Below, in pieces: positions 1 to 64,000 of a DNA stretch of 64,000 bases. The notes below the pieces were generated by a model. That model searched no databases. It saw only the letters and a list, made by a program, of their open reading frames with translations, and had not been told where the DNA came from. The stretch's first letter is position 1; every line of letters starts with the position of its first letter. A program made the translations under genes and the position numbers. This DNA is from Paragordius varius (Eukaryota; Animalia; Nematomorpha): the NCBI GenBank assembly GCA_964247055.1, contig OZ176050.1, positions 6,820,001-6,884,000 of the forward strand, read 5' to 3'.

Positions 1-2600
1 AGCATTATAATCATCGCCACCAACAAGGACCATTACATTTCTGTGATATTCGCCAAAACGGATCCCATAATTTATATGTAATGCCTAACAATTTTAAGAA
101 TTATTCATATTTTTATAATAATTAATTATCTCGCTTTGCCCAAAATATATTATTATCAACCAGCTGTTTTTGTATCCTAACTATTAAAATGACTACTGTA
201 GCTAGATATAGAAAATATGGATGTATGATACACTAAAATATATATTTTTTTATGAATATTTTGGTGTACAAATAATTAAAAATTTTAAATCTGTTTTTAG
301 TTTGGTAGCGGGCAAAAGTTGCAAATTTCGACTTATCAAGACGGTGGTGCAATAAACGCTCCATTGCAAAGTGGATCAATGTGGCTTGATGCTAATAATG
401 TTATACAGGGTCGATTAAATGAGATGCCTAGAGGAGGTTTTGGTCAAACTAATATCAGACCTTTTGGTAATGCTTGTTTTTAAAAAAAACTTAGATATGT
501 AATTAAAAAAGTGTCATTTTAAATCTTTTGGAGATAATTTTTATTTAAGTTTGTTTATTACTTATAATCAAAAAGATTTTAAGCTTCCTGCCCTTTAATG
601 AAGTAAAAAAATTCTTGTTTGTACCGTTCGAGCCTTTAATCATGTTTTTTTAAGTTATAAAGGGTGTATGAAATAAAAATGAATATTTTTGGTAAATTTA
701 AAGCTATAAATCATTTGTTATAGTACTGTCGCGAAATATTTCGAAAGCAGATTATGTTAAAATATACACATCTCCTCCACTGAAATAATTTTATATTATT
801 ATTAAATCCTAGGTCCAATGTTTTCAACCCCATTAACATTGAGCAATAACTACTCAAATGCCACAATCACGCCTAATTCCATCATTGAAACTTCAAATTT
901 TTCGTCCATAAATCCAAGTGTTGATAACGCTACTTTTGTTAATGGCTTGCTTCAAAATGCTCAACAACCTGCCTTTTATCCAAATAATAACAATAATCTT
1001 TATCTCCCGACGTATCAACCAATGTTATCGACTTTACCACAAACCCCCAATTTTAACATTAATGCTTGTAGTTTAAATACTGTATCATTTCCACGTAAAC
1101 AGCATCTAAGTAAAACGATAAGTGATCCGGTTGGTGGGATTAACTCTTCTTTTGAAAATGCTTTGTTCCATTCGCAGCGGCCATCATGGGATATACCATT
1201 AGACTCTCCCTCTTTTGCAAAAGATATTTTATGGCAGCAAGATGCGTCTAAAATGGGCAATGGACAAAATTTACCTGCTATCAATGATAAAAATGGTTCC
1301 AGAATAAGTTCTGCAAAATTTTCTCAAATACCTTTGAATGAACATCAACCACATGATCTGGACGATATAAATATGGCTTTGGACAAAATTGAAATAACGA
1401 ATAATGATATAATGCCCAAAAATGAGATTGTTAAAGAATTTGAAAAGTTTTTAAATTTTGCTAAAAAATTATTTCATTTATTAAATTTTAATTTTTTACT
1501 CATCGATTGACTGATAAAAAATTTACTAAAAAATAAATGACTAGTTTCTTGATATAAATAAAAAACTGAGACGTTAAAAAATATTTTGGATTCGTCCAAC
1601 GGAAGTTTAAACCATCACTATAAACCTAAGACATCGCATGAGACATGTTATCTCAAAGTTTAAATATATGAAAAATGTCAAGCATTAAGACATATTATAA
1701 AATTTGTTTATAATTAAATGTTAAATATGGTATGTGATATTTTTTCAGAATCAAGATATATTTCGACAGAAGCCATTTAGATATCAAAATATTTATTAAG
1801 AATAAGGAATTTTTATTTTAAAAATTATACCCAGTGATATCCAACATATAATTTTCGATATAATAATGGCCTTTTTGTATTATTATAGTTTGAATGCAAG
1901 ATCTCCAATATCATCGTTGCCCAATAACATATTAAATTTTCTTTATTCATATGACGCGCAATGTGATAAATCTATTCTTGGTACTATTTTTATATTATAT
2001 GATAACCCAGGCTTAACCAATAGGTTTAAAGAATAATTATTATGTACAAAAATATTACTATAGATACCAATTCTTCACCTGGGCTCTCTTCTGGCGTAAG
2101 CTCAATGTCACCTGATAATAGCATCACATCTCACCCAAATAACAGTGTAAATAATTGTAAAACCATGTTTAATTCCCCTTTAGTTATACCTATCGATAAA
2201 ATGTTAAAGGCCGATTCAACCGTTGATGAAACTCTTTTAACGAGGATTGGAAAGGGTCAACAACAATGTTTTAACAAACACAGTGATAATTTGTACGAAA
2301 ATCTAGATAACACCGCATTTACTTTTGATAATGATAATAGTTATAATATACCCAAACACATAAGCCAAGAAACGTTGACTAAATATAGCACCAAAGAGCA
2401 TAAAGATATAAATAAATCATTGACATTTCTGTCATCAAACAAAAACGGCGAGACTTCAAACACTTTGATGTAATATTTTTCCAAATATATAATTAATAAA
2501 GATTTGATCAATTATTTTTTACAAATTCCAAAAATACTACTAGGTATTTCTGTTTGTGACCATCCTAAAATTATTTATGCAGAAATCTCTTATTGATTCC

Positions 2601-2642
<42 letters not shown>

Positions 2643-2857
2643 TTTTTACCAATTAGTTGCATGGTTAAAGATATTTTCATTCGATTTTAATCACCCTCTA
2701 ATAATTTATATTTTTTATCAGAGAAGATAAAAGAAAAAACCTATTTTACCATTTGTCATCATTGTTTCCGGAATCGAATGTGAGACTCATTATGGATTTG
2801 TATCCCAATCAAACTGATGTGAAAACACTCTGCACGTTGCTCTGTAATCTGTCCTAG
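1..2857 (+). CDS. ZC3H12: 3' part of a Regnase-1/ZC3H12 (MCPIP)-family gene; exons approx. <1-77, 301-466, 813-1446, 1889-1980, 2064-2469, 2722-2857
   Basis: Phase-compatible GT-AG junctions join ORFs 818-1510 and 2042-2473 to a last exon encoding EDKRKNLFYHLSSLFPESNVRLIMDLYPNQTDVKTLCTLLCNLS*, which resembles the Regnase C-terminal domain (HLxxLFPxxxVxxxMxxYPxxTD). The PIN/NYN and CCCH domains would lie before the window. The donor at 1447 is the least certain junction. Confidence 0.72.
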
Positions 2858-3299
2858 TTCATCACATGCATTTCAATTTTATGTTACAAATCAAATTATC
2901 ATTGAATTATTTTTATCTTATCTACGATTCTGTAAAATTATTATCAGTAAGATATATAATACTTAAACAAATATTTTTATCTTAAATTATGCATTTTTCA
3001 AACCTCATAGTATGTGAGTAATATTTATTACCATTGTTGTTTGAAATTGCGTGGATTTTACGGAGACTACACGGGTTTATATGATGGGTAAGGCTCATTA
3101 AACAAAGACTATTTCCAATTTTATATTTATATATACATTATATATGTGTATTTATATACATCACAAATGTAATCATATAATGTGTGCACATTCACCTCAT
3201 TGTAACAAAATGTCACAATATAAATACTTTTTATCTTCTTTACAAAACAGTAATAAATGTAGTGTGCAAACTATATTTAGATAAAATTCATAAAAAGTG

Positions 3300-5697
3300 T
3301 CAGGGATTGGATAAACTTTTATCCCGAGATTTGTATGGATAGCCACGACTCCTCAGTTCTCTAACAACTCCGTTTGGTAATTTTCCTGACACAGAAACAG
3401 CGTAGCATCCCTTAACCATTTTGTCTAAATAGTGATTTGATATTATATAATAATTAGTAAAATTATTAAGACAAAACGTAAAAATTAAAAGAATTATTTT
3501 TTAAAAAGACCGCCACACTTATGAATATAGTGTGTTACCAAATTAAATCTCTAGCCTAACGATAAGTTATAATAATTGAAGGTGATATATAATTGTCTTT
3601 AAAAATATTTGTCTTTTAATTTTCACCTTTTTTTCTTTTTAATTGCAATTTTTACGTATATAGTAATCCAATAGGAATGTTTAATTTCCAAATGATGATT
3701 TCAAAATATAATAAAGCGGATACAACAAAAAAAGTTGTTTGCTAAAAATTTAGATGAAATGACATTTTGGTCGCTATTATTTAAATAAGTATGCAGGCAC
3801 GGCTCAACTATGTTCGTTATTATAAATTTGAGAGGAAAAAATTATTTTCGGGGTTATTTTATAATAATTTTATAATCTTTACAACAAAAAATAAGAAGTT
3901 AAAGTATAAAACTATATATAACCTAAAATGATCATCTTAATTTGGTGTAACAAGAAGCATTTGATTAAGCCCAATATGAGAATAATGTAAAAAATTTAAA
4001 ATAAAGTTATTGTTTTCGGGTTATTAAACCAAGATATTGAGAAAGAATTACCTAATTTAGAGTATAAATATTTAAAATAATAAAAGTTTATCCAATGAAC
4101 AGATAGAGTTTTATAATTGTTTTTTTGAGTTAGTTAAACCATGTATGTTCAGCATAAATGCTGTAAATAATACTTTTACTTAATATTACACTTTTTTGAA
4201 AAAATGAGTGCTTAATTTAAGGTATATTTCTTTCAAAAATAAAATTCGCAAACAATAAAATGGTCACACATGCATATTTAAAATATATTTACCTAAACGT
4301 TGCCATTTCGCAACCCAGCTATCTTCAGGAGACGTCAACGCCATTAGTCTAAAAAATATATAAAAGGGGAAAATGTAATTTTATATACTATAACTAATTA
4401 TATTATTTTAAAAATTCAAGCGACTTTAAGGTTCAAAATATATAATAAATAATAAGTAATAATATTTATCCTTCTTTAGAATAGATAAATGAAACGCTGC
4501 AATCCAAAAATATTGTGTTTGAAACTATTTGATGGAGTTATGCCGATCAGTAATTAAATGAAATATTACACTATGGATTAAATTTATGGTTATGGGTAAA
4601 TAATAGTTGCTTTTACGTTTTAAGCTAAAATATAATAATATATGTTTAGTGTTACCTTTGACCATTTTTTACCGATATTTGAAATTAACTTTATTTATGT
4701 GTAGTAATCGGTTTATATTTTCAATTTAAATTTAGTATAATTTTCGTTTTATTAAATATTATCTAACGGTTTTATAGTTTACGAAAATAATGCCTTAAAA
4801 CTTTAATAAAGATTAAATAAAAATATAAGTAACAAGCGAAAGTTAAATAAATTTGTTATTTATAAAAATTGAAATACTATCATATTGATTTAACAAATAT
4901 AAATTAAAAACTTAAATATAATCTATATATATAATTTAATCAATAGGTTAACCAATATATCCGGATTCATGATGTCATTGGCGAAAAGGTTATATAACCT
5001 ATTTTTTAAACAAAACCTACTTTCATAAAAATATCAATTTTATCTCGTTACGCGTTCGTAAATGGCGGCTTTAAGCGGTTCGCGCAAAAATATTATTTTT
5101 TCCTATCTAAAACATGTTTTTGCATTGAAAATGTAACATGGAATGAAACCTAAATACTCGCATTATTCTAAAACATGTAATATGGACGCAATTCAGGCAA
5201 ATTATGAACTGCCAAAGGCAATAAACTTGATTAAGAACGAAAATCGGTACCAATTTTAATCCTTGGAGAAAATAAATTATGTCAAAAAATTAAAGAATTG
5301 CCGTAAAGACTGTGTAAACATAAACGTTAATGGCCCCAAGCGCTTTATTTGAATTTTTTAAAAAAAATCTAAAAATTAATTATTGTCTCATAGTTAAATA
5401 GTTAAGAACCTTATTCTTCTCCTATTTATTCGAAAATATATATAAGATATGGTGTATAGGTAGTATAACATACATCAATAAGCATATATTAATAATATTA
5501 CCCATCGAAATTGGCGCTGGTATAATCAAAAACAGCGTCCCTATTATTTTTCATATGCAAAATTGATTCACAGTTATCACATCCATCCATTTCGAATTGA
5601 TCAGTTGTCTTATTAAATTAAATTATACCTTTACAAGTGAGCATAGCAAGCAAGCTCTCAATTGTTTAAAATCTTTGGGTACTGTTTCAAGAGACAT
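3300..5697 (-). CDS. SUPT4H1: Transcription elongation factor SPT4 (DSIF small subunit), 118 aa; exons 5697-5629, 5608-5502, 4348-4293, 3424-3300
   Basis: The spliced product [23 protein letters not shown]|[36 protein letters not shown]|[18 protein letters not shown]|[41 protein letters not shown] has the SPT4 zinc-binding CxxC...CxxC and SWVxKWQR motifs. All junctions are GT-AG and in phase; the CDS is 357 nt. Confidence 0.96.
5609..5628 (-). other. 20-nt spliceosomal intron (SPT4 intron 1), GTATAATTTAATTTAATAAG
   Basis: Removing it joins LCSLVK to TTDQFE in frame; read-through hits TAA immediately. Confidence 0.93.
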
Positions 5698-6019
5698 GCT
5701 TAACTATTTGTGAATGAATATCCATATGTGTAAAATAATTGAAATATAAACCGATTAATATTACTGGATAAAAAATTATAAATGCTATTTTAAGGTATTT
5801 TAACTATATAGTTTTCTTTGTTGAGTAGTTTGGTTTTACATACATAATTTATAAATGTGAAGGTATAAATAATATACATAAAATATATATATATTTTAAT
5901 ACAAAAATGCATCAGGATTCTCATAGTTATATTAAGCCTTACATATAAAAATACTACTTTTGATATTTTTTCCATATATCACAAAATTAGTAGCATTAAA
6001 ACAGAAAAATATTTAGTGA

Positions 6020-6630
6020 AAGCTATATGATCCATTCCACAACGCGTCTAAATATATTAAGGAATAAAATTGCCGCAACTTTACATTAAACATGACATGG
6101 CTTATACGGGCAATTCCAATAATAAATTGAATATAATTATTCGCTAAACAAAACGTTACATTTATGTGTTGAGACTGTTGGATACTTATATGCCACATAA
6201 CACACAAAATATTAGATAGCCATTCCTTTTATAACTCAGGCGGTCAATTGAAACAGATGTGGTTTTTAATATCGAATCATCTCACCATACATACGGTTCT
6301 ATAGAAACTAATTTCCGATCAAATTATATCCTTACGAATTTATACGAAATTCTAGGCTATAACAATGTATCTACCCCACGTTTGACCCGAAAATGAATGT
6401 TAAAATTTTTTAGTGACTACCAAGCTCTCATAAAAAGATTCAAAAACACATAACTCTCGCTGTCAGTGATTTAACGCTATTATAACTAAGGAAATGTAAA
6501 TGCTGATAAAGACCTTGGCAGAGCCAAAAACCCGGTGGTTGACAGACATTGATTTTTTCTAACGAAACAATTACTTTGTAGCAAATTTTTTTCAGGCAAC
6601 CGAATAGACGCCTTTACACCTGGATTACAC
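6020..6630 (+). mobile_element. Possible heavily decayed hAT-type transposase remnant
   Basis: Frame-broken peptides TGNSNNK and LIKTLAEPKTRWLT loosely resemble the hAT TDNASN and DVxTRWNS motifs; there are many stops. Confidence 0.25.
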
Positions 6631-8740
6631 GGTGCCATATTCTGAAAGGAATATGTATCAGGATAATTTTGTCTCTAAGAGTGATACATGAAAGTTATTT
6701 ACATTTTGAGGTCAGTAATTTATATCAGAAAATGGCAAAATTTGCCCACTTTTTCTTAAATAAATTTTTTTTGGTCGCTAAATGCTTAATTCAAAAAAAT
6801 ATCACCAAAATATATCATAAACTATTAAAGCAATTTTTTAAAATTTTTAGATGGGGGCTCAAAAAATTCCAAATTTCGTTCTGAAAAATCGGCTAGCTTT
6901 CTTAAAATTACAACAATGACGAGATTCGCAACAAAGCTTTTTAATAATATATGGTAGAAGCTTGATTATAATATAAAAAATATTTTTGAAAAAAGACATG
7001 CTTTCTTCAAAAATTTAATTTTTAGCAAAATTTCGTTGAAGCGTACATACAAAATTAAAATGAAACGATATAAAAACACTTTTATATAATTCAAAGATGT
7101 TGAGCATTTCTATCATATCGTTTGATTATCTATTCGATTCAAATTGGGATATCTAAATACCCCTAGACTTAATTTAAATTAATATTAAAAAACTACTGGA
7201 GGAAACAGTCCCAATTAATATTAATGCTTCTATGCTAATAAAAATATAAAAAAGCCAAAATATCTAATAAAATTTCGTTATGAAAGTTCCATGTCAAACT
7301 ACTTGGACGCCATTTGTATTTTACAAAAATTTTGCAAAATATCGTATTTATTTGATTCTAACGTAAAAATTAAAGCTAATTTTTTATTTAAATTACATCT
7401 AACATTAATAGAAATAGAAAAAGTGGTTTATTTTGTATTAAAATTCAATTTAGCCAATAGACATATGTTACATTGTTTAAATTTTTACCTTTGAGTTTTA
7501 CATTAAAAAAAGAAATATCAAGTATTTTTGAATAAAATTTTTTTATATATTTCGGTTTATTAATGTTATATCGGTGCAAAATTTTTCCATGGTTTCGATT
7601 TCTTCTATATTTTTTAAAGTTACTAATTTTAAACAAGCCTGGGGTATCCAACTATCCCAATTTGAATTGAAGGACTGAAATGAATGTCTTGTATCCAAGT
7701 GTTAAATATTCGTTCGTCTTAAAATATATGTTAAATATAAATTGTTTTAGCAGGTAAATTCACCGAAATTTGAAAGAAAACGAATCTTTAAATATTCCGA
7801 AATTATGAAATATTCAGCATCCTTGAATTATTTGATCTAAGAGCGTTTATATTATACCGTTTTTACCGTGCTTCTAAGCAAGAATTACGCTTCGACAAAA
7901 CGCTAAAAATAATTTTATTTCGATGCCATAATCAGAGCAAAAATATCTGGATATCTCGGCATTTTTGCCTTTATTATAAGTGAACTAGCCTATTTTTGTA
8001 GGGGGACAAATTTGGGACCAAACTACATCTAAAATTTACAAATTTATAAAAATATTGTTATGCTTATATATATATATATCTTGTGATATATTTTAGTGAT
8101 ATTTTTTGGAATGAAGTATACCATTTCCCAGAGACGTAGTTGCATTTCTGACCTCCGTTGCATGAATCCGTAATGGCGCCCCCCCTCTATGCAACTCCTT
8201 GAATCTTCAAACCGTAGACATGGTCGCTCATAAATGGGTGATTTTTTTATTTATTATTTAAAAGAAAATTAAAAATCCGGCGCTTCTTCAATTATGGCGC
8301 CACGTGCATCAGCCCCCCTTTCCCTTCCCTAGCTATGCCTATGCCATTTCTTAGTCAATCAAAACGTCCAGTTAATCGAAACATCCAGTTAATCGAAATT
8401 TTCGCAGTCACTAAAAGCATTTCCCCAATCAATAAATAACGTTTTCCAAGTCAATAAAAATGGGGATTTTGATGATAAATATTAAAACAAGTTATAAAAA
8501 TAATATGAGGATATTAATAAGATATCTTTTTTTATAAAAATACAATAATTGAATAATTTTTTCTATTATATGCCAATACACATTAATTAATGACTAATTC
8601 TTACAAAGTTATATTTGAACACATGAATGAGTATTTTATGGTTTTCGAGATATTTTTAGAAAAAATATTTTTAAGATTTTTCATATTTTTATTATCGAGG
8701 ATTCGCAAATTATTTCGGGCTAACCTATAAAAATCTATAG

Positions 8741-9700
8741 CAGGGGTGGCCAAACGGTCGACCGCGACGTGATCGTCTAAAAATTAAAAAAATGCAAAAA
8801 TTTATTAAGATAATTTATTTTTCTAATATATTTGCATTTTTTTTAGAAAATAGTTTAAATTTAGGAAAAAAAGCACGTATTCTTTAAAAATATTTTAATA
8901 TGATTAAAAATTCAAGCCAGAAAAATATATCGTTATAAAATGAATGGTAAATTTTTTTTATAATTAAATTATAAATGTACTTGCTTGATAACTCCACCAA
9001 GGCTTTGCCTAAAAAAGCAAATGTCCAACGATATTTTACTGCGCTTCACATAAAGTATCAAAAATGCAAATCAGATATAGCAAATTAACAATCAAGCTAA
9101 TGAAAGAGCAAATTGCTTAGAAACACTACAAAATCAAAAAAAATCCATAATCCCAAGTTACAACATATCAGAAATCCTAATAAAAAAACAACAAATCTTT
9201 TTGAGACTGAGAAATTTAGAAAGAAGCTTTATTAAACCTTTTAAAGTGTTTAAAAATTATGAAGACTAAAGGGATATTATGGAATCAATAAGCTTAGAAA
9301 CACAATTATGCGGAGAGGTAATGATCTTAATTAGAATCTTACCGAAATTTTACATGTTTTTTTAGAGCAAAATTTCAGAAGTCAAATCAGAAAAATGCTT
9401 CAAATCACTGCTTTTTAATTTATTAGCAATGTACATTTTTTCCGAGATATCGCATCAAAAACCAAAATCAAGAAGCGAAAGATCTCAGTTGTGGTTATCA
9501 ATAATTTTTCTTCTGTAAAATAGATAAATTCGCAGTAAAATTGTCTTAATATAATGCAATACGACATGACCCTTTTATTTGTATTAATTTCACTATGTCA
9601 ACACTGAATCCTTTTACTAAGCTCAAAATTGCGGCGCGACACTATTTTCGATTTGATGTTTACTAACTTAAAGCATATGTCCATTATTTAAAACCTGGTA
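8741..9700 (+). mobile_element. Degenerate hAT (Charlie/SPIN-like) transposon 5' part, cut by a Helitron at 9715
   Basis: Starts with the TIR-like CAGGGGTGGCCAAAC. The downstream broken peptide KKANVQRYFTALH resembles the KxYNxxRHYxTxH motif of this clade. Confidence 0.45.
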
Positions 9701-9714
9701 TGCATAATCCATAA

Positions 9715-11311
9715 TCTATATATTTATAAAAATGGAAAATGCTGGCTTTGGGACCGTTTCCGGAAAACCGGTACACCCAAATCCAAATATCGGAAAAATA
9801 TAATCATTAAATGCCCCGACAATAGCTTCGCCCTTTTTTGAATTAAGCCCACAGTTCGGGAACACCCCTTGTGAAAAACGGGTTTATTTTGAAATTTGAG
9901 ACAATTTTCCGAAAAACGTTGGACCATTCGATTTCAAATATGATTTACTTTTCGATTGTGCCAAACATAGTCGGCTCGCTTTCTTAATTTAGGCCCTCTT
10001 TTTACCCGCTCCCCCCGTAAAATGCCATTTTTTTCAAAGGAGAAGATTTTAACATAAATAATATAGAATTATAAAAAATACCTATTTTTAATTATGTTAA
10101 AATTTTCTCCGTCCACAAAAATAATTTTTTAAATCTATTTTTCGCCCAAGGTATGAGACTCAATTCAATGAGGAATCCAGGTATTCCCTTTAAATTGTAA
10201 AAATTTTAGTCGTTCGTTCTTTTATATTGGCTGCTGGGTTGGGAGATAACCGCTAAAAACTGTCCCGTCATATCGAAATAGCGTGCCTTTGGGGCCGAAT
10301 TTCAGAAAGCATATCAGGCCATATGAGTTCAATAGGTGCTTAAAATATTACCCGTAACAAGGCAAAAATTTAGGTCGCACAGTTTTTAAAATTAGCCGTT
10401 AATTAGGCCTTTTACGCCCTGAAAAATGCGCCGCCATAGAATGATGAGTTTTGAGGCAATTTTTCCAAAAACTAATGAGATATAAAGTCAATCATGATTT
10501 CAGGTATTCTCCGTAAAAAGGCAAAAATTTAAATCAAGCGCTTTTTTATCAGCCTCTGGGTAGGGCGCTACCCGCCTAAAACTGCGCCACCATATAGAAA
10601 TTGCGTTGTTTTGGAGCTAATTTACACAAATATGAAGCCATATAAGATTAAAAGCTTGATATATTACCCGTAACTAAATAAAAATTAAGGTCAGGCCTTT
10701 TTTTTATTAGCCGTTAATTTGGAGCCTTTATGCCCTAATACGTCATCATATAACGATGATTTAGTGTTGTGGCATTTTTTCGATAACCCATGAGACGACG
10801 GTCTCAAAGTGATTCCAAGTATTTGCCCTATAAAAGCAAAGAATTTAACTCAGTGCTTTTTTTATATGCGATTATGGGTAGGGGTCTACCGGTGTAAAAC
10901 TGAGAGGCCATATGTTTGGTTAGAGCTTCAAAAAACTTAAAAAACCAGAGGAGTTCAGTAAAACATTTCTAAGGAATTTGTATGATATCATTCTTTTTTT
11001 AAAAAGAGACCACAAGTTATTCACCTTTTATATCCCTTGATCCCAGCTGTGTAAACACAATTTCAAAATAAAACTTTTAACCATGATTTCGTAAAACGAA
11101 AATCTAAAAATAATTCCAATGATAGTTAAATATTAACTTTAATAACGGACAGTTTGAATATGAGCCTATGCAAAAACCTGTAAAAGAATAATTAAAGATT
11201 TTTATAAAATATGTTTTTTATTTTTTTTTATTTTATTACTTCTATATATTGTTTATTATAAATAATTATCGGTCAGACTACGTCACAGCGAAGCGTGACA
11301 GGGCCAGCTAG
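9715..11311 (+). mobile_element. Non-autonomous Helitron, about 1.6 kb, both ends intact
   Basis: 5' A|TCTATATATTTATAAAAATGG; 3' hairpin GTCACAGCGAAGCGTGAC followed by CTAG|T; internal degenerate subrepeats; no Rep/helicase ORF. Confidence 0.85.
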
Positions 11312-12296
11312 TATTAATAAAAAAATATATGACTAGAGTATAAATACATTATATAAATTATGGTCAAGTTTCAAATGAGAACCATTTTGAATCGACCAAC
11401 TTAGATATATATATTTTTTAAAATTTTATAATTTCATCCGAAACTATGGGTATTGATAGGTTAGCCTTAAATATTAATGCGAACCATCGATAAAATAAAA
11501 AAATATGAAAATTCTTAAAAATATTTTTGATATAAATATCTATCATCCAGTTAAAAAATTCAAATTTCAAAGAATAAGCCATTAATGATTTGTTTGTTGG
11601 CATATAGAATTGGCATTAAATAATTTTGTTATTATAAAAAATAATATCTTATTTGATATGCTCATAGTGGTAAAAAGTATTTCTATATCTTGTTTTGATA
11701 TTTATCATAAAAGGTTAAACCGTTTTTATTGAGTGGGAAAATGTTTTTATTGATTGAGAAAAATGTTTCTATCAGTGGAAAAAATTGACTGGAAAAACGT
11801 TTTTCGTGTGATAAATATTATATTTGGCTTTAAACAAAAAAAATTTTTTAACAATGTGCCCAAATTTGCCATTTTTTGATATGGCGTTACCACAAAAGTG
11901 TTAATCACTTTTTAAAATCACTCGGAGGCCAAAAACAAAGGCATCATGATAATCATTATACTTTTTCGAATCAGAATATATATTTTTCATCAGGGTTTTA
12001 TGGATGCAGTGTATATATAATATATTAATATTTAATATTATATCAAATAATCGGTTTAATGACTTTTATTTAGGGCCGTTGTTATTTCATTTAGGTTGGT
12101 TTTTTACCAAATTTGATTTCTATAATATATTGTTTAAAGATCTATGGCTAAAAAATCCAAGAAAGCTTTTGAAACTAATTTAAAAAATATATTTCAGATT
12201 ATCAATGAATTTATTATTAATTATATTAATTTAATTCATGGCATTATAATTCAACAATCAATAGATTGCGATTTATTCTATTTAATGTAATAGCTA

Positions 12297-13454
12297 ATGT
12301 CTACCTCTGAAAAATGGTATGGTACCGAGGCTGGGAAAAGAACATTATCAAATTTTCTCCAATATGTTTGGGCCAAAGAATGTAAACCAGGTTCGGATAT
12401 TATAATTCATTTACCCAACGGAGGAAAATTTGAAGCACATCGTTTAATTTTAGCATGCAGCTCAAAATATTTTGAAAATCTATTGGCAATGGACGCAACA
12501 ATAAAAGATCATGATTTACATCCACAAACCGATCTTCCCGAATCCTATTGGGAGGATTCAGTCAGTCACAAGAAGGAACTTATATTAGGTCCACACACCC
12601 TGTTAAATATTGATTTATTTAAACACATTCTTAAATTCATGTATACTATGGAGATCGAAGTAACGCCTGAAACAGCTGACCGGTTTTGGGCCATAGGAGA
12701 AGTTCTCGGAATGCCACATCTTCAAAAGGTTTGTGTCGAAAAAGATAGTAAGTGCATGGAAAGAGGCCAAAAACTATTGGATACAGCCATCCCGGAAGAG
12801 CATAAGCATTGGGAGGCCCCCAAAAAAGTTTCCGATGCAGTAGGTGTCGAGCCCACTTCTTCGGTAACAAGTACAGCATCTACTGATACAGTGAAAGCTG
12901 TGCCTGAACCATCGCCTCCAAAAGAGGCCGCACTACCTGTTAAACCCCCTAGCCCAGTCAAACAACCAGAAATGGCACCACAAGCCAAACCTCCCAGTCC
13001 GACAAAACCGAGTGTCGAAGCACCTACGCCTGTTGCTCCAGCAGATGCTATTAAACCACCTAGTCCAGTTAAGCAGTCACTTTCTCCCGTGCCACCTGCT
13101 ACGGATAAGCCAATTACCCCAGAGCCACCCAAATCACCTGCTAAACTAAGCCCAGCCGAAGGGTCATCCACTGAAACAGCTACAACACCAGAACCTAGTG
13201 CAGCATCATCAGCAGAGGATACGACATCAGCAAGTGCAGATGAAAAGGACGATAAGAAAGATGACAAAAAAGGCAAAAAAGATGCCAAGGGGTCTGGCAA
13301 GTCGGAAGGCAAGGCCGGTGCCAAAAAAGGTGGTGAAAAAAAGAGTGAAGCAAAAAAATCGGACGGAAAAGAGAAAAAGGATAGTAGTAAAGCAAAGGCT
13401 AAAAAGGAAGATGGGAAAAAAGACTCAGCCAAAGGGGCCAAAAAGAAAAAATGA
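12297..13454 (+). CDS. Intronless BTB/POZ-domain protein with a Pro/Ser-rich middle and a Lys/Asp-rich C-terminal tail (385 aa)
   Basis: SDIIIHLPNGGKFEAHRLILACSSKYF and FKHILKFMYT...LGMPHL are BTB motifs. KPPSPxK repeats and a KKDDKKGKKD-type tail follow. Confidence 0.9.
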   Translation: MSTSEKWYGTEAGKRTLSNFLQYVWAKECKPGSDIIIHLPNGGKFEAHRLILACSSKYFENLLAMDATIKDHDLHPQTDLPESYWEDSVSHKKELILGPHTLLNIDLFKHILKFMYTMEIEVTPETADRFWAIGEVLGMPHLQKVCVEKDSKCMERGQKLLDTAIPEEHKHWEAPKKVSDAVGVEPTSSVTSTASTDTVKAVPEPSPPKEAALPVKPPSPVKQPEMAPQAKPPSPTKPSVEAPTPVAPADAIKPPSPVKQSLSPVPPATDKPITPEPPKSPAKLSPAEGSSTETATTPEPSAASSAEDTTSASADEKDDKKDDKKGKKDAKGSGKSEGKAGAKKGGEKKSEAKKSDGKEKKDSSKAKAKKEDGKKDSAKGAKKKK

Positions 13455-14948
13455 TTCCGTTTATATAGTCTTCTTACTTGGTAATGTTTTAATATTTTGT
13501 CTAAATAAATGATCAATTTTACAATATAAAATGCTAATACATGGATAGATGATATTTATTGAGTATTACTATTGTAATATTGTAATTATTGGAATTTTTT
13601 TAAAATTAATTACCAGCTAAAGCCATATTAAAATGCAATTAGAATGAGTCTTTAGCAAACAATTTTTAAAGAAAAATCGATAAATCAATTAATGGCTAAA
13701 GGCATAGCTATAATAAACGTTATGTGAAAATATAATTAACTATCAAATTGGTTAAGATCAAATGTAGCATATTATTTAATTTGTACTTTTAACTGGCCTT
13801 GCAAAAAGGTGATGTGTAATCGGGTTAAAAAAATTTCTACAATAATCTGAATATTGAAAAAACTGGTGCCAATGCAAAGATTGTGTTATGAAGCATGTGA
13901 ACAAAATTTTATTTGCGATAGTTGTAAATATCGAAAAAAACATGTTTAAATTTTGTTAGGGAAACTCAATAATGGCATGAGGCTTTGGGTTCTCAGATAT
14001 GCCTTTTACCATTTAGAGGTGGTTTACACCCACATCCTTAATGTCTATTAGCATTGTACCTATTACCACATTGTAAATATTAAAACAAAGATTAAATATA
14101 CTTATGCGATAATACAAAGTTCAAAAAACTGGTGCATATACGAAGGTTTTGGACAAAAATTCGAAATGATATGGCCTAATAGGTGTTTTGAAAACGTGCC
14201 CCAAAGTCAGGTCATTATTACATAATGACGCATTTTACAAAGCCTGAAACCCTACCTAGCGGATTGAGGCGCCTGACGAAAATTTTTGCCTTTATACTAG
14301 GAACACTTAAAACTATTATTGATTTTATGAACAAAAAATGCCTTAAATTCACATTATTTTTTATGGTGGTCATTTTTAAAGAATATAGCGCTGCGGCTAT
14401 CTTTACAAAACCACGAAAATAAACTGATGTGATTGATAAGTATACATTAAAAAATATAATTCTATTAACTTCCGAGAAAATATTTTCCTAAATTTTTTTG
14501 CTTAAAAAAAGTTGTCCCTGCTGAAAACATTTCCAAAAGTAATCAAGATATATTTTTAATAGCCTTTTTTAACTCTTTATCTAGTATATCGATAATTTTT
14601 AAATTGAAAGTTCCAGCAAAGTGGTATCTGTTCTTTTTAATCTTGGGCAGTCTTTGTTGTTTTTCATTCAGAAATAAAAACTATTGAAAAAATCCAGAAA
14701 ATGCAAAACCATTATAATTATTTATTAGGGACTATGATTTATATTTCTGCTACTGGTTATTAAATTTTATTGTCATTTTTATTTTATAAACTGTATTGTT
14801 GTGGATACAATGTGAAAAAAGATTAAGATTTACAATTAAAAAAGCCTTTTTAGCCAATATTATTTCTCTTTTTTGTTATAATATTTTGCAAAAAATTATC
14901 AAAACTATCAATGAATTTTTACTCCACTCTCTCTGCATTTATATTAAA

Positions 14949-15963
14949 CTAGCGTAAATCTCGTGCTGCTATGCAGCCCGAGGAAGTCCTTTGGACTTTT
15001 TTTTTGGGGGGGGGGGCATTTTTGATTTTAAAAGCAATTTTAGTATGCGGCACGAAGTTTTAAAATGATTCACATAGTCTCATATTCTGATATTTGGCTC
15101 CAAAGGCAAGTTGTATCGATATGATGGCGCAGTTGTAGGCGGGTAGCCCCCTACCCAGAGGCCAATATAAAAATATGGTTAGATAAAAAAATTTGCCTTT
15201 ACCTGGAATAATCGTTCATTCCTAATAGTTTATGGAAGTATGGCTTCATAACTAAATAATAGTTCAATGATAGCGCATTTTTAGGGAGAGGGCCTATTTA
15301 ACGGCTAATTCAAAAAATCCGCTCGACTAAAATTTTTGACTTTTTACGGGTAATACTTTAAGCAACTATTGTACTCATACGGCCTGATAGGTTTTCTTAA
15401 ATTTAGCCCCAAAAGCACGCTATTTCAATATGACAGGTCAGTTTTTTGCGAGTAGCTCTTACTCAGCAGCTATCATCAAAGAAACGCTTGACTAAATTTT
15501 TTGACTTTAATCAGGGAATACGTGGAATCCATATTGAATTTTTACGGTCTCATACCTAGGGCGAAAAATAGATTTAAAAATTATATTTGTGGACTTTGTT
15601 TTTTGAAAAAATGGCATTTTACGGGGCGAGCGGGTAAAAAGAGGGCCTAAATTAAAAAAGCGAGACGACTATGTTCGGCGCAATCGAAAATAAGTAAACA
15701 AAAATCATATTAGAAATTGAATGATCCAACACGTTCTCCAGAAAATTGTCTCAAAGACACGATTTTTGTGGACTTCTGTTTTTAAAAAAAACCGTTTTTC
15801 ATACGGGGTGGGCCCGAACTGGAGGCCTATTTCAAAAAAAGGGCGAAGCTATTGCGGGGCATTCATTAATGATTATATTTTTTCGATGTTTGGATTTGAA
15901 TGGGTCTACCGCTTTTCCGGTACCAGATCACAAAGCCAGCATTTTCCATTTTTATAAATTAGA
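14949..15963 (-). mobile_element. Non-autonomous Helitron, about 1.0 kb, same 5' end as 9715 but a different 3' hairpin
   Basis: Minus-strand 5' TCTAATTTATAAAAATGGAAAATGCTGGC; 3' CTCGGGCTGCATAGCAGCACGAG...CTAG|T. Confidence 0.82.
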
Positions 15964-16158
15964 TGATAAAAATTTTAAAGGTTTTATTAACAATCGTATA
16001 ATCCTATATATATATATGCCGGAAAAGATGCTTTATAAAATTTTACGGAAAGCAAAAACGTATTGGTCAAAATGTTTTATAAAGACATTAGTTAATATAT
16101 TCGTAATCTATTGTCAGATACTAGTATAATTGCAGGTACAAGAGAATCTTTTATATTA

Positions 16159-16636
16159 TACCATTTGTACTTCTAGAGTGTCCTTGAACACTTAAAGTTG
16201 GTCCTTTAACTTTTTTGATTTGTTATTGGCTTTTATCAAACAAATCGTTTAACATTAATATATTTTATTATTTATAACCTATTCTCTTGATATTACCAAA
16301 TTTTTTAATCACTTTTGATCATTCAGAAACTATATATCGTTATTTAGTTTTAAAATTTCAATAAGATTTCAACATAATAGTTAGAAACAAATTGGGCTTT
16401 TAATCACATTAATTTTAATTGAAAAAATATCTTATAAATCTTGAAAATTAGGTTAAAAATTAATAAAATAAATAAATCCATGCAAAATTTATGGTCAAAT
16501 TCAAACTTATATATTTAAGGACCAACTTGAGAAATTTTGAAGGACCAATTTGAAGTGTTCAAGGACCAACTCGAAGTGTTCAATTGAAATATTCAAGGAT
16601 CAAATTGAGGTGTTCAGGACCTCTTGACAAATGGTA
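16159..16636. mobile_element. MITE with TACCATTT...AAATGGTA termini and inverted ~21-bp subterminal repeats (GGACCAACTTGAAGTGTTCAA-like)
   Basis: The inverted termini are visible; a close relative lies at 41705-42297. Confidence 0.65.
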
Positions 16637-16670
16637 TATAATGTTCATGCTCTATGAACGCACTATTGTT

Positions 16671-17898
16671 ACACTGTGTGCAAAGAGAGTCATTTTGATT
16701 TAACGAAAAATTCTTTTTTTCATGTTTATGACCAGCATATTCATTTGCCGCAAATTTTTTTATTTGTTGACAACCTAGTTTTTGAAATATTGAGAGAAAA
16801 TCGAAATCGGGCAAAAAGTGAAAATTAAGGATAATTATGGATAATTTAAAAAATAATGATAAAATCTAAAATATTATCGTTTATTATTATTTTAGGTTTC
16901 AATATATAAATAGCCTAAAATCATATAATTAGGGTTTCTTTAAAATATTAAGTCATAAGATGGCGTTTTTATTTTATTACACTTAAAAGACAAAAAAAAA
17001 TTTAGTGAAACTATATTAAAATAATTTTTTTTAATTATTTACTACCTGGACTCACTATTAAAATCTTAACATTCATATTTTATTCAGGAAAATAAACTTC
17101 TATATCAAAATAAAATCAAAAATATTGTTTTTTATTTTTGCATTTTGTCATCTGGTTTATGAGTGTATAAAAAATTCTGTTTTATTTTGGATTCTTACAT
17201 GATTAGGCATTATTAAGTATATAATTTATGCAAAATAGGATTTAAAAGTAGTGTAATATCAACCAACAATCCGTACAAATCCCAATTAATTTGTCATAAA
17301 ACAGACTTGTTACAGAAAATTCTAAGGATTGTTGGTTGATATTCCACTGCATAAATTATATACTTAATAATGCCTAATCATGTAAGAATCCAAAATAAAA
17401 CAGTATAAATTTTTTATACACTCATAAACCAGATAACAAAAAAATGCAAAAATAAAAAACAATATTTTTGATTTTATTTTGATATAGAAGTTTATTTTCC
17501 TGAATAAAATATGAATGTTAAGATTTTAATAGTGGTGTGGGTAATAAATAATTAAAAAAAATTATTTTAATATAGTTTCATTAAATATTTTTGCCTTATA
17601 CGTGTAATAAAAGAAAAACGCCATCTTTTGACCTGAAAATTTTAAAGAACTCTAATTATATGATTTTAGGCTATTTATATATTGAAAATATCTCCTAAAA
17701 TATTAATAAACGATAATATTTCAGATTTTATCATTATTTTTTGAATTATTCTTAATTTTCACTTTTTGCCAGATTTCGATTTTCTCTCAATATTTGAACT
17801 AGGTTGTCCACAAATAAAAAATGCGGCAAATGAATACGCTGGTCATAAGCTATCTCATGAAAAAAAATTTTTTTTAAAATTTTTTTTGCACACAGTGT
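16671..17898. mobile_element. Foldback element: ~600-bp inverted arms around a ~50-bp centre
   Basis: ACACTGTGTGCAAA...TTTGCACACAGTGT termini. The arms can be paired by eye along their length, to the centre at about 17275-17325. Confidence 0.8.
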
Positions 17899-18153
17899 TA
17901 TAGATATTTATAATCTATTATTAAATTTATAAACTGATAGTTTTAGTTTATGCGTTATCACTTTTATATAATTGCAGATCCTCGACAAAATAAAAAAATA
18001 TTATTTTATTTTGGTATATAAAATCACCCCAAGTAAATTAGGACAAAAAAATGAAAAGGTAATGAAATTATTTCATCTGTAAAATTATAACTAACTGTGG
18101 TTTATGGTTAGGAGTATTTTTATGCAATAAATTTCTTTAGAACGAATAAAAAG

Positions 18154-18226
18154 TGTTTCTGCCCGGGATCGAACCGGGGACCTTGTGCGTGTGAAGCACA
18201 CGTGATAACCACTACACTACAGAAAC
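18154..18226 (-). tRNA. tRNA-Val (anticodon CAC)
   Basis: GTTTCTGTAGTGTAGTGGTTATCACGTGTGCTTCACACGCACAAGGTCCCCGGTTCGATCCCGGGCAGAAACA: 73 nt, full cloverleaf, anticodon stem TGTGC/GCACA, GTTCGA T-loop, followed by a T-run terminator. Confidence 0.96.
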
Positions 18227-18265
18227 ATCAGTTTAACGTTCTAAAAAAACTTTTTATATACTACA

Positions 18266-18978
18266 ATGGATTTTAATTGCAAAGATGCTTTTGACCTAAT
18301 TAAAGATTTGGAGAGTGATGAGCTTAAGCCCTTTGATGTAATTAACTATTAATATTTTAGGAAGAAAAAATTAAAAAAATATATGATCAAATGATGGTTT
18401 TGTACAGAGCGAATCAGATTGATGCGTATATATTTATTTAATTTTTGTGAAACTTCGATTAATGAAATAGCGCACTACACAACGATATTAGCAAGACATT
18501 CTGCCTTAGAAAGAAATAAACGATGTTTATTAAATTATATGTATATTTGTCCGTAATTTAAAGTTATTTTCGGCTTCAAAAAATTCAGCATGCCCGCTGG
18601 GATTATGGATTTGTTTTGCCTAATATAATTCTCCAAAATATGAGTGATACCGAAGTTATTATGCATATAAATCCAGGTAAATTGGTATAAAAGTTACAAT
18701 CAACTCATAAACACGCTTTTATCAGATTCGGGATTTACCGAACTTGGATCCGATATGATTTTTTCGAAAATACCCCCTAAATCGTCACTAATAAAAGTTT
18801 TCTTTATTACAACCGATAGGTTCGCTGCCTTAAAGATTTCGATTATGAAAAAGATGATGGAGAAATTATTAGTTTCAAAACTCATTCTCAAGTTTTTATA
18901 AATTTATTTTAGCATTTCCTACCTCGATCAATTTGTCAACAATTTATCAACCAAGGATTTTTACAACACATATATTAA
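18266..18978 (+). CDS. GINS1: DNA replication GINS complex subunit PSF1, 192 aa; exons 18266-18337, 18361-18425, 18448-18540, 18564-18654, 18677-18796, 18820-18891, 18913-18978
   Basis: The spliced product MDFNCKDAFDLIKDLESDELKPFD|EEKIKKIYDQMMVLYRANQIDA|ETSINEIAHYTTILARHSALERNKRCLLNYI|YFRLQKIQHARWDYGFVLPNIILQNMSDTE|VNWYKSYNQLINTLLSDSGFTELGSDMIFSKIPPKSSLIK|VRCLKDFDYEKDDGEIISFKTHSQ|HFLPRSICQQFINQGFLQHIY* carries the PSF1 motifs RNKRC, RWxYG, PPKS, VRCLKD and SQHFLPR. It needs six introns of 23, 22, 23, 22, 23 and 21 nt. Confidence 0.95.
18338..18360 (+). other. 23-nt intron (GINS1 intron 1), GTAATTAACTATTAATATTTTAG
   Basis: GT-AG, phase 0; retention gives an in-frame TAA. Confidence 0.92.
18426..18447 (+). 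other. 22-nt intron with non-canonical GT..TG ends (GINS1 intron 2), GTATATATTTATTTAATTTTTG
   Basis: This is the only boundary that keeps the TILARH helix in frame. The AG at 18469-18470 shifts the frame. It may be a one-base assembly error. Confidence 0.65.
18541..18563 (+). other. 23-nt intron (GINS1 intron 3), GTATATTTGTCCGTAATTTAAAG
   Basis: GT-AG, phase 2; joins RCLLNY to YFRLQKI in frame. Confidence 0.92.
18655..18676 (+). other. 22-nt intron (GINS1 intron 4), GTTATTATGCATATAAATCCAG
   Basis: GT-AG, phase 0; joins MSDTE to VNWYKSY. Confidence 0.9.
18797..18819 (+). other. 23-nt intron (GINS1 intron 5), GTTTTCTTTATTACAACCGATAG
   Basis: GT-AG, phase 0; joins PPKSSLIK to VRCLKD. Confidence 0.92.
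18892..18912 (+). other. 21-nt intron (GINS1 intron 6), GTTTTTATAAATTTATTTTAG
   Basis: GT-AG, phase 0; joins HSQ to HFLPR. The length is 3n, but the terminal TAG is an in-frame stop if retained. Confidence 0.92.
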
Positions 18979-19472
18979 AAATAATTTATTATGTTTATAA
19001 TTATAAAAGAGGAAAATAATAAAAATAAATTTAAGTTTTGATTTGATGCATTATTACAATTATCATGTTCATCACAAATACAATAGTAAATATGGCGTTT
19101 TGAAATTGATTGCGTTATAAACGGGTCTCCTGGTCTTATTAATTTTTGCGTCGCATTTTTGCATCCCCTATAGGGATTTGTAGGAAAAATATCTTTATAA
19201 GCCAATTTCACTGTTTGAAGACATCCTCTATGATATGTAATTTGAGCTAAAAAATTAGAAAAATATAAACCATTTTCGGCATCAATAACTTTTACACATT
19301 GATCATTTTCTTCGCATTTTTGTGAAGGACAAAGTTCCCATTTAAAATTATGCCCTGAACCAGGATACGGTGATGAACACGTATAGCATGATATTTGTAG
19401 TGAACAATTAACTTTCGTATAGAAAAATAGAGTACACCAAATGCACCACCTCAGAAAATTTGAATTTGACAT
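18975..19472 (-). CDS. Secreted or GPI-anchored Ly6/uPAR (three-finger, quiver-like) protein; probable 24-nt intron at 19247-19270
   Basis: N-terminal hydrophobic signal, CYTC start, spaced cysteines (CP..KC...QCVK, RGC, CIC...CN) and a hydrophobic C-terminal tail after NAS. Confidence 0.8.
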   Translation of the reverse strand: MSNSNFLRWCIWCTLFFYTKVNCSLQISCYTCSSPYPGSGHNFKWELCPSQKCEENDQCVKVIDAENGLYFSNFLAQITYHRGCLQTVKLAYKDIFPTNPYRGCKNATQKLIRPGDPFITQSISKRHIYYCICDEHDNCNNASNQNLNLFLLFSSFIIINIINYF

Positions 19473-20581
19473 TTTTGTATGTATGAAAATAACACCATTT
19501 TTTAAATCTACCAGTATGTTTAAAATCTGGATGTTTAAAAATATATTTTGTCAAAATATATAATCTGATAGGTAAATGTTGTTTGAAATCGAGAGAGCTT
19601 ATGGTTTTGGGCCTTACACAGTTTTAAAAAATTTATTATTTTTAGTAACTGCCCTATATTAAAAAATCGCAAAATTTACTCACAATATGATAAATGTATT
19701 ATTGGGAAACCTAAAAGCATGTCAAAAATACCCTTAAACCTTTGTTACTTTTTGGGGTAGTATTGTAGGCAAGAGCTTTAATTCCATTTAACACCCCAGA
19801 TAATATTTAAGTTAATATTTTTGAAAATGGGCCCGATTTAAAAAAAACTTCTTTAATCATTATTAGCATGATTCAATTTTCTTTTATTTGTGTAAAACTT
19901 CAAAATTTTTCACCGCAATATTTAGTTTTATATTAACACTTGGTTACAACAAATTCTTCAGTCCTTCGATATAAATTGGAGTAGGTAGATACTCCGGGCT
20001 TGTTTAAAATTAAATATGGAATCAATTGAAACCATGGCTAAATTTTCGCATAACATTGAAAACACTAATATAAGAAATATTCATTAAAAAATACTTGATA
20101 TCACTTATTCAGACGTCAAACCCAAAGATAATAATTTAGCCAACATGACATGTGTGCCTAATACAAAAATAATGCAAAATTTACCACTTTTACTGTTTAA
20201 TTTTAAATGTGATTTTAATAAAAAATAAACATATTTTAGGCTTAGAATAAAAACACGGCAAATATGTAGGAAAACAAAAATGGCGCCGAAGTAGTTTAAT
20301 ACAGAAGTTTTTATCAATAGATTTTATTTAGATATTTTGGCTAATTAATATATTTTTTATTAGGATAGAAGCATAATTTAAATGAAAACCGTTTCTTTCA
20401 GGATTTTTTTAAAAATATCAACATAAATATTTTCTGGGGTATTTGGATACGCCAATTTGAATTAAAGTATTAAGGATTCCTTACTTATTTTCGATCATTG
20501 TATTTGGGGGTATTAGAATTGATAAGCTGCTGTGTTGAAGGTTGAAGATATAATTAACTATATTTCTTTTCATTGTATATA

Positions 20582-21700
20582 CACAGTGTCCAAATCGAGG
20601 GTCATGAAAAATATCTTGATGTATTAAATATGTTTTGATAAAAAAAAATCAGGAATTGATGGTCCTTTTGGTTTTGGGCTACAAGTGTTTTAAGAAAGTT
20701 ATCAAAACTTTTGCGTCGTGTCTATATCAGAAAATAGCGAAGTTTGCGCACAATTTTTATTAAAATTTTTTTGGTGAAAGCTAAATGCTTCAATCCAAAA
20801 AACCTATAAAAAGCAAATTTTTTAAAAAAAAATTTGATGTGGGCTCCGAAAGTCCCAATTTTTTTCGCTCTTAAAAATGGCCTAGATTTCTAAAATAAAA
20901 CGCAAAACTGCAGAGCTTGCGCGATAAAAATTTTATATATATGCTAAATTTTGATATCGACTAAAAATATTAGAGAAATTCATACTTCAAAAATTTATTT
21001 TTTATTTGAAGCATACTATATACTATTTTGAAGCATTATGGAAGAGGTATAAAATCGCTTTAAGACATTATTGAAACACTTTATATAATTTGAGGACGCT
21101 AAACCTTTCACCTCAGAATTTCAATTGAAACATTCGTTTGACTTTAAGATTATGTGAAATCAAATTTGGGTTTTTTATCCAAAAATGCACCAAAATTTTA
21201 AAGCAAACGAATTATTGATCTGTGAAAATTGTTTTTATGATGTCTTAAAACGTTTTTATACCGTTTCCATAATGCCTCAAAATAGTAAAAATTACGTAAT
21301 AAAACAAAAATTAAATTTTTGAAAAAAAGTAAATATTTTTGAAAAAATATTTTTTGTTTATTTAAAATTTTTATCGCGCAATCTCTGCATTTTTGTGCTT
21401 TAAGGAAAACTAGTTCTTTTAGAAGGCGAAAAAATTGGGACTTTCGGAGCCCACATCAAAAAAAATTATTTTTTAAAATATGTTTTGGTTTCTATAGGTA
21501 GCTTATGATAAATTTTAGTGATATATTTTGGAAAGAAGCATTAAGCTTTTGTCCAAAAAGATTATCACAAAAATATGCCAAAATTTGACCATTTTCTGAT
21601 ATGGGGCGCCTGCCACAAAAGTGTAAATAACTTTCTTAAAACACTTAGAAGCCCACAACCAAAAGCACCAAGAGATTCCAGATACATTTTTCTATCGATA
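20582..21700. mobile_element. Diverged foldback/MITE with long inverted arms
   Basis: For example, GATGTGGGCTCCGAAAGTCCCAATTTT (~20835) pairs with AAAATTGGGACTTTCGGAGCCCACATC (~21430). Related fragments lie near 6650-6900 and 11850-12015. Confidence 0.65.
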
Positions 21701-23687
21701 ATATATATATATATATATATATTTCTTTTATTTTTTGTGTACAATTTATAGATAAAGTCGTGTCGATTTATCGCTTTTTCGTAGGAAAATGTTTGCTCTG
21801 TTGCGAAGGATATAAGATATCTTAATAAAAAGTTTGAGACCTGAGTTTCTGCCCAGCGCTACAAAGGCTTAGCTTTCCTTTTTATTCCACATTACCTATC
21901 ATTATACGATATTCTAAATTTTGACCATAAGGGTGACTCCAAAATATAATTTTCGACGTTGTATAAAAAAGCTTTTTGGCAGTTTTCCAGAGTCAAAAAT
22001 TGCGATGGGTCTAAAACTAAATTTAAAAATTTTTTTATCTGACGTTTTTAACAAAATCAATAATGCGCCTAAAAGAGGAAAGAATGCATATTTTGGAAAT
22101 TGGCCCAACATTTTAGACATTTTTAAAAATGAATTTAAAATCGGTTTGGGGTAAAATTACCCCAGTAATGAAGTGATAAATAGTTGATAAAATATGCAAA
22201 ATTACGCAGGGGGCTATAAAAACTATTTGATGTATCTATATACATTCAGGATTCCATTGTGCTTTTGATTCGGGCCTAAGTCATCAACGAAAATATTTAC
22301 ACTCTTGTTGTAATTGTCTTATATTGAAAATCGTAAATAACAAAATTTAAATATTCATTTCGAAAAACATTAAAATACATAGTAACCAATATTTAAAAGG
22401 CAAAATAATATTTTTATTATTTTGTTAAATGTGAGCCTCAGAAGTCCTAATTGGCCCCTAAATGTGTCAGTTTTCTTAAAACAAAGCAAAAATGCCCAGA
22501 TTACGCGATAAAAATATTTAATATAAAATTTATTAAAATATAATAAAAAAATTATGAGAAATCGCATAGAAAAATTAAATTTTTAAATTTTAAAGCATAT
22601 TTATGTTATTTGAATAATAGTAGAAACAATGTTAAAACGCTTTAAAATATTTTTATAACACTTTTACTATAAAATCCAATGACACTAAACAATATTCATA
22701 GAATTTACTAAAACATTTGTTTTTTTTAATTAAGTATATGCTTAGCAGGCCTGATGTTGATATTCGATAATTATATTTTAACCGAAATATCCTTTACTAA
22801 GAATCCAATTACAAGTTATTTCTGGGATAAAAAAACTCGAAAAATACACCATTTATTAAAAGGGAATGAAGTAAGTGGTAAAGGCTCTCACAATCTGTTT
22901 TCATATCGATAAAATATATTAGCCATTGTGCAAATAATCATCACCAATGCTTTAGCCGAAGTTCATCAAATATAATCTCGTATATAACAAAATTAAAATT
23001 TGGTCGATAAAAAATAGCCAATATATATGTATTATATATAAGCTTAATACGGATAAAATATATTTTCATTATAAAATAGGATAAGAAATGTACCTTAAAA
23101 CGGCCAAATTTCAAGTTTTCCTTATTTTAGCGTACTTACTCAGTTATAGTTAAAATAATTTTTTTCACCATGCAAAAGTAATTTGATTATACTTAAACCA
23201 TCTGACTTTATATTAAAATAACCAATTTTAAATCACCATAATATGTTTAAATTAAACATACTGGCCTAAAAAAATACGCTATAAAATTAGAGACTAATTA
23301 AATTTTAAAACATAATATAATTTTACTTGAAAATTATCAAAAAAAAATAAATTTTAAGAAAAATTTCTACAATAATCAAGATCCGAAAAATTCTTATTTC
23401 TAAAATAATTCTTGGTTTTTTAAGATCAAGAACAGGTATTATTAACCTCAAACAATTTTATTTTAAACATCATATTATAAATAAAAATGCAACTATTTAT
23501 GCTGTAATCTCACTTAAACTGATACAACAAATATATCATCTAATATTAATATACAACCATTTTACGTGGACTTTGCTACATATTTTACGCATAATTGTTT
23601 GCTATGGAAAGGTAAAGTGCCCTGTACAATATAGTAAGTGTTTTTTTAATAGAAAGTAAAGGTAAAACTTATTTTTAATTTTTTTAA

Positions 23688-26600
23688 ATGCAATATTATG
23701 TTAATATATGCTTCCCATTTTTATCATGGATTATCTTCCTAATTATCAATCCGATACCTTTATGCAAAATTTTGATATGTTGGGCTCAGTACTGTGACTC
23801 ACAAAGTAATATAATATATATAAAATTAACCAAAAAGTTTATCTAAAAGTTTTATTTAAGAATATTGGCAACTCAAAATTTTAATTATTAATGTTATATG
23901 GTACGATACGTTAAGATTGTGTTTAGCGAAATTTCCGTGCGTCAGCCTGTATTTTTGTTTTATTATTATAATGTACAAGCCATTAATATGAATTTAGATG
24001 AAAATGTAAATGGTAAAATTTAAATAAAATTGATAAAGGAGACACGGTAGTTTGCAAACCGTTATTGTAAATAAATTTTTTTATTATTTCTGATAAAGTA
24101 ATTCTATATATATATTAAGTAGTATCCTAATATCTGGAATATACCATTCCTTTTAAGTTACACATATTTCAATTAATATTCTCCATATTAAATCTGCAAA
24201 TAGCACCAATCGAAATAACAAGCATATCTTGTGACTGCCCAAATGGTTTTTATTCCGTTTATACCCCATCGGGGGCTGGTCCGTTTCGCATTTACCTGAT
24301 TGGGGATGAGAATGGCGAAGTTAAAGCAAAGTTAGGTAGATCGGGAGCATGGAACTTTGAACAAAATACACCCTTTGCAAAATTAGCGGCTCAATTTTTG
24401 TCCCAAACAGAACTAAATTTTGTGGCAGCTTTACAAGATCCAGTAATTGACATTGTCACAGATATTAATTTCAGAATAGCTCATGAATACGGGACAAATC
24501 CATCCTATTTAACTGTAAGGTTGGTGAAATTTTTCTTATTTTCAACTCTATTTTTTTTAAATGTATTTACTGAAAAAATTACATGATTTCAAACTCGTTA
24601 TTATCAATAATATTTCCCCTCATATTTTTGTTGTTATATTATTTTGTTCAAATAAATATTGTCGAATAAGGACATGCATAATATAATTTCAGGGGCACAT
24701 GGCCAGCATAGTTTCAACTGAGAATGGAATTAATAGTATTTTGGCTTCGGTTCAAAATTAATTATTATGATTTTGATTTCGCCATTATTACGGTTCCAAA
24801 GAATAGTCAATAATATTGCTCTGGTTCCATTGTGTTTTATCAATAATTCCATATTTTAATAAAATTGTAGATAACCAAATATTTTGATGCAACTTGAATG
24901 AAATCCAATAATACAAATCAAAGTTTTTTAAAACTCAAATTTAATGTAAAAAACCACGGTTTTATTTTTCCAATATATTCGAATTTTCGACATACTATTT
25001 AAATAAAAATATTTTTTTTTCGTTTGGCCATTTATTAACATTGAACTCAAAATTGCTATATCGAATCTACAACAAATAGAAATTAGAAAACAATAGACCC
25101 TTTTGCAAAAGATGCTGGGATTGAAGCCACACCCTATTTTGCACAACCGTTTTTATAATTTTGTGGAACTAAAACCAAAAACCGCTCCGGCTGCAATCCT
25201 TAATTTACTCTTAATAAAGATCCCAAAGTGGGTTTGACGAAATATCTCCCTGATATTCCTTTTTTTAGATTATATACTAATTTCTTAAATTAAAAAATAA
25301 ATAATTTTTTTGTCAAAAGTAATGATTAGCGCATCAATACTGATGTTCAGATTTGTTGAATCCATTGGACAGGTTCAACTACGAAATATTACTAATTGGC
25401 ACACTGGTGTTTCTGCAATTATTTTTAAGAAATTAAAATATCTTGTAATTTAGCATAATAAGTTGATCTGATATTTTTACATCATTAAACATTAATCTAA
25501 ACCACGGGGTTCAACATGCGCCATTTGCTAGCTGTGAAAAATTCGGAAATAAAATTGATATCTCTCAAACAAATTTCATGAATACGTCTTGTCAACGAAC
25601 TAGCAATAATGTTTGTTGCGTTAGCTTTTTACAGTACTAGGTTTAAAATTTAAGCAGATAATATATATATATATATATTTCGAATGCGGCCCACGATGTT
25701 GTTGGACATCCGTGGTCTAAACATTTAAAAAACATCATACGCTTCAATAGTCAACATTGCTTTGCTTTTTATTTTTCAACAATTTTTTGTTATTTCCCGC
25801 TATATTTACATAAATCCTAAATATATCAATATATATAGGTATCTTGAAGATTTATCAATCCCGTCCACTATATGCATGACGCACGGAAATGTTGGAGGAT
25901 ATCAAAACACTAATCTACTCTACAGGCCATCACGATCAATAATAGAATACGAAGAAGAGCAATTTGGCTATAACCCGTTTCATTCAAGAGGAACACGACC
26001 TTATCGCCCGCATAGAAGGCCTGGACAACCTTATGGTCCTCACAGAAGACCTCCAAATCCTTTTTGGCGAACAAATATTCTACCAGCCGGACAAACTGGT
26101 TACAATCCCTATGGTAATGTTATCAATCCATATGGTGCTAATAATATCGGCCAACAATCAACTTCTCTCGTGTTTGATGGTAGGAGTCAGGTAATATGTA
26201 AATCTCAGACCTCGGTATCACCGACTTCTTATACACCTTATGGGGGTAATGCAAGATCCGGAATTTGCGGTAAATGTGGAACACCCTACGCTGGACAATC
26301 TTCACCAGATTTTTTGCTCGAATCCGTAGATTTAGGGACAGTAAATGGGAATTGGTTTATATTTACTGGCTCTTACTACTATGTCTATGTAACCATCAAG
26401 AATTGTGTAAAATATTATATACAAGTTCTTTTGTGCATCAATACATGCAAAATTAATTTTCCCATAAACGGTTTTAATACGTTTTTTTCCTTGTCATTAG
26501 GCTAAATCTCCATCCCAGCCTTCAAACTCGTATCAAACCCAAATCCCTGGTTCGGTCCCAAATGAGGGTGGTGGTAGCGAGATTAGACCAGGCGGCTTCC

Positions 26601-29600
26601 CCAATGTGCAACCTAATCCCTTTACACAATTCCCGCCAAGTCCAATTCAAAGACCAATCCCAGGGTTACCTTCTCTACCGGGACAACAGCCGAACCCTTT
26701 TACCCAATTTCCGTCTCAAGGTGGAAATCGTCAACCTTTACCACCCTTTGGGGGAATCGGTGGAAATATAGGGATTCAGCCTCCTCGACAACCAAACATA
26801 CCACCAAGTATTCATTTTGTATAACAATAAATATGTTATTTTCATAATTAATATTCTGTTTTGAACAAGATACTATTTTAATTGAAATGGATGCTGTTTT
26901 ATTTTACTTATATTAAGTGGCCAGATAATATTTATTGTGTTATTTATAAAATATCCTAGATATTCCACCTAGAAGACCTCATACCCCACCACCTCCTCCA
27001 GAATCCCAAAGTAAATATTATATTAAAATAACACAACCATCATAAGTTTTTATCATTTTTAACAACCTAATATTTAAATGGCGTATGTTAAAGTAAATAG
27101 TTTTTAATAATTTTATAGGTGAGAAAATGTATTTTTTTGCCTTTTAACCTTTACCTAATAAAGAGATCACATAATATGGTGATATCAATGGAATTTAAAT
27201 ATATGTGAGAAATAAATATATAAGATGGATATTATATTGAAATTTTATTTATATAGTTGCATTTAACTACGGATAGTTTTAAATGAGGTAGGGAATATGG
27301 TCTGTTTTCCGAATTCGTTTTTCTAACAATTTAAAATCACGCCCAAAACTATTATATTTTATGCAAAATTAATGTATTACTCAAGTCAAAAGTCTCCGAC
27401 ATGGGGCGACGGCCACATAAATCTTTTATGTGGATCTCACACTTAATAACACTATAATGCTTTTAAATTTGGATATGAACCATTGTGCGAACAGCCAAAC
27501 CTCCAATTTTTTTACTCTTTTTCCTGCAATGACAAAATATTTTGTTTGTTTGTGCTTCGAGTTAATTTTGCATCTCTAACTGTCGGGAATTTCGAGAGTC
27601 TACATTTTTTAAAGGTTTTTTAAAAAAGTTTCCACCTACTTGAGAGTTTGAAAAAATTATGTCACATTATAGTTTTGGGTGTGGTAGCGAAAATTTAATT
27701 ACTTCCAAAAAATTAATAAACATATTCCATCTTTCTTTCCAAATATTTTTGTCCAAAATTTTTATATCAATATCTAAACTAAAATTATAAATTTTCTTTT
27801 TAGTAACTGATGGCTCAAATGATGACAACACTCAAACCAATGGTAAAATAATTAACAACTATTAATATATTCTAGCTATTATATTTTCTTAAACCAAACT
27901 TATTCCACAATATTTTTAAGACAATGTCGAAACAAGCGAAACCACAGAGCCGGATATTTCGGGTAACTTTATTCATAAAACATCAAAATATAATATGCAT
28001 CATATAGGTCTTTATCCGTAAATGGGGCCGGTGTTAAAAATAACCAGACCAAAAAATTTGAATATAAATTTATTCCGTGATATATAATAATAATAATTGT
28101 AGAAAACTTTAATTTGATACGAATATCAATTTTATTATAATATATATTGTTCTCACTTAATAATCCAATTTGGTGAGTTTACTTTATTTAGGTTTTATTT
28201 TATTTGATATTTTGCTAAGAATTAATCGACTGTTTTACCATAAAATGATCAAATCCAAATCCAATCCAAATATAAATTTGAAGATATTTTTACCATATCC
28301 TTATTTTGATGAACAAAGAACTTTGTTTTGTTCTCTTAAATTATTTACCCCGATAATGTCACCATACACATTAATTAAATATTTAATTGCAATTGTTTGT
28401 ATAAACAAATAAATAAATAATATAAAATAAATTTTTAAAAATAATAGATAATACACAAACTGATACTGGAGTCCCGTTTCCCAATATACCTTCGGGCCCC
28501 AGTGGGGTTTCTCTAAGTAAATTCTTACAAATTTTTAAAGTATATTGTGAACTTTATGCAAAAAACTTTTGAGAGTTATTTGTCTTGCATCATTTTATAA
28601 ACTATAAAAAAATTTAATTATTAACAATTTGTTTTGCTTAAATTATAAATAAAATATAGGGCGATTTTTTTTAAATATATTGTGATCATTTTCATTTTAC
28701 ACCCACATCATTAGAGGTTTAAATATGTTAAACTATGTGTAATCCCTTAAAAAATATTGATAAAATTAAATTTTTGAATATTCATTTTAAGCGACAAAAT
28801 ATCTTTTTTCTAATTTTTCCAGAACTTTTTTACAGATTGATTTTCAAAAAACTTTATTTTATTGCCTATCATAGTTGCTAAATCTCTAATTTAATTATAT
28901 GTTTAACAAGTTTTTCAGTCCTGTTTTTGCTTAAACAGTGGTTTGACTGAATATTTATTTAGTAACTATAAAAGCCCTTTTTATAAAGGAACATATGATC
29001 AATGGCGGGAAAATTTCATATATACATATTTTTCAGGCCAAATTTTTACTCTAAACTAAATATTGGATTCTAAGGCGTATCTGAATGCTCCTATGTCTTA
29101 CTATATCCATCGATTTCGCATACTCTTTAGTTAATAATTATAAATACAATTAAATTAGGTAAAAATACATAAAATTTTTTATTTTTTTTGGTGATTCCCG
29201 TATCATAAAAGGATTTTGCAACATTATATCAATAGGAATTTACATCTCCACAAAAGTAATTTTTCAACCAATATCTGCTTTAAATTTTTGGAATGAAATA
29301 ATGGTATAATATTTTCTTATTAAATTATATTTAGATGGTAATAATCAACAAAAACCCAGTCCAAATCCTATATCACAAGGATCTCAATCCAGAAGCAGTA
29401 ATTTTATTTTAACAAAACCATTTTTTCCAAAATTGATTAATATGAATAGTTAGGTTGTAAATCAAACTAAAACTTTTTGATTCTGAATGATTTGTATCTA
29501 GTTAACACGTAAATATTGTAATTATAAAGACAAAATGAAAAACTAAAAAATAATTTTTTTAAAAAAATCAATCATATTTTTTTCAACCTTAATTTTAAAT

Positions 29601-32600
29601 ATAACCTATCGTTAATGTCTAATAAATAGGATATCCTTATAATTTTACTGGAAGTTAAAACATATTTTATATATAAAAAATATATTTCAAGTTTATATTT
29701 AATAATGGAACTTGTCACACTATAAAAAATTGATATGATAAACTAAATTACAGTAAAAACTGAAATTATACACTGAAAACGTAAAAATATAAAGACAAAT
29801 ATTTTTTTATAAAAGACAACCATAGTTTTTTAATCTTGTTTAATATAACTGATGGTTTTAAACTGAATTCATGAAATTGATATGTAAATCGGTGAAACAA
29901 TCAATTATATATTTAACAATTCTAGTTAAATAATTTATATGAAAAAAATTCAGGTTTAATAAAAAGTATGATTGTCTTTTGAAAAAAATATTTGTCTTTT
30001 TATTTTTACGTTTTGTCCGTATAATTTCAATTTTTACTGTATATTAGGTTGGGTTTTGAAAAGATTATTTCATATTTGCAACAAATGAGTGAGTGTGTTA
30101 ATTTTTTTATTGAATAATTATTCGGATGAAAAGAATAAATTTAATTTAATGTAATACGGATGTTAAACTACGAGATCAATCGTTACTAATTAAAATTTTT
30201 GTTTTACAAATGAATCTTTATAATGTATAAATGTCTTCTTTAGGTTGTGGAGTTCCCAAAACACCTGATACCCGAAAACGCCGTCAAATAGGTTTGTACC
30301 CATTTTTTATCAGTAATGCAAGTGTCACCAAATAGTATTATATATCGATACCATTTACACCTCAAATTCTCCATTAGACATTTCAAAACCTTTAATCTTA
30401 AAAAACCCTGAATGAAAATTATAAGTTTTTGGAGTAATCTAACTCATTATTTATATAAAATATTTCATTTTTTTCTCTATTATGCCAATTTTAACCAAAG
30501 TTATATTATTTAAAAATATCAAAAACATTAGTAATTTTTGATTTCCAAGAACAGTTAATATATTTTAGGGGAATTTAAATATTGGAGGGTTAATATGAAA
30601 TTAACAAGAGTTATTTGAAATGTTCATAAATGAGTTCAAAATGTTTGAGGTGAATTAGGAGGGTGATTTGAGAGTTTTAGTGTGAAACTGAGTTACAAAT
30701 GGTAATTTTGGAAAATATAGAATATGGCTACAATGAATTTTCGCGAATGAAATCATCAAATAAAATTTCCACGAGAGTACCATTGTTGCCGAAAAATACG
30801 ACAGTAGATCAAGCTAGAATTCTGTATGGTGTCCCATCTAAAAGAGGTTCTTGGCCTTGGCAGGCAAGTATTCGACATAAAGGCATTCATTTATGTGGTG
30901 GATCCCTTGTGTCTGATAAATACGTAATTACTGCCGCACATTGTCAATTTGGAAGAAGGTATAAAACAATATTTGTTTTGTTTAAAGAGTATTGATTTAA
31001 ATTATGATTTATATATGATTTGTGTTTTATTATATATATTCCAAAAATTTTAATTTAAAACAATACTATTTTAATATATTAGAGTAAGTCTAATATTTGA
31101 ATAAAAGCTGAATATATTGGTAGCTTTGCTAACATTGTGAAATAGAAGCTATTTACATACCGCCTATCATTCTATTGCAAATTTATTATAAATAATTAGT
31201 ATTACCATGTATTTTCAAATTTAATTTTTTTGATATAGAAATCCGTCAGACGTTACCCTGAGTTTTGGAACATTATTTTCTGGTGGGGTTACCGATGAAT
31301 CGGAGCAGACAAGACGAGCTGTGCGAATTATAGAACATGAGAATTTTAACCAAGGTATAAATATGCATAGCGATATAATTTATTAGAGGTAAAATCAAAC
31401 TTATTCTATGATAAATAATATTTTTATTCAAATATTGTAAATTGTTTTGATTCCTTGAAAATTTTAATTGCAACCGTCGCCCTAAAAACATTATAAGTAT
31501 TCAAGGCTACTCTATAGTAGTCTGATTGGCTATGAAGGAATCGAAACCATGTCTGTGATCGCATTCAAAAATAACTGGTCAAAAATGCTTCAATACATGT
31601 TTATTATATAATGCAAACTAAATATAATGGTGAAAGTGTTTGATACAAATGTTAGATTTTTGAATATAACATTTAAAATGTCATTTATCAAAAGTTATTT
31701 ACCGCTACAAGCGATTTAATTGGCTAAATTCGTTTTTTTTAAATTTTTGAATAAAAAGTATAATAGTGTTTATCATTCTGAAGGACTGCATGGCAGTCAG
31801 ATTGTTTATTTTAACATTCTTTCGGGAATTGTACAGTTTATGTAAAAGATATTATACTATAATTTGGATTAAATAACCCCTTAATTGATTGACCCTTTTG
31901 AAATAATAATTATTTTGTGAATACTTAACATTCAGATATAATAAATATTAATTCCATTTATTAATTTTATTTATATTCGCTTTATAAACTTTGTGAAAAT
32001 TATCATTATTTGAATTTTTAATATCCATTTTGATTAGGTCTTAAATTTAATAATGATATTGCCATAATTGAACTGGACTCACCAGTACAGTTTACCGACT
32101 ATGTTTCCCCGATTTGTTTGCCCAATTCTGAGTATACACCTTCAATGCTGTGCTATGTTACTGGATACGGATCTACAAAAGGTTTTCTAAAAATATAATG
32201 TGTCTATATGTTTAGGGAAAAATGTATTTACTTTTGTATATTTTACTTTGAGAATAGCAAGAAATTTTTAAGGACAATTTTAAGCTTATAAAAATAAATC
32301 AAAACCATTTGGCGCCAAGTATATCCTTAACTATTTCCATGTAAATTTTTGAAAATATAAGATATGGGGAAGAAAGCACGTATAATACATGATAATTTTG
32401 AGGCTAGATTATCCATTAAGAAAAATTTTCATATGTACAGAACTACAAAAGTTTCTTGACAAATATAAATAATTAGGCACCGGTGTGGAGAATGTGTTAA
32501 ATGAGGTCGCGTTACCTATAATAACTAAATCACAATGTTTGGACCCTAACTGGTTAGGAGACAAAGTTAATGATAATATGATATGTGCCGGAGGTGGAGA

Positions 32601-33217
32601 AAAAGATTCTTGTCAAGTATGTTTGAAATTAAGAGTTTTATATTTAATTTTTTAAAGTCAATTCATGGTTAACTGTGTTAAATTTAAAAAAATACTTTAT
32701 ATTTTTTGTTAAGCCATTCTATTTGGGTTTTACCAGTTATAGACGCATTCACTCTGTTTGCTTACAATAGTACATTGAAATTAATATAAAATATTGATAT
32801 TAAACCTAAATTAGGTATAATAAAAGTGTGAAATTTTTGAATTTTATAAATCTTCATTATTAAATATTAATATATATTAGCACATATTTTAATAAAACAC
32901 AAAAAAACTATGATTCTATCCCTTATCGCAAAAATGACTACTCTGATATTAGCAATACACATAGTATGGGACTTTAAATTTGCTATAATTTTAAGTCAAA
33001 ATCTTTGTAATGAATGTAATATTTTATTTTATTTCTAAATTTAATCAAGGGGGACAGCGGTGGACCATTTCAATGTTTGGATGAATCTCAGGGCAATGTT
33101 TGGACCTTGACTGGCATAGTTTCTTGGGGTATTGATTGTGGAAAAGTCAACAAACCAGGTGTATATACCAATGTTTATCTCTACTTGGATTGGATTCAAC
33201 AAAGAATACCATTATAA
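23688..33217 (+). CDS. Multidomain trypsin-like (S1A) serine protease A, about 808 aa, 15 exons
   Basis: Exons 23688-23805, 24204-24519, 25839-26406, 26501-26807, 26960-27010, 27804-27842, 27921-27962, 28448-28516, 29335-29397, 30244-30291, 30721-30958, 31239-31354, 32038-32181, 32477-32616 and 33050-33217 are all phase-compatible (2427 nt). Features: hydrophobic N-terminus, activation site R|ILYG, TAAHC, NDIA, DSCQGDSGGP (intact triad, Asp in the S1 pocket). Confidence 0.9.
30349..30704. mobile_element. TACCATTT-family MITE in a protease A intron
   Basis: TACCATTT...AAATGGTA termini; ends 16 nt before the exon at 30721. Confidence 0.5.
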
Positions 33218-33693
33218 ACAAACATATCTCCACCTCGAAAAAAAAATAAATATATTTTTTATTATATTATGTTGGTGGACACCAAGACACCTACATACAG
33301 TTTAGCATTGTTTTCGTTTCTAAAAATGAGATTTAAATACAAAAATATCGAAAATCTTACATGTCGTAAAAAATTTACTAGGTTAGGAAAAAACAATATT
33401 GGAATTATTAATTATTGGTCGCAAGTTTAATTTATAAATCTATTTGTAAAGTAAGTTAGCAGACAAATAATAAGTTTAAATTACATATTTTATCTTCATG
33501 ATTTCGATTATTGATATCGATGAATTTAATATTGTTAACGAAAAGGTTTGAGCCTAAGGGTAATTATAAATCAAAATTTAAAACCGCGATGAATCTATAT
33601 ATATGGCTATTTTGAAGTCAAATAACAAGGTTATAAGTTATCCATAACAATGACAAGAATGCAATAATATATAAGAGATAATAGAATATATTA

Positions 33694-33994
33694 AAGGGTG
33701 GCAAACATGCGGGCCGCATGCAGCCCTCCGATACCCTATGTGTGGCCAAGAAACTGGATATTCATAATATGTAAAAATTTGCTAATAATATCAACATTTT
33801 ATAAATAATTTTTCTAAGTTTGCCTATTCAATTGGCAAGAACTAGAAATTGTTATATTGTGTTTGAATTTTACAGTTTTATATTGGAAATTCAATAAATA
33901 ATAAATGAATGCCTATATATATATATCAAATATGGTCTGCAGTTTTTTGAGTTAAAAATGCTGCCCACGTAGCCATTTGTGTTAGACACCCCTG
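33694..33994. mobile_element. hAT-like MITE
   Basis: AGGGTGGCAAAC...GACACCCCTG termini with GCGGGCCGCATGC subterminal motifs; relatives at 52829-53122, about 59700, 60494 and 63700-63760. Confidence 0.55.
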
Positions 33995-36900
33995 TATTTA
34001 ATATTTGTTTGGAATGTATTTAATTTTATAATATTTTTTAAAGTTTGGTAGGCGTTCTACCAGTGGTAGTAATATAGGGATGTTAAAAACACCCAAAAAA
34101 TGGCAAAATAATTATATATATTGGGCTTGCGTTTTTTATTTTGATAACATTTAGAACTTCGGTTGACACTTTTGATATAGTAAAAAATTATTTATTGGAT
34201 TATAAAATATAATAATTCTATATATTATAAATCAAATCTTTACCTTAAATAACTAGTGGCGGTCGAATTTTCAGAAAGAATTATGCGAACAAAAACTTGA
34301 ACCTTATACTGAAATACAACCATTTTTTTGAAATCATTTACGAAAATTATACATTAAACATCCTAAGTTACTGTATATCAAAGTACCACACATATTTGCC
34401 ACAACAACTGTTTATTATTTACACTCCCGTTTGCCATTTTATGCATGTCCACAATATACAAAGTTAATTATAGGGAAAATATAAAAAATACTGGTTAATG
34501 GCACTTAAATTGCATGTACAATAATAATTTATACGTTTAGTATTTGTTTTAAGCCTATATTTTTTAATGATATCCTATGATTTTTATTGCTATCCTATTT
34601 ATACCGATCAAAATCTTTGTATATTCACAATGTCCACAAAGTTAGCTAATATTTAACTAAATATAATTTCATACATAACAATTTCAAATACACCATATAA
34701 CCTTAATTATTAACAAAGAATTTGATTGGTGAGAAACAAAAATATTTATGTAAGCAATTACGGTTTTTTACTTCCTAAACTAAACAGTCTTTCAGTGAAA
34801 GTTATTTTATTCATTGCAACACTGACGATATTCTACTTATTATAATTTAAACCAGGGGTCACACGGCGCGCGAACTATGTGGCGACTCATATAGCAAATA
34901 ATTAATAATTCAATAATATATAAAATATTCCTAATTAAAAAAATATTTTTGATTTTCTTAATCATTGTAATGCAGAAAAGAATTTTTGATTAACTATCAT
35001 AATTTATTTCGAGTTTGAAACTATTCTTTTGAAAGTTCCTATGATTGAATTTTAATATCAAACCCTTTTCTACTGTATAAGATAAAAAACTTAAAAATTA
35101 GTAATGTAACTTCTATAGTCCTGAATTCGAAAAGCTTCAAAACTTGGGTGAGGTAATAAAAAAAATTTTCTTGACTTGCAAGTTTTTCAACTCGTGGCTT
35201 GCTTTCATGTGATACTTAAGTCAAGTGATAAAAAAATCATATGATCAAGTAAAATTTAAAGATTTTGCAAATGTGTGTAGGGCACACTTGACAGATATGG
35301 ATAGAATTATTTTGGAAGCTATTTATGTATGAGATTTAGGCTTTATATGTAATCAAAACCTTTGTTAATAATATAAATTGTTTATTTGATAATTTATGGC
35401 TAATTAACCATTCAAATTGGGTGGATACAAAAGAGAATAACTTTTTAGAAAACTGCAATATTTAGGAACAATGCATATAATAATATGCTAAATATATCAA
35501 TTCCGTGAACCTGCATAAAAATTTGATCCTCGAAATTTCTCAAAATTAATAATATATTATAATCTTTTAAGATTTTAAATCTTCGTTTAATAACGCTAAA
35601 TGTTACTTCACTTTTAACTAATGTAAAGAATTTATTTCATCATTAATTTATTTCGAATGTAATGTTGATAATCAATTAAAAATAATAGTAAGTTATTAAA
35701 CATCTTCTTATTATATTTGCAAATGGACTCCTAACAAAATGAGTAGTGTGGTAGAATAGAGAGTGTTCTAAAGGCGAATGATTTCAACAACTTAAATATT
35801 ATTACCCGGCCCAATATTTTGAAAAATGTATAATATTAAATAAGACGTACCAGTGAGTTTGAGAAAGTTCAATAAATGCATATTTATAATTTGTTTATCT
35901 TTTTATGCCTTTTTTCATAAATTTTGGGGTGGCAAAAAATGTTACATTCATAAACAAAAGATTTGACTTAAGTGTTATTTATCACCAATCTTCAAGTGTA
36001 CACTTGCTGGCTTAAAAAAACTTGTTCAACTTGTCACGCTTGACTTATAAGTCAATGCGATTTTTTTATCACCCCACCCTTGATTGAAATAAACAGGTGA
36101 TATTAAAATATAAATAAAAATTTTCCTGGTAAATTGTGATTTGAAACCTTTCCAAAGTTAATTTTTTATAAGTCAACCATAATAATCATTTATTTGCCTG
36201 TTGTATTAGAGATTTAAAAAATAAAGAAAAAAATTGCGGCGAAAAAATTTGAGGTGATAATTTTTTTATTACACATTTAACACTCCAACCAATACCTTTT
36301 GAGGTAGTAAAAAAATCCTCATCTCAAACTTTTTTCCCGCCATTTTCTCTATAAATTTTTCTAAATAGCTCATTTAGCAGGCAATAAATGTATATTATGG
36401 TTAAAAATCGTAAATAATTAACTTTAATTTCAGGGTATATTTTTTAATAGCATAACCTTGATGATATTATTTTATTTTATTATCAGCTGTTCGGTTTCAA
36501 TCGTGTTTTGGAACTGTCCCAATATTGGACTCTAAAAGAAAACTGTAAAAAATATAAGCTTTTTTTTATCTTATGCATGAGAATGTTTGATAGATAAACT
36601 AAAATAACTAAAACTATACTTCATTTAAAAATTTAACTCTGGGAAACTACCCGAAAATGTAAACTAGGACAAAATTGGAAAGGTAATCAATGTTAAAATA
36701 TTTTTTGTATCATGCGCTTAAAAGTCTAAAGAAAAAATAATTTTAGATTTGGCCCAATGCTCAATATATTAAAATAATTAAATTTAAAATTACCCTGGAG
36801 TAAACTACCCAAGGTCATAAAGTGTTAATTCAACAAAGCTCTATTATGTTGCAAAACCAATTTCAAATAATTAAACTATATTTAATTGACGATTCGCAAA

Positions 36901-37507
36901 TGTTTCAATATTGTAATGATGTTATGCCAGCCAAAAATTTATTCTGTGCCTTGATCAAAAAAAACATTCCCTTTAAAAAGTAATCATAAAAAATTTTTTC
37001 CACAATATTTATATCACTTTATTTGGGCTTTTAGAGTATCATAAATATAATAATTTTAACATTAGGTCTCTTACACGTTTCACAACTCGGGGTCCAAGAA
37101 TTTGTTCGATTCTACTCATTTTTAAGCATTTATATAAACACGAATTGCTGCCTAAACATTTTACATTTACTATGCATATCGATATTTAATTGGAACTTTG
37201 TAAACTCAGGAATAATCTATACTGTAAGAAAATTTTTTTAAAAAATAAAATACGCATATAAATTAAGAGTAATTTTTTTAGATACCACAGCAGAATAAGT
37301 AAAGTATATTAGAAACTCCCTGTAGGTCGCTGGTATTAATAAAACTTATTTAACTTTGTGCCCAAAAAAACTTCGCAATCAACGACTCACCCTAACTTTA
37401 CATATTCAAACGAAATTTATTTTTATTGATCGTCTGGTCTTAACTGTATTATCATAAACCTCACAACATTTCATTTAAAATATAACTTATAATATATTTT
37501 TATGCAG

Positions 37508-44695
<7,188 letters not shown>

Positions 44696-45667
44696 TCATT
44701 GCTCATACATTTTTATATTTTAATTTTTAAAGCATTTATTGATTTTATTGACATTGGATTAAGGAAAAAAACTATACCTTAATAAAGTTTATCAAAATTA
44801 CAACGAAAGATGACACTAGATTGTAGAGTAATATTGTAATTTAAGATATAATAGTTGGATCACAGAAGAGCTATATTGAGGGCGAGTCTAAATATGAGAT
44901 TTACTTCCTTTTCTTTTGACCAATACATCCTTTCCCATGCCCCCCGAATAAATGGATGGAATTGACATCATATCTAATGTGAGAAGTATAATTATATAGG
45001 ATCAATAAAATAAATATTTGCATAAATAATTTTCTCGATAAATTATTTTTCCCCTAAAATATAAAATCACGATAATTTTTACAAATTTCACATGTAGAGA
45101 AAATTTGAATTTAATTTATATGGGTAAATAATTGGGTAACAAGTTAAGAAAATTCAACCTTCTCGGCTAGGTAATTCATAATGATGATCATGGAATATTT
45201 GACTAGTTTTAAGGATAAATTCCGCTAAAATCTTCATATTGTAAAAACGAAATGTTCAATACATAAAAATTATTAACTAATATTTCGAAAGATGGAAATT
45301 AGTATATGGATTTAAATGTTTATACAAGTGTTTTAGGTAAGGCAATCGTTGAGATTTTTAATATAGTAAATCATATAAATATATTTAATAAATATTTTGG
45401 CACACCTTTACGCTTCAAACTACTACCAAAATTCAATCTAAATAATTACCCGATATGTATAAATTTAATCATTATACATCTATCTACCTTACTTATTGAT
45501 GACTAAACCAAACAAAAAGTAAAAACTACTTAGTCATGGTACATTTTGCATGATAAATAAATGTGTGCGTGTAATGATGTGACATATCCATTTTATAATT
45601 TTAAATAAAGACATTTGTCTGTGAAATAAAACATTCTGAAGTTAAATGTATTTTATTATTAGTACAA

Positions 45668-46295
45668 TCAAACAATCATTTGGTTAAAGTAAATAGAAAT
45701 ATTATTGTTTATATGGGTTGCTTGATTAGAACAAATTGATTGAACAATATAGCCTGAAAAAAAATACCAAACATAATTGTGCTGACATACATGGCATTTT
45801 TACTCTATTAACCAATTCAAGGACCCATAAGAAAATAATGGGGCGATTTACAGCATATATTGTTGATAGCCTAAATAAAAAACCCTCGTATATAAATATA
45901 AGCTAAAATAGTCAATTTTTCAAAAGTATGCCTTTTTAAAAAAAATATCTGAAAATTATTTTTTGGAATTTACACTTCAAGTATATCAAACCCACTCTCA
46001 TCATTTAAGGAATTCAGGATTGAATTAAAACTATACTTTAAATTTGAATGCGTCATAGCTTTCCCAAAAATTTGTAACGAAACGGTTTTTTGGGACCTGC
46101 ACCAAAAACCCATTTGTACAGGTAGTGGAGCGTAACACATAAGCTTTCTCAAAAACCTATGATATGATCGGATTTATTGGGAATTAAAAAATTAGTCAAT
46201 TTGATTTATACATATCTTGCATATTGATAAAGCCGACATTCTGTGTTTTTACTTTATAGATGGTGAAATAGGAAATAGAATTAAATTCTTTCTTA
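45668..46295 (-). CDS. Candidate 3' exons of an unidentified gene (approx. 46295-46212, 46156-46037, 45870-45791, 45753-45668)
   Basis: Three GT-AG junctions (55, 166 and 37 nt) keep one open frame, ...FINMQD|MFLRKLMCYAPLPVQMGFWCRSQKTV...|KLSTIYAVNRPIIFLWVLELVNRVKMP|CYIVQSICSN...*. I recognise no family, and an alternative frame is possible. Confidence 0.35.
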
Positions 46296-46838
46296 AATTA
46301 CGGAAACACTGCTAAACAAGGTTTTGCACCACCCCATTTTTTGCATTTTCTGTTACCTAATGGCATGGAAAGACCAAAACAAAAAAAATGAGGCCGCAAA
46401 TAGGATTTTTATTTAATTTTTTATTTTGATATATATATATATATATAGGAAAAATAACTCACGGAATAGCGATGTTAATACCCTTAAGAAAAAAACATTT
46501 GCTTAGAATTTCAACGCTGGTTTTTTAGGTATATATTTTAAATATTAGGCCCACATAAGTCTGAGGAATATAAAATATTAGACCAGGAGCTCGTAAAAAA
46601 AATCCATCGGATGGGTAAATTTATATATATAGTATCTAAAATGCCATGAAGCTCTATATAATCGATAAACATATTGAAAAATTTCCACTTATTTCCATAA
46701 CCAATCAAATAGGTGAGAGACCAACATAAAAAAATATGAAACAAGATATAACTCCCTAAACACTATAAGCATGAATGTTATATTTTATTTTAAATGCATA
46801 CAATAATTTATTAATATATTATTTTGGTATATCTATAA

Positions 46839-49800
46839 TCTACATATTTATAGAAATGGAAGGTGGTGGCTTTTTGATCTGTTTCCGGAAAACCGGTAGA
46901 CCCAAAATCCAAATCAAAAAAATATAATCATTAATGAATGCCCCGACAATAGCTTCGCCCTTTTTTGAATTAGGTCCCCAGTTCGGGTCCACCCCGTGTA
47001 AAAAACGGGTTTTTTTGAAAACAAGTCCACAAAAATCGTGTCTTTGAGACAATTTTCCCGAAAACGTGTTAAACCATTCGATTTCAAATAAGATTTTTTT
47101 TACTTATTTTTGATTGCTCGTTTTACCCGCTACCCCCGTAAAATGCCATTTTTTTCAAAAAACAAAGTCCACAAAAATAATTTTTTGATTCTATTTTTCG
47201 CCCAAGGTATGAGACAGTAAAATTATAATAAGGATTTTAAGTTTTGTTAAAAGGCAAAAATTTTAGTTAAGCGTTTCATTAATGATAACTGCTGGGTAAG
47301 GAGCTACCCGCAAAAAACTGACCTGTCATATCGAAATAGCGTGCTTTTGGGGCTAAATTTCGGAAATATCAAGCCATATGAGTTCTTTAGCTGCTCAAAG
47401 TATTACCTGTAAAAAGTTAAAAATTTAAGTCGAGCGGATTTTTCAAAATTAGCCATTAATTAGGCCCTTTACGCCCTGAAAAATGCGCCACCATAGAATA
47501 ATTTTTTAATTTTGAGGCAATTTTTCTGAAAACCGATGAGAGATATGGAATCAATCATGATTCCAGGTATTCTCCGTAAAAAGGCAAAATTTTAATCAAG
47601 CGCTTTTTTGTATCAGCCTCTGAGGAGCTACCCACCTACAACTGCGCCACCAAATCATAATTGCGTTGTTTAGGATTTAATTTTCAGAAAACTTATCAGG
47701 ATATATAAGTTTTCTAAGGGCCCGAAATATTACCCGTAAAAAGACAAAAATTGAAGTCAAGCGGTTTTTTAAGTTAGCGGGTAAATAGGCCCTTTCCTAA
47801 AAATGCGCTATCATTGAACCATTATTTAGTTTTGAAGACATTATTCCATAAACTATTAACCGCATATGGAATGAATGATTCCAGGTATTCCCATATAAAG
47901 GCAAAAAATATCGAATGTCTTTTTTATTAGGGAGCTACCCGCCTAAAACTGCGTCACCATATCTGCGTTGTTTAGGAGTTAAAAATCACGCCATATAAGT
48001 TTTATAAGAACCTGAAATTTTACCCATAAAAAGGCCACAAGCGGATTTTTTAAATTAGCGGTTAAATAGGCTCATGGTAGGGGGCTACCCGCGTAAAAAT
48101 TCATCACTATATCGATACAGCATGACTTTGGAGCCAAATTTAGAAAATTTTTGAGACTATATATGTGAGTTCAACAAGGGCCTTTATTACCCCTAAAACA
48201 AATATTTTAGTATAGGGCATTATTTCAATGAGTCGCTTGGAAAAGTTTTATGTTCTGAAATTCCGCCATAGAACAATTTTTTTTTGAGGCAATATTTCCA
48301 AGAATAGGAACATATCGACATTATAATATCAGATATTCCCTATATAAAGACAAAAACTTTGCCCGGCGCCTATTATACCTGCCTCTGGGTAAGAAGCTAC
48401 CCGCCAAAAACTGTTTACATCGAAATTGCGTTGTTTTGGAACTAATTTAAAACTTATGCCATATGAGCTCATTTAAAGTTCGAAATATTACCCGTAACTA
48501 GGTAAAAATTAAAGTCATGCCTTTTTTATTGGCCGTCAATTTGGGGCCTTTACACCCGTAAACAATATATTAGTAAGAATGCACCGTTTTGATGAGATCA
48601 TAGCTATTAAATAATGTTTCGAAAGAATCCACATATATGGATCATTTTATTTATCCCTTTTTTCAAATAGCCCCCCCCCCCCCCCACAAGTTGTTTGAAA
48701 CGCTTTATTTAATATTATTAATCTATATATTTATAAAAATGGAAAATGCTGGCTTTGTGATCTGGTACAGGAAAACCGGTAGACCCAATCAAATCCAAAT
48801 ATCGAAAAAATATAATCATTAATAAATGTCCCGACAATAGCTTCGCCCTTTTTTTGAAATAGGCCCCCAGTTCGGGCCCACCCCGTATGAAAAACGGGTT
48901 TTTTTGAAAACAGAAGTCCACGAAATCGTGTTTTTGAGACAATTTTCCGGAGAACGTGTTGTACCATTCAATTTCAAATATAATTTTTGTTTACTTATTT
49001 TCGATTGCGCCGAACATAGTCGAGCCACTTTTTTGATTTAGGCCCTCTTTTTACCCGCTCCCCCCGTAAAATGCCATTTTTTTCAAAAAACAAAGTCCAC
49101 AAAAATAATTTTCTAAATCGATTTTTCGCCCTCGGTATGAAACCGTAAAAATTCAATACAGATTCCACGTATTCCCTGTTAAAAGGCAAAAATTTTAGTC
49201 CACCGTTTATTTGATGATAGCTGCTGGGTAAGGAGCTACCCGCTAAAAACTGATTTTTCATATAACTTTGTGAACTGTTTCCGGAAAACCGGTGATCCCA
49301 ATCAAATCCAAATATCGAAAAAATATAATCATTAATGAATGCCCCGACAATAGCTTCGCCCTTTTTTGGAATTAGGTCCCCAGTTTGAACCCACCCCGTG
49401 TGAAAAATGGGTCAAGTCAATTTTTTGGAGAACGTGTTGGACCATTCATTTCAAATATGATTTTTGTTTACTTATTTTCGATTGCGCCGAACATAGTCGA
49501 GTCACTTTTTTGATTTAGGCCCTCTTTTTACCCGCTCCCCCCGTAAAATGCCATTTTTTCAAAAAAAAAACAAAGTCCACAGAAATATTTTTTTGATTGT
49601 ATTTTTTTGCCCACGGTATGAGACTGTAAAAATTCGAGAAAGATTTTTCATATTGCCTGTTAAAAGAGGCAAAAATTTTAGTCAGGCGTTTCTTTGATGA
49701 TAGCTGCTGAGTAAGGAGTATCTATCATATGTATAGCATGTTAAAAGATATATGGATGTTAAAACATTATTTATGGTAATCTATATATTTATAAAAATGG

Positions 49801-49913
49801 AAAATGCTGGCTTTGTGATCTGGTACAGGAAAACCGGTAGACCCATTCAAATCCAAACTTCGAACCCCCCCCAGAAGTCCGAAGGACTTCCTCGGGCTGC
49901 GTAGCAGCACGAG
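46839..49913 (+). mobile_element. Head-to-tail array of non-autonomous Helitron units (starts at about 46839, 48722, ~49270 partial, and 49780 mini)
   Basis: Repeated TCTATATATTTATAAAAATGGAAAATGCTGG 5' ends with shared internal sequence. The last unit has the CTCGGGCTGC/GCAGCACGAG hairpin but lacks CTAG. Confidence 0.8.
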
Positions 49914-50089
49914 TTTTATATATAATAACTCTTTATTAGAAAATTTCTGTCTATTTTCTCTTGTTGAACCCACCTCAAAATTGCGATTAGGGGATCATTT
50001 TTTCAGATTCAATTTTAAAACACTGAAATTAGTCTAAATTTAAGTGGTGGTCCTCGAAAGAGTCCAAATTTTTCACTAGTGTAATTTAT

Positions 50090-51570
50090 AATCATATACG
50101 CATCCTAAATCAGTTGAAATTGTGCTTTAAGGTTATCTAAAGACAAGTATTTTTGCGAAACTACTGTTCACCTTCATTAGATTTAAGGAATGGGATCAAT
50201 ACTTATTATCTAGCATATTTTATTTAATATTCATATGGAACTATATTGGTTTTTGTTATTGAACCTATCCTGGATTTATTTTAATTTGTTAATATTAAAA
50301 AACAATAAGGTTTTTTTGCTTACAACAAATATTTAAATTAAAATTTAATAAAATTATCTTAACATCTCTCGTCAAAACAAAAAGCACTTTAGCCTTATAT
50401 TAACAAATATATATGCTATATCTGTTAAGAATCCGCCATATGCATAAAGCGGTAATTATATTAGTAAAGCGGGCCGACTTAATGCCTTCTGGCCTAAGCG
50501 CTGGCAAATTACCTTTTAATCATAAATTTTATAACTTCACCATACGCCTTTTGATTGATTGGTTGGTTATTCCTAAGTCGTAAACGACTTTTTGGATATA
50601 GTTTTCACTATAGATTTCCACTTATTCCTAGCTTTTCTTACTATCTTTTACCACTACCTTTTTCTTTGGTTTTTTAATAAGATGTTTTTGTGAAATAGTG
50701 TCATTTTAGTTTTTATGTAATTCCCGCAGTCATTGGTGTTCAAGCTGTTAGTTAGATTAAATTATAAAGGTTTAATTTTTTAATAATCATAGTTATTATT
50801 GTTATGTATATTTTTGTTTTTATCGTTAATTTTAGTTTAATTTTGGCATTCAGGAGGTTGTGATCGGAGCCGCAATCTACATCTAATGTTTTGACATTTG
50901 AGAAAGAATTTTCCCTATGTTGTCCAGTAATATAATCGATTTGGTTTCTTGTCTTTTGATCTGGGCAGGAATAGAGTTTCCTCTTAGGTGAAGAAAAGTA
51001 GGTTTGATATAAATAAATTGATGTTGATACAAAAATTAATTAAAATTTCTCACTGGCGTTAAGCTCGCCACAACAGACCCTTGGTATTGAGTAGATCCCA
51101 ATTTTTGCATTTAAATCCCCCAAGATAATTGAAAAGTCTTTTTTTACTTCTGATGTTGCAGATTGTAGATGGGAGTAAAATTTTAATATAGTATCTTTAT
51201 CTGAGGTGCTTGTAGGTGCGTAGGCCTGTATAGATATCGATTGATTTGGTAGAGAGGCGGATTGATATAATTCTGTCAGAATGCGGTTTGTATAAATCCG
51301 CGTTGTTGGAAATTTGCTGGGTCATTAAGAAACCTCCGACATTTTTCTTGGCTCCCGTGTTACCCGAATGGTAAAGAAAAACTCATTATGCATATAAATA
51401 CCTTGATCTTTCCAATGGGTCTCGCTGGTCCAATTATTAAGATGTTTTTATTTTCCATGGAATTTTTTAGAAGGTGGATTCCATAATTTAAACCATGGAC
51501 ATTTAGTGTAGCTATATTGTTATAATTACTTGCTAGATTTGTTAAAAGGTTGTTTCTTGGTTTCATGGGA
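50090..51570 (-). mobile_element. Decayed RTE-clade LINE fragment (AP endonuclease and start of RT)
   Basis: Minus-strand peptides NIATLNVHGL, QAYAPTSTS, ILGDLNAKIG, NQIDYI and GSDHNLL, plus a broken IPxxK...RT start. Confidence 0.8.
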
Positions 51571-52828
51571 TAAGATTGTGGTTAAATCAGAGGGATGTAA
51601 TATAAAATATGGAATATTTATGGATGAATAAAGAGGTTGTGTTGTTATGCGTTAAATATTTAGGATGCTTTTTAGTTGAATATGTTTAGTGTGAAATACA
51701 ACTGTAGTGTGATAGATTTAAATGGGTTATTATGTTCGTTTTTTAGAATTTAAGATAAAAAATTCGTTTTTATTTGTCCACAAAATCATGAAGGCAAGAT
51801 AAAAAGTAATTTTAAAAATATCTATCATTTTCAAATTTTTCGTCGTAAGCTCTAGTCCCAAATTTTCCGACCACTTTAAATTGGGCTAGTTTTCTGAACC
51901 CAGATCACACCATGAGAAATCTAATATATATGATTGGCATGGCATAAAATAAAGTTAAAAATGATACTTAACATTGAAAATTATTAGTGAAATTTTAATG
52001 GACATAATTTGATAATGCTGATCATTTCTATCGAATATCTATATTAAGCATTGTTCTCATATATTAGATAAAATATTTTTTACAATTTTGTGATTTCTAG
52101 AGGCTGAATTTGGGACAGCTCCAAAAGAGGATTAAAACAAAATGGCATTAAAATATATCATGTTTTGCTGGTAAATGCAGCCTAAAGCTTTTGAAGTCCT
52201 GTTGCATAGATTTTAAAAAAATGCAAAACAAGGAGATGAGGAATTGTTTTCAATTAAAAATTTTTTGAAAAATTTTTTTGAAAATTTTTTTTATATAATG
52301 CGCTTAAAAGGCTAAAGAAAGCATATTTTTCTACTTTTTTAATATATTCAAATAATCGCTCTGGAATATAAAACTACTTTAAAAGGTGATGGAGTGTTAA
52401 AAAGTATGATATTGCGTATTTATCCTGTTTCCACCTTCCTTCAAAATACCATGAAGCATATCAACAAAATTTTATAAAATTTGGGTTTTAAAGCAAAGCA
52501 TGCATTTTTTTAAAAAAATTCTTTTTTGATGTCATAAACTAGAAAATATTTTAAATTGTTGTCGCGGAATCTCCCCATTTTTTGTTTATTTAAGCCTGGG
52601 GTCCAAAGGTGTGCGAATTTCTGAGTTACATTTAAATTGTTATGTTTAACACTTTATTACATTTTATTTTGCACTCGATGACATTTTAAGTGGTTTTCTA
52701 CCCCAGAGCTTAATATAAAAAACAAACTACTGTTTGAATCATATTTTGGCAAAAATTTATTTACCAAACCCTTTTCTCTTGATATGGATATAAAAGCTTA
52801 AACTTTTAGACTTTTTTAAATTCCAGAG

Positions 52829-53122
52829 CAGAGGTCCAAAACAAATGGCTTCGCGGGCCGCATTTATAAATCAATAAATCCTCAGACCGCATTCGTAAAA
52901 TATATGGGCATTAACAAATATTTTGTCAGATTTTACAGACTGGAAAAATCACTATTTATTTATAATTTTTTGCTGGTTCACAACCTAAATTCGTAATTAT
53001 TCAGAAAATATGTTTAAAATAATGAATTTTGCTTTGGTTCAATTTGTATTTAATTTCTCGCGGACTGCAGAATTTTTTGGAGTGCCACATGCGGCCTATT
53101 GGCCGTCTGGTGGACACCCCTG
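52829..53122. mobile_element. hAT-like MITE
   Basis: CAGAGGTCCAAAAC...GGACACCCCTG termini; GCGGGCCGCA subterminal motif. Confidence 0.5.
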
Positions 53123-53926
53123 TTTTATAATCGCAAAACTAAATAGCTCCAAACACCATGGTAACGAATAGCTGATTTTATCAATGAATATCAAAAATTT
53201 GCTTGTAAATTGTAATTTAGAAGCTTTCGAAAGATATTTATATTTTTCTACCGATATAAGTATATTTGCCTTTTGTATTTACGATTTATAAAATAAATAA
53301 AATAAAATGACTGTGAAAAAGTGTGAGATTAATTTTTTACATTTACATTTTTTAGAAAGAAAATTCGTATCATGCGCCTAAAAGGGTAAAGAAATCCTAT
53401 TTTTAATTTAGCCTAATGCTAATATATTTTTTAAGCTATTTAATTTTAAAATTGCCCGGGTATAAAAAATAAACCTAGAGGTATTTAAGTGTTAAATATT
53501 GTTTATGATAATGATATTTATGAAAAGAAGTATCTAGCTTTCCCTAAAAATTTTCCTATAATGAGCTTTTGTGATATTAATATGTTGGCAAATGACTGTT
53601 AACATTTCTCTACCTAAAACTAAATGGACCATGAAAAATCTTATATATTTTTTGGTCAAAATAGATATATTTACAGGATTTTTGTTTGTGTGATGAATAG
53701 AGATAAGAAATAGTATTATAATTTAAAATTATTTACTTATATTTAAGGTTTGTCTTTATTAAATCAAAAATAAATCTGATACCATCCCTTTGTTAAATAA
53801 GCAAAACGGGCATTAATCTCATCAACAATTTGAGTTTGGCATACGGTATATATTTTATGTATACATTCATATATTGGGCTTATATAACAGCTTGATTCTT
53901 TGTTTGATTAAGATAAATAATTATTT

Positions 53927-56900
53927 ATGGGTTGTTGTACAAGTTCCAATTCACGAACAAGAGAAACATTAACGACTACATCACGTTATATTTTATTTAA
54001 TTTTAAGCGATTGGGAAAAATAGGCCACTTAAAAGAAAACCTATAAAATGGACATACAATCCGAAAAAAAATTGTCCAGTAGTTACTCACGTAGGTGGGG
54101 GATCAATTAATGGACAATTAACACTTAGTCAACTTAAACGCATTAGAGCAGAATTTTGGGACACTGCTCCCGCTTTTGAGGGCAGAAAAGAGATTTGGGA
54201 CGCACTTAAGGCTTCGGCTGAAGCGATAGAAACAGATAATGATTATAGTTTAGCGCAGGCAATACTTGATGGCGCAAATATTACGATACCGAGAGGTTTT
54301 AATATATTTATATTTAATTTATTTTGCACGCAAAAAATTATTTAATGTAAATTTTTTTCATAAGTTTTTTTTCAGCCTTAAGGGTTTACCATGCAAAAAG
54401 TTTGATATAAATAGTTAATTAATATTTGCTTTATAAGTATGCATTGTTTTTAAAAATAAATAGTTTAAATCCCTTTTTATATATGCTTTGATTCTTGTTT
54501 CAAAATTTTTATTATTTTTAATGATGCAATTCTAAAATTATTATTATTATATGATATTATTATATAAAAATTGTTGTTACAATATAATCATTCAAGTAAT
54601 TTTGCTCCATACTGACACTGTCACGGGTCGCTCTGACTTAGTCGACAATATCAATAGTAAATCTATGATTGTTTTTTCAATAAACAGAAAAATATTTTAA
54701 AGATTTAGTGATAGTTTTATTTGAAATCGCTTTTAACAAAGGGTGGGACCCTAACCACGTGCTATAAAAAACTATTATGTTAATGAGGCTATTTTACATA
54801 CAGTTCATTAGATAATTGGCCTTGGCCGTTAGCGCAGTTTCATTCCCCAACCAACATCGCGGGGGTTGACCAAATAGGAAAGAGCTTGATCATTAATGAA
54901 TTTATATTTCTTCATTATTTTTTGAACAAGACTTCTATGCCACGTTATTTTTATATAGCGAATTTAACATAGGATGTGGCCCCAACAATGCGCTAATTTT
55001 TCAAAAAAAAACTCTTGACCAAAATTTTTGCTAAATGCAAATATTGAATCTATAAAGTTTCACGTCCTTTTTGAAAATATTTTTATTAATATGTAACATA
55101 AAATCTTTTTATTTTTTCCTAGGCACATTAACAGAATGTTACGATGAATTGGGTAACCGGTACAAGGTACCTCTTTACTGCCTCGCTCCACCCACAAACT
55201 TAGCGCCCAGCCCTCAACATGTTTCAACAGGTGCTTTACAATCATCAACATCGTCTACACACAGTAAAAATATCTCATATATCATAATAAATAATTTTTT
55301 TCCCTTTGATTTATGTTAAAGAGGTCTAATTATAAATAACTCTTAAATTGTTAAAATTTGATATTGAACATATAGTTTACATATATGTCCCATTGGTTAT
55401 AAAAAATTAAATATCTATAAATATTATTAACTCTCAAATTAATGTTTCTATTTTTGTTTTTTGGTTCGATGTTTTATAAAGCTGCCATCAAACTTTATAT
55501 AATCCGAGTTTAATTTATTTATTAATAACTCTTAAAACAATTATTCGGTTGGGTCTTTTTTTACACATTTAATCAACCTTTTAATTTACTACATCTTTAA
55601 AAATTTGTTCAATTTAGTTTTCTTTCGTGACAAACATCTATAATAATTTTCTTTAAATATTTTAATATCTTACACAATAAATGTTTGCTATAGTATGTGA
55701 TATTATTAATTTGAAATGATCATTTAAAAATTTCATACGTTATAGCCATTTTCTATCCATATCAGTCCCAAATATTTAATTTTATTTACTTAAATACAGC
55801 CATTGCTCAAGTGTCTAGGGATATATCACAAATCGGCAACTCATCCCCACACACGAATGATTTTAGGCATTCAAGTAATTTTTTAATTTAAAAAAAATGC
55901 ATTTGAATAATTGGCACAATTATCAAAAAATGTACAAAAAGAAAAAAGCATACAATTGGATATTTTTATTAACCATTCTTCGTTTAAACTTTTAAAATAT
56001 TTTATGCACAGTCGTATTTACTCAGCTATTCATTAATGCTTGGGTACTTTTCCCTTTGGGTTTTTTCTACTTAACAGTCATTTTTATATTTTTACTAATC
56101 ATATTTTGTTTTTACGGTAAACTGTATGGTACATCTAATTATCTATCTATATATAATTTTGGAGTTTTACTAAAATCCATATTAGATAATTATGGCGATT
56201 CTCTCAATAGTGGCATTAATAATACAGTATCTCAAGTCCCAATTTTTAACGAAAATCAATCTCCGTTAAATGGCAATCAAAATCGCCTCATCAACACATA
56301 CAATGTAACTGTAAATCGTGATGGATCTAACACATTAGCTTACATTAAATCAAACATTATACATAAACATTTAGTATGTCCTTTTAAAAAAATTTCGATG
56401 GGATGTATCTAAATATTTTGTCGAAATATAAACAATATATTAAGTATATTAACAAAAACTGGAGAATATAAAATTAAATTTTAGAAATATCGCATAATAT
56501 ACCTCAAGAGTAGGAATATATAAAATTTTTAAAATATATAAATAATATATGAATACAAATGTATTAACAAATTTTTCTTAAAAAATTAAAGATTTTCATT
56601 ACATTTATACATGTTATTAACGTTGGATTATAAAGCTGATGTAATCATTTTTTAATAACTTCAAATACTATTTATAGAAGACTAATCAGTTTATTCACAA
56701 ATTTTAACATATTCCGAAAGCATATCATAACCTAATATATAATTTGAGTCTGATTCCAAACTTACAAATTGACCTCAATTTATGATAATCAATATAATGT
56801 TTGTTTTTAGGTACAACCCATTGTTAGCGCTTTGCGACGCAATAAACTTTGGCCTCAACAACACATCTCCTCATCACTATTGATGAGCTCAACTATAAAC

Positions 56901-59178
56901 GATCATATCAATAATATCAATCAAACCTTGGTCCCTAATACAACAAATGGAACCGTAAATCGCATTAGAAATCCACATCATTGCGAAGATTCACAAAATA
57001 TAGAATCTCTCCCGGCGGGAACTGTAAACAAAACTATTCCTAGATCCCAACAAAATAGTCTTAGCGCTAATAACCAATCGGTAATAACACCTGAAAATCG
57101 TGTCATCAATAATAATAATAATAATAATGGCCAATCATCTATTTTTGGTTCCACCGTATCTCAATTATTTTCATCGGGAAACGGTAGCGGTCCTTTGTCT
57201 AAAAGGGTAAAATGTATCACAACTAGGCATGGAATAATTTTACATGCCAATGCAAGAAGAGATGAAATAACTAAATCCAAATCACAAAAACATAACTCTA
57301 CGATATATGCAAGTAAATTTATAAACTATTTTTTATATTTTTAAAAAATTATTAAGTTTAATCCATAGGAGTTTATTGTATTTTCTAGTAAAATGTGTGT
57401 AAGTCGATTATTATATCTTTTGTGCAAATATTACCATATAAAAATTATTTGAAAGGCCATTTATATACATATTCCCGTCTATATAAATTTTTAAAATGTA
57501 ATTTTTTGGTTGTTTAATTTTTTATTATCTTAATGACTTAGTTAATGAATATACCAATGCTGCTGTTTCTGAGGATGGTACGCTACAACAAACTCCAATC
57601 GTTCAAACGAAATGTATTTCACTCAAAATTAGGATCGGTACTATATACATTAATATAATTTATAAATGCAAAATTCGTTGAAAACCCAAAATCTGTTTAA
57701 TTTTACAAAATCCTCATTTAAATAATTTAAGCACATGTATATTAATGCGTGTGTCTATGTTGTAGGAACATCTGGTCAAGATGTGGAGTTAAATTGCAAA
57801 ACGACTGATACAGTCTTGGAGGCCAAACGAAAATTGGCTAAATTGATTCTATCAACGCTTATTACCCCATCTTTACGTGCAAATGGAAATGGTGTTGTTT
57901 CACACAAGTCACTAATGAATAATAATAATGCAGATAATCCTAGCAATAATACTAAAAAGGCAGCTTTACACCAAACTAGCAATAACAACAATTATAGTAG
58001 ATTTAAATCACGAAATCAAATATCGTGCAGTTTTATAGATAATGTCCCAGCCCTAGAGGAGTTCCTCAGAAAAGTTGGAGATCAACGCACAAGGGATATG
58101 CTTCAACAACGATACGCAAACATGGATAAAATGGAAATCGATAATAAAAAAGATTGTTCTCACACATTTTCTCCACCTCTCAAACAACACACTTGTGATA
58201 ATAATTTGGAAAAAGGTATTTTTATCAAAAAGGCTGTAGTTTTAAAATAATTCCATTTTTCTATTTTTGCATTTTGGCAGAGTTTACCAAACATGATTAT
58301 TAAAGCTTTTAAATTTATTTAATTTTCCAGTCTGCAATATATACCATTTACAGTTCAAATTCACCCTTGAACAATTCATATTCACCCTCGAACAATTCAA
58401 ATTCACCCTTGAACAATTCATATTCACCCTCGAACAATTCAAATTCACCCTCAAATAAATAACATGTTTTTTAAGATTAAAAATTACCTATATTTTAGTT
58501 TATTTTTAAAAAATATAATTTTGTTTTAAATTAAAATAATATTGAAAAAATAATAAATATGCCATAAAGATATATTTTATATTAATAATGAGTTATATTA
58601 GTTCGAAAACACATAATTTTTTTTAGGGTGAATTTGAATTGTTCGAGGGTGAATTCGAATTGTTTAAGGGTGAATTTGAATTAAGGTGAATTTGAATTGT
58701 TGGGTGAATTTGAATTGAAATGGTATATTTTTATATATGAAGTATCCATTTATATAAAATGCTTATAACTAACTAACTAGATTTAAATGATTCCCCACAT
58801 AAAGATAAACCCAACGAGGGTCTACCGACGACAGTTGAATCTGTTATTCATTTAGAAAAAGAATTAAATAGTACTACCTTAAAAGATGATGAATCGTTAC
58901 AAGTTGCGGAGAAAAAATGTGTTGAGATAATTGAAGAAAATGACAATAATAAAAAGTCAATAAGTAGTGTTAATTATAGCACACCAATTAATCAAGAACA
59001 AATGGGTATGCCCTTTAACACATCATCATCTTCACTGCAAGTATCGAAGCGCACAGTTAACACTTTAGCCAATGTACAGAAATGGCTGTTAGCGGGAAAA
59101 ATTTTGAATAATAAAATGACTCTAGAACAAGTTCAAATACCTAAAGGCTTTGTAATCCAAGTAGCATTGTGTTTTTGA
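53927..59178 (+). CDS. UBTD2: Ubiquitin domain-containing protein UBTD1/2 (DC-UbP) orthologue, greatly expanded (about 731 aa)
   Basis: Exons 53927-53984, 54008-54295, 55123-55263, 55800-55874, 56186-56373, 56811-57312, 57542-57637, 57766-58215 and 58781-59178 (2196 nt). Motifs: MGCC N-terminus, [43 protein letters not shown], and a C-terminal UBL in two halves. The sequence cannot distinguish UBTD1 from UBTD2. Confidence 0.9.
53985..54007 (+). other. 23-nt intron (UBTD intron 1), GTTATATTTTATTTAATTTTAAG
   Basis: Needed to put the MGCC start in frame with [10 protein letters not shown]; the unspliced frame stops at about 54045. Confidence 0.88.
58342..58725. mobile_element. TACCATTT-family MITE with inverted 21-bp repeats (TTCACCCTTGAACAATTCAAA-like) in a UBTD intron
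   Basis: Inverted termini and mirrored tandem repeats are directly visible. Confidence 0.7.
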
Positions 59179-59530
59179 GTATTATTTTCACATATCTGCA
59201 CGAAAACAATATTTGAAACTAAACTAATTCATGATTTTTGTGGAAACCTTGAATATAATTTTATTAGCGATCGCATTTAATTTTTTTATTTATTTAATAT
59301 ATGAAGTATCTTAATGGACACACTAATATACACTATTTTATATTTTTGAAATAATGGTATTTGCAATCACTAATAAATTGAATATCTTAAAAGTTTTAAT
59401 AGATTACACAATTTTTTATTGTTTACGCAAATGTTGATAAATATAATTTTATATTGAATAAAGATATTCAGCGTATTACAAATATTTACATATACATAAA
59501 AGATTGTATATAAATAAATATGATGATTAT

Positions 59531-60897
59531 TTATATATAATTCCTCAAATTTTCTAATGAAATTAAGTGTGCCCTTTTATACGTCGCTTCGATTTGGTCG
59601 AAATGTTTATTTGTGAATTGGGTTAATATAATATATCCTCTGTCATTCTGAATTGCAAATAGAAAGATTGTTAGTCCAAGCATGGAATAATAATCAGAAC
59701 AGTGGTACTCAAACCGCGGCAATTCTTTTTATGGCCCTGAACTATTCATCGATGTTTGTCAGTATAAATATCTGCAAATATATCAAATAGCTATGAAATT
59801 TCTATCGGTTTATATGGTGCACGGCCCTAAGGCACGAAATATATTTTTGCGGCCTTTTAAAATTTTTTGGTGATTATCATTGGCAAATGCATTATCTTTC
59901 TAAGAGTTTTGGTAGTTTTTTGTATAAATGGGGTAGAATTAATCCTAAAAATTAGTGATGTGTTATTTTAACATTTTATTTTTTGTACCCGATGACATTT
60001 TGGCTTAGTTTTCTACCCCGAAGCTTAAAGTAGAACAAACTACTGTTTTGAAAGTTGCTTTGGTTAAATTTAATTACCTAAACCTTTTTCTACTATATTA
60101 GATAAAAAAAAATAATTTTTACAGTTTTTAAAGGTGATAATAAAATCGATATATATCAAAAATTTGCTGATAGATTGCTATTTCAAAGCTTTACAAAGTT
60201 GATTATTTATATTTTGTATCATAAATTACATTTATTGTTGTATTAGCGATTTAAGAAAAATAAAGAAAAAAATGGTGGCACACCTGAAATTAGGATTTTT
60301 TTATACACATCTCTAGATTTTTTTTGTATCATGCATCTAAAAGGCAAAAGGAAGCATATTTTTAATTTTTGCCGAATGATAATATTTTTAATATATTTAA
60401 ATTTAAATGGCTCTAGGGCATAAAACTACCCCAAAAGGCAATGAAGTGTTTTTTTAAATCATTTTTATTGTTTCCTTTAATATATTAAAGCAAGGGGTAT
60501 CCAGTGGTTCCGGAGCCACCTGTGGCTCTTTGAAAATTTTTGAATGGCTCTTATAAAGATCTGAAAAAAAAATTTTGAAAAAAGTTTAATTTTTGAGTGG
60601 CGATGTAAAAAAATTTGAATAAGTAAATATTTTAAATGATTCGCATAAAATTTTTTTATAATATTTTTTTATTATTTTTTAATACATTTATATCATTTCT
60701 TTCCTTTACAATCTGAAAATCTTTAGACTTGCCACTAAACATTTTTTGATAATTATTCAGAGAAAAAACCATATTTCTGAAAACCACAGTCCCATTTTTA
60801 ATTTGGCAATACCCATATTATTGAAGTTATAAATTACGTATTCTTAAATATTTACTATAGTTAAACTTTTTGATAATCATTTAGTTCTGTAAATATC
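59531..60897 (-). CDS. Candidate last two exons of an unidentified gene (60897-60867 and about 59647-59531)
   Basis: Pyrimidine-rich acceptors; the in-phase join gives IFTELNDYQK|NDRGYIILTQFTNKHFDQIEATYKRAHLISLENLRNYI*. No family recognised. Confidence 0.3.
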
Positions 60898-60922
60898 CTG
60901 GAGAAGATTTATATTAAGATGA

Positions 60923-61069
60923 CTAGCGTTAATCTCGTGCTGCTACGCAGCCCAGGAAGTCCTTCGGACTTCTGGGGGGGAGGGGGGTTCGAAGTTTGGA
61001 TTTGAATGGGTCTACCGTTTTTCCTGTAGATCACAAAGCCAGCATTTTCCATTTTTATAAATATATAGA
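60923..61069 (-). mobile_element. 147-bp mini-Helitron with both termini
   Basis: 5' TCTATATATTTATAAAAATGG joined almost directly to the hairpin and CTAG|T 3' end. Confidence 0.85.
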
Positions 61070-61229
61070 TTACCATAAATAACACTGCTCAACAAGGTTT
61101 TGCACCACCCCATTATTTTTGCATTTTCTGATACCTAATGGCATGGAAAGGCCAAAACAAAAAAGAAAATTGAGGCCACCAATAGGATTTTTCCAAAATT
61201 TAATTTTTAAATTTGTATTTAAATCAAAA

Positions 61230-61850
61230 ATAACAATCATTCCTCGTGCACATATGTTTAAATATTCAAACAAGCAAGTCGATACAAGTAATATTCCATG
61301 CATGGAGAACAAATTCTAGGCATTAAATAAGATACTAAACAAGCTAAGAGCCAAAGTATTAAAAATCTAAAAGGGGCCTATGTATAGTGTGATAGATATG
61401 GGCGGCTGCACAAGCTCTGCATATCCCCCAAGCGATCCTATAATTATGCCAGATATGGCAAAGATAACAATAAGTAATTGTAAAGTCCGATAAGAGAGAC
61501 TTGCAAGCAAAATCGTGGCAAATTGACATGTCAAATTAACCAATTTACAGAATAAGGTTAGATAAATTCTACAATTAAATTGAATATAAATTAGGTAAAT
61601 ACAAATGGTCCAACCCCATAACAGTAAATTCTACTAAAAGTGGCTACACAACATCCATCTGAAATTCAAAATACAAAACAACCAATAATTTTAAAAAAAT
61701 AAGGTATATCTACTAGGTATAAATAAAGGATTTTTTATAGGAACCAACTCAAGAGAAAAAGTCTAATAACTACTCGAAAGAACGAAATCTAACAAAAAAA
61801 TATAGCCTATCTGAAAGCCGAAGGTTTAAATCATAGAATGCCTTTTTTAG
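61230..61850 (+). mobile_element. Possible decayed LINE (post-RT region) remnant
   Basis: A-rich, stop-broken peptides including a DMGGC motif resembling GGLG; weak. Confidence 0.25.
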
Positions 61851-62220
61851 TATTTTTTTAAAAATTTTTTATATGTGTTAAAAATTCACTTGAAAAAAAA
61901 GACTAAATTTTGACGTTTAAGTCCGTACTATTTTTTTTCTCTCTGATATTTAAATGACATATTTATATTCAAAAGATAGAGTTTAAAACGCTTTATTAAA
62001 TGATATTAAGTTTATAGTATAATAACATTTTATTATAAAGTTATACTTAATTTTCTCTCGATTTTCTCTTGTTTTTGAAAAATTGAAAAACCTATAAAAT
62101 TTCAAAATTCTGATTGGCGGGATCAAAATTTTTTTCAAATTCGGTTTTCACTGAAATTAGTCATAATTTAAAAAGTTTGAGTGGTGGTGCTTAAAAATGT
62201 CCAAATTTGTCGACTAGTGT

Positions 62221-63195
62221 AATGTTTTAATATCCATATATCTTTTAACATGCTATACATATGATAGATACTCCTTACCCAGCAGCTATCATCAAAGAAA
62301 CGCCTGACTAAAATTTTTGCCTTTTAACAGGGAATACGTGGAATCTTTATTGAATTTTTACGGTCTCATACCTTGCGCGAAAAATCGATTCAGAAAATTA
62401 TTTTTGTGGACTTTGTTTTTTTTGAAAAAAATGGCATTTTACGGGGGTAGCGGGTAAAAAGAGGGCCTAAATCAAAAAAGTAACTCGACTATGTTCGGCG
62501 CAATCGAAAATAAGTAAACAAAAATCATATTTGAAATTGAATGGTCCAACACGTTCTCCGGAAAATTGTCTCAAAAACACGATTTTGTGGACTTCTGTTT
62601 TCAAAAAAAAACCGTTTTTCATACGGGGTGGGCCCGAACTGGGGGCCTATTCAAAAAAAGGGCGAAGCTATTGTCGGGACATTTATTAATGATTATATTT
62701 TTTCGATATTTGGATTTGATTGGGTCTACCGGTTTTCCTGTACCAGATAACAAAGCCAGCATTTTCCATTTTTATAAATATATAGATTACCATAAATAAT
62801 GTATTAATATCCATCTATCTTTTAACATGCTATGCATATGATAGATACTCCTTACTCAGCATCTATCATCAAAGAAACGCTAGACTAAAATTTTTGCCTT
62901 TTAACAGGCAATACGAAAAATCTTTCTCGAATTTTTACAGTCTCTTACCGTGGGCAAAAAAATACAATCAAAAAAATATTTTTGTGGACTTTGTTTTTTT
63001 TAAAAAATGGCATTTTACGGGGGTAGCGGGTAAAAAGAGGGCCTAAATCAAAAAAGTGACTCGACTATGTTCAGCGCGATCAAAAATAAGTAAACAAAAT
63101 TCATATTTGAAATTGAATGGTCCAACACGTTCTCCAAAAGGTTTTCCTGTACCAGATCACAAAGCCAGCATTTTCCATTTTTATAAATATATAGA
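62221..63195 (-). mobile_element. Tandem pair of non-autonomous Helitron units (5' ends at 63195 and 62786)
   Basis: Reverse-complement near-copies of units in 48722-49779, including the same junction tail. Confidence 0.8.
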
Positions 63196-64000
63196 TTATG
63201 TAAAAATAACTACATTTCTAACCACTTCAGTCATTGTAAAAGGAATATGTTCAAATTAGGTGAAACAAGCAGTGCTGTTAATACTCTTTATTAAGATGTC
63301 GAATTTTATTTTAATGCAATTATTAAAATATCCTTGGTATCCCCTACATATATTTCTAATATATTCTTTAATATATTCAAAAATTGCATGATTATCACAG
63401 TTCAGAACCAATTTAAGAGGGATTTAAGCTGTAAAAATCATCAATTTCTTGAAATCTATTGTTGTGCTTTCATCAATGGCAGATATATTTATATAATTAA
63501 GTTTAATTTGTCCATGCATTAAATCTTTTGTTTTTACACATATTAGTACAATTTAAAAGCATATTTAGCAATATTATAAACCAGGTTATTTTGTTATTTA
63601 TATCAAAATTAACACGTATATATATATATATATATATATATGTTTATGTAATAATTTTATTTGATACTTACGCCTTGATATATATTAATTCAAATGTGGC
63701 TCTTCGGATTTTTAGGTCGAAAATGTGGCTCTTCAAGCCATTTGTGTTGGACATCCCTGTACTAAAGTATATTTTTTATACTTCAAAATTTACCATTTTT
63801 TAGGCATTCTTTCGAAAAGGTTTGCTTTTAAATTTATTTAAATGCAGTTAAAAATATACAAAAAAAAATGGATCCGGAAATTTTGGCCGGAATATTTTGA
63901 AAACACAAATTGGAACAAGTTTCTGATCCCTTACCCCTTATTTCAAAGTTAAGGAATAAAAATATGCGCCCATATTTTTATTAGCAAAATGATCAATTTT

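Follow-up and report, generated by a model that had tools for sequence, protein, structure and literature searches.

We identified a 20-nt interruption of the essential SPT4 gene at positions 5609-5628 of the window, i.e., of the whole 64,000-nt stretch of DNA that was analysed. It is likely, with a probability of about 0.7, a genuine U2-type GT..AG spliceosomal intron. Judged from sequence comparison, it would be the shortest found of a genome-wide class of micro-introns.

The SPT4 gene and its first intron

The original prediction described introns of 20, 1153 and 868 nt within one SPT4 gene. We found these coordinates and lengths to be exact and SPT4 to be a four-exon gene on the minus strand, with human SPT4 matched exon by exon. 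Here, each exon was searched singly against the sequences of solved structures. Exon 1 (5697-5629) comprises codons 1-23, starting with the ATG at 5697-5695, and matches residues 1-23 of human SPT4 (E 1.3e-7, 20/23 identical); nine bases upstream of this ATG, an in-frame TAG is found (5706-5704). It is followed by intron 1 (5628-5609; GTATAATTTAATTTAATAAG), which is 20 nt long, of phase 0, starts with GT, ends with AG, shows 90% A+T and contains an in-frame TAA. Exon 2 (5608-5502, 107 nt) provides the second Cys pair of the zinc finger and corresponds to human residues 24-59 (E 1.6e-11). Intron 2 (5501-4349, 1153 nt, GTAATA..TTTTAG, phase 2) separates it from exon 3 (4348-4293, 56 nt; human residues 60-77, E 1e-4). 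Finally, intron 3 (4292-3425, 868 nt, GTAAAT..ATTTAG, phase 1) precedes exon 4 (3424-3300), whose 125 nt include the TGA stop at 3302-3300 and match human residues 82-115 (E 5e-10). All features are given on the minus strand.

Together, the exons cover 357 nt, i.e., 118 codons and the stop. The gene is found in one copy in the assembly, all its exons are intact, and its product is about 74% identical to human SPT4. The zinc-binding cysteines form two CxxC pairs, CLLC from exon 1 and CDNC from exon 2, and the spacer between both pairs has 13 residues, as in human SPT4, given the 20-nt splice. Exon 2 alone is recognised by the Pfam family Spt4 (PF06093) with 36.9 bits (cut-off 25; profile positions 12-46), and exon 3, which was searched separately, extends this match (profile positions 47-65). 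Exon 1 alone has no Pfam match, either with or without its terminal Val-Lys, since the piece is too short; hence, Pfam makes no decision between an intron of 20 nt and the 26-nt alternative discussed below.

The location of intron 1 is fixed by homology. That is, the end of exon 1 and the start of exon 2 meet at residues 23/24 of human SPT4 with zero gap only if 5609-5628 are removed, such that GTATAA...ATAAG sits precisely between codons 23 and 24. Given the base composition of this region, the chance to observe both GT and AG at the two homology-fixed ends is about 0.25%. If the 20 nt were retained, a TAA would follow codon 24 and the reading frame would be shifted; the segment must therefore be removed. 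Retention would leave no functional protein, the next ATG (Met30) being located downstream of the first Cys pair.

We also compared the splice signals of this intron with those of the micro-intron class introduced in the following section. Among the 27 curated micro-introns, it is the shortest, the remaining 26 being 21-31 nt long. With 7.75 bits, its 5' profile score is among the highest; the 3' end (AATAAG) scores 2.25 bits, which is the fourth lowest value of the 27. The low 3' score results from three positions, i.e., -6, -5 and -3, which are T in 20/25, 20/25 and 18/25 class members, respectively, and A in SPT4 intron 1. A pyrimidine-rich stretch in front of the AG is absent from this intron. 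The motif TTAAT is found twice and provides an A at position 11, 9 nt before the 3' end, as well as one at position 16, 4 nt before it. The latter coincides with a weak A peak of the class at positions 16-17, and yUnAy-like motifs are present in only about half of the class members. Signals of the U12 type ([AG]TATCCTT at the 5' end, TCCTTAAC as branch site) are absent; the 5' ends of the SPT4 introns read GTATAATT, GTAATATT and GTAAATAT. These 5' ends rule out introns of the minor spliceosome (U12 type).

The two long introns had been said to contain transposon-like debris. This is correct for intron 3 and hardly so for intron 2. Within intron 3, a dispersed repeat at 3440-3661 (no strand assigned) consists of two segments that share their genomic match sites, though in opposite orientations. 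It has 55 scored matches in the genome (from 176 first-look candidates), which are spread over most contigs and both strands with 76-90% identity. Given this paired, opposite arrangement of the matches, the repeat can be described as a small MITE-like element with inverted ends, and a degenerate inverted repeat is found at 3473-3506 and 3598-3631. Intron 2 is nearly unique genome-wide, i.e., only a single 80-nt match of 80% identity is observed. An Rfam search of the SPT4 locus returned no family, e.g., no intron-hosted snoRNA.

Micro-introns across the genome

Predicted micro-introns of about 20-31 nt, mostly 22-29 nt, form a genome-wide class at the 5' ends of genes. The sample is based on Pfam searches of the genome for HSP70, CCT, protein kinase and Ras-type GTPase domains, which provided exon-wise matches in 88 gene loci. 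An open segment was accepted as an exon only if it had a match in a segment of another gene. Wherever consecutive segments aligned to one and the same paralogue, the intron length was predicted from the anchors of this alignment, and a GT..AG pair that keeps the alignment continuous was sought thereafter. This resulted in 44 distinct paralogue-anchored junctions. In nearly all of them, GT..AG is found at exactly the predicted length, which validates the approach.

The 44 anchored junctions fall into three size classes. The micro class covers 16/44 junctions with lengths of 22, 23 (five times), 25, 26 (four times), 28 (four times) and 29 nt, such that sizes of 23-28 nt are the most common. No anchored junction is found between 30 and 56 nt (0/44). 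A short class of 57-104 nt contributes 13/44 and a long class of 165-1385 nt the other 15/44, where the sizes of the long class are bounded, since the gene loci extend only about 1.5 kb to each side of the match. Within CCT genes, introns are mostly 220-1270 nt long (measured between profile matches).

Ten more micro-introns of 21-31 nt were curated directly. Nine of them reside in conserved kinase cores, where they were read via the continuity of motifs, and one is intron 1 of GINS1 from this window; one doubtful kinase case of 43 nt was omitted from the curated set. The resulting 26 curated introns of 21-31 nt resemble the ultra-short intron class of animals with regard to both their size below 30 nt and a 5' signal that is reduced to GTW. 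Overall, the consensus of the class is weak: its members start with GTW, have a short run rich in T in front of the AG and about 85% A+T, and a slight A peak is observed at a distance of 16-17 nt from the 5' end. The splice signals of micro, short and long introns (GTW at the 5' end, T-rich stretch before AG) show no clear difference in this small sample.

Scanning for GT..AG based on open frames alone revealed no excess compared to control dinucleotide pairs or the antisense strand. Such scans are uninformative here because chance open frames are too common at 72% A+T and the exons next to micro-introns are too short. One further candidate for a 20-nt intron (contig C5, position 2896249) was rejected, as the junction is an artefact of an out-of-frame alignment and the true intron has 71 nt. 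A small-GTPase gene on the plus strand of the same contig (5361143-5361730) shows four profile matches that are separated by 1, 1 and 4 nt and overlap in their profile positions, which would imply three consecutive introns of about 19-22 nt.

Micro-introns precede longer ones in every sampled gene that has both kinds. Listed in order, the introns have 23, 28 and 69 nt in BiP; 23, 28 and 67 nt in a GTPase gene at C1:108378xx; 23, 26 and 1385 nt in another GTPase gene at C3:88478xx; 29, 25, about 1400 and about 66 nt in a CDK gene (locus L047); 26 and 607 nt in a CCT gene at C1:98873xx; and 20, 1153 and 868 nt in SPT4. It had been argued that tiny and kilobase introns within one gene are hard to explain by contamination. 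Contamination can indeed be dismissed. The coexistence of tiny and kilobase introns is the rule in the sampled genes of this genome, though it is not unprecedented. The accompanying statement that micro-intron organisms usually have uniformly tiny introns was too strong: parasitic flatworms mix intron length peaks at 37, 90 and about 3000 bp (PMC6530080).

GINS1, which is located in this window, has tiny introns throughout. Its second interruption (about 18425-18446, plus strand) reads GT..TG with 22 nt, based on frame and homology judged by eye, and no frame-keeping GT..AG solution was found for it. Upstream of GINS1, a tRNA gene on the opposite strand (18154-18226, minus strand; Rfam 66 bits) precedes the start codon (18266) by 40 nt.

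Alternative readings and mode of splicing

The closest competitor shares the idea of a real intron and differs in its length. Here, the intron would have 26 nt (5634-5609), using the GT of the Val22 codon (GTA) as donor together with the same AG, such that SPT4 would lack Val22-Lys23; alternatively, both donors might be used. The respective GT (5633-5634, minus strand) provides the sole other frame-keeping GT..AG combination within 60 nt. A length of 26 nt is common in the class (4/26), while 20 nt is otherwise unseen in the curated sample; the 26-nt splice keeps the frame, and its 5' end GTAAAG is acceptable as a donor given that the class consensus is GTW only. On the protein level, however, the residues SLVK at the end of exon 1 are identical in human SPT4 and sit flush against residue 24, which argues against the longer intron. 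Its removal would also shorten the spacer between the Cys pairs of the zinc finger, within a stretch that is 21/24 identical to human. In yeast Spt4, the same four residues separate the second Cys from the Thr that is aligned to the start of exon 2, which we likewise count against 26 nt. On the splice signal level, positions +6 and +7 of the intron would both be G with the upstream donor, a base that is observed there in only 1/25 class members each, and the 5' score drops from 7.75 to 3.37 bits. We thus consider a 26-nt intron, or a use of both donors, unlikely.

An origin of the 20 nt from assembly or sequencing errors, or an SPT4 locus that is decaying as a pseudogene, is still less probable. 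The AT-rich, low-complexity composition of the segment (AATTT is repeated) would fit an artefact, but an artefactual insertion would show GT and AG at its exact ends in only about 0.25% of cases, and similar interruptions recur across dozens of conserved genes. Against a pseudogene speak the single copy, the intact exons and the high identity to human SPT4. The same segment could be removed or bypassed without a spliceosome, i.e., via IRE1- or tRNA-endonuclease-type cleavage, translational bypass or somatic DNA elimination, which we consider barely credible. Nothing specific speaks for such a route, and it is considered only since 20 nt are below the classical steric limit of lariat formation. 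It is opposed by the GT..AG ends, which intron 1 shares with all other introns studied here, by the missing match in Rfam at the SPT4 locus and by the lack of a G+C-rich stem-loop of the IRE1 type, which follows from the 90% A+T of the segment. Furthermore, for myxozoan introns that are just as short, the evidence supports canonical U2-dependent splicing (PMC13644364).

Assuming that 5609-5628 is a 20-nt spliceosomal intron, the major spliceosome would remove it by intron definition, the two splice sites being recognised as a pair across the intron, and the A at position 11 or 16 within the TTAAT motifs would serve as branch point. For the two longer SPT4 introns, exon definition might apply instead, such that their splice sites are paired over the exons of 107 and 56 nt. 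Two modes of recognition acting on one SPT4 pre-mRNA are plausible. If the 20-nt intron is confirmed, one spliceosome would handle a 50-fold size range per transcript, given introns of 20 nt and 1 kb in one pre-mRNA, and SPT4 would provide a natural system to study minimum intron length as well as the choice between intron and exon definition.

Host genome and relation to known tiny introns

The assembly covers 110.6 Mb in 44 contigs, and the window has about 28% G+C. The mitochondrial contig of the assembly (15,693 bp) provides information on the organism. COX1 can be read cleanly only if TGA encodes Trp and AGA encodes Ser, i.e., using the invertebrate code. The contig contains many long perfect inverted repeats, whose arms reach up to 208 nt, and 14 of its 15 longest hairpins are located entirely within open frames. 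Hairpins within mitochondrial coding sequences have been described as exclusive to Nematomorpha (PMC10380579). Given both the invertebrate mitochondrial code and the long hairpins in coding frames, the organism is very probably a hairworm. The same two features led us to reject a myxobolid myxozoan, which would have fitted with regard to G+C content and tiny introns. A preprint lists 200-300 Mb for the hairworm genomes studied before, about twice the size of this assembly; the difference may reflect an unusual species or a partial assembly. Directly upstream of the mitochondrial COX1 (7480-8820), about ten units of 72 nt are found at 6752-7451 of the contig (C44), each containing a hairpin of 49-52 nt. 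ARAGORN with default settings reported no tRNA on the whole 15.7-kb mitochondrial contig. A COX1-like fragment with six stops on a nuclear contig (C1:10612280-10612597) is probably a mitochondrial insertion.

According to a 2026 survey, introns below 30 nt are limited among animals to Myxobolidae and Dicyema japonicum, in both cases with support from long-read RNA (PMC13644364). Their documentation in two other animal lineages implies that introns of this size can be spliced. Respective medians are 22-27 nt, and length classes of 20-27 nt have been analysed (PMC13644364). The micro-introns predicted here share with those of myxobolid myxozoans and Dicyema japonicum the spliceosomal type below 30 nt, signals of about GTa..AG, weak A's upstream of the AG and parasitic hosts. 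In contrast, myxobolids and Dicyema belong to the cnidarians and dicyemids, respectively, and tiny introns represent the median in their compact genomes, while the hairworm is an ecdysozoan with a repeat-rich assembly of 110.6 Mb. Here, tiny introns are a minority (16/44 sampled junctions) beside kilobase introns. Hairworms are not mentioned in the respective study (PMC13644364).

With regard to gene architecture, the closest parallel is provided by flatworms (Opisthorchis felineus, other flukes, tapeworms and monogeneans). Beyond the multi-peak intron lengths cited above, flatworm microintrons are clustered at the 5' ends of genes, they are easily missed by annotation software, and a distinction between intron definition for microintrons and exon definition elsewhere has already been proposed (PMC6530080). 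Multiple size peaks, micro-introns at 5' ends and long introns within the same genes are shared by flatworms and the hairworm. They differ in phylum and in the position of the micro peak, which is about 37 nt in flatworms and about 23-28 nt in the hairworm with a floor near 20-21 nt. On the sequence level, the hairworm thus shows an architecture of the flatworm type with a micro peak that is apparently moved into the size range of myxozoans and dicyemids.

Tiny introns are also found in Paramecium (about 25 nt), Stentor (15-16 nt) and the nucleomorph of Bigelowiella; that is, a spliceosome can remove introns of 15-25 nt. These systems are unicellular and essentially all of their introns are tiny, i.e., the same genes are without kilobase introns, which distinguishes them from the hairworm. 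Ciliate tiny introns are treated also in PMC5014332 and PMC13644364. For Drosophila and C. elegans, short introns are subject to intron definition (PMC5762160). Both species resemble the hairworm in combining short and long introns per gene with differing modes of splice-site pairing, but their minimum of about 40-60 nt is 2-3 times the size observed here.

In the literature searched, no report on hairworm intron sizes was found, and the word 'intron' is nowhere used in the preprint on the Gordionus genome. If the predicted introns are confirmed, an ecdysozoan joins the animal lineages with introns below 30 nt. A more far-reaching reading takes hairworms as the third independent animal lineage with introns below 30 nt (down to 20 nt) while their other introns are of ordinary or kilobase size, and proposes a specialised cap-proximal splicing that works without a pyrimidine tract or the usual distance from the branch site to the 3' splice site. 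We regard this reading as tentative and rather doubtful. Gene prediction that requires introns of at least 30-40 nt would introduce frameshifts into the 5' ends of many hairworm genes. If such a novel hairworm mode exists, published hairworm gene sets may suffer from pipelines that forbid introns this short, and part of the universal metazoan gene loss reported for hairworms may be an effect of annotation.

Between its genes, the window is rich in repeats, since dispersed sequences at about 7.2-7.7, 9.7-10.7, 15.0-16.1, 46.8-47.4, 48.6-50.0 and 61-63.2 kb show mutual matches in every frame of either strand. Applied to the window itself, the paralogue-anchored approach was overwhelmed by such repeats. 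The window also contains an apparent tandem duplicate on the plus strand, with one copy at 25762-26505 and 30699-30995 and the other at 37968-38561, 43444-43725 and 44199-44504. Each copy comprises a Pro-rich, Cys-containing open reading frame without Pfam match and, downstream of it, trypsin-domain exons.

Follow-up and report, generated by a model that had tools for sequence, protein, structure and literature searches.

Ultra-short spliceosomal introns have been described in two lineages of parasitic animals. In dicyemids, which are parasitic bilaterians with repeat-rich genomes and a conserved exon/intron structure, the median intron length is 26-27 nt (Ogino et al. 2010; Lu et al. 2019, PMC6736024; Zverkov et al. 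2019, PMC6543705). In the myxobolids Thelohanellus kitauei, Myxobolus rasmusseni and Henneguya salminicola, medians of 22-27 bp were published in September 2026, the median being 22 bp in both T. kitauei and M. rasmusseni (Hadjez et al., MBE 2026, PMC13644364). The same study described 'GTa...AG' signals and, in myxobolids and Dicyema, weakly conserved A residues that lie further from the AG the longer the intron is; the genome of H. salminicola has a GC content of 29.1% and is without mtDNA (PMC13644364). That of M. rasmusseni consists of 68% repeats and is assembled in 1,078 contigs, with a mitochondrial genome about twice the normal size that carries five canonical genes.

Introns shorter than 30 nt were until recently believed to be absent from animals. 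Tiny introns are also found in Paramecium (about 25 nt), in Stentor (15-16 nt) and in the chlorarachniophyte nucleomorph of Bigelowiella (18-21 nt).

In the window analysed here (the whole 64-kb stretch of DNA, AT-rich with 28% GC, and repeat-rich), positions 18266-18978 on the plus strand are predicted to hold an intact, single-copy and functional PSF1/GINS1 gene with six spliceosomal micro-introns of 21-23 nt that would be removed from the pre-mRNA, a reading to which we assign a probability of about 0.85. PSF1/GINS1 is a subunit of the CMG replicative helicase.

With the myxobolid introns, those of the window share an animal setting, a modal length of about 22 nt, reduced 'GTa'/AG signals and, as predicted here, spliceosomal removal. 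In both, weakly conserved A residues keep a roughly constant spacing from the 5' end, longer introns coexist in the same genomes, and the short ones are found between conserved exons. The differences are that a single gene here can combine micro-introns with adjoining introns of about 1 kb, that one intron would need a TG acceptor, and that the Ly6/QVR-type neighbour and the highly conserved SPT4 and UBTD genes are not myxozoan-looking; in addition, the evidence in myxobolids includes Iso-Seq, whereas the introns here are predicted from DNA sequence. Dicyemid introns are slightly longer, and the genome of Dicyema japonicum has a GC content of 36.7%, compared with 28% here. Ciliates and nucleomorphs belong to the same length class, and in both cases a U2-type spliceosome working on substrates of about 20 nt would be implied, but those are non-animal systems in which nearly all introns are tiny, whereas the length distribution here is at least bimodal.

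The sequence-only reading from which this analysis started had placed introns of this size far below the usual animal minimum. The lengths of 21-23 nt in GINS1 stand, but the novelty was overstated, as introns below 30 nt have been published for dicyemids, which that reading itself cited, and for myxobolids (PMC13644364). Ultra-short spliceosomal introns in parasitic animals are already known; GINS1 adds a case to them, and possibly a novelty at the level of the phylum.

Gene model and identity of GINS1

Removal of segments of 23, 22, 23, 22, 23 and 21 nt from 18266-18978 yields a 579-nt open reading frame from ATG to TAA, which encodes 192 aa within a genomic span of 713 nt, and all seven exons are without stops and without frameshifts (Table 1). 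In human numbering, the introns are located at 25|26, within or after codon 47, within codon 80, at 110|111, at 149|150 and at 174|175. The sequence-only reading suggested that they may coincide with the vertebrate GINS1 intron positions, in which case they would be ancestral introns that have shrunk. Successive PSF1 pieces are spread over the three forward frames, and none of these is open throughout 18266-18978. The six cuts, the 192-aa product and the lengths of 579 and 713 nt proposed by the sequence-only reading were thus all reproduced. Its further statement that every frame of the unspliced region stops within about 30 codons holds only in that no frame is open across the gene; the longest stop-free run is 76 codons (18671-18898). 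As that reading had foreseen, the gene escaped ORF finding, which returned no long ORF in 18266-18978.

Table 1. Exons and micro-introns of GINS1, and micro-introns of SPT4 and the UBTD1/2-like gene, in the window
Feature	Position	Strand	Details
GINS1 exon 1	18266-18337	+	ATG; 24 codons; collinear with the human PSF1 N-terminus (taken as a lead)
GINS1 micro-intron 1	18338-18360	+	23 nt, GT..AG, phase 0; GC 13%; TTAAT, A at position 15
GINS1 exon 2	18361-18425	+	'MMVLYRANQID' compared with human 'MKALYEQNQSD' (taken as a lead)
GINS1 micro-intron 2	18426-18447	+	22 nt, GT..TG (non-canonical 3' end), phase 2
GINS1 exon 3	18448-18540	+	Best PDB match Drosophila Psf1 (6raw_H) 68-84, E 0.029
GINS1 micro-intron 3	18541-18563	+	23 nt, GT..AG, phase 2; splits codon AT|T (Ile77)
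GINS1 exon 4	18564-18654	+	Best PDB matches human PSF1 81-107, E 0.008
GINS1 micro-intron 4	18655-18676	+	22 nt, GT..AG, phase 0
GINS1 exon 5	18677-18796	+	Aligned to human 111-149 (taken as a lead), score 49
GINS1 micro-intron 5	18797-18819	+	23 nt, GT..AG, phase 0; 24 nt in the X3 haplotype
GINS1 exon 6	18820-18891	+	Drosophila Psf1 157-181 (E 0.07); human PSF1 150-174 (E 0.42)
GINS1 micro-intron 6	18892-18912	+	21 nt, GT..AG, phase 0; in frame, ends in TAG
GINS1 exon 7 and TAA stop	18913-18978	+	Human PSF1 175-194, E 0.004; Pfam PSF1_C E 0.0098
SPT4 micro-intron 1	5609-5628	-	20 nt, GT..AG; exactly between human residues 23|24
UBTD1/2-like micro-intron 1	53985-54007	+	23 nt, GT..AG; joins the MGCC... 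first exon to the UBTD2-matching exon

For the identity of the product, each exon was searched singly against all PDB chains, as exon pieces and not as a joined protein. PSF1 was the best match, or the sole family among the best matches, for four of the seven exons (3, 4, 6 and 7), and these pieces matched animal chains, not those of yeast. The single-exon matches to PSF1 chains reached just 14-20 bits with weak E-values (0.004-0.07) that are convincing only jointly; they are collinear, and the junctions at 80|81 and 174|175 abut without gap or overlap. In Pfam, only exon 7 gave a match among the single exons, a weak one to PSF1_C (PF24997, positions 33-52 of 54, 15.9 bits), which stays below the cut-off of 27 bits because one piece offers only 20 of the 54 positions. 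Exons 1, 2 and 5 had no match of their own in the PDB at E-values up to 10, because they are too short and divergent. As one joined piece, exons 1-3 could be aligned over their full length with human PSF1 1-80, at a score reached by none of 2000 shuffles, and the same number of shuffles never reached the score of exon 5. These two alignments are taken as leads; three other segments of the human protein used for them agree with PDB sequences.

Exons 3 and 4 are collinear with known PSF1 in the N-terminal alpha-helical A-domain of GINS, and the C-terminal B-domain (PSF1_C) is divided between exon 6 (human 150-174) and exon 7 (human 175-194). Both domains are therefore present, as in human and Drosophila PSF1 (PDB 2E9X, 2Q9Q, 6XTX, and 6RAW chain H), with which the product is collinear and similar in length (192 compared with 196 aa), although divergent in sequence. 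The collinearity with PSF1 claimed beforehand was borne out by the order and the abutment of exons 3, 4, 6 and 7. Judged from these alignments, the exon-wise agreement is far beyond chance, and 18266-18978 is apparently a complete and functional-looking GINS1/PSF1 gene of animal type.

Predicted micro-introns in other genes, their signals and the putative TG acceptor of intron 2

Micro-introns were also found in two further genes of the window. The SPT4 gene (3300-5697, minus strand) has four exons separated by introns of 20, 1153 and 868 nt. Its exon 1 (5629-5697) corresponds to human SPT4 1-23 (E 1.3e-7) and exon 2 covers residues 24-59, of which 31-59 were aligned to that same human chain (E 2.8e-8). 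A micro-intron and kilobase introns are predicted to lie within one transcript. In the UBTD1/2-like gene (53927-55320, plus strand), exon 2 matches human UBTD2 (2ksn_A) with an E-value of 1.7e-23, and an intron of about 0.8 kb follows downstream of the 23-nt intron. Over the matched stretches, identity to the human proteins is about 70-80% for both SPT4 and UBTD. Intron 1 of the UBTD1/2-like gene (GTTATATTTTATTTAATTTTAAG) is nearly identical to intron 2 of GINS1 (GTATATATTTATTTAATTTTTG).

Altogether, eight introns below 30 nt (20-23 nt) lie between conserved exons of GINS1, SPT4 and UBTD, with junctions set by protein alignments. The micro-intron class is thus predicted to extend beyond GINS1 and to coexist with introns of about 0.1-1.2 kb, at times in one gene. 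A window-wide count of ORF-joining GT..AG segments of 15-60 nt, compared with a reversed control, showed no peak at 20-25 nt; this flat histogram says little, because the window is gene-poor and repeat-rich. A micro-intron gene finder based on dynamic programming was discarded as unspecific, the reversed sequence giving equally many long 'genes'.

The GINS1 introns have 19% GC and 50% T, compared with 31% GC in the exons, where GC1>GC2>GC3. All eight micro-introns start with GT at positions 1-2, followed by A or T at position 3; position 15 is an A in all eight, position 16 an A in six and position 12 a T in seven. Their sense strand contains 50% T and 6% C, and the 3' end lies 5-8 nt beyond A15, around which a TTAAT-like motif is found. 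The rule for A15 was drawn post hoc from eight introns. This motif looks like a putative branch site whose spacing from the 5' splice site is fixed, and together with the T-richness it would be a spliceosomal trait.

While all six GINS1 introns start with GT, five end in AG and intron 2 is the exception (GT..TG). There is no AG between 18418 and 18468, and the DNA contig from run X3 has the same TG. Several other cuts were rejected. With a 45-nt GT..AG intron (18426-18470), translation would run into a stop 16 codons further on. An intron of 16 nt (GT..AG, 18402-18417) restores the frame but loses the conserved LYxxNQxD ('LYRANQID'), with a PSF1 score of 80 compared with 105 in the alignment taken as a lead. 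Shifting the 22-nt cut by -2, -1 or +2 nt makes the ends less canonical, and +2 also creates a stop; a shift of +1 nt (TA..GT) gives the same protein and was dropped for its ends alone. On the alignment to PSF1, the only homology-consistent cut is predicted to be the 22-nt one, in its most canonical form GT..TG.

TG is a rare 3' splice site of U2-type introns that has been reported in human genes. There, TG acceptors are mostly alternative sites near an AG, whereas the TG of intron 2 would be the sole productive acceptor. A scanning spliceosome would get to the AG at 18469-70 and produce an unproductive mRNA. Either the 3' site of intron 2 would be set by distance, tolerating TG, or splicing at this intron would be inefficient or unproductive.

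The sequence-only reading proposed that the spliceosome may use intron definition on substrates of about 20 nt. The mechanism proposed here is that a U2-type spliceosome would treat each micro-intron as a single unit: the branch site would be set by how far it lies from the 5' splice site (A at 15), and the 3' site would be chosen a short fixed distance past the branch site (5-8 nt), normally at an AG. Intron 2 could then use TG without an available AG because its 3' site would be fixed by distance.

Competing explanations and wider bearing

Among the alternatives, the most probable one is that a myxobolid myxozoan or a dicyemid is the source of the window, which would then show a phenomenon already described; we consider this unlikely. 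The median of 22 bp in T. kitauei and M. rasmusseni fits the lengths found here, the 28% GC of the window is close to the 29.1% of H. salminicola, and the repeat-rich window resembles the 68% repeats of M. rasmusseni. Against a dicyemid stands the higher GC content of D. japonicum, and against a myxozoan the identity of SPT4 and UBTD to human, which would be unexpected in such fast-evolving genomes. Against both stands a neighbouring ORF that resembles QVR/Ly6, a family dominated by arthropods and nematodes (a likeness in language-model features, to which Pfam added no confirmation). The window contains no marker gene, and no evidence on the taxon favours dicyemids.

The DNA of the locus was compared with runs X3 and X4, which are DNA from two samples of one study. 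Depth was even over the GINS1 exons, introns and neighbours (about 343 and 88, respectively), as for a single-copy gene. A 1051-nt contig of X3 covering 18166-19215 confirms every GINS1 intron boundary, including the TG; relative to the window it has six substitutions and one indel, and it therefore represents another haplotype. The sole indel lies inside intron 5, where a G has been added after 18800. Five substitutions fall in GINS1: 18475 (H55Q, third position), 18502, 18511 and 18564 (synonymous), and 18632 (L100R, which gives the human PSF1 residue); 18564 T>C, seen in run X4, lies in the Ile77 codon split by intron 3. The list of differences is complete for X3 and covers part of those in X4. 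Third positions of the spliced frame take four of the five substitutions, with the exons in different genomic frames (binomial p about 0.045), a polymorphism pattern that is consistent with constraint; on the other side, two of the five are non-synonymous. One run with another organism label contains this genome at about 5x, and its sister run of that label contains none, which would look like the pattern expected of a parasite in a host sample.

These data bear on the explanation that the locus is a decaying pseudogene, i.e. a former GINS1 copy with six small insertions or a lost splice site, with the working copy elsewhere. The intron without AG would agree with decay, and none of the gene was present in the RNA-labelled runs of the same species label (including X11). 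Decay is nevertheless quite improbable in view of the intact exons, the single-copy depth and the substitutions favouring third codon positions, with the lone indel being intronic. Every interruption is GT-initiated, 21-23 nt long and T-rich, the junctions abut exactly on the PSF1 alignment, and SPT4 and UBTD have the same architecture.

A removal or skipping that is not spliceosomal, such as elimination from the DNA as in ciliates, or bypassing during translation, is still less probable. The segments resemble in size the smallest eliminated sequences of Paramecium, but their ends are GT...AG and not TA...TA, and the branch-point-like motif and the T-richness speak for splicing. Moreover, the DNA contigs of three runs carry the micro-intron segments at full depth, and no deleted form is among those listed. 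That the contig is contamination from a micro-intron protist (a ciliate or a nucleomorph-bearing alga) is scarcely credible, since the likeness in intron size to Paramecium and chlorarachniophyte nucleomorphs is outweighed by an animal-type UBTD2, SPT4, two trypsin-family proteases and a Ly6-like gene on the same 64-kb contig, by TAA serving as a stop, by PSF1 pieces that match animal and not yeast chains, and by a depth continuous with the neighbours; the sequence-only reading had likewise seen an animal-like genome, and the genes on this contig agree with it.

The window belongs to an animal genome that is probably that of a parasite and, judged by GC content, repeat load and the parasite-like distribution over runs, probably that of a nematomorph. 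Hairworms may be the third independent animal lineage, and the first ecdysozoan one, in which a discrete class of 20-25-nt introns is mixed with kilobase introns in the same genes, a tentative suggestion that we hold at somewhat less than even odds. The full-text literature that was covered, to which Cunha et al. 2023 (the main hairworm genome paper) did not belong, held no paper linking hairworms with short introns, and the Gordionus genome paper makes no mention of introns. The assembly of Gordionus montsenyensis has 26.9% GC, 63.8% repeats, five pseudochromosomes, a 15,085-bp mitogenome and 71.6% BUSCO completeness.

By default, the usual gene predictors and aligners probably exclude or penalise introns this small. 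If they do, and if the suggestion is true, conserved genes like GINS1 would be broken or missed in annotation and in BUSCO, and an annotation artefact would account for some of the 'rampant loss of universal metazoan genes' published for hairworms and for the BUSCO value of about 72%. Genes like GINS1 escape ORF finders and probably default gene prediction too, and claims of gene loss for such genomes would therefore need to be re-examined. With two parasitic animal lineages documented, a further one would show that animals have repeatedly arrived at the smallest size of spliceosomal substrate. The present one would be of particular value if a single transcript has both micro-introns and kilobase introns spliced out, and it would offer a natural system for asking how one spliceosome serves both regimes. 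A ruler-like mechanism makes two concrete and testable predictions here, the fixed A at +15 and the TG acceptor.

Genomic surroundings of GINS1

A tRNA-Val(CAC) gene (18153-18226, minus strand, Rfam 66 bits) ends 39 nt upstream of the GINS1 ATG, and the promoter and 5' UTR of GINS1 are therefore predicted to overlap or abut a Pol III gene. At the gathering threshold, Rfam gave only tRNA in the window and no snRNA. On the other side, a single-exon ORF of 165 aa (18975-19472, minus strand) begins like a signal peptide and has a hydrophobic tail; its ten cysteines end in CxC...CN. The ORF was assigned to Ly6/uPAR (QVR-like) by Atlas language-model features (0.94); Pfam did not confirm QVR, and a homologue search was empty. 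The stop of this ORF overlaps that of GINS1 by 2 nt, and the two are therefore convergent genes with predicted overlapping 3' UTRs.

The gene island of tRNA, GINS1 and Ly6-like gene is flanked by very high-copy repeats, and the k-mer depth over 15621-18020 and 19800-21600 was 10^3 to 10^4 times single-copy in three DNA runs. One repeat occurs on both strands in many copies (9727-9933, 15721-16126, 46843-47103, 48721-49411 and 62471-63256); its translation contains 'GFPVPDHKASIFHFYKYIDY' and 'SQSQHFPFL', and it is part of the high-copy repeat load.

Further genes were found in the window. A single-exon BTB/POZ protein of 385 aa (12297-13454, plus strand, Pfam E 3.6e-14) has a long P/S/K-rich low-complexity tail, and no homologues of it were found at E<=1e-5 in a collection of 5.8 billion proteins. 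A duplicated ORF pair (24131-26502 and 37486-38558, both plus strand) encodes in each copy a 'CDCPNGFY...GPFRIY' module, a Pro/Arg-rich stretch and then 'CGKCGTPY...FTGSYYYV[YH]VTIK'; it had no family match and is probably a lineage-specific family of secreted proteins. Two paralogous trypsin-family (S1) protease genes (30681-33214 and 42416-44692, both plus strand) gave Pfam Trypsin E-values of 1e-12 to 1e-15 per exon, and their introns are roughly 0.1-1 kb long.
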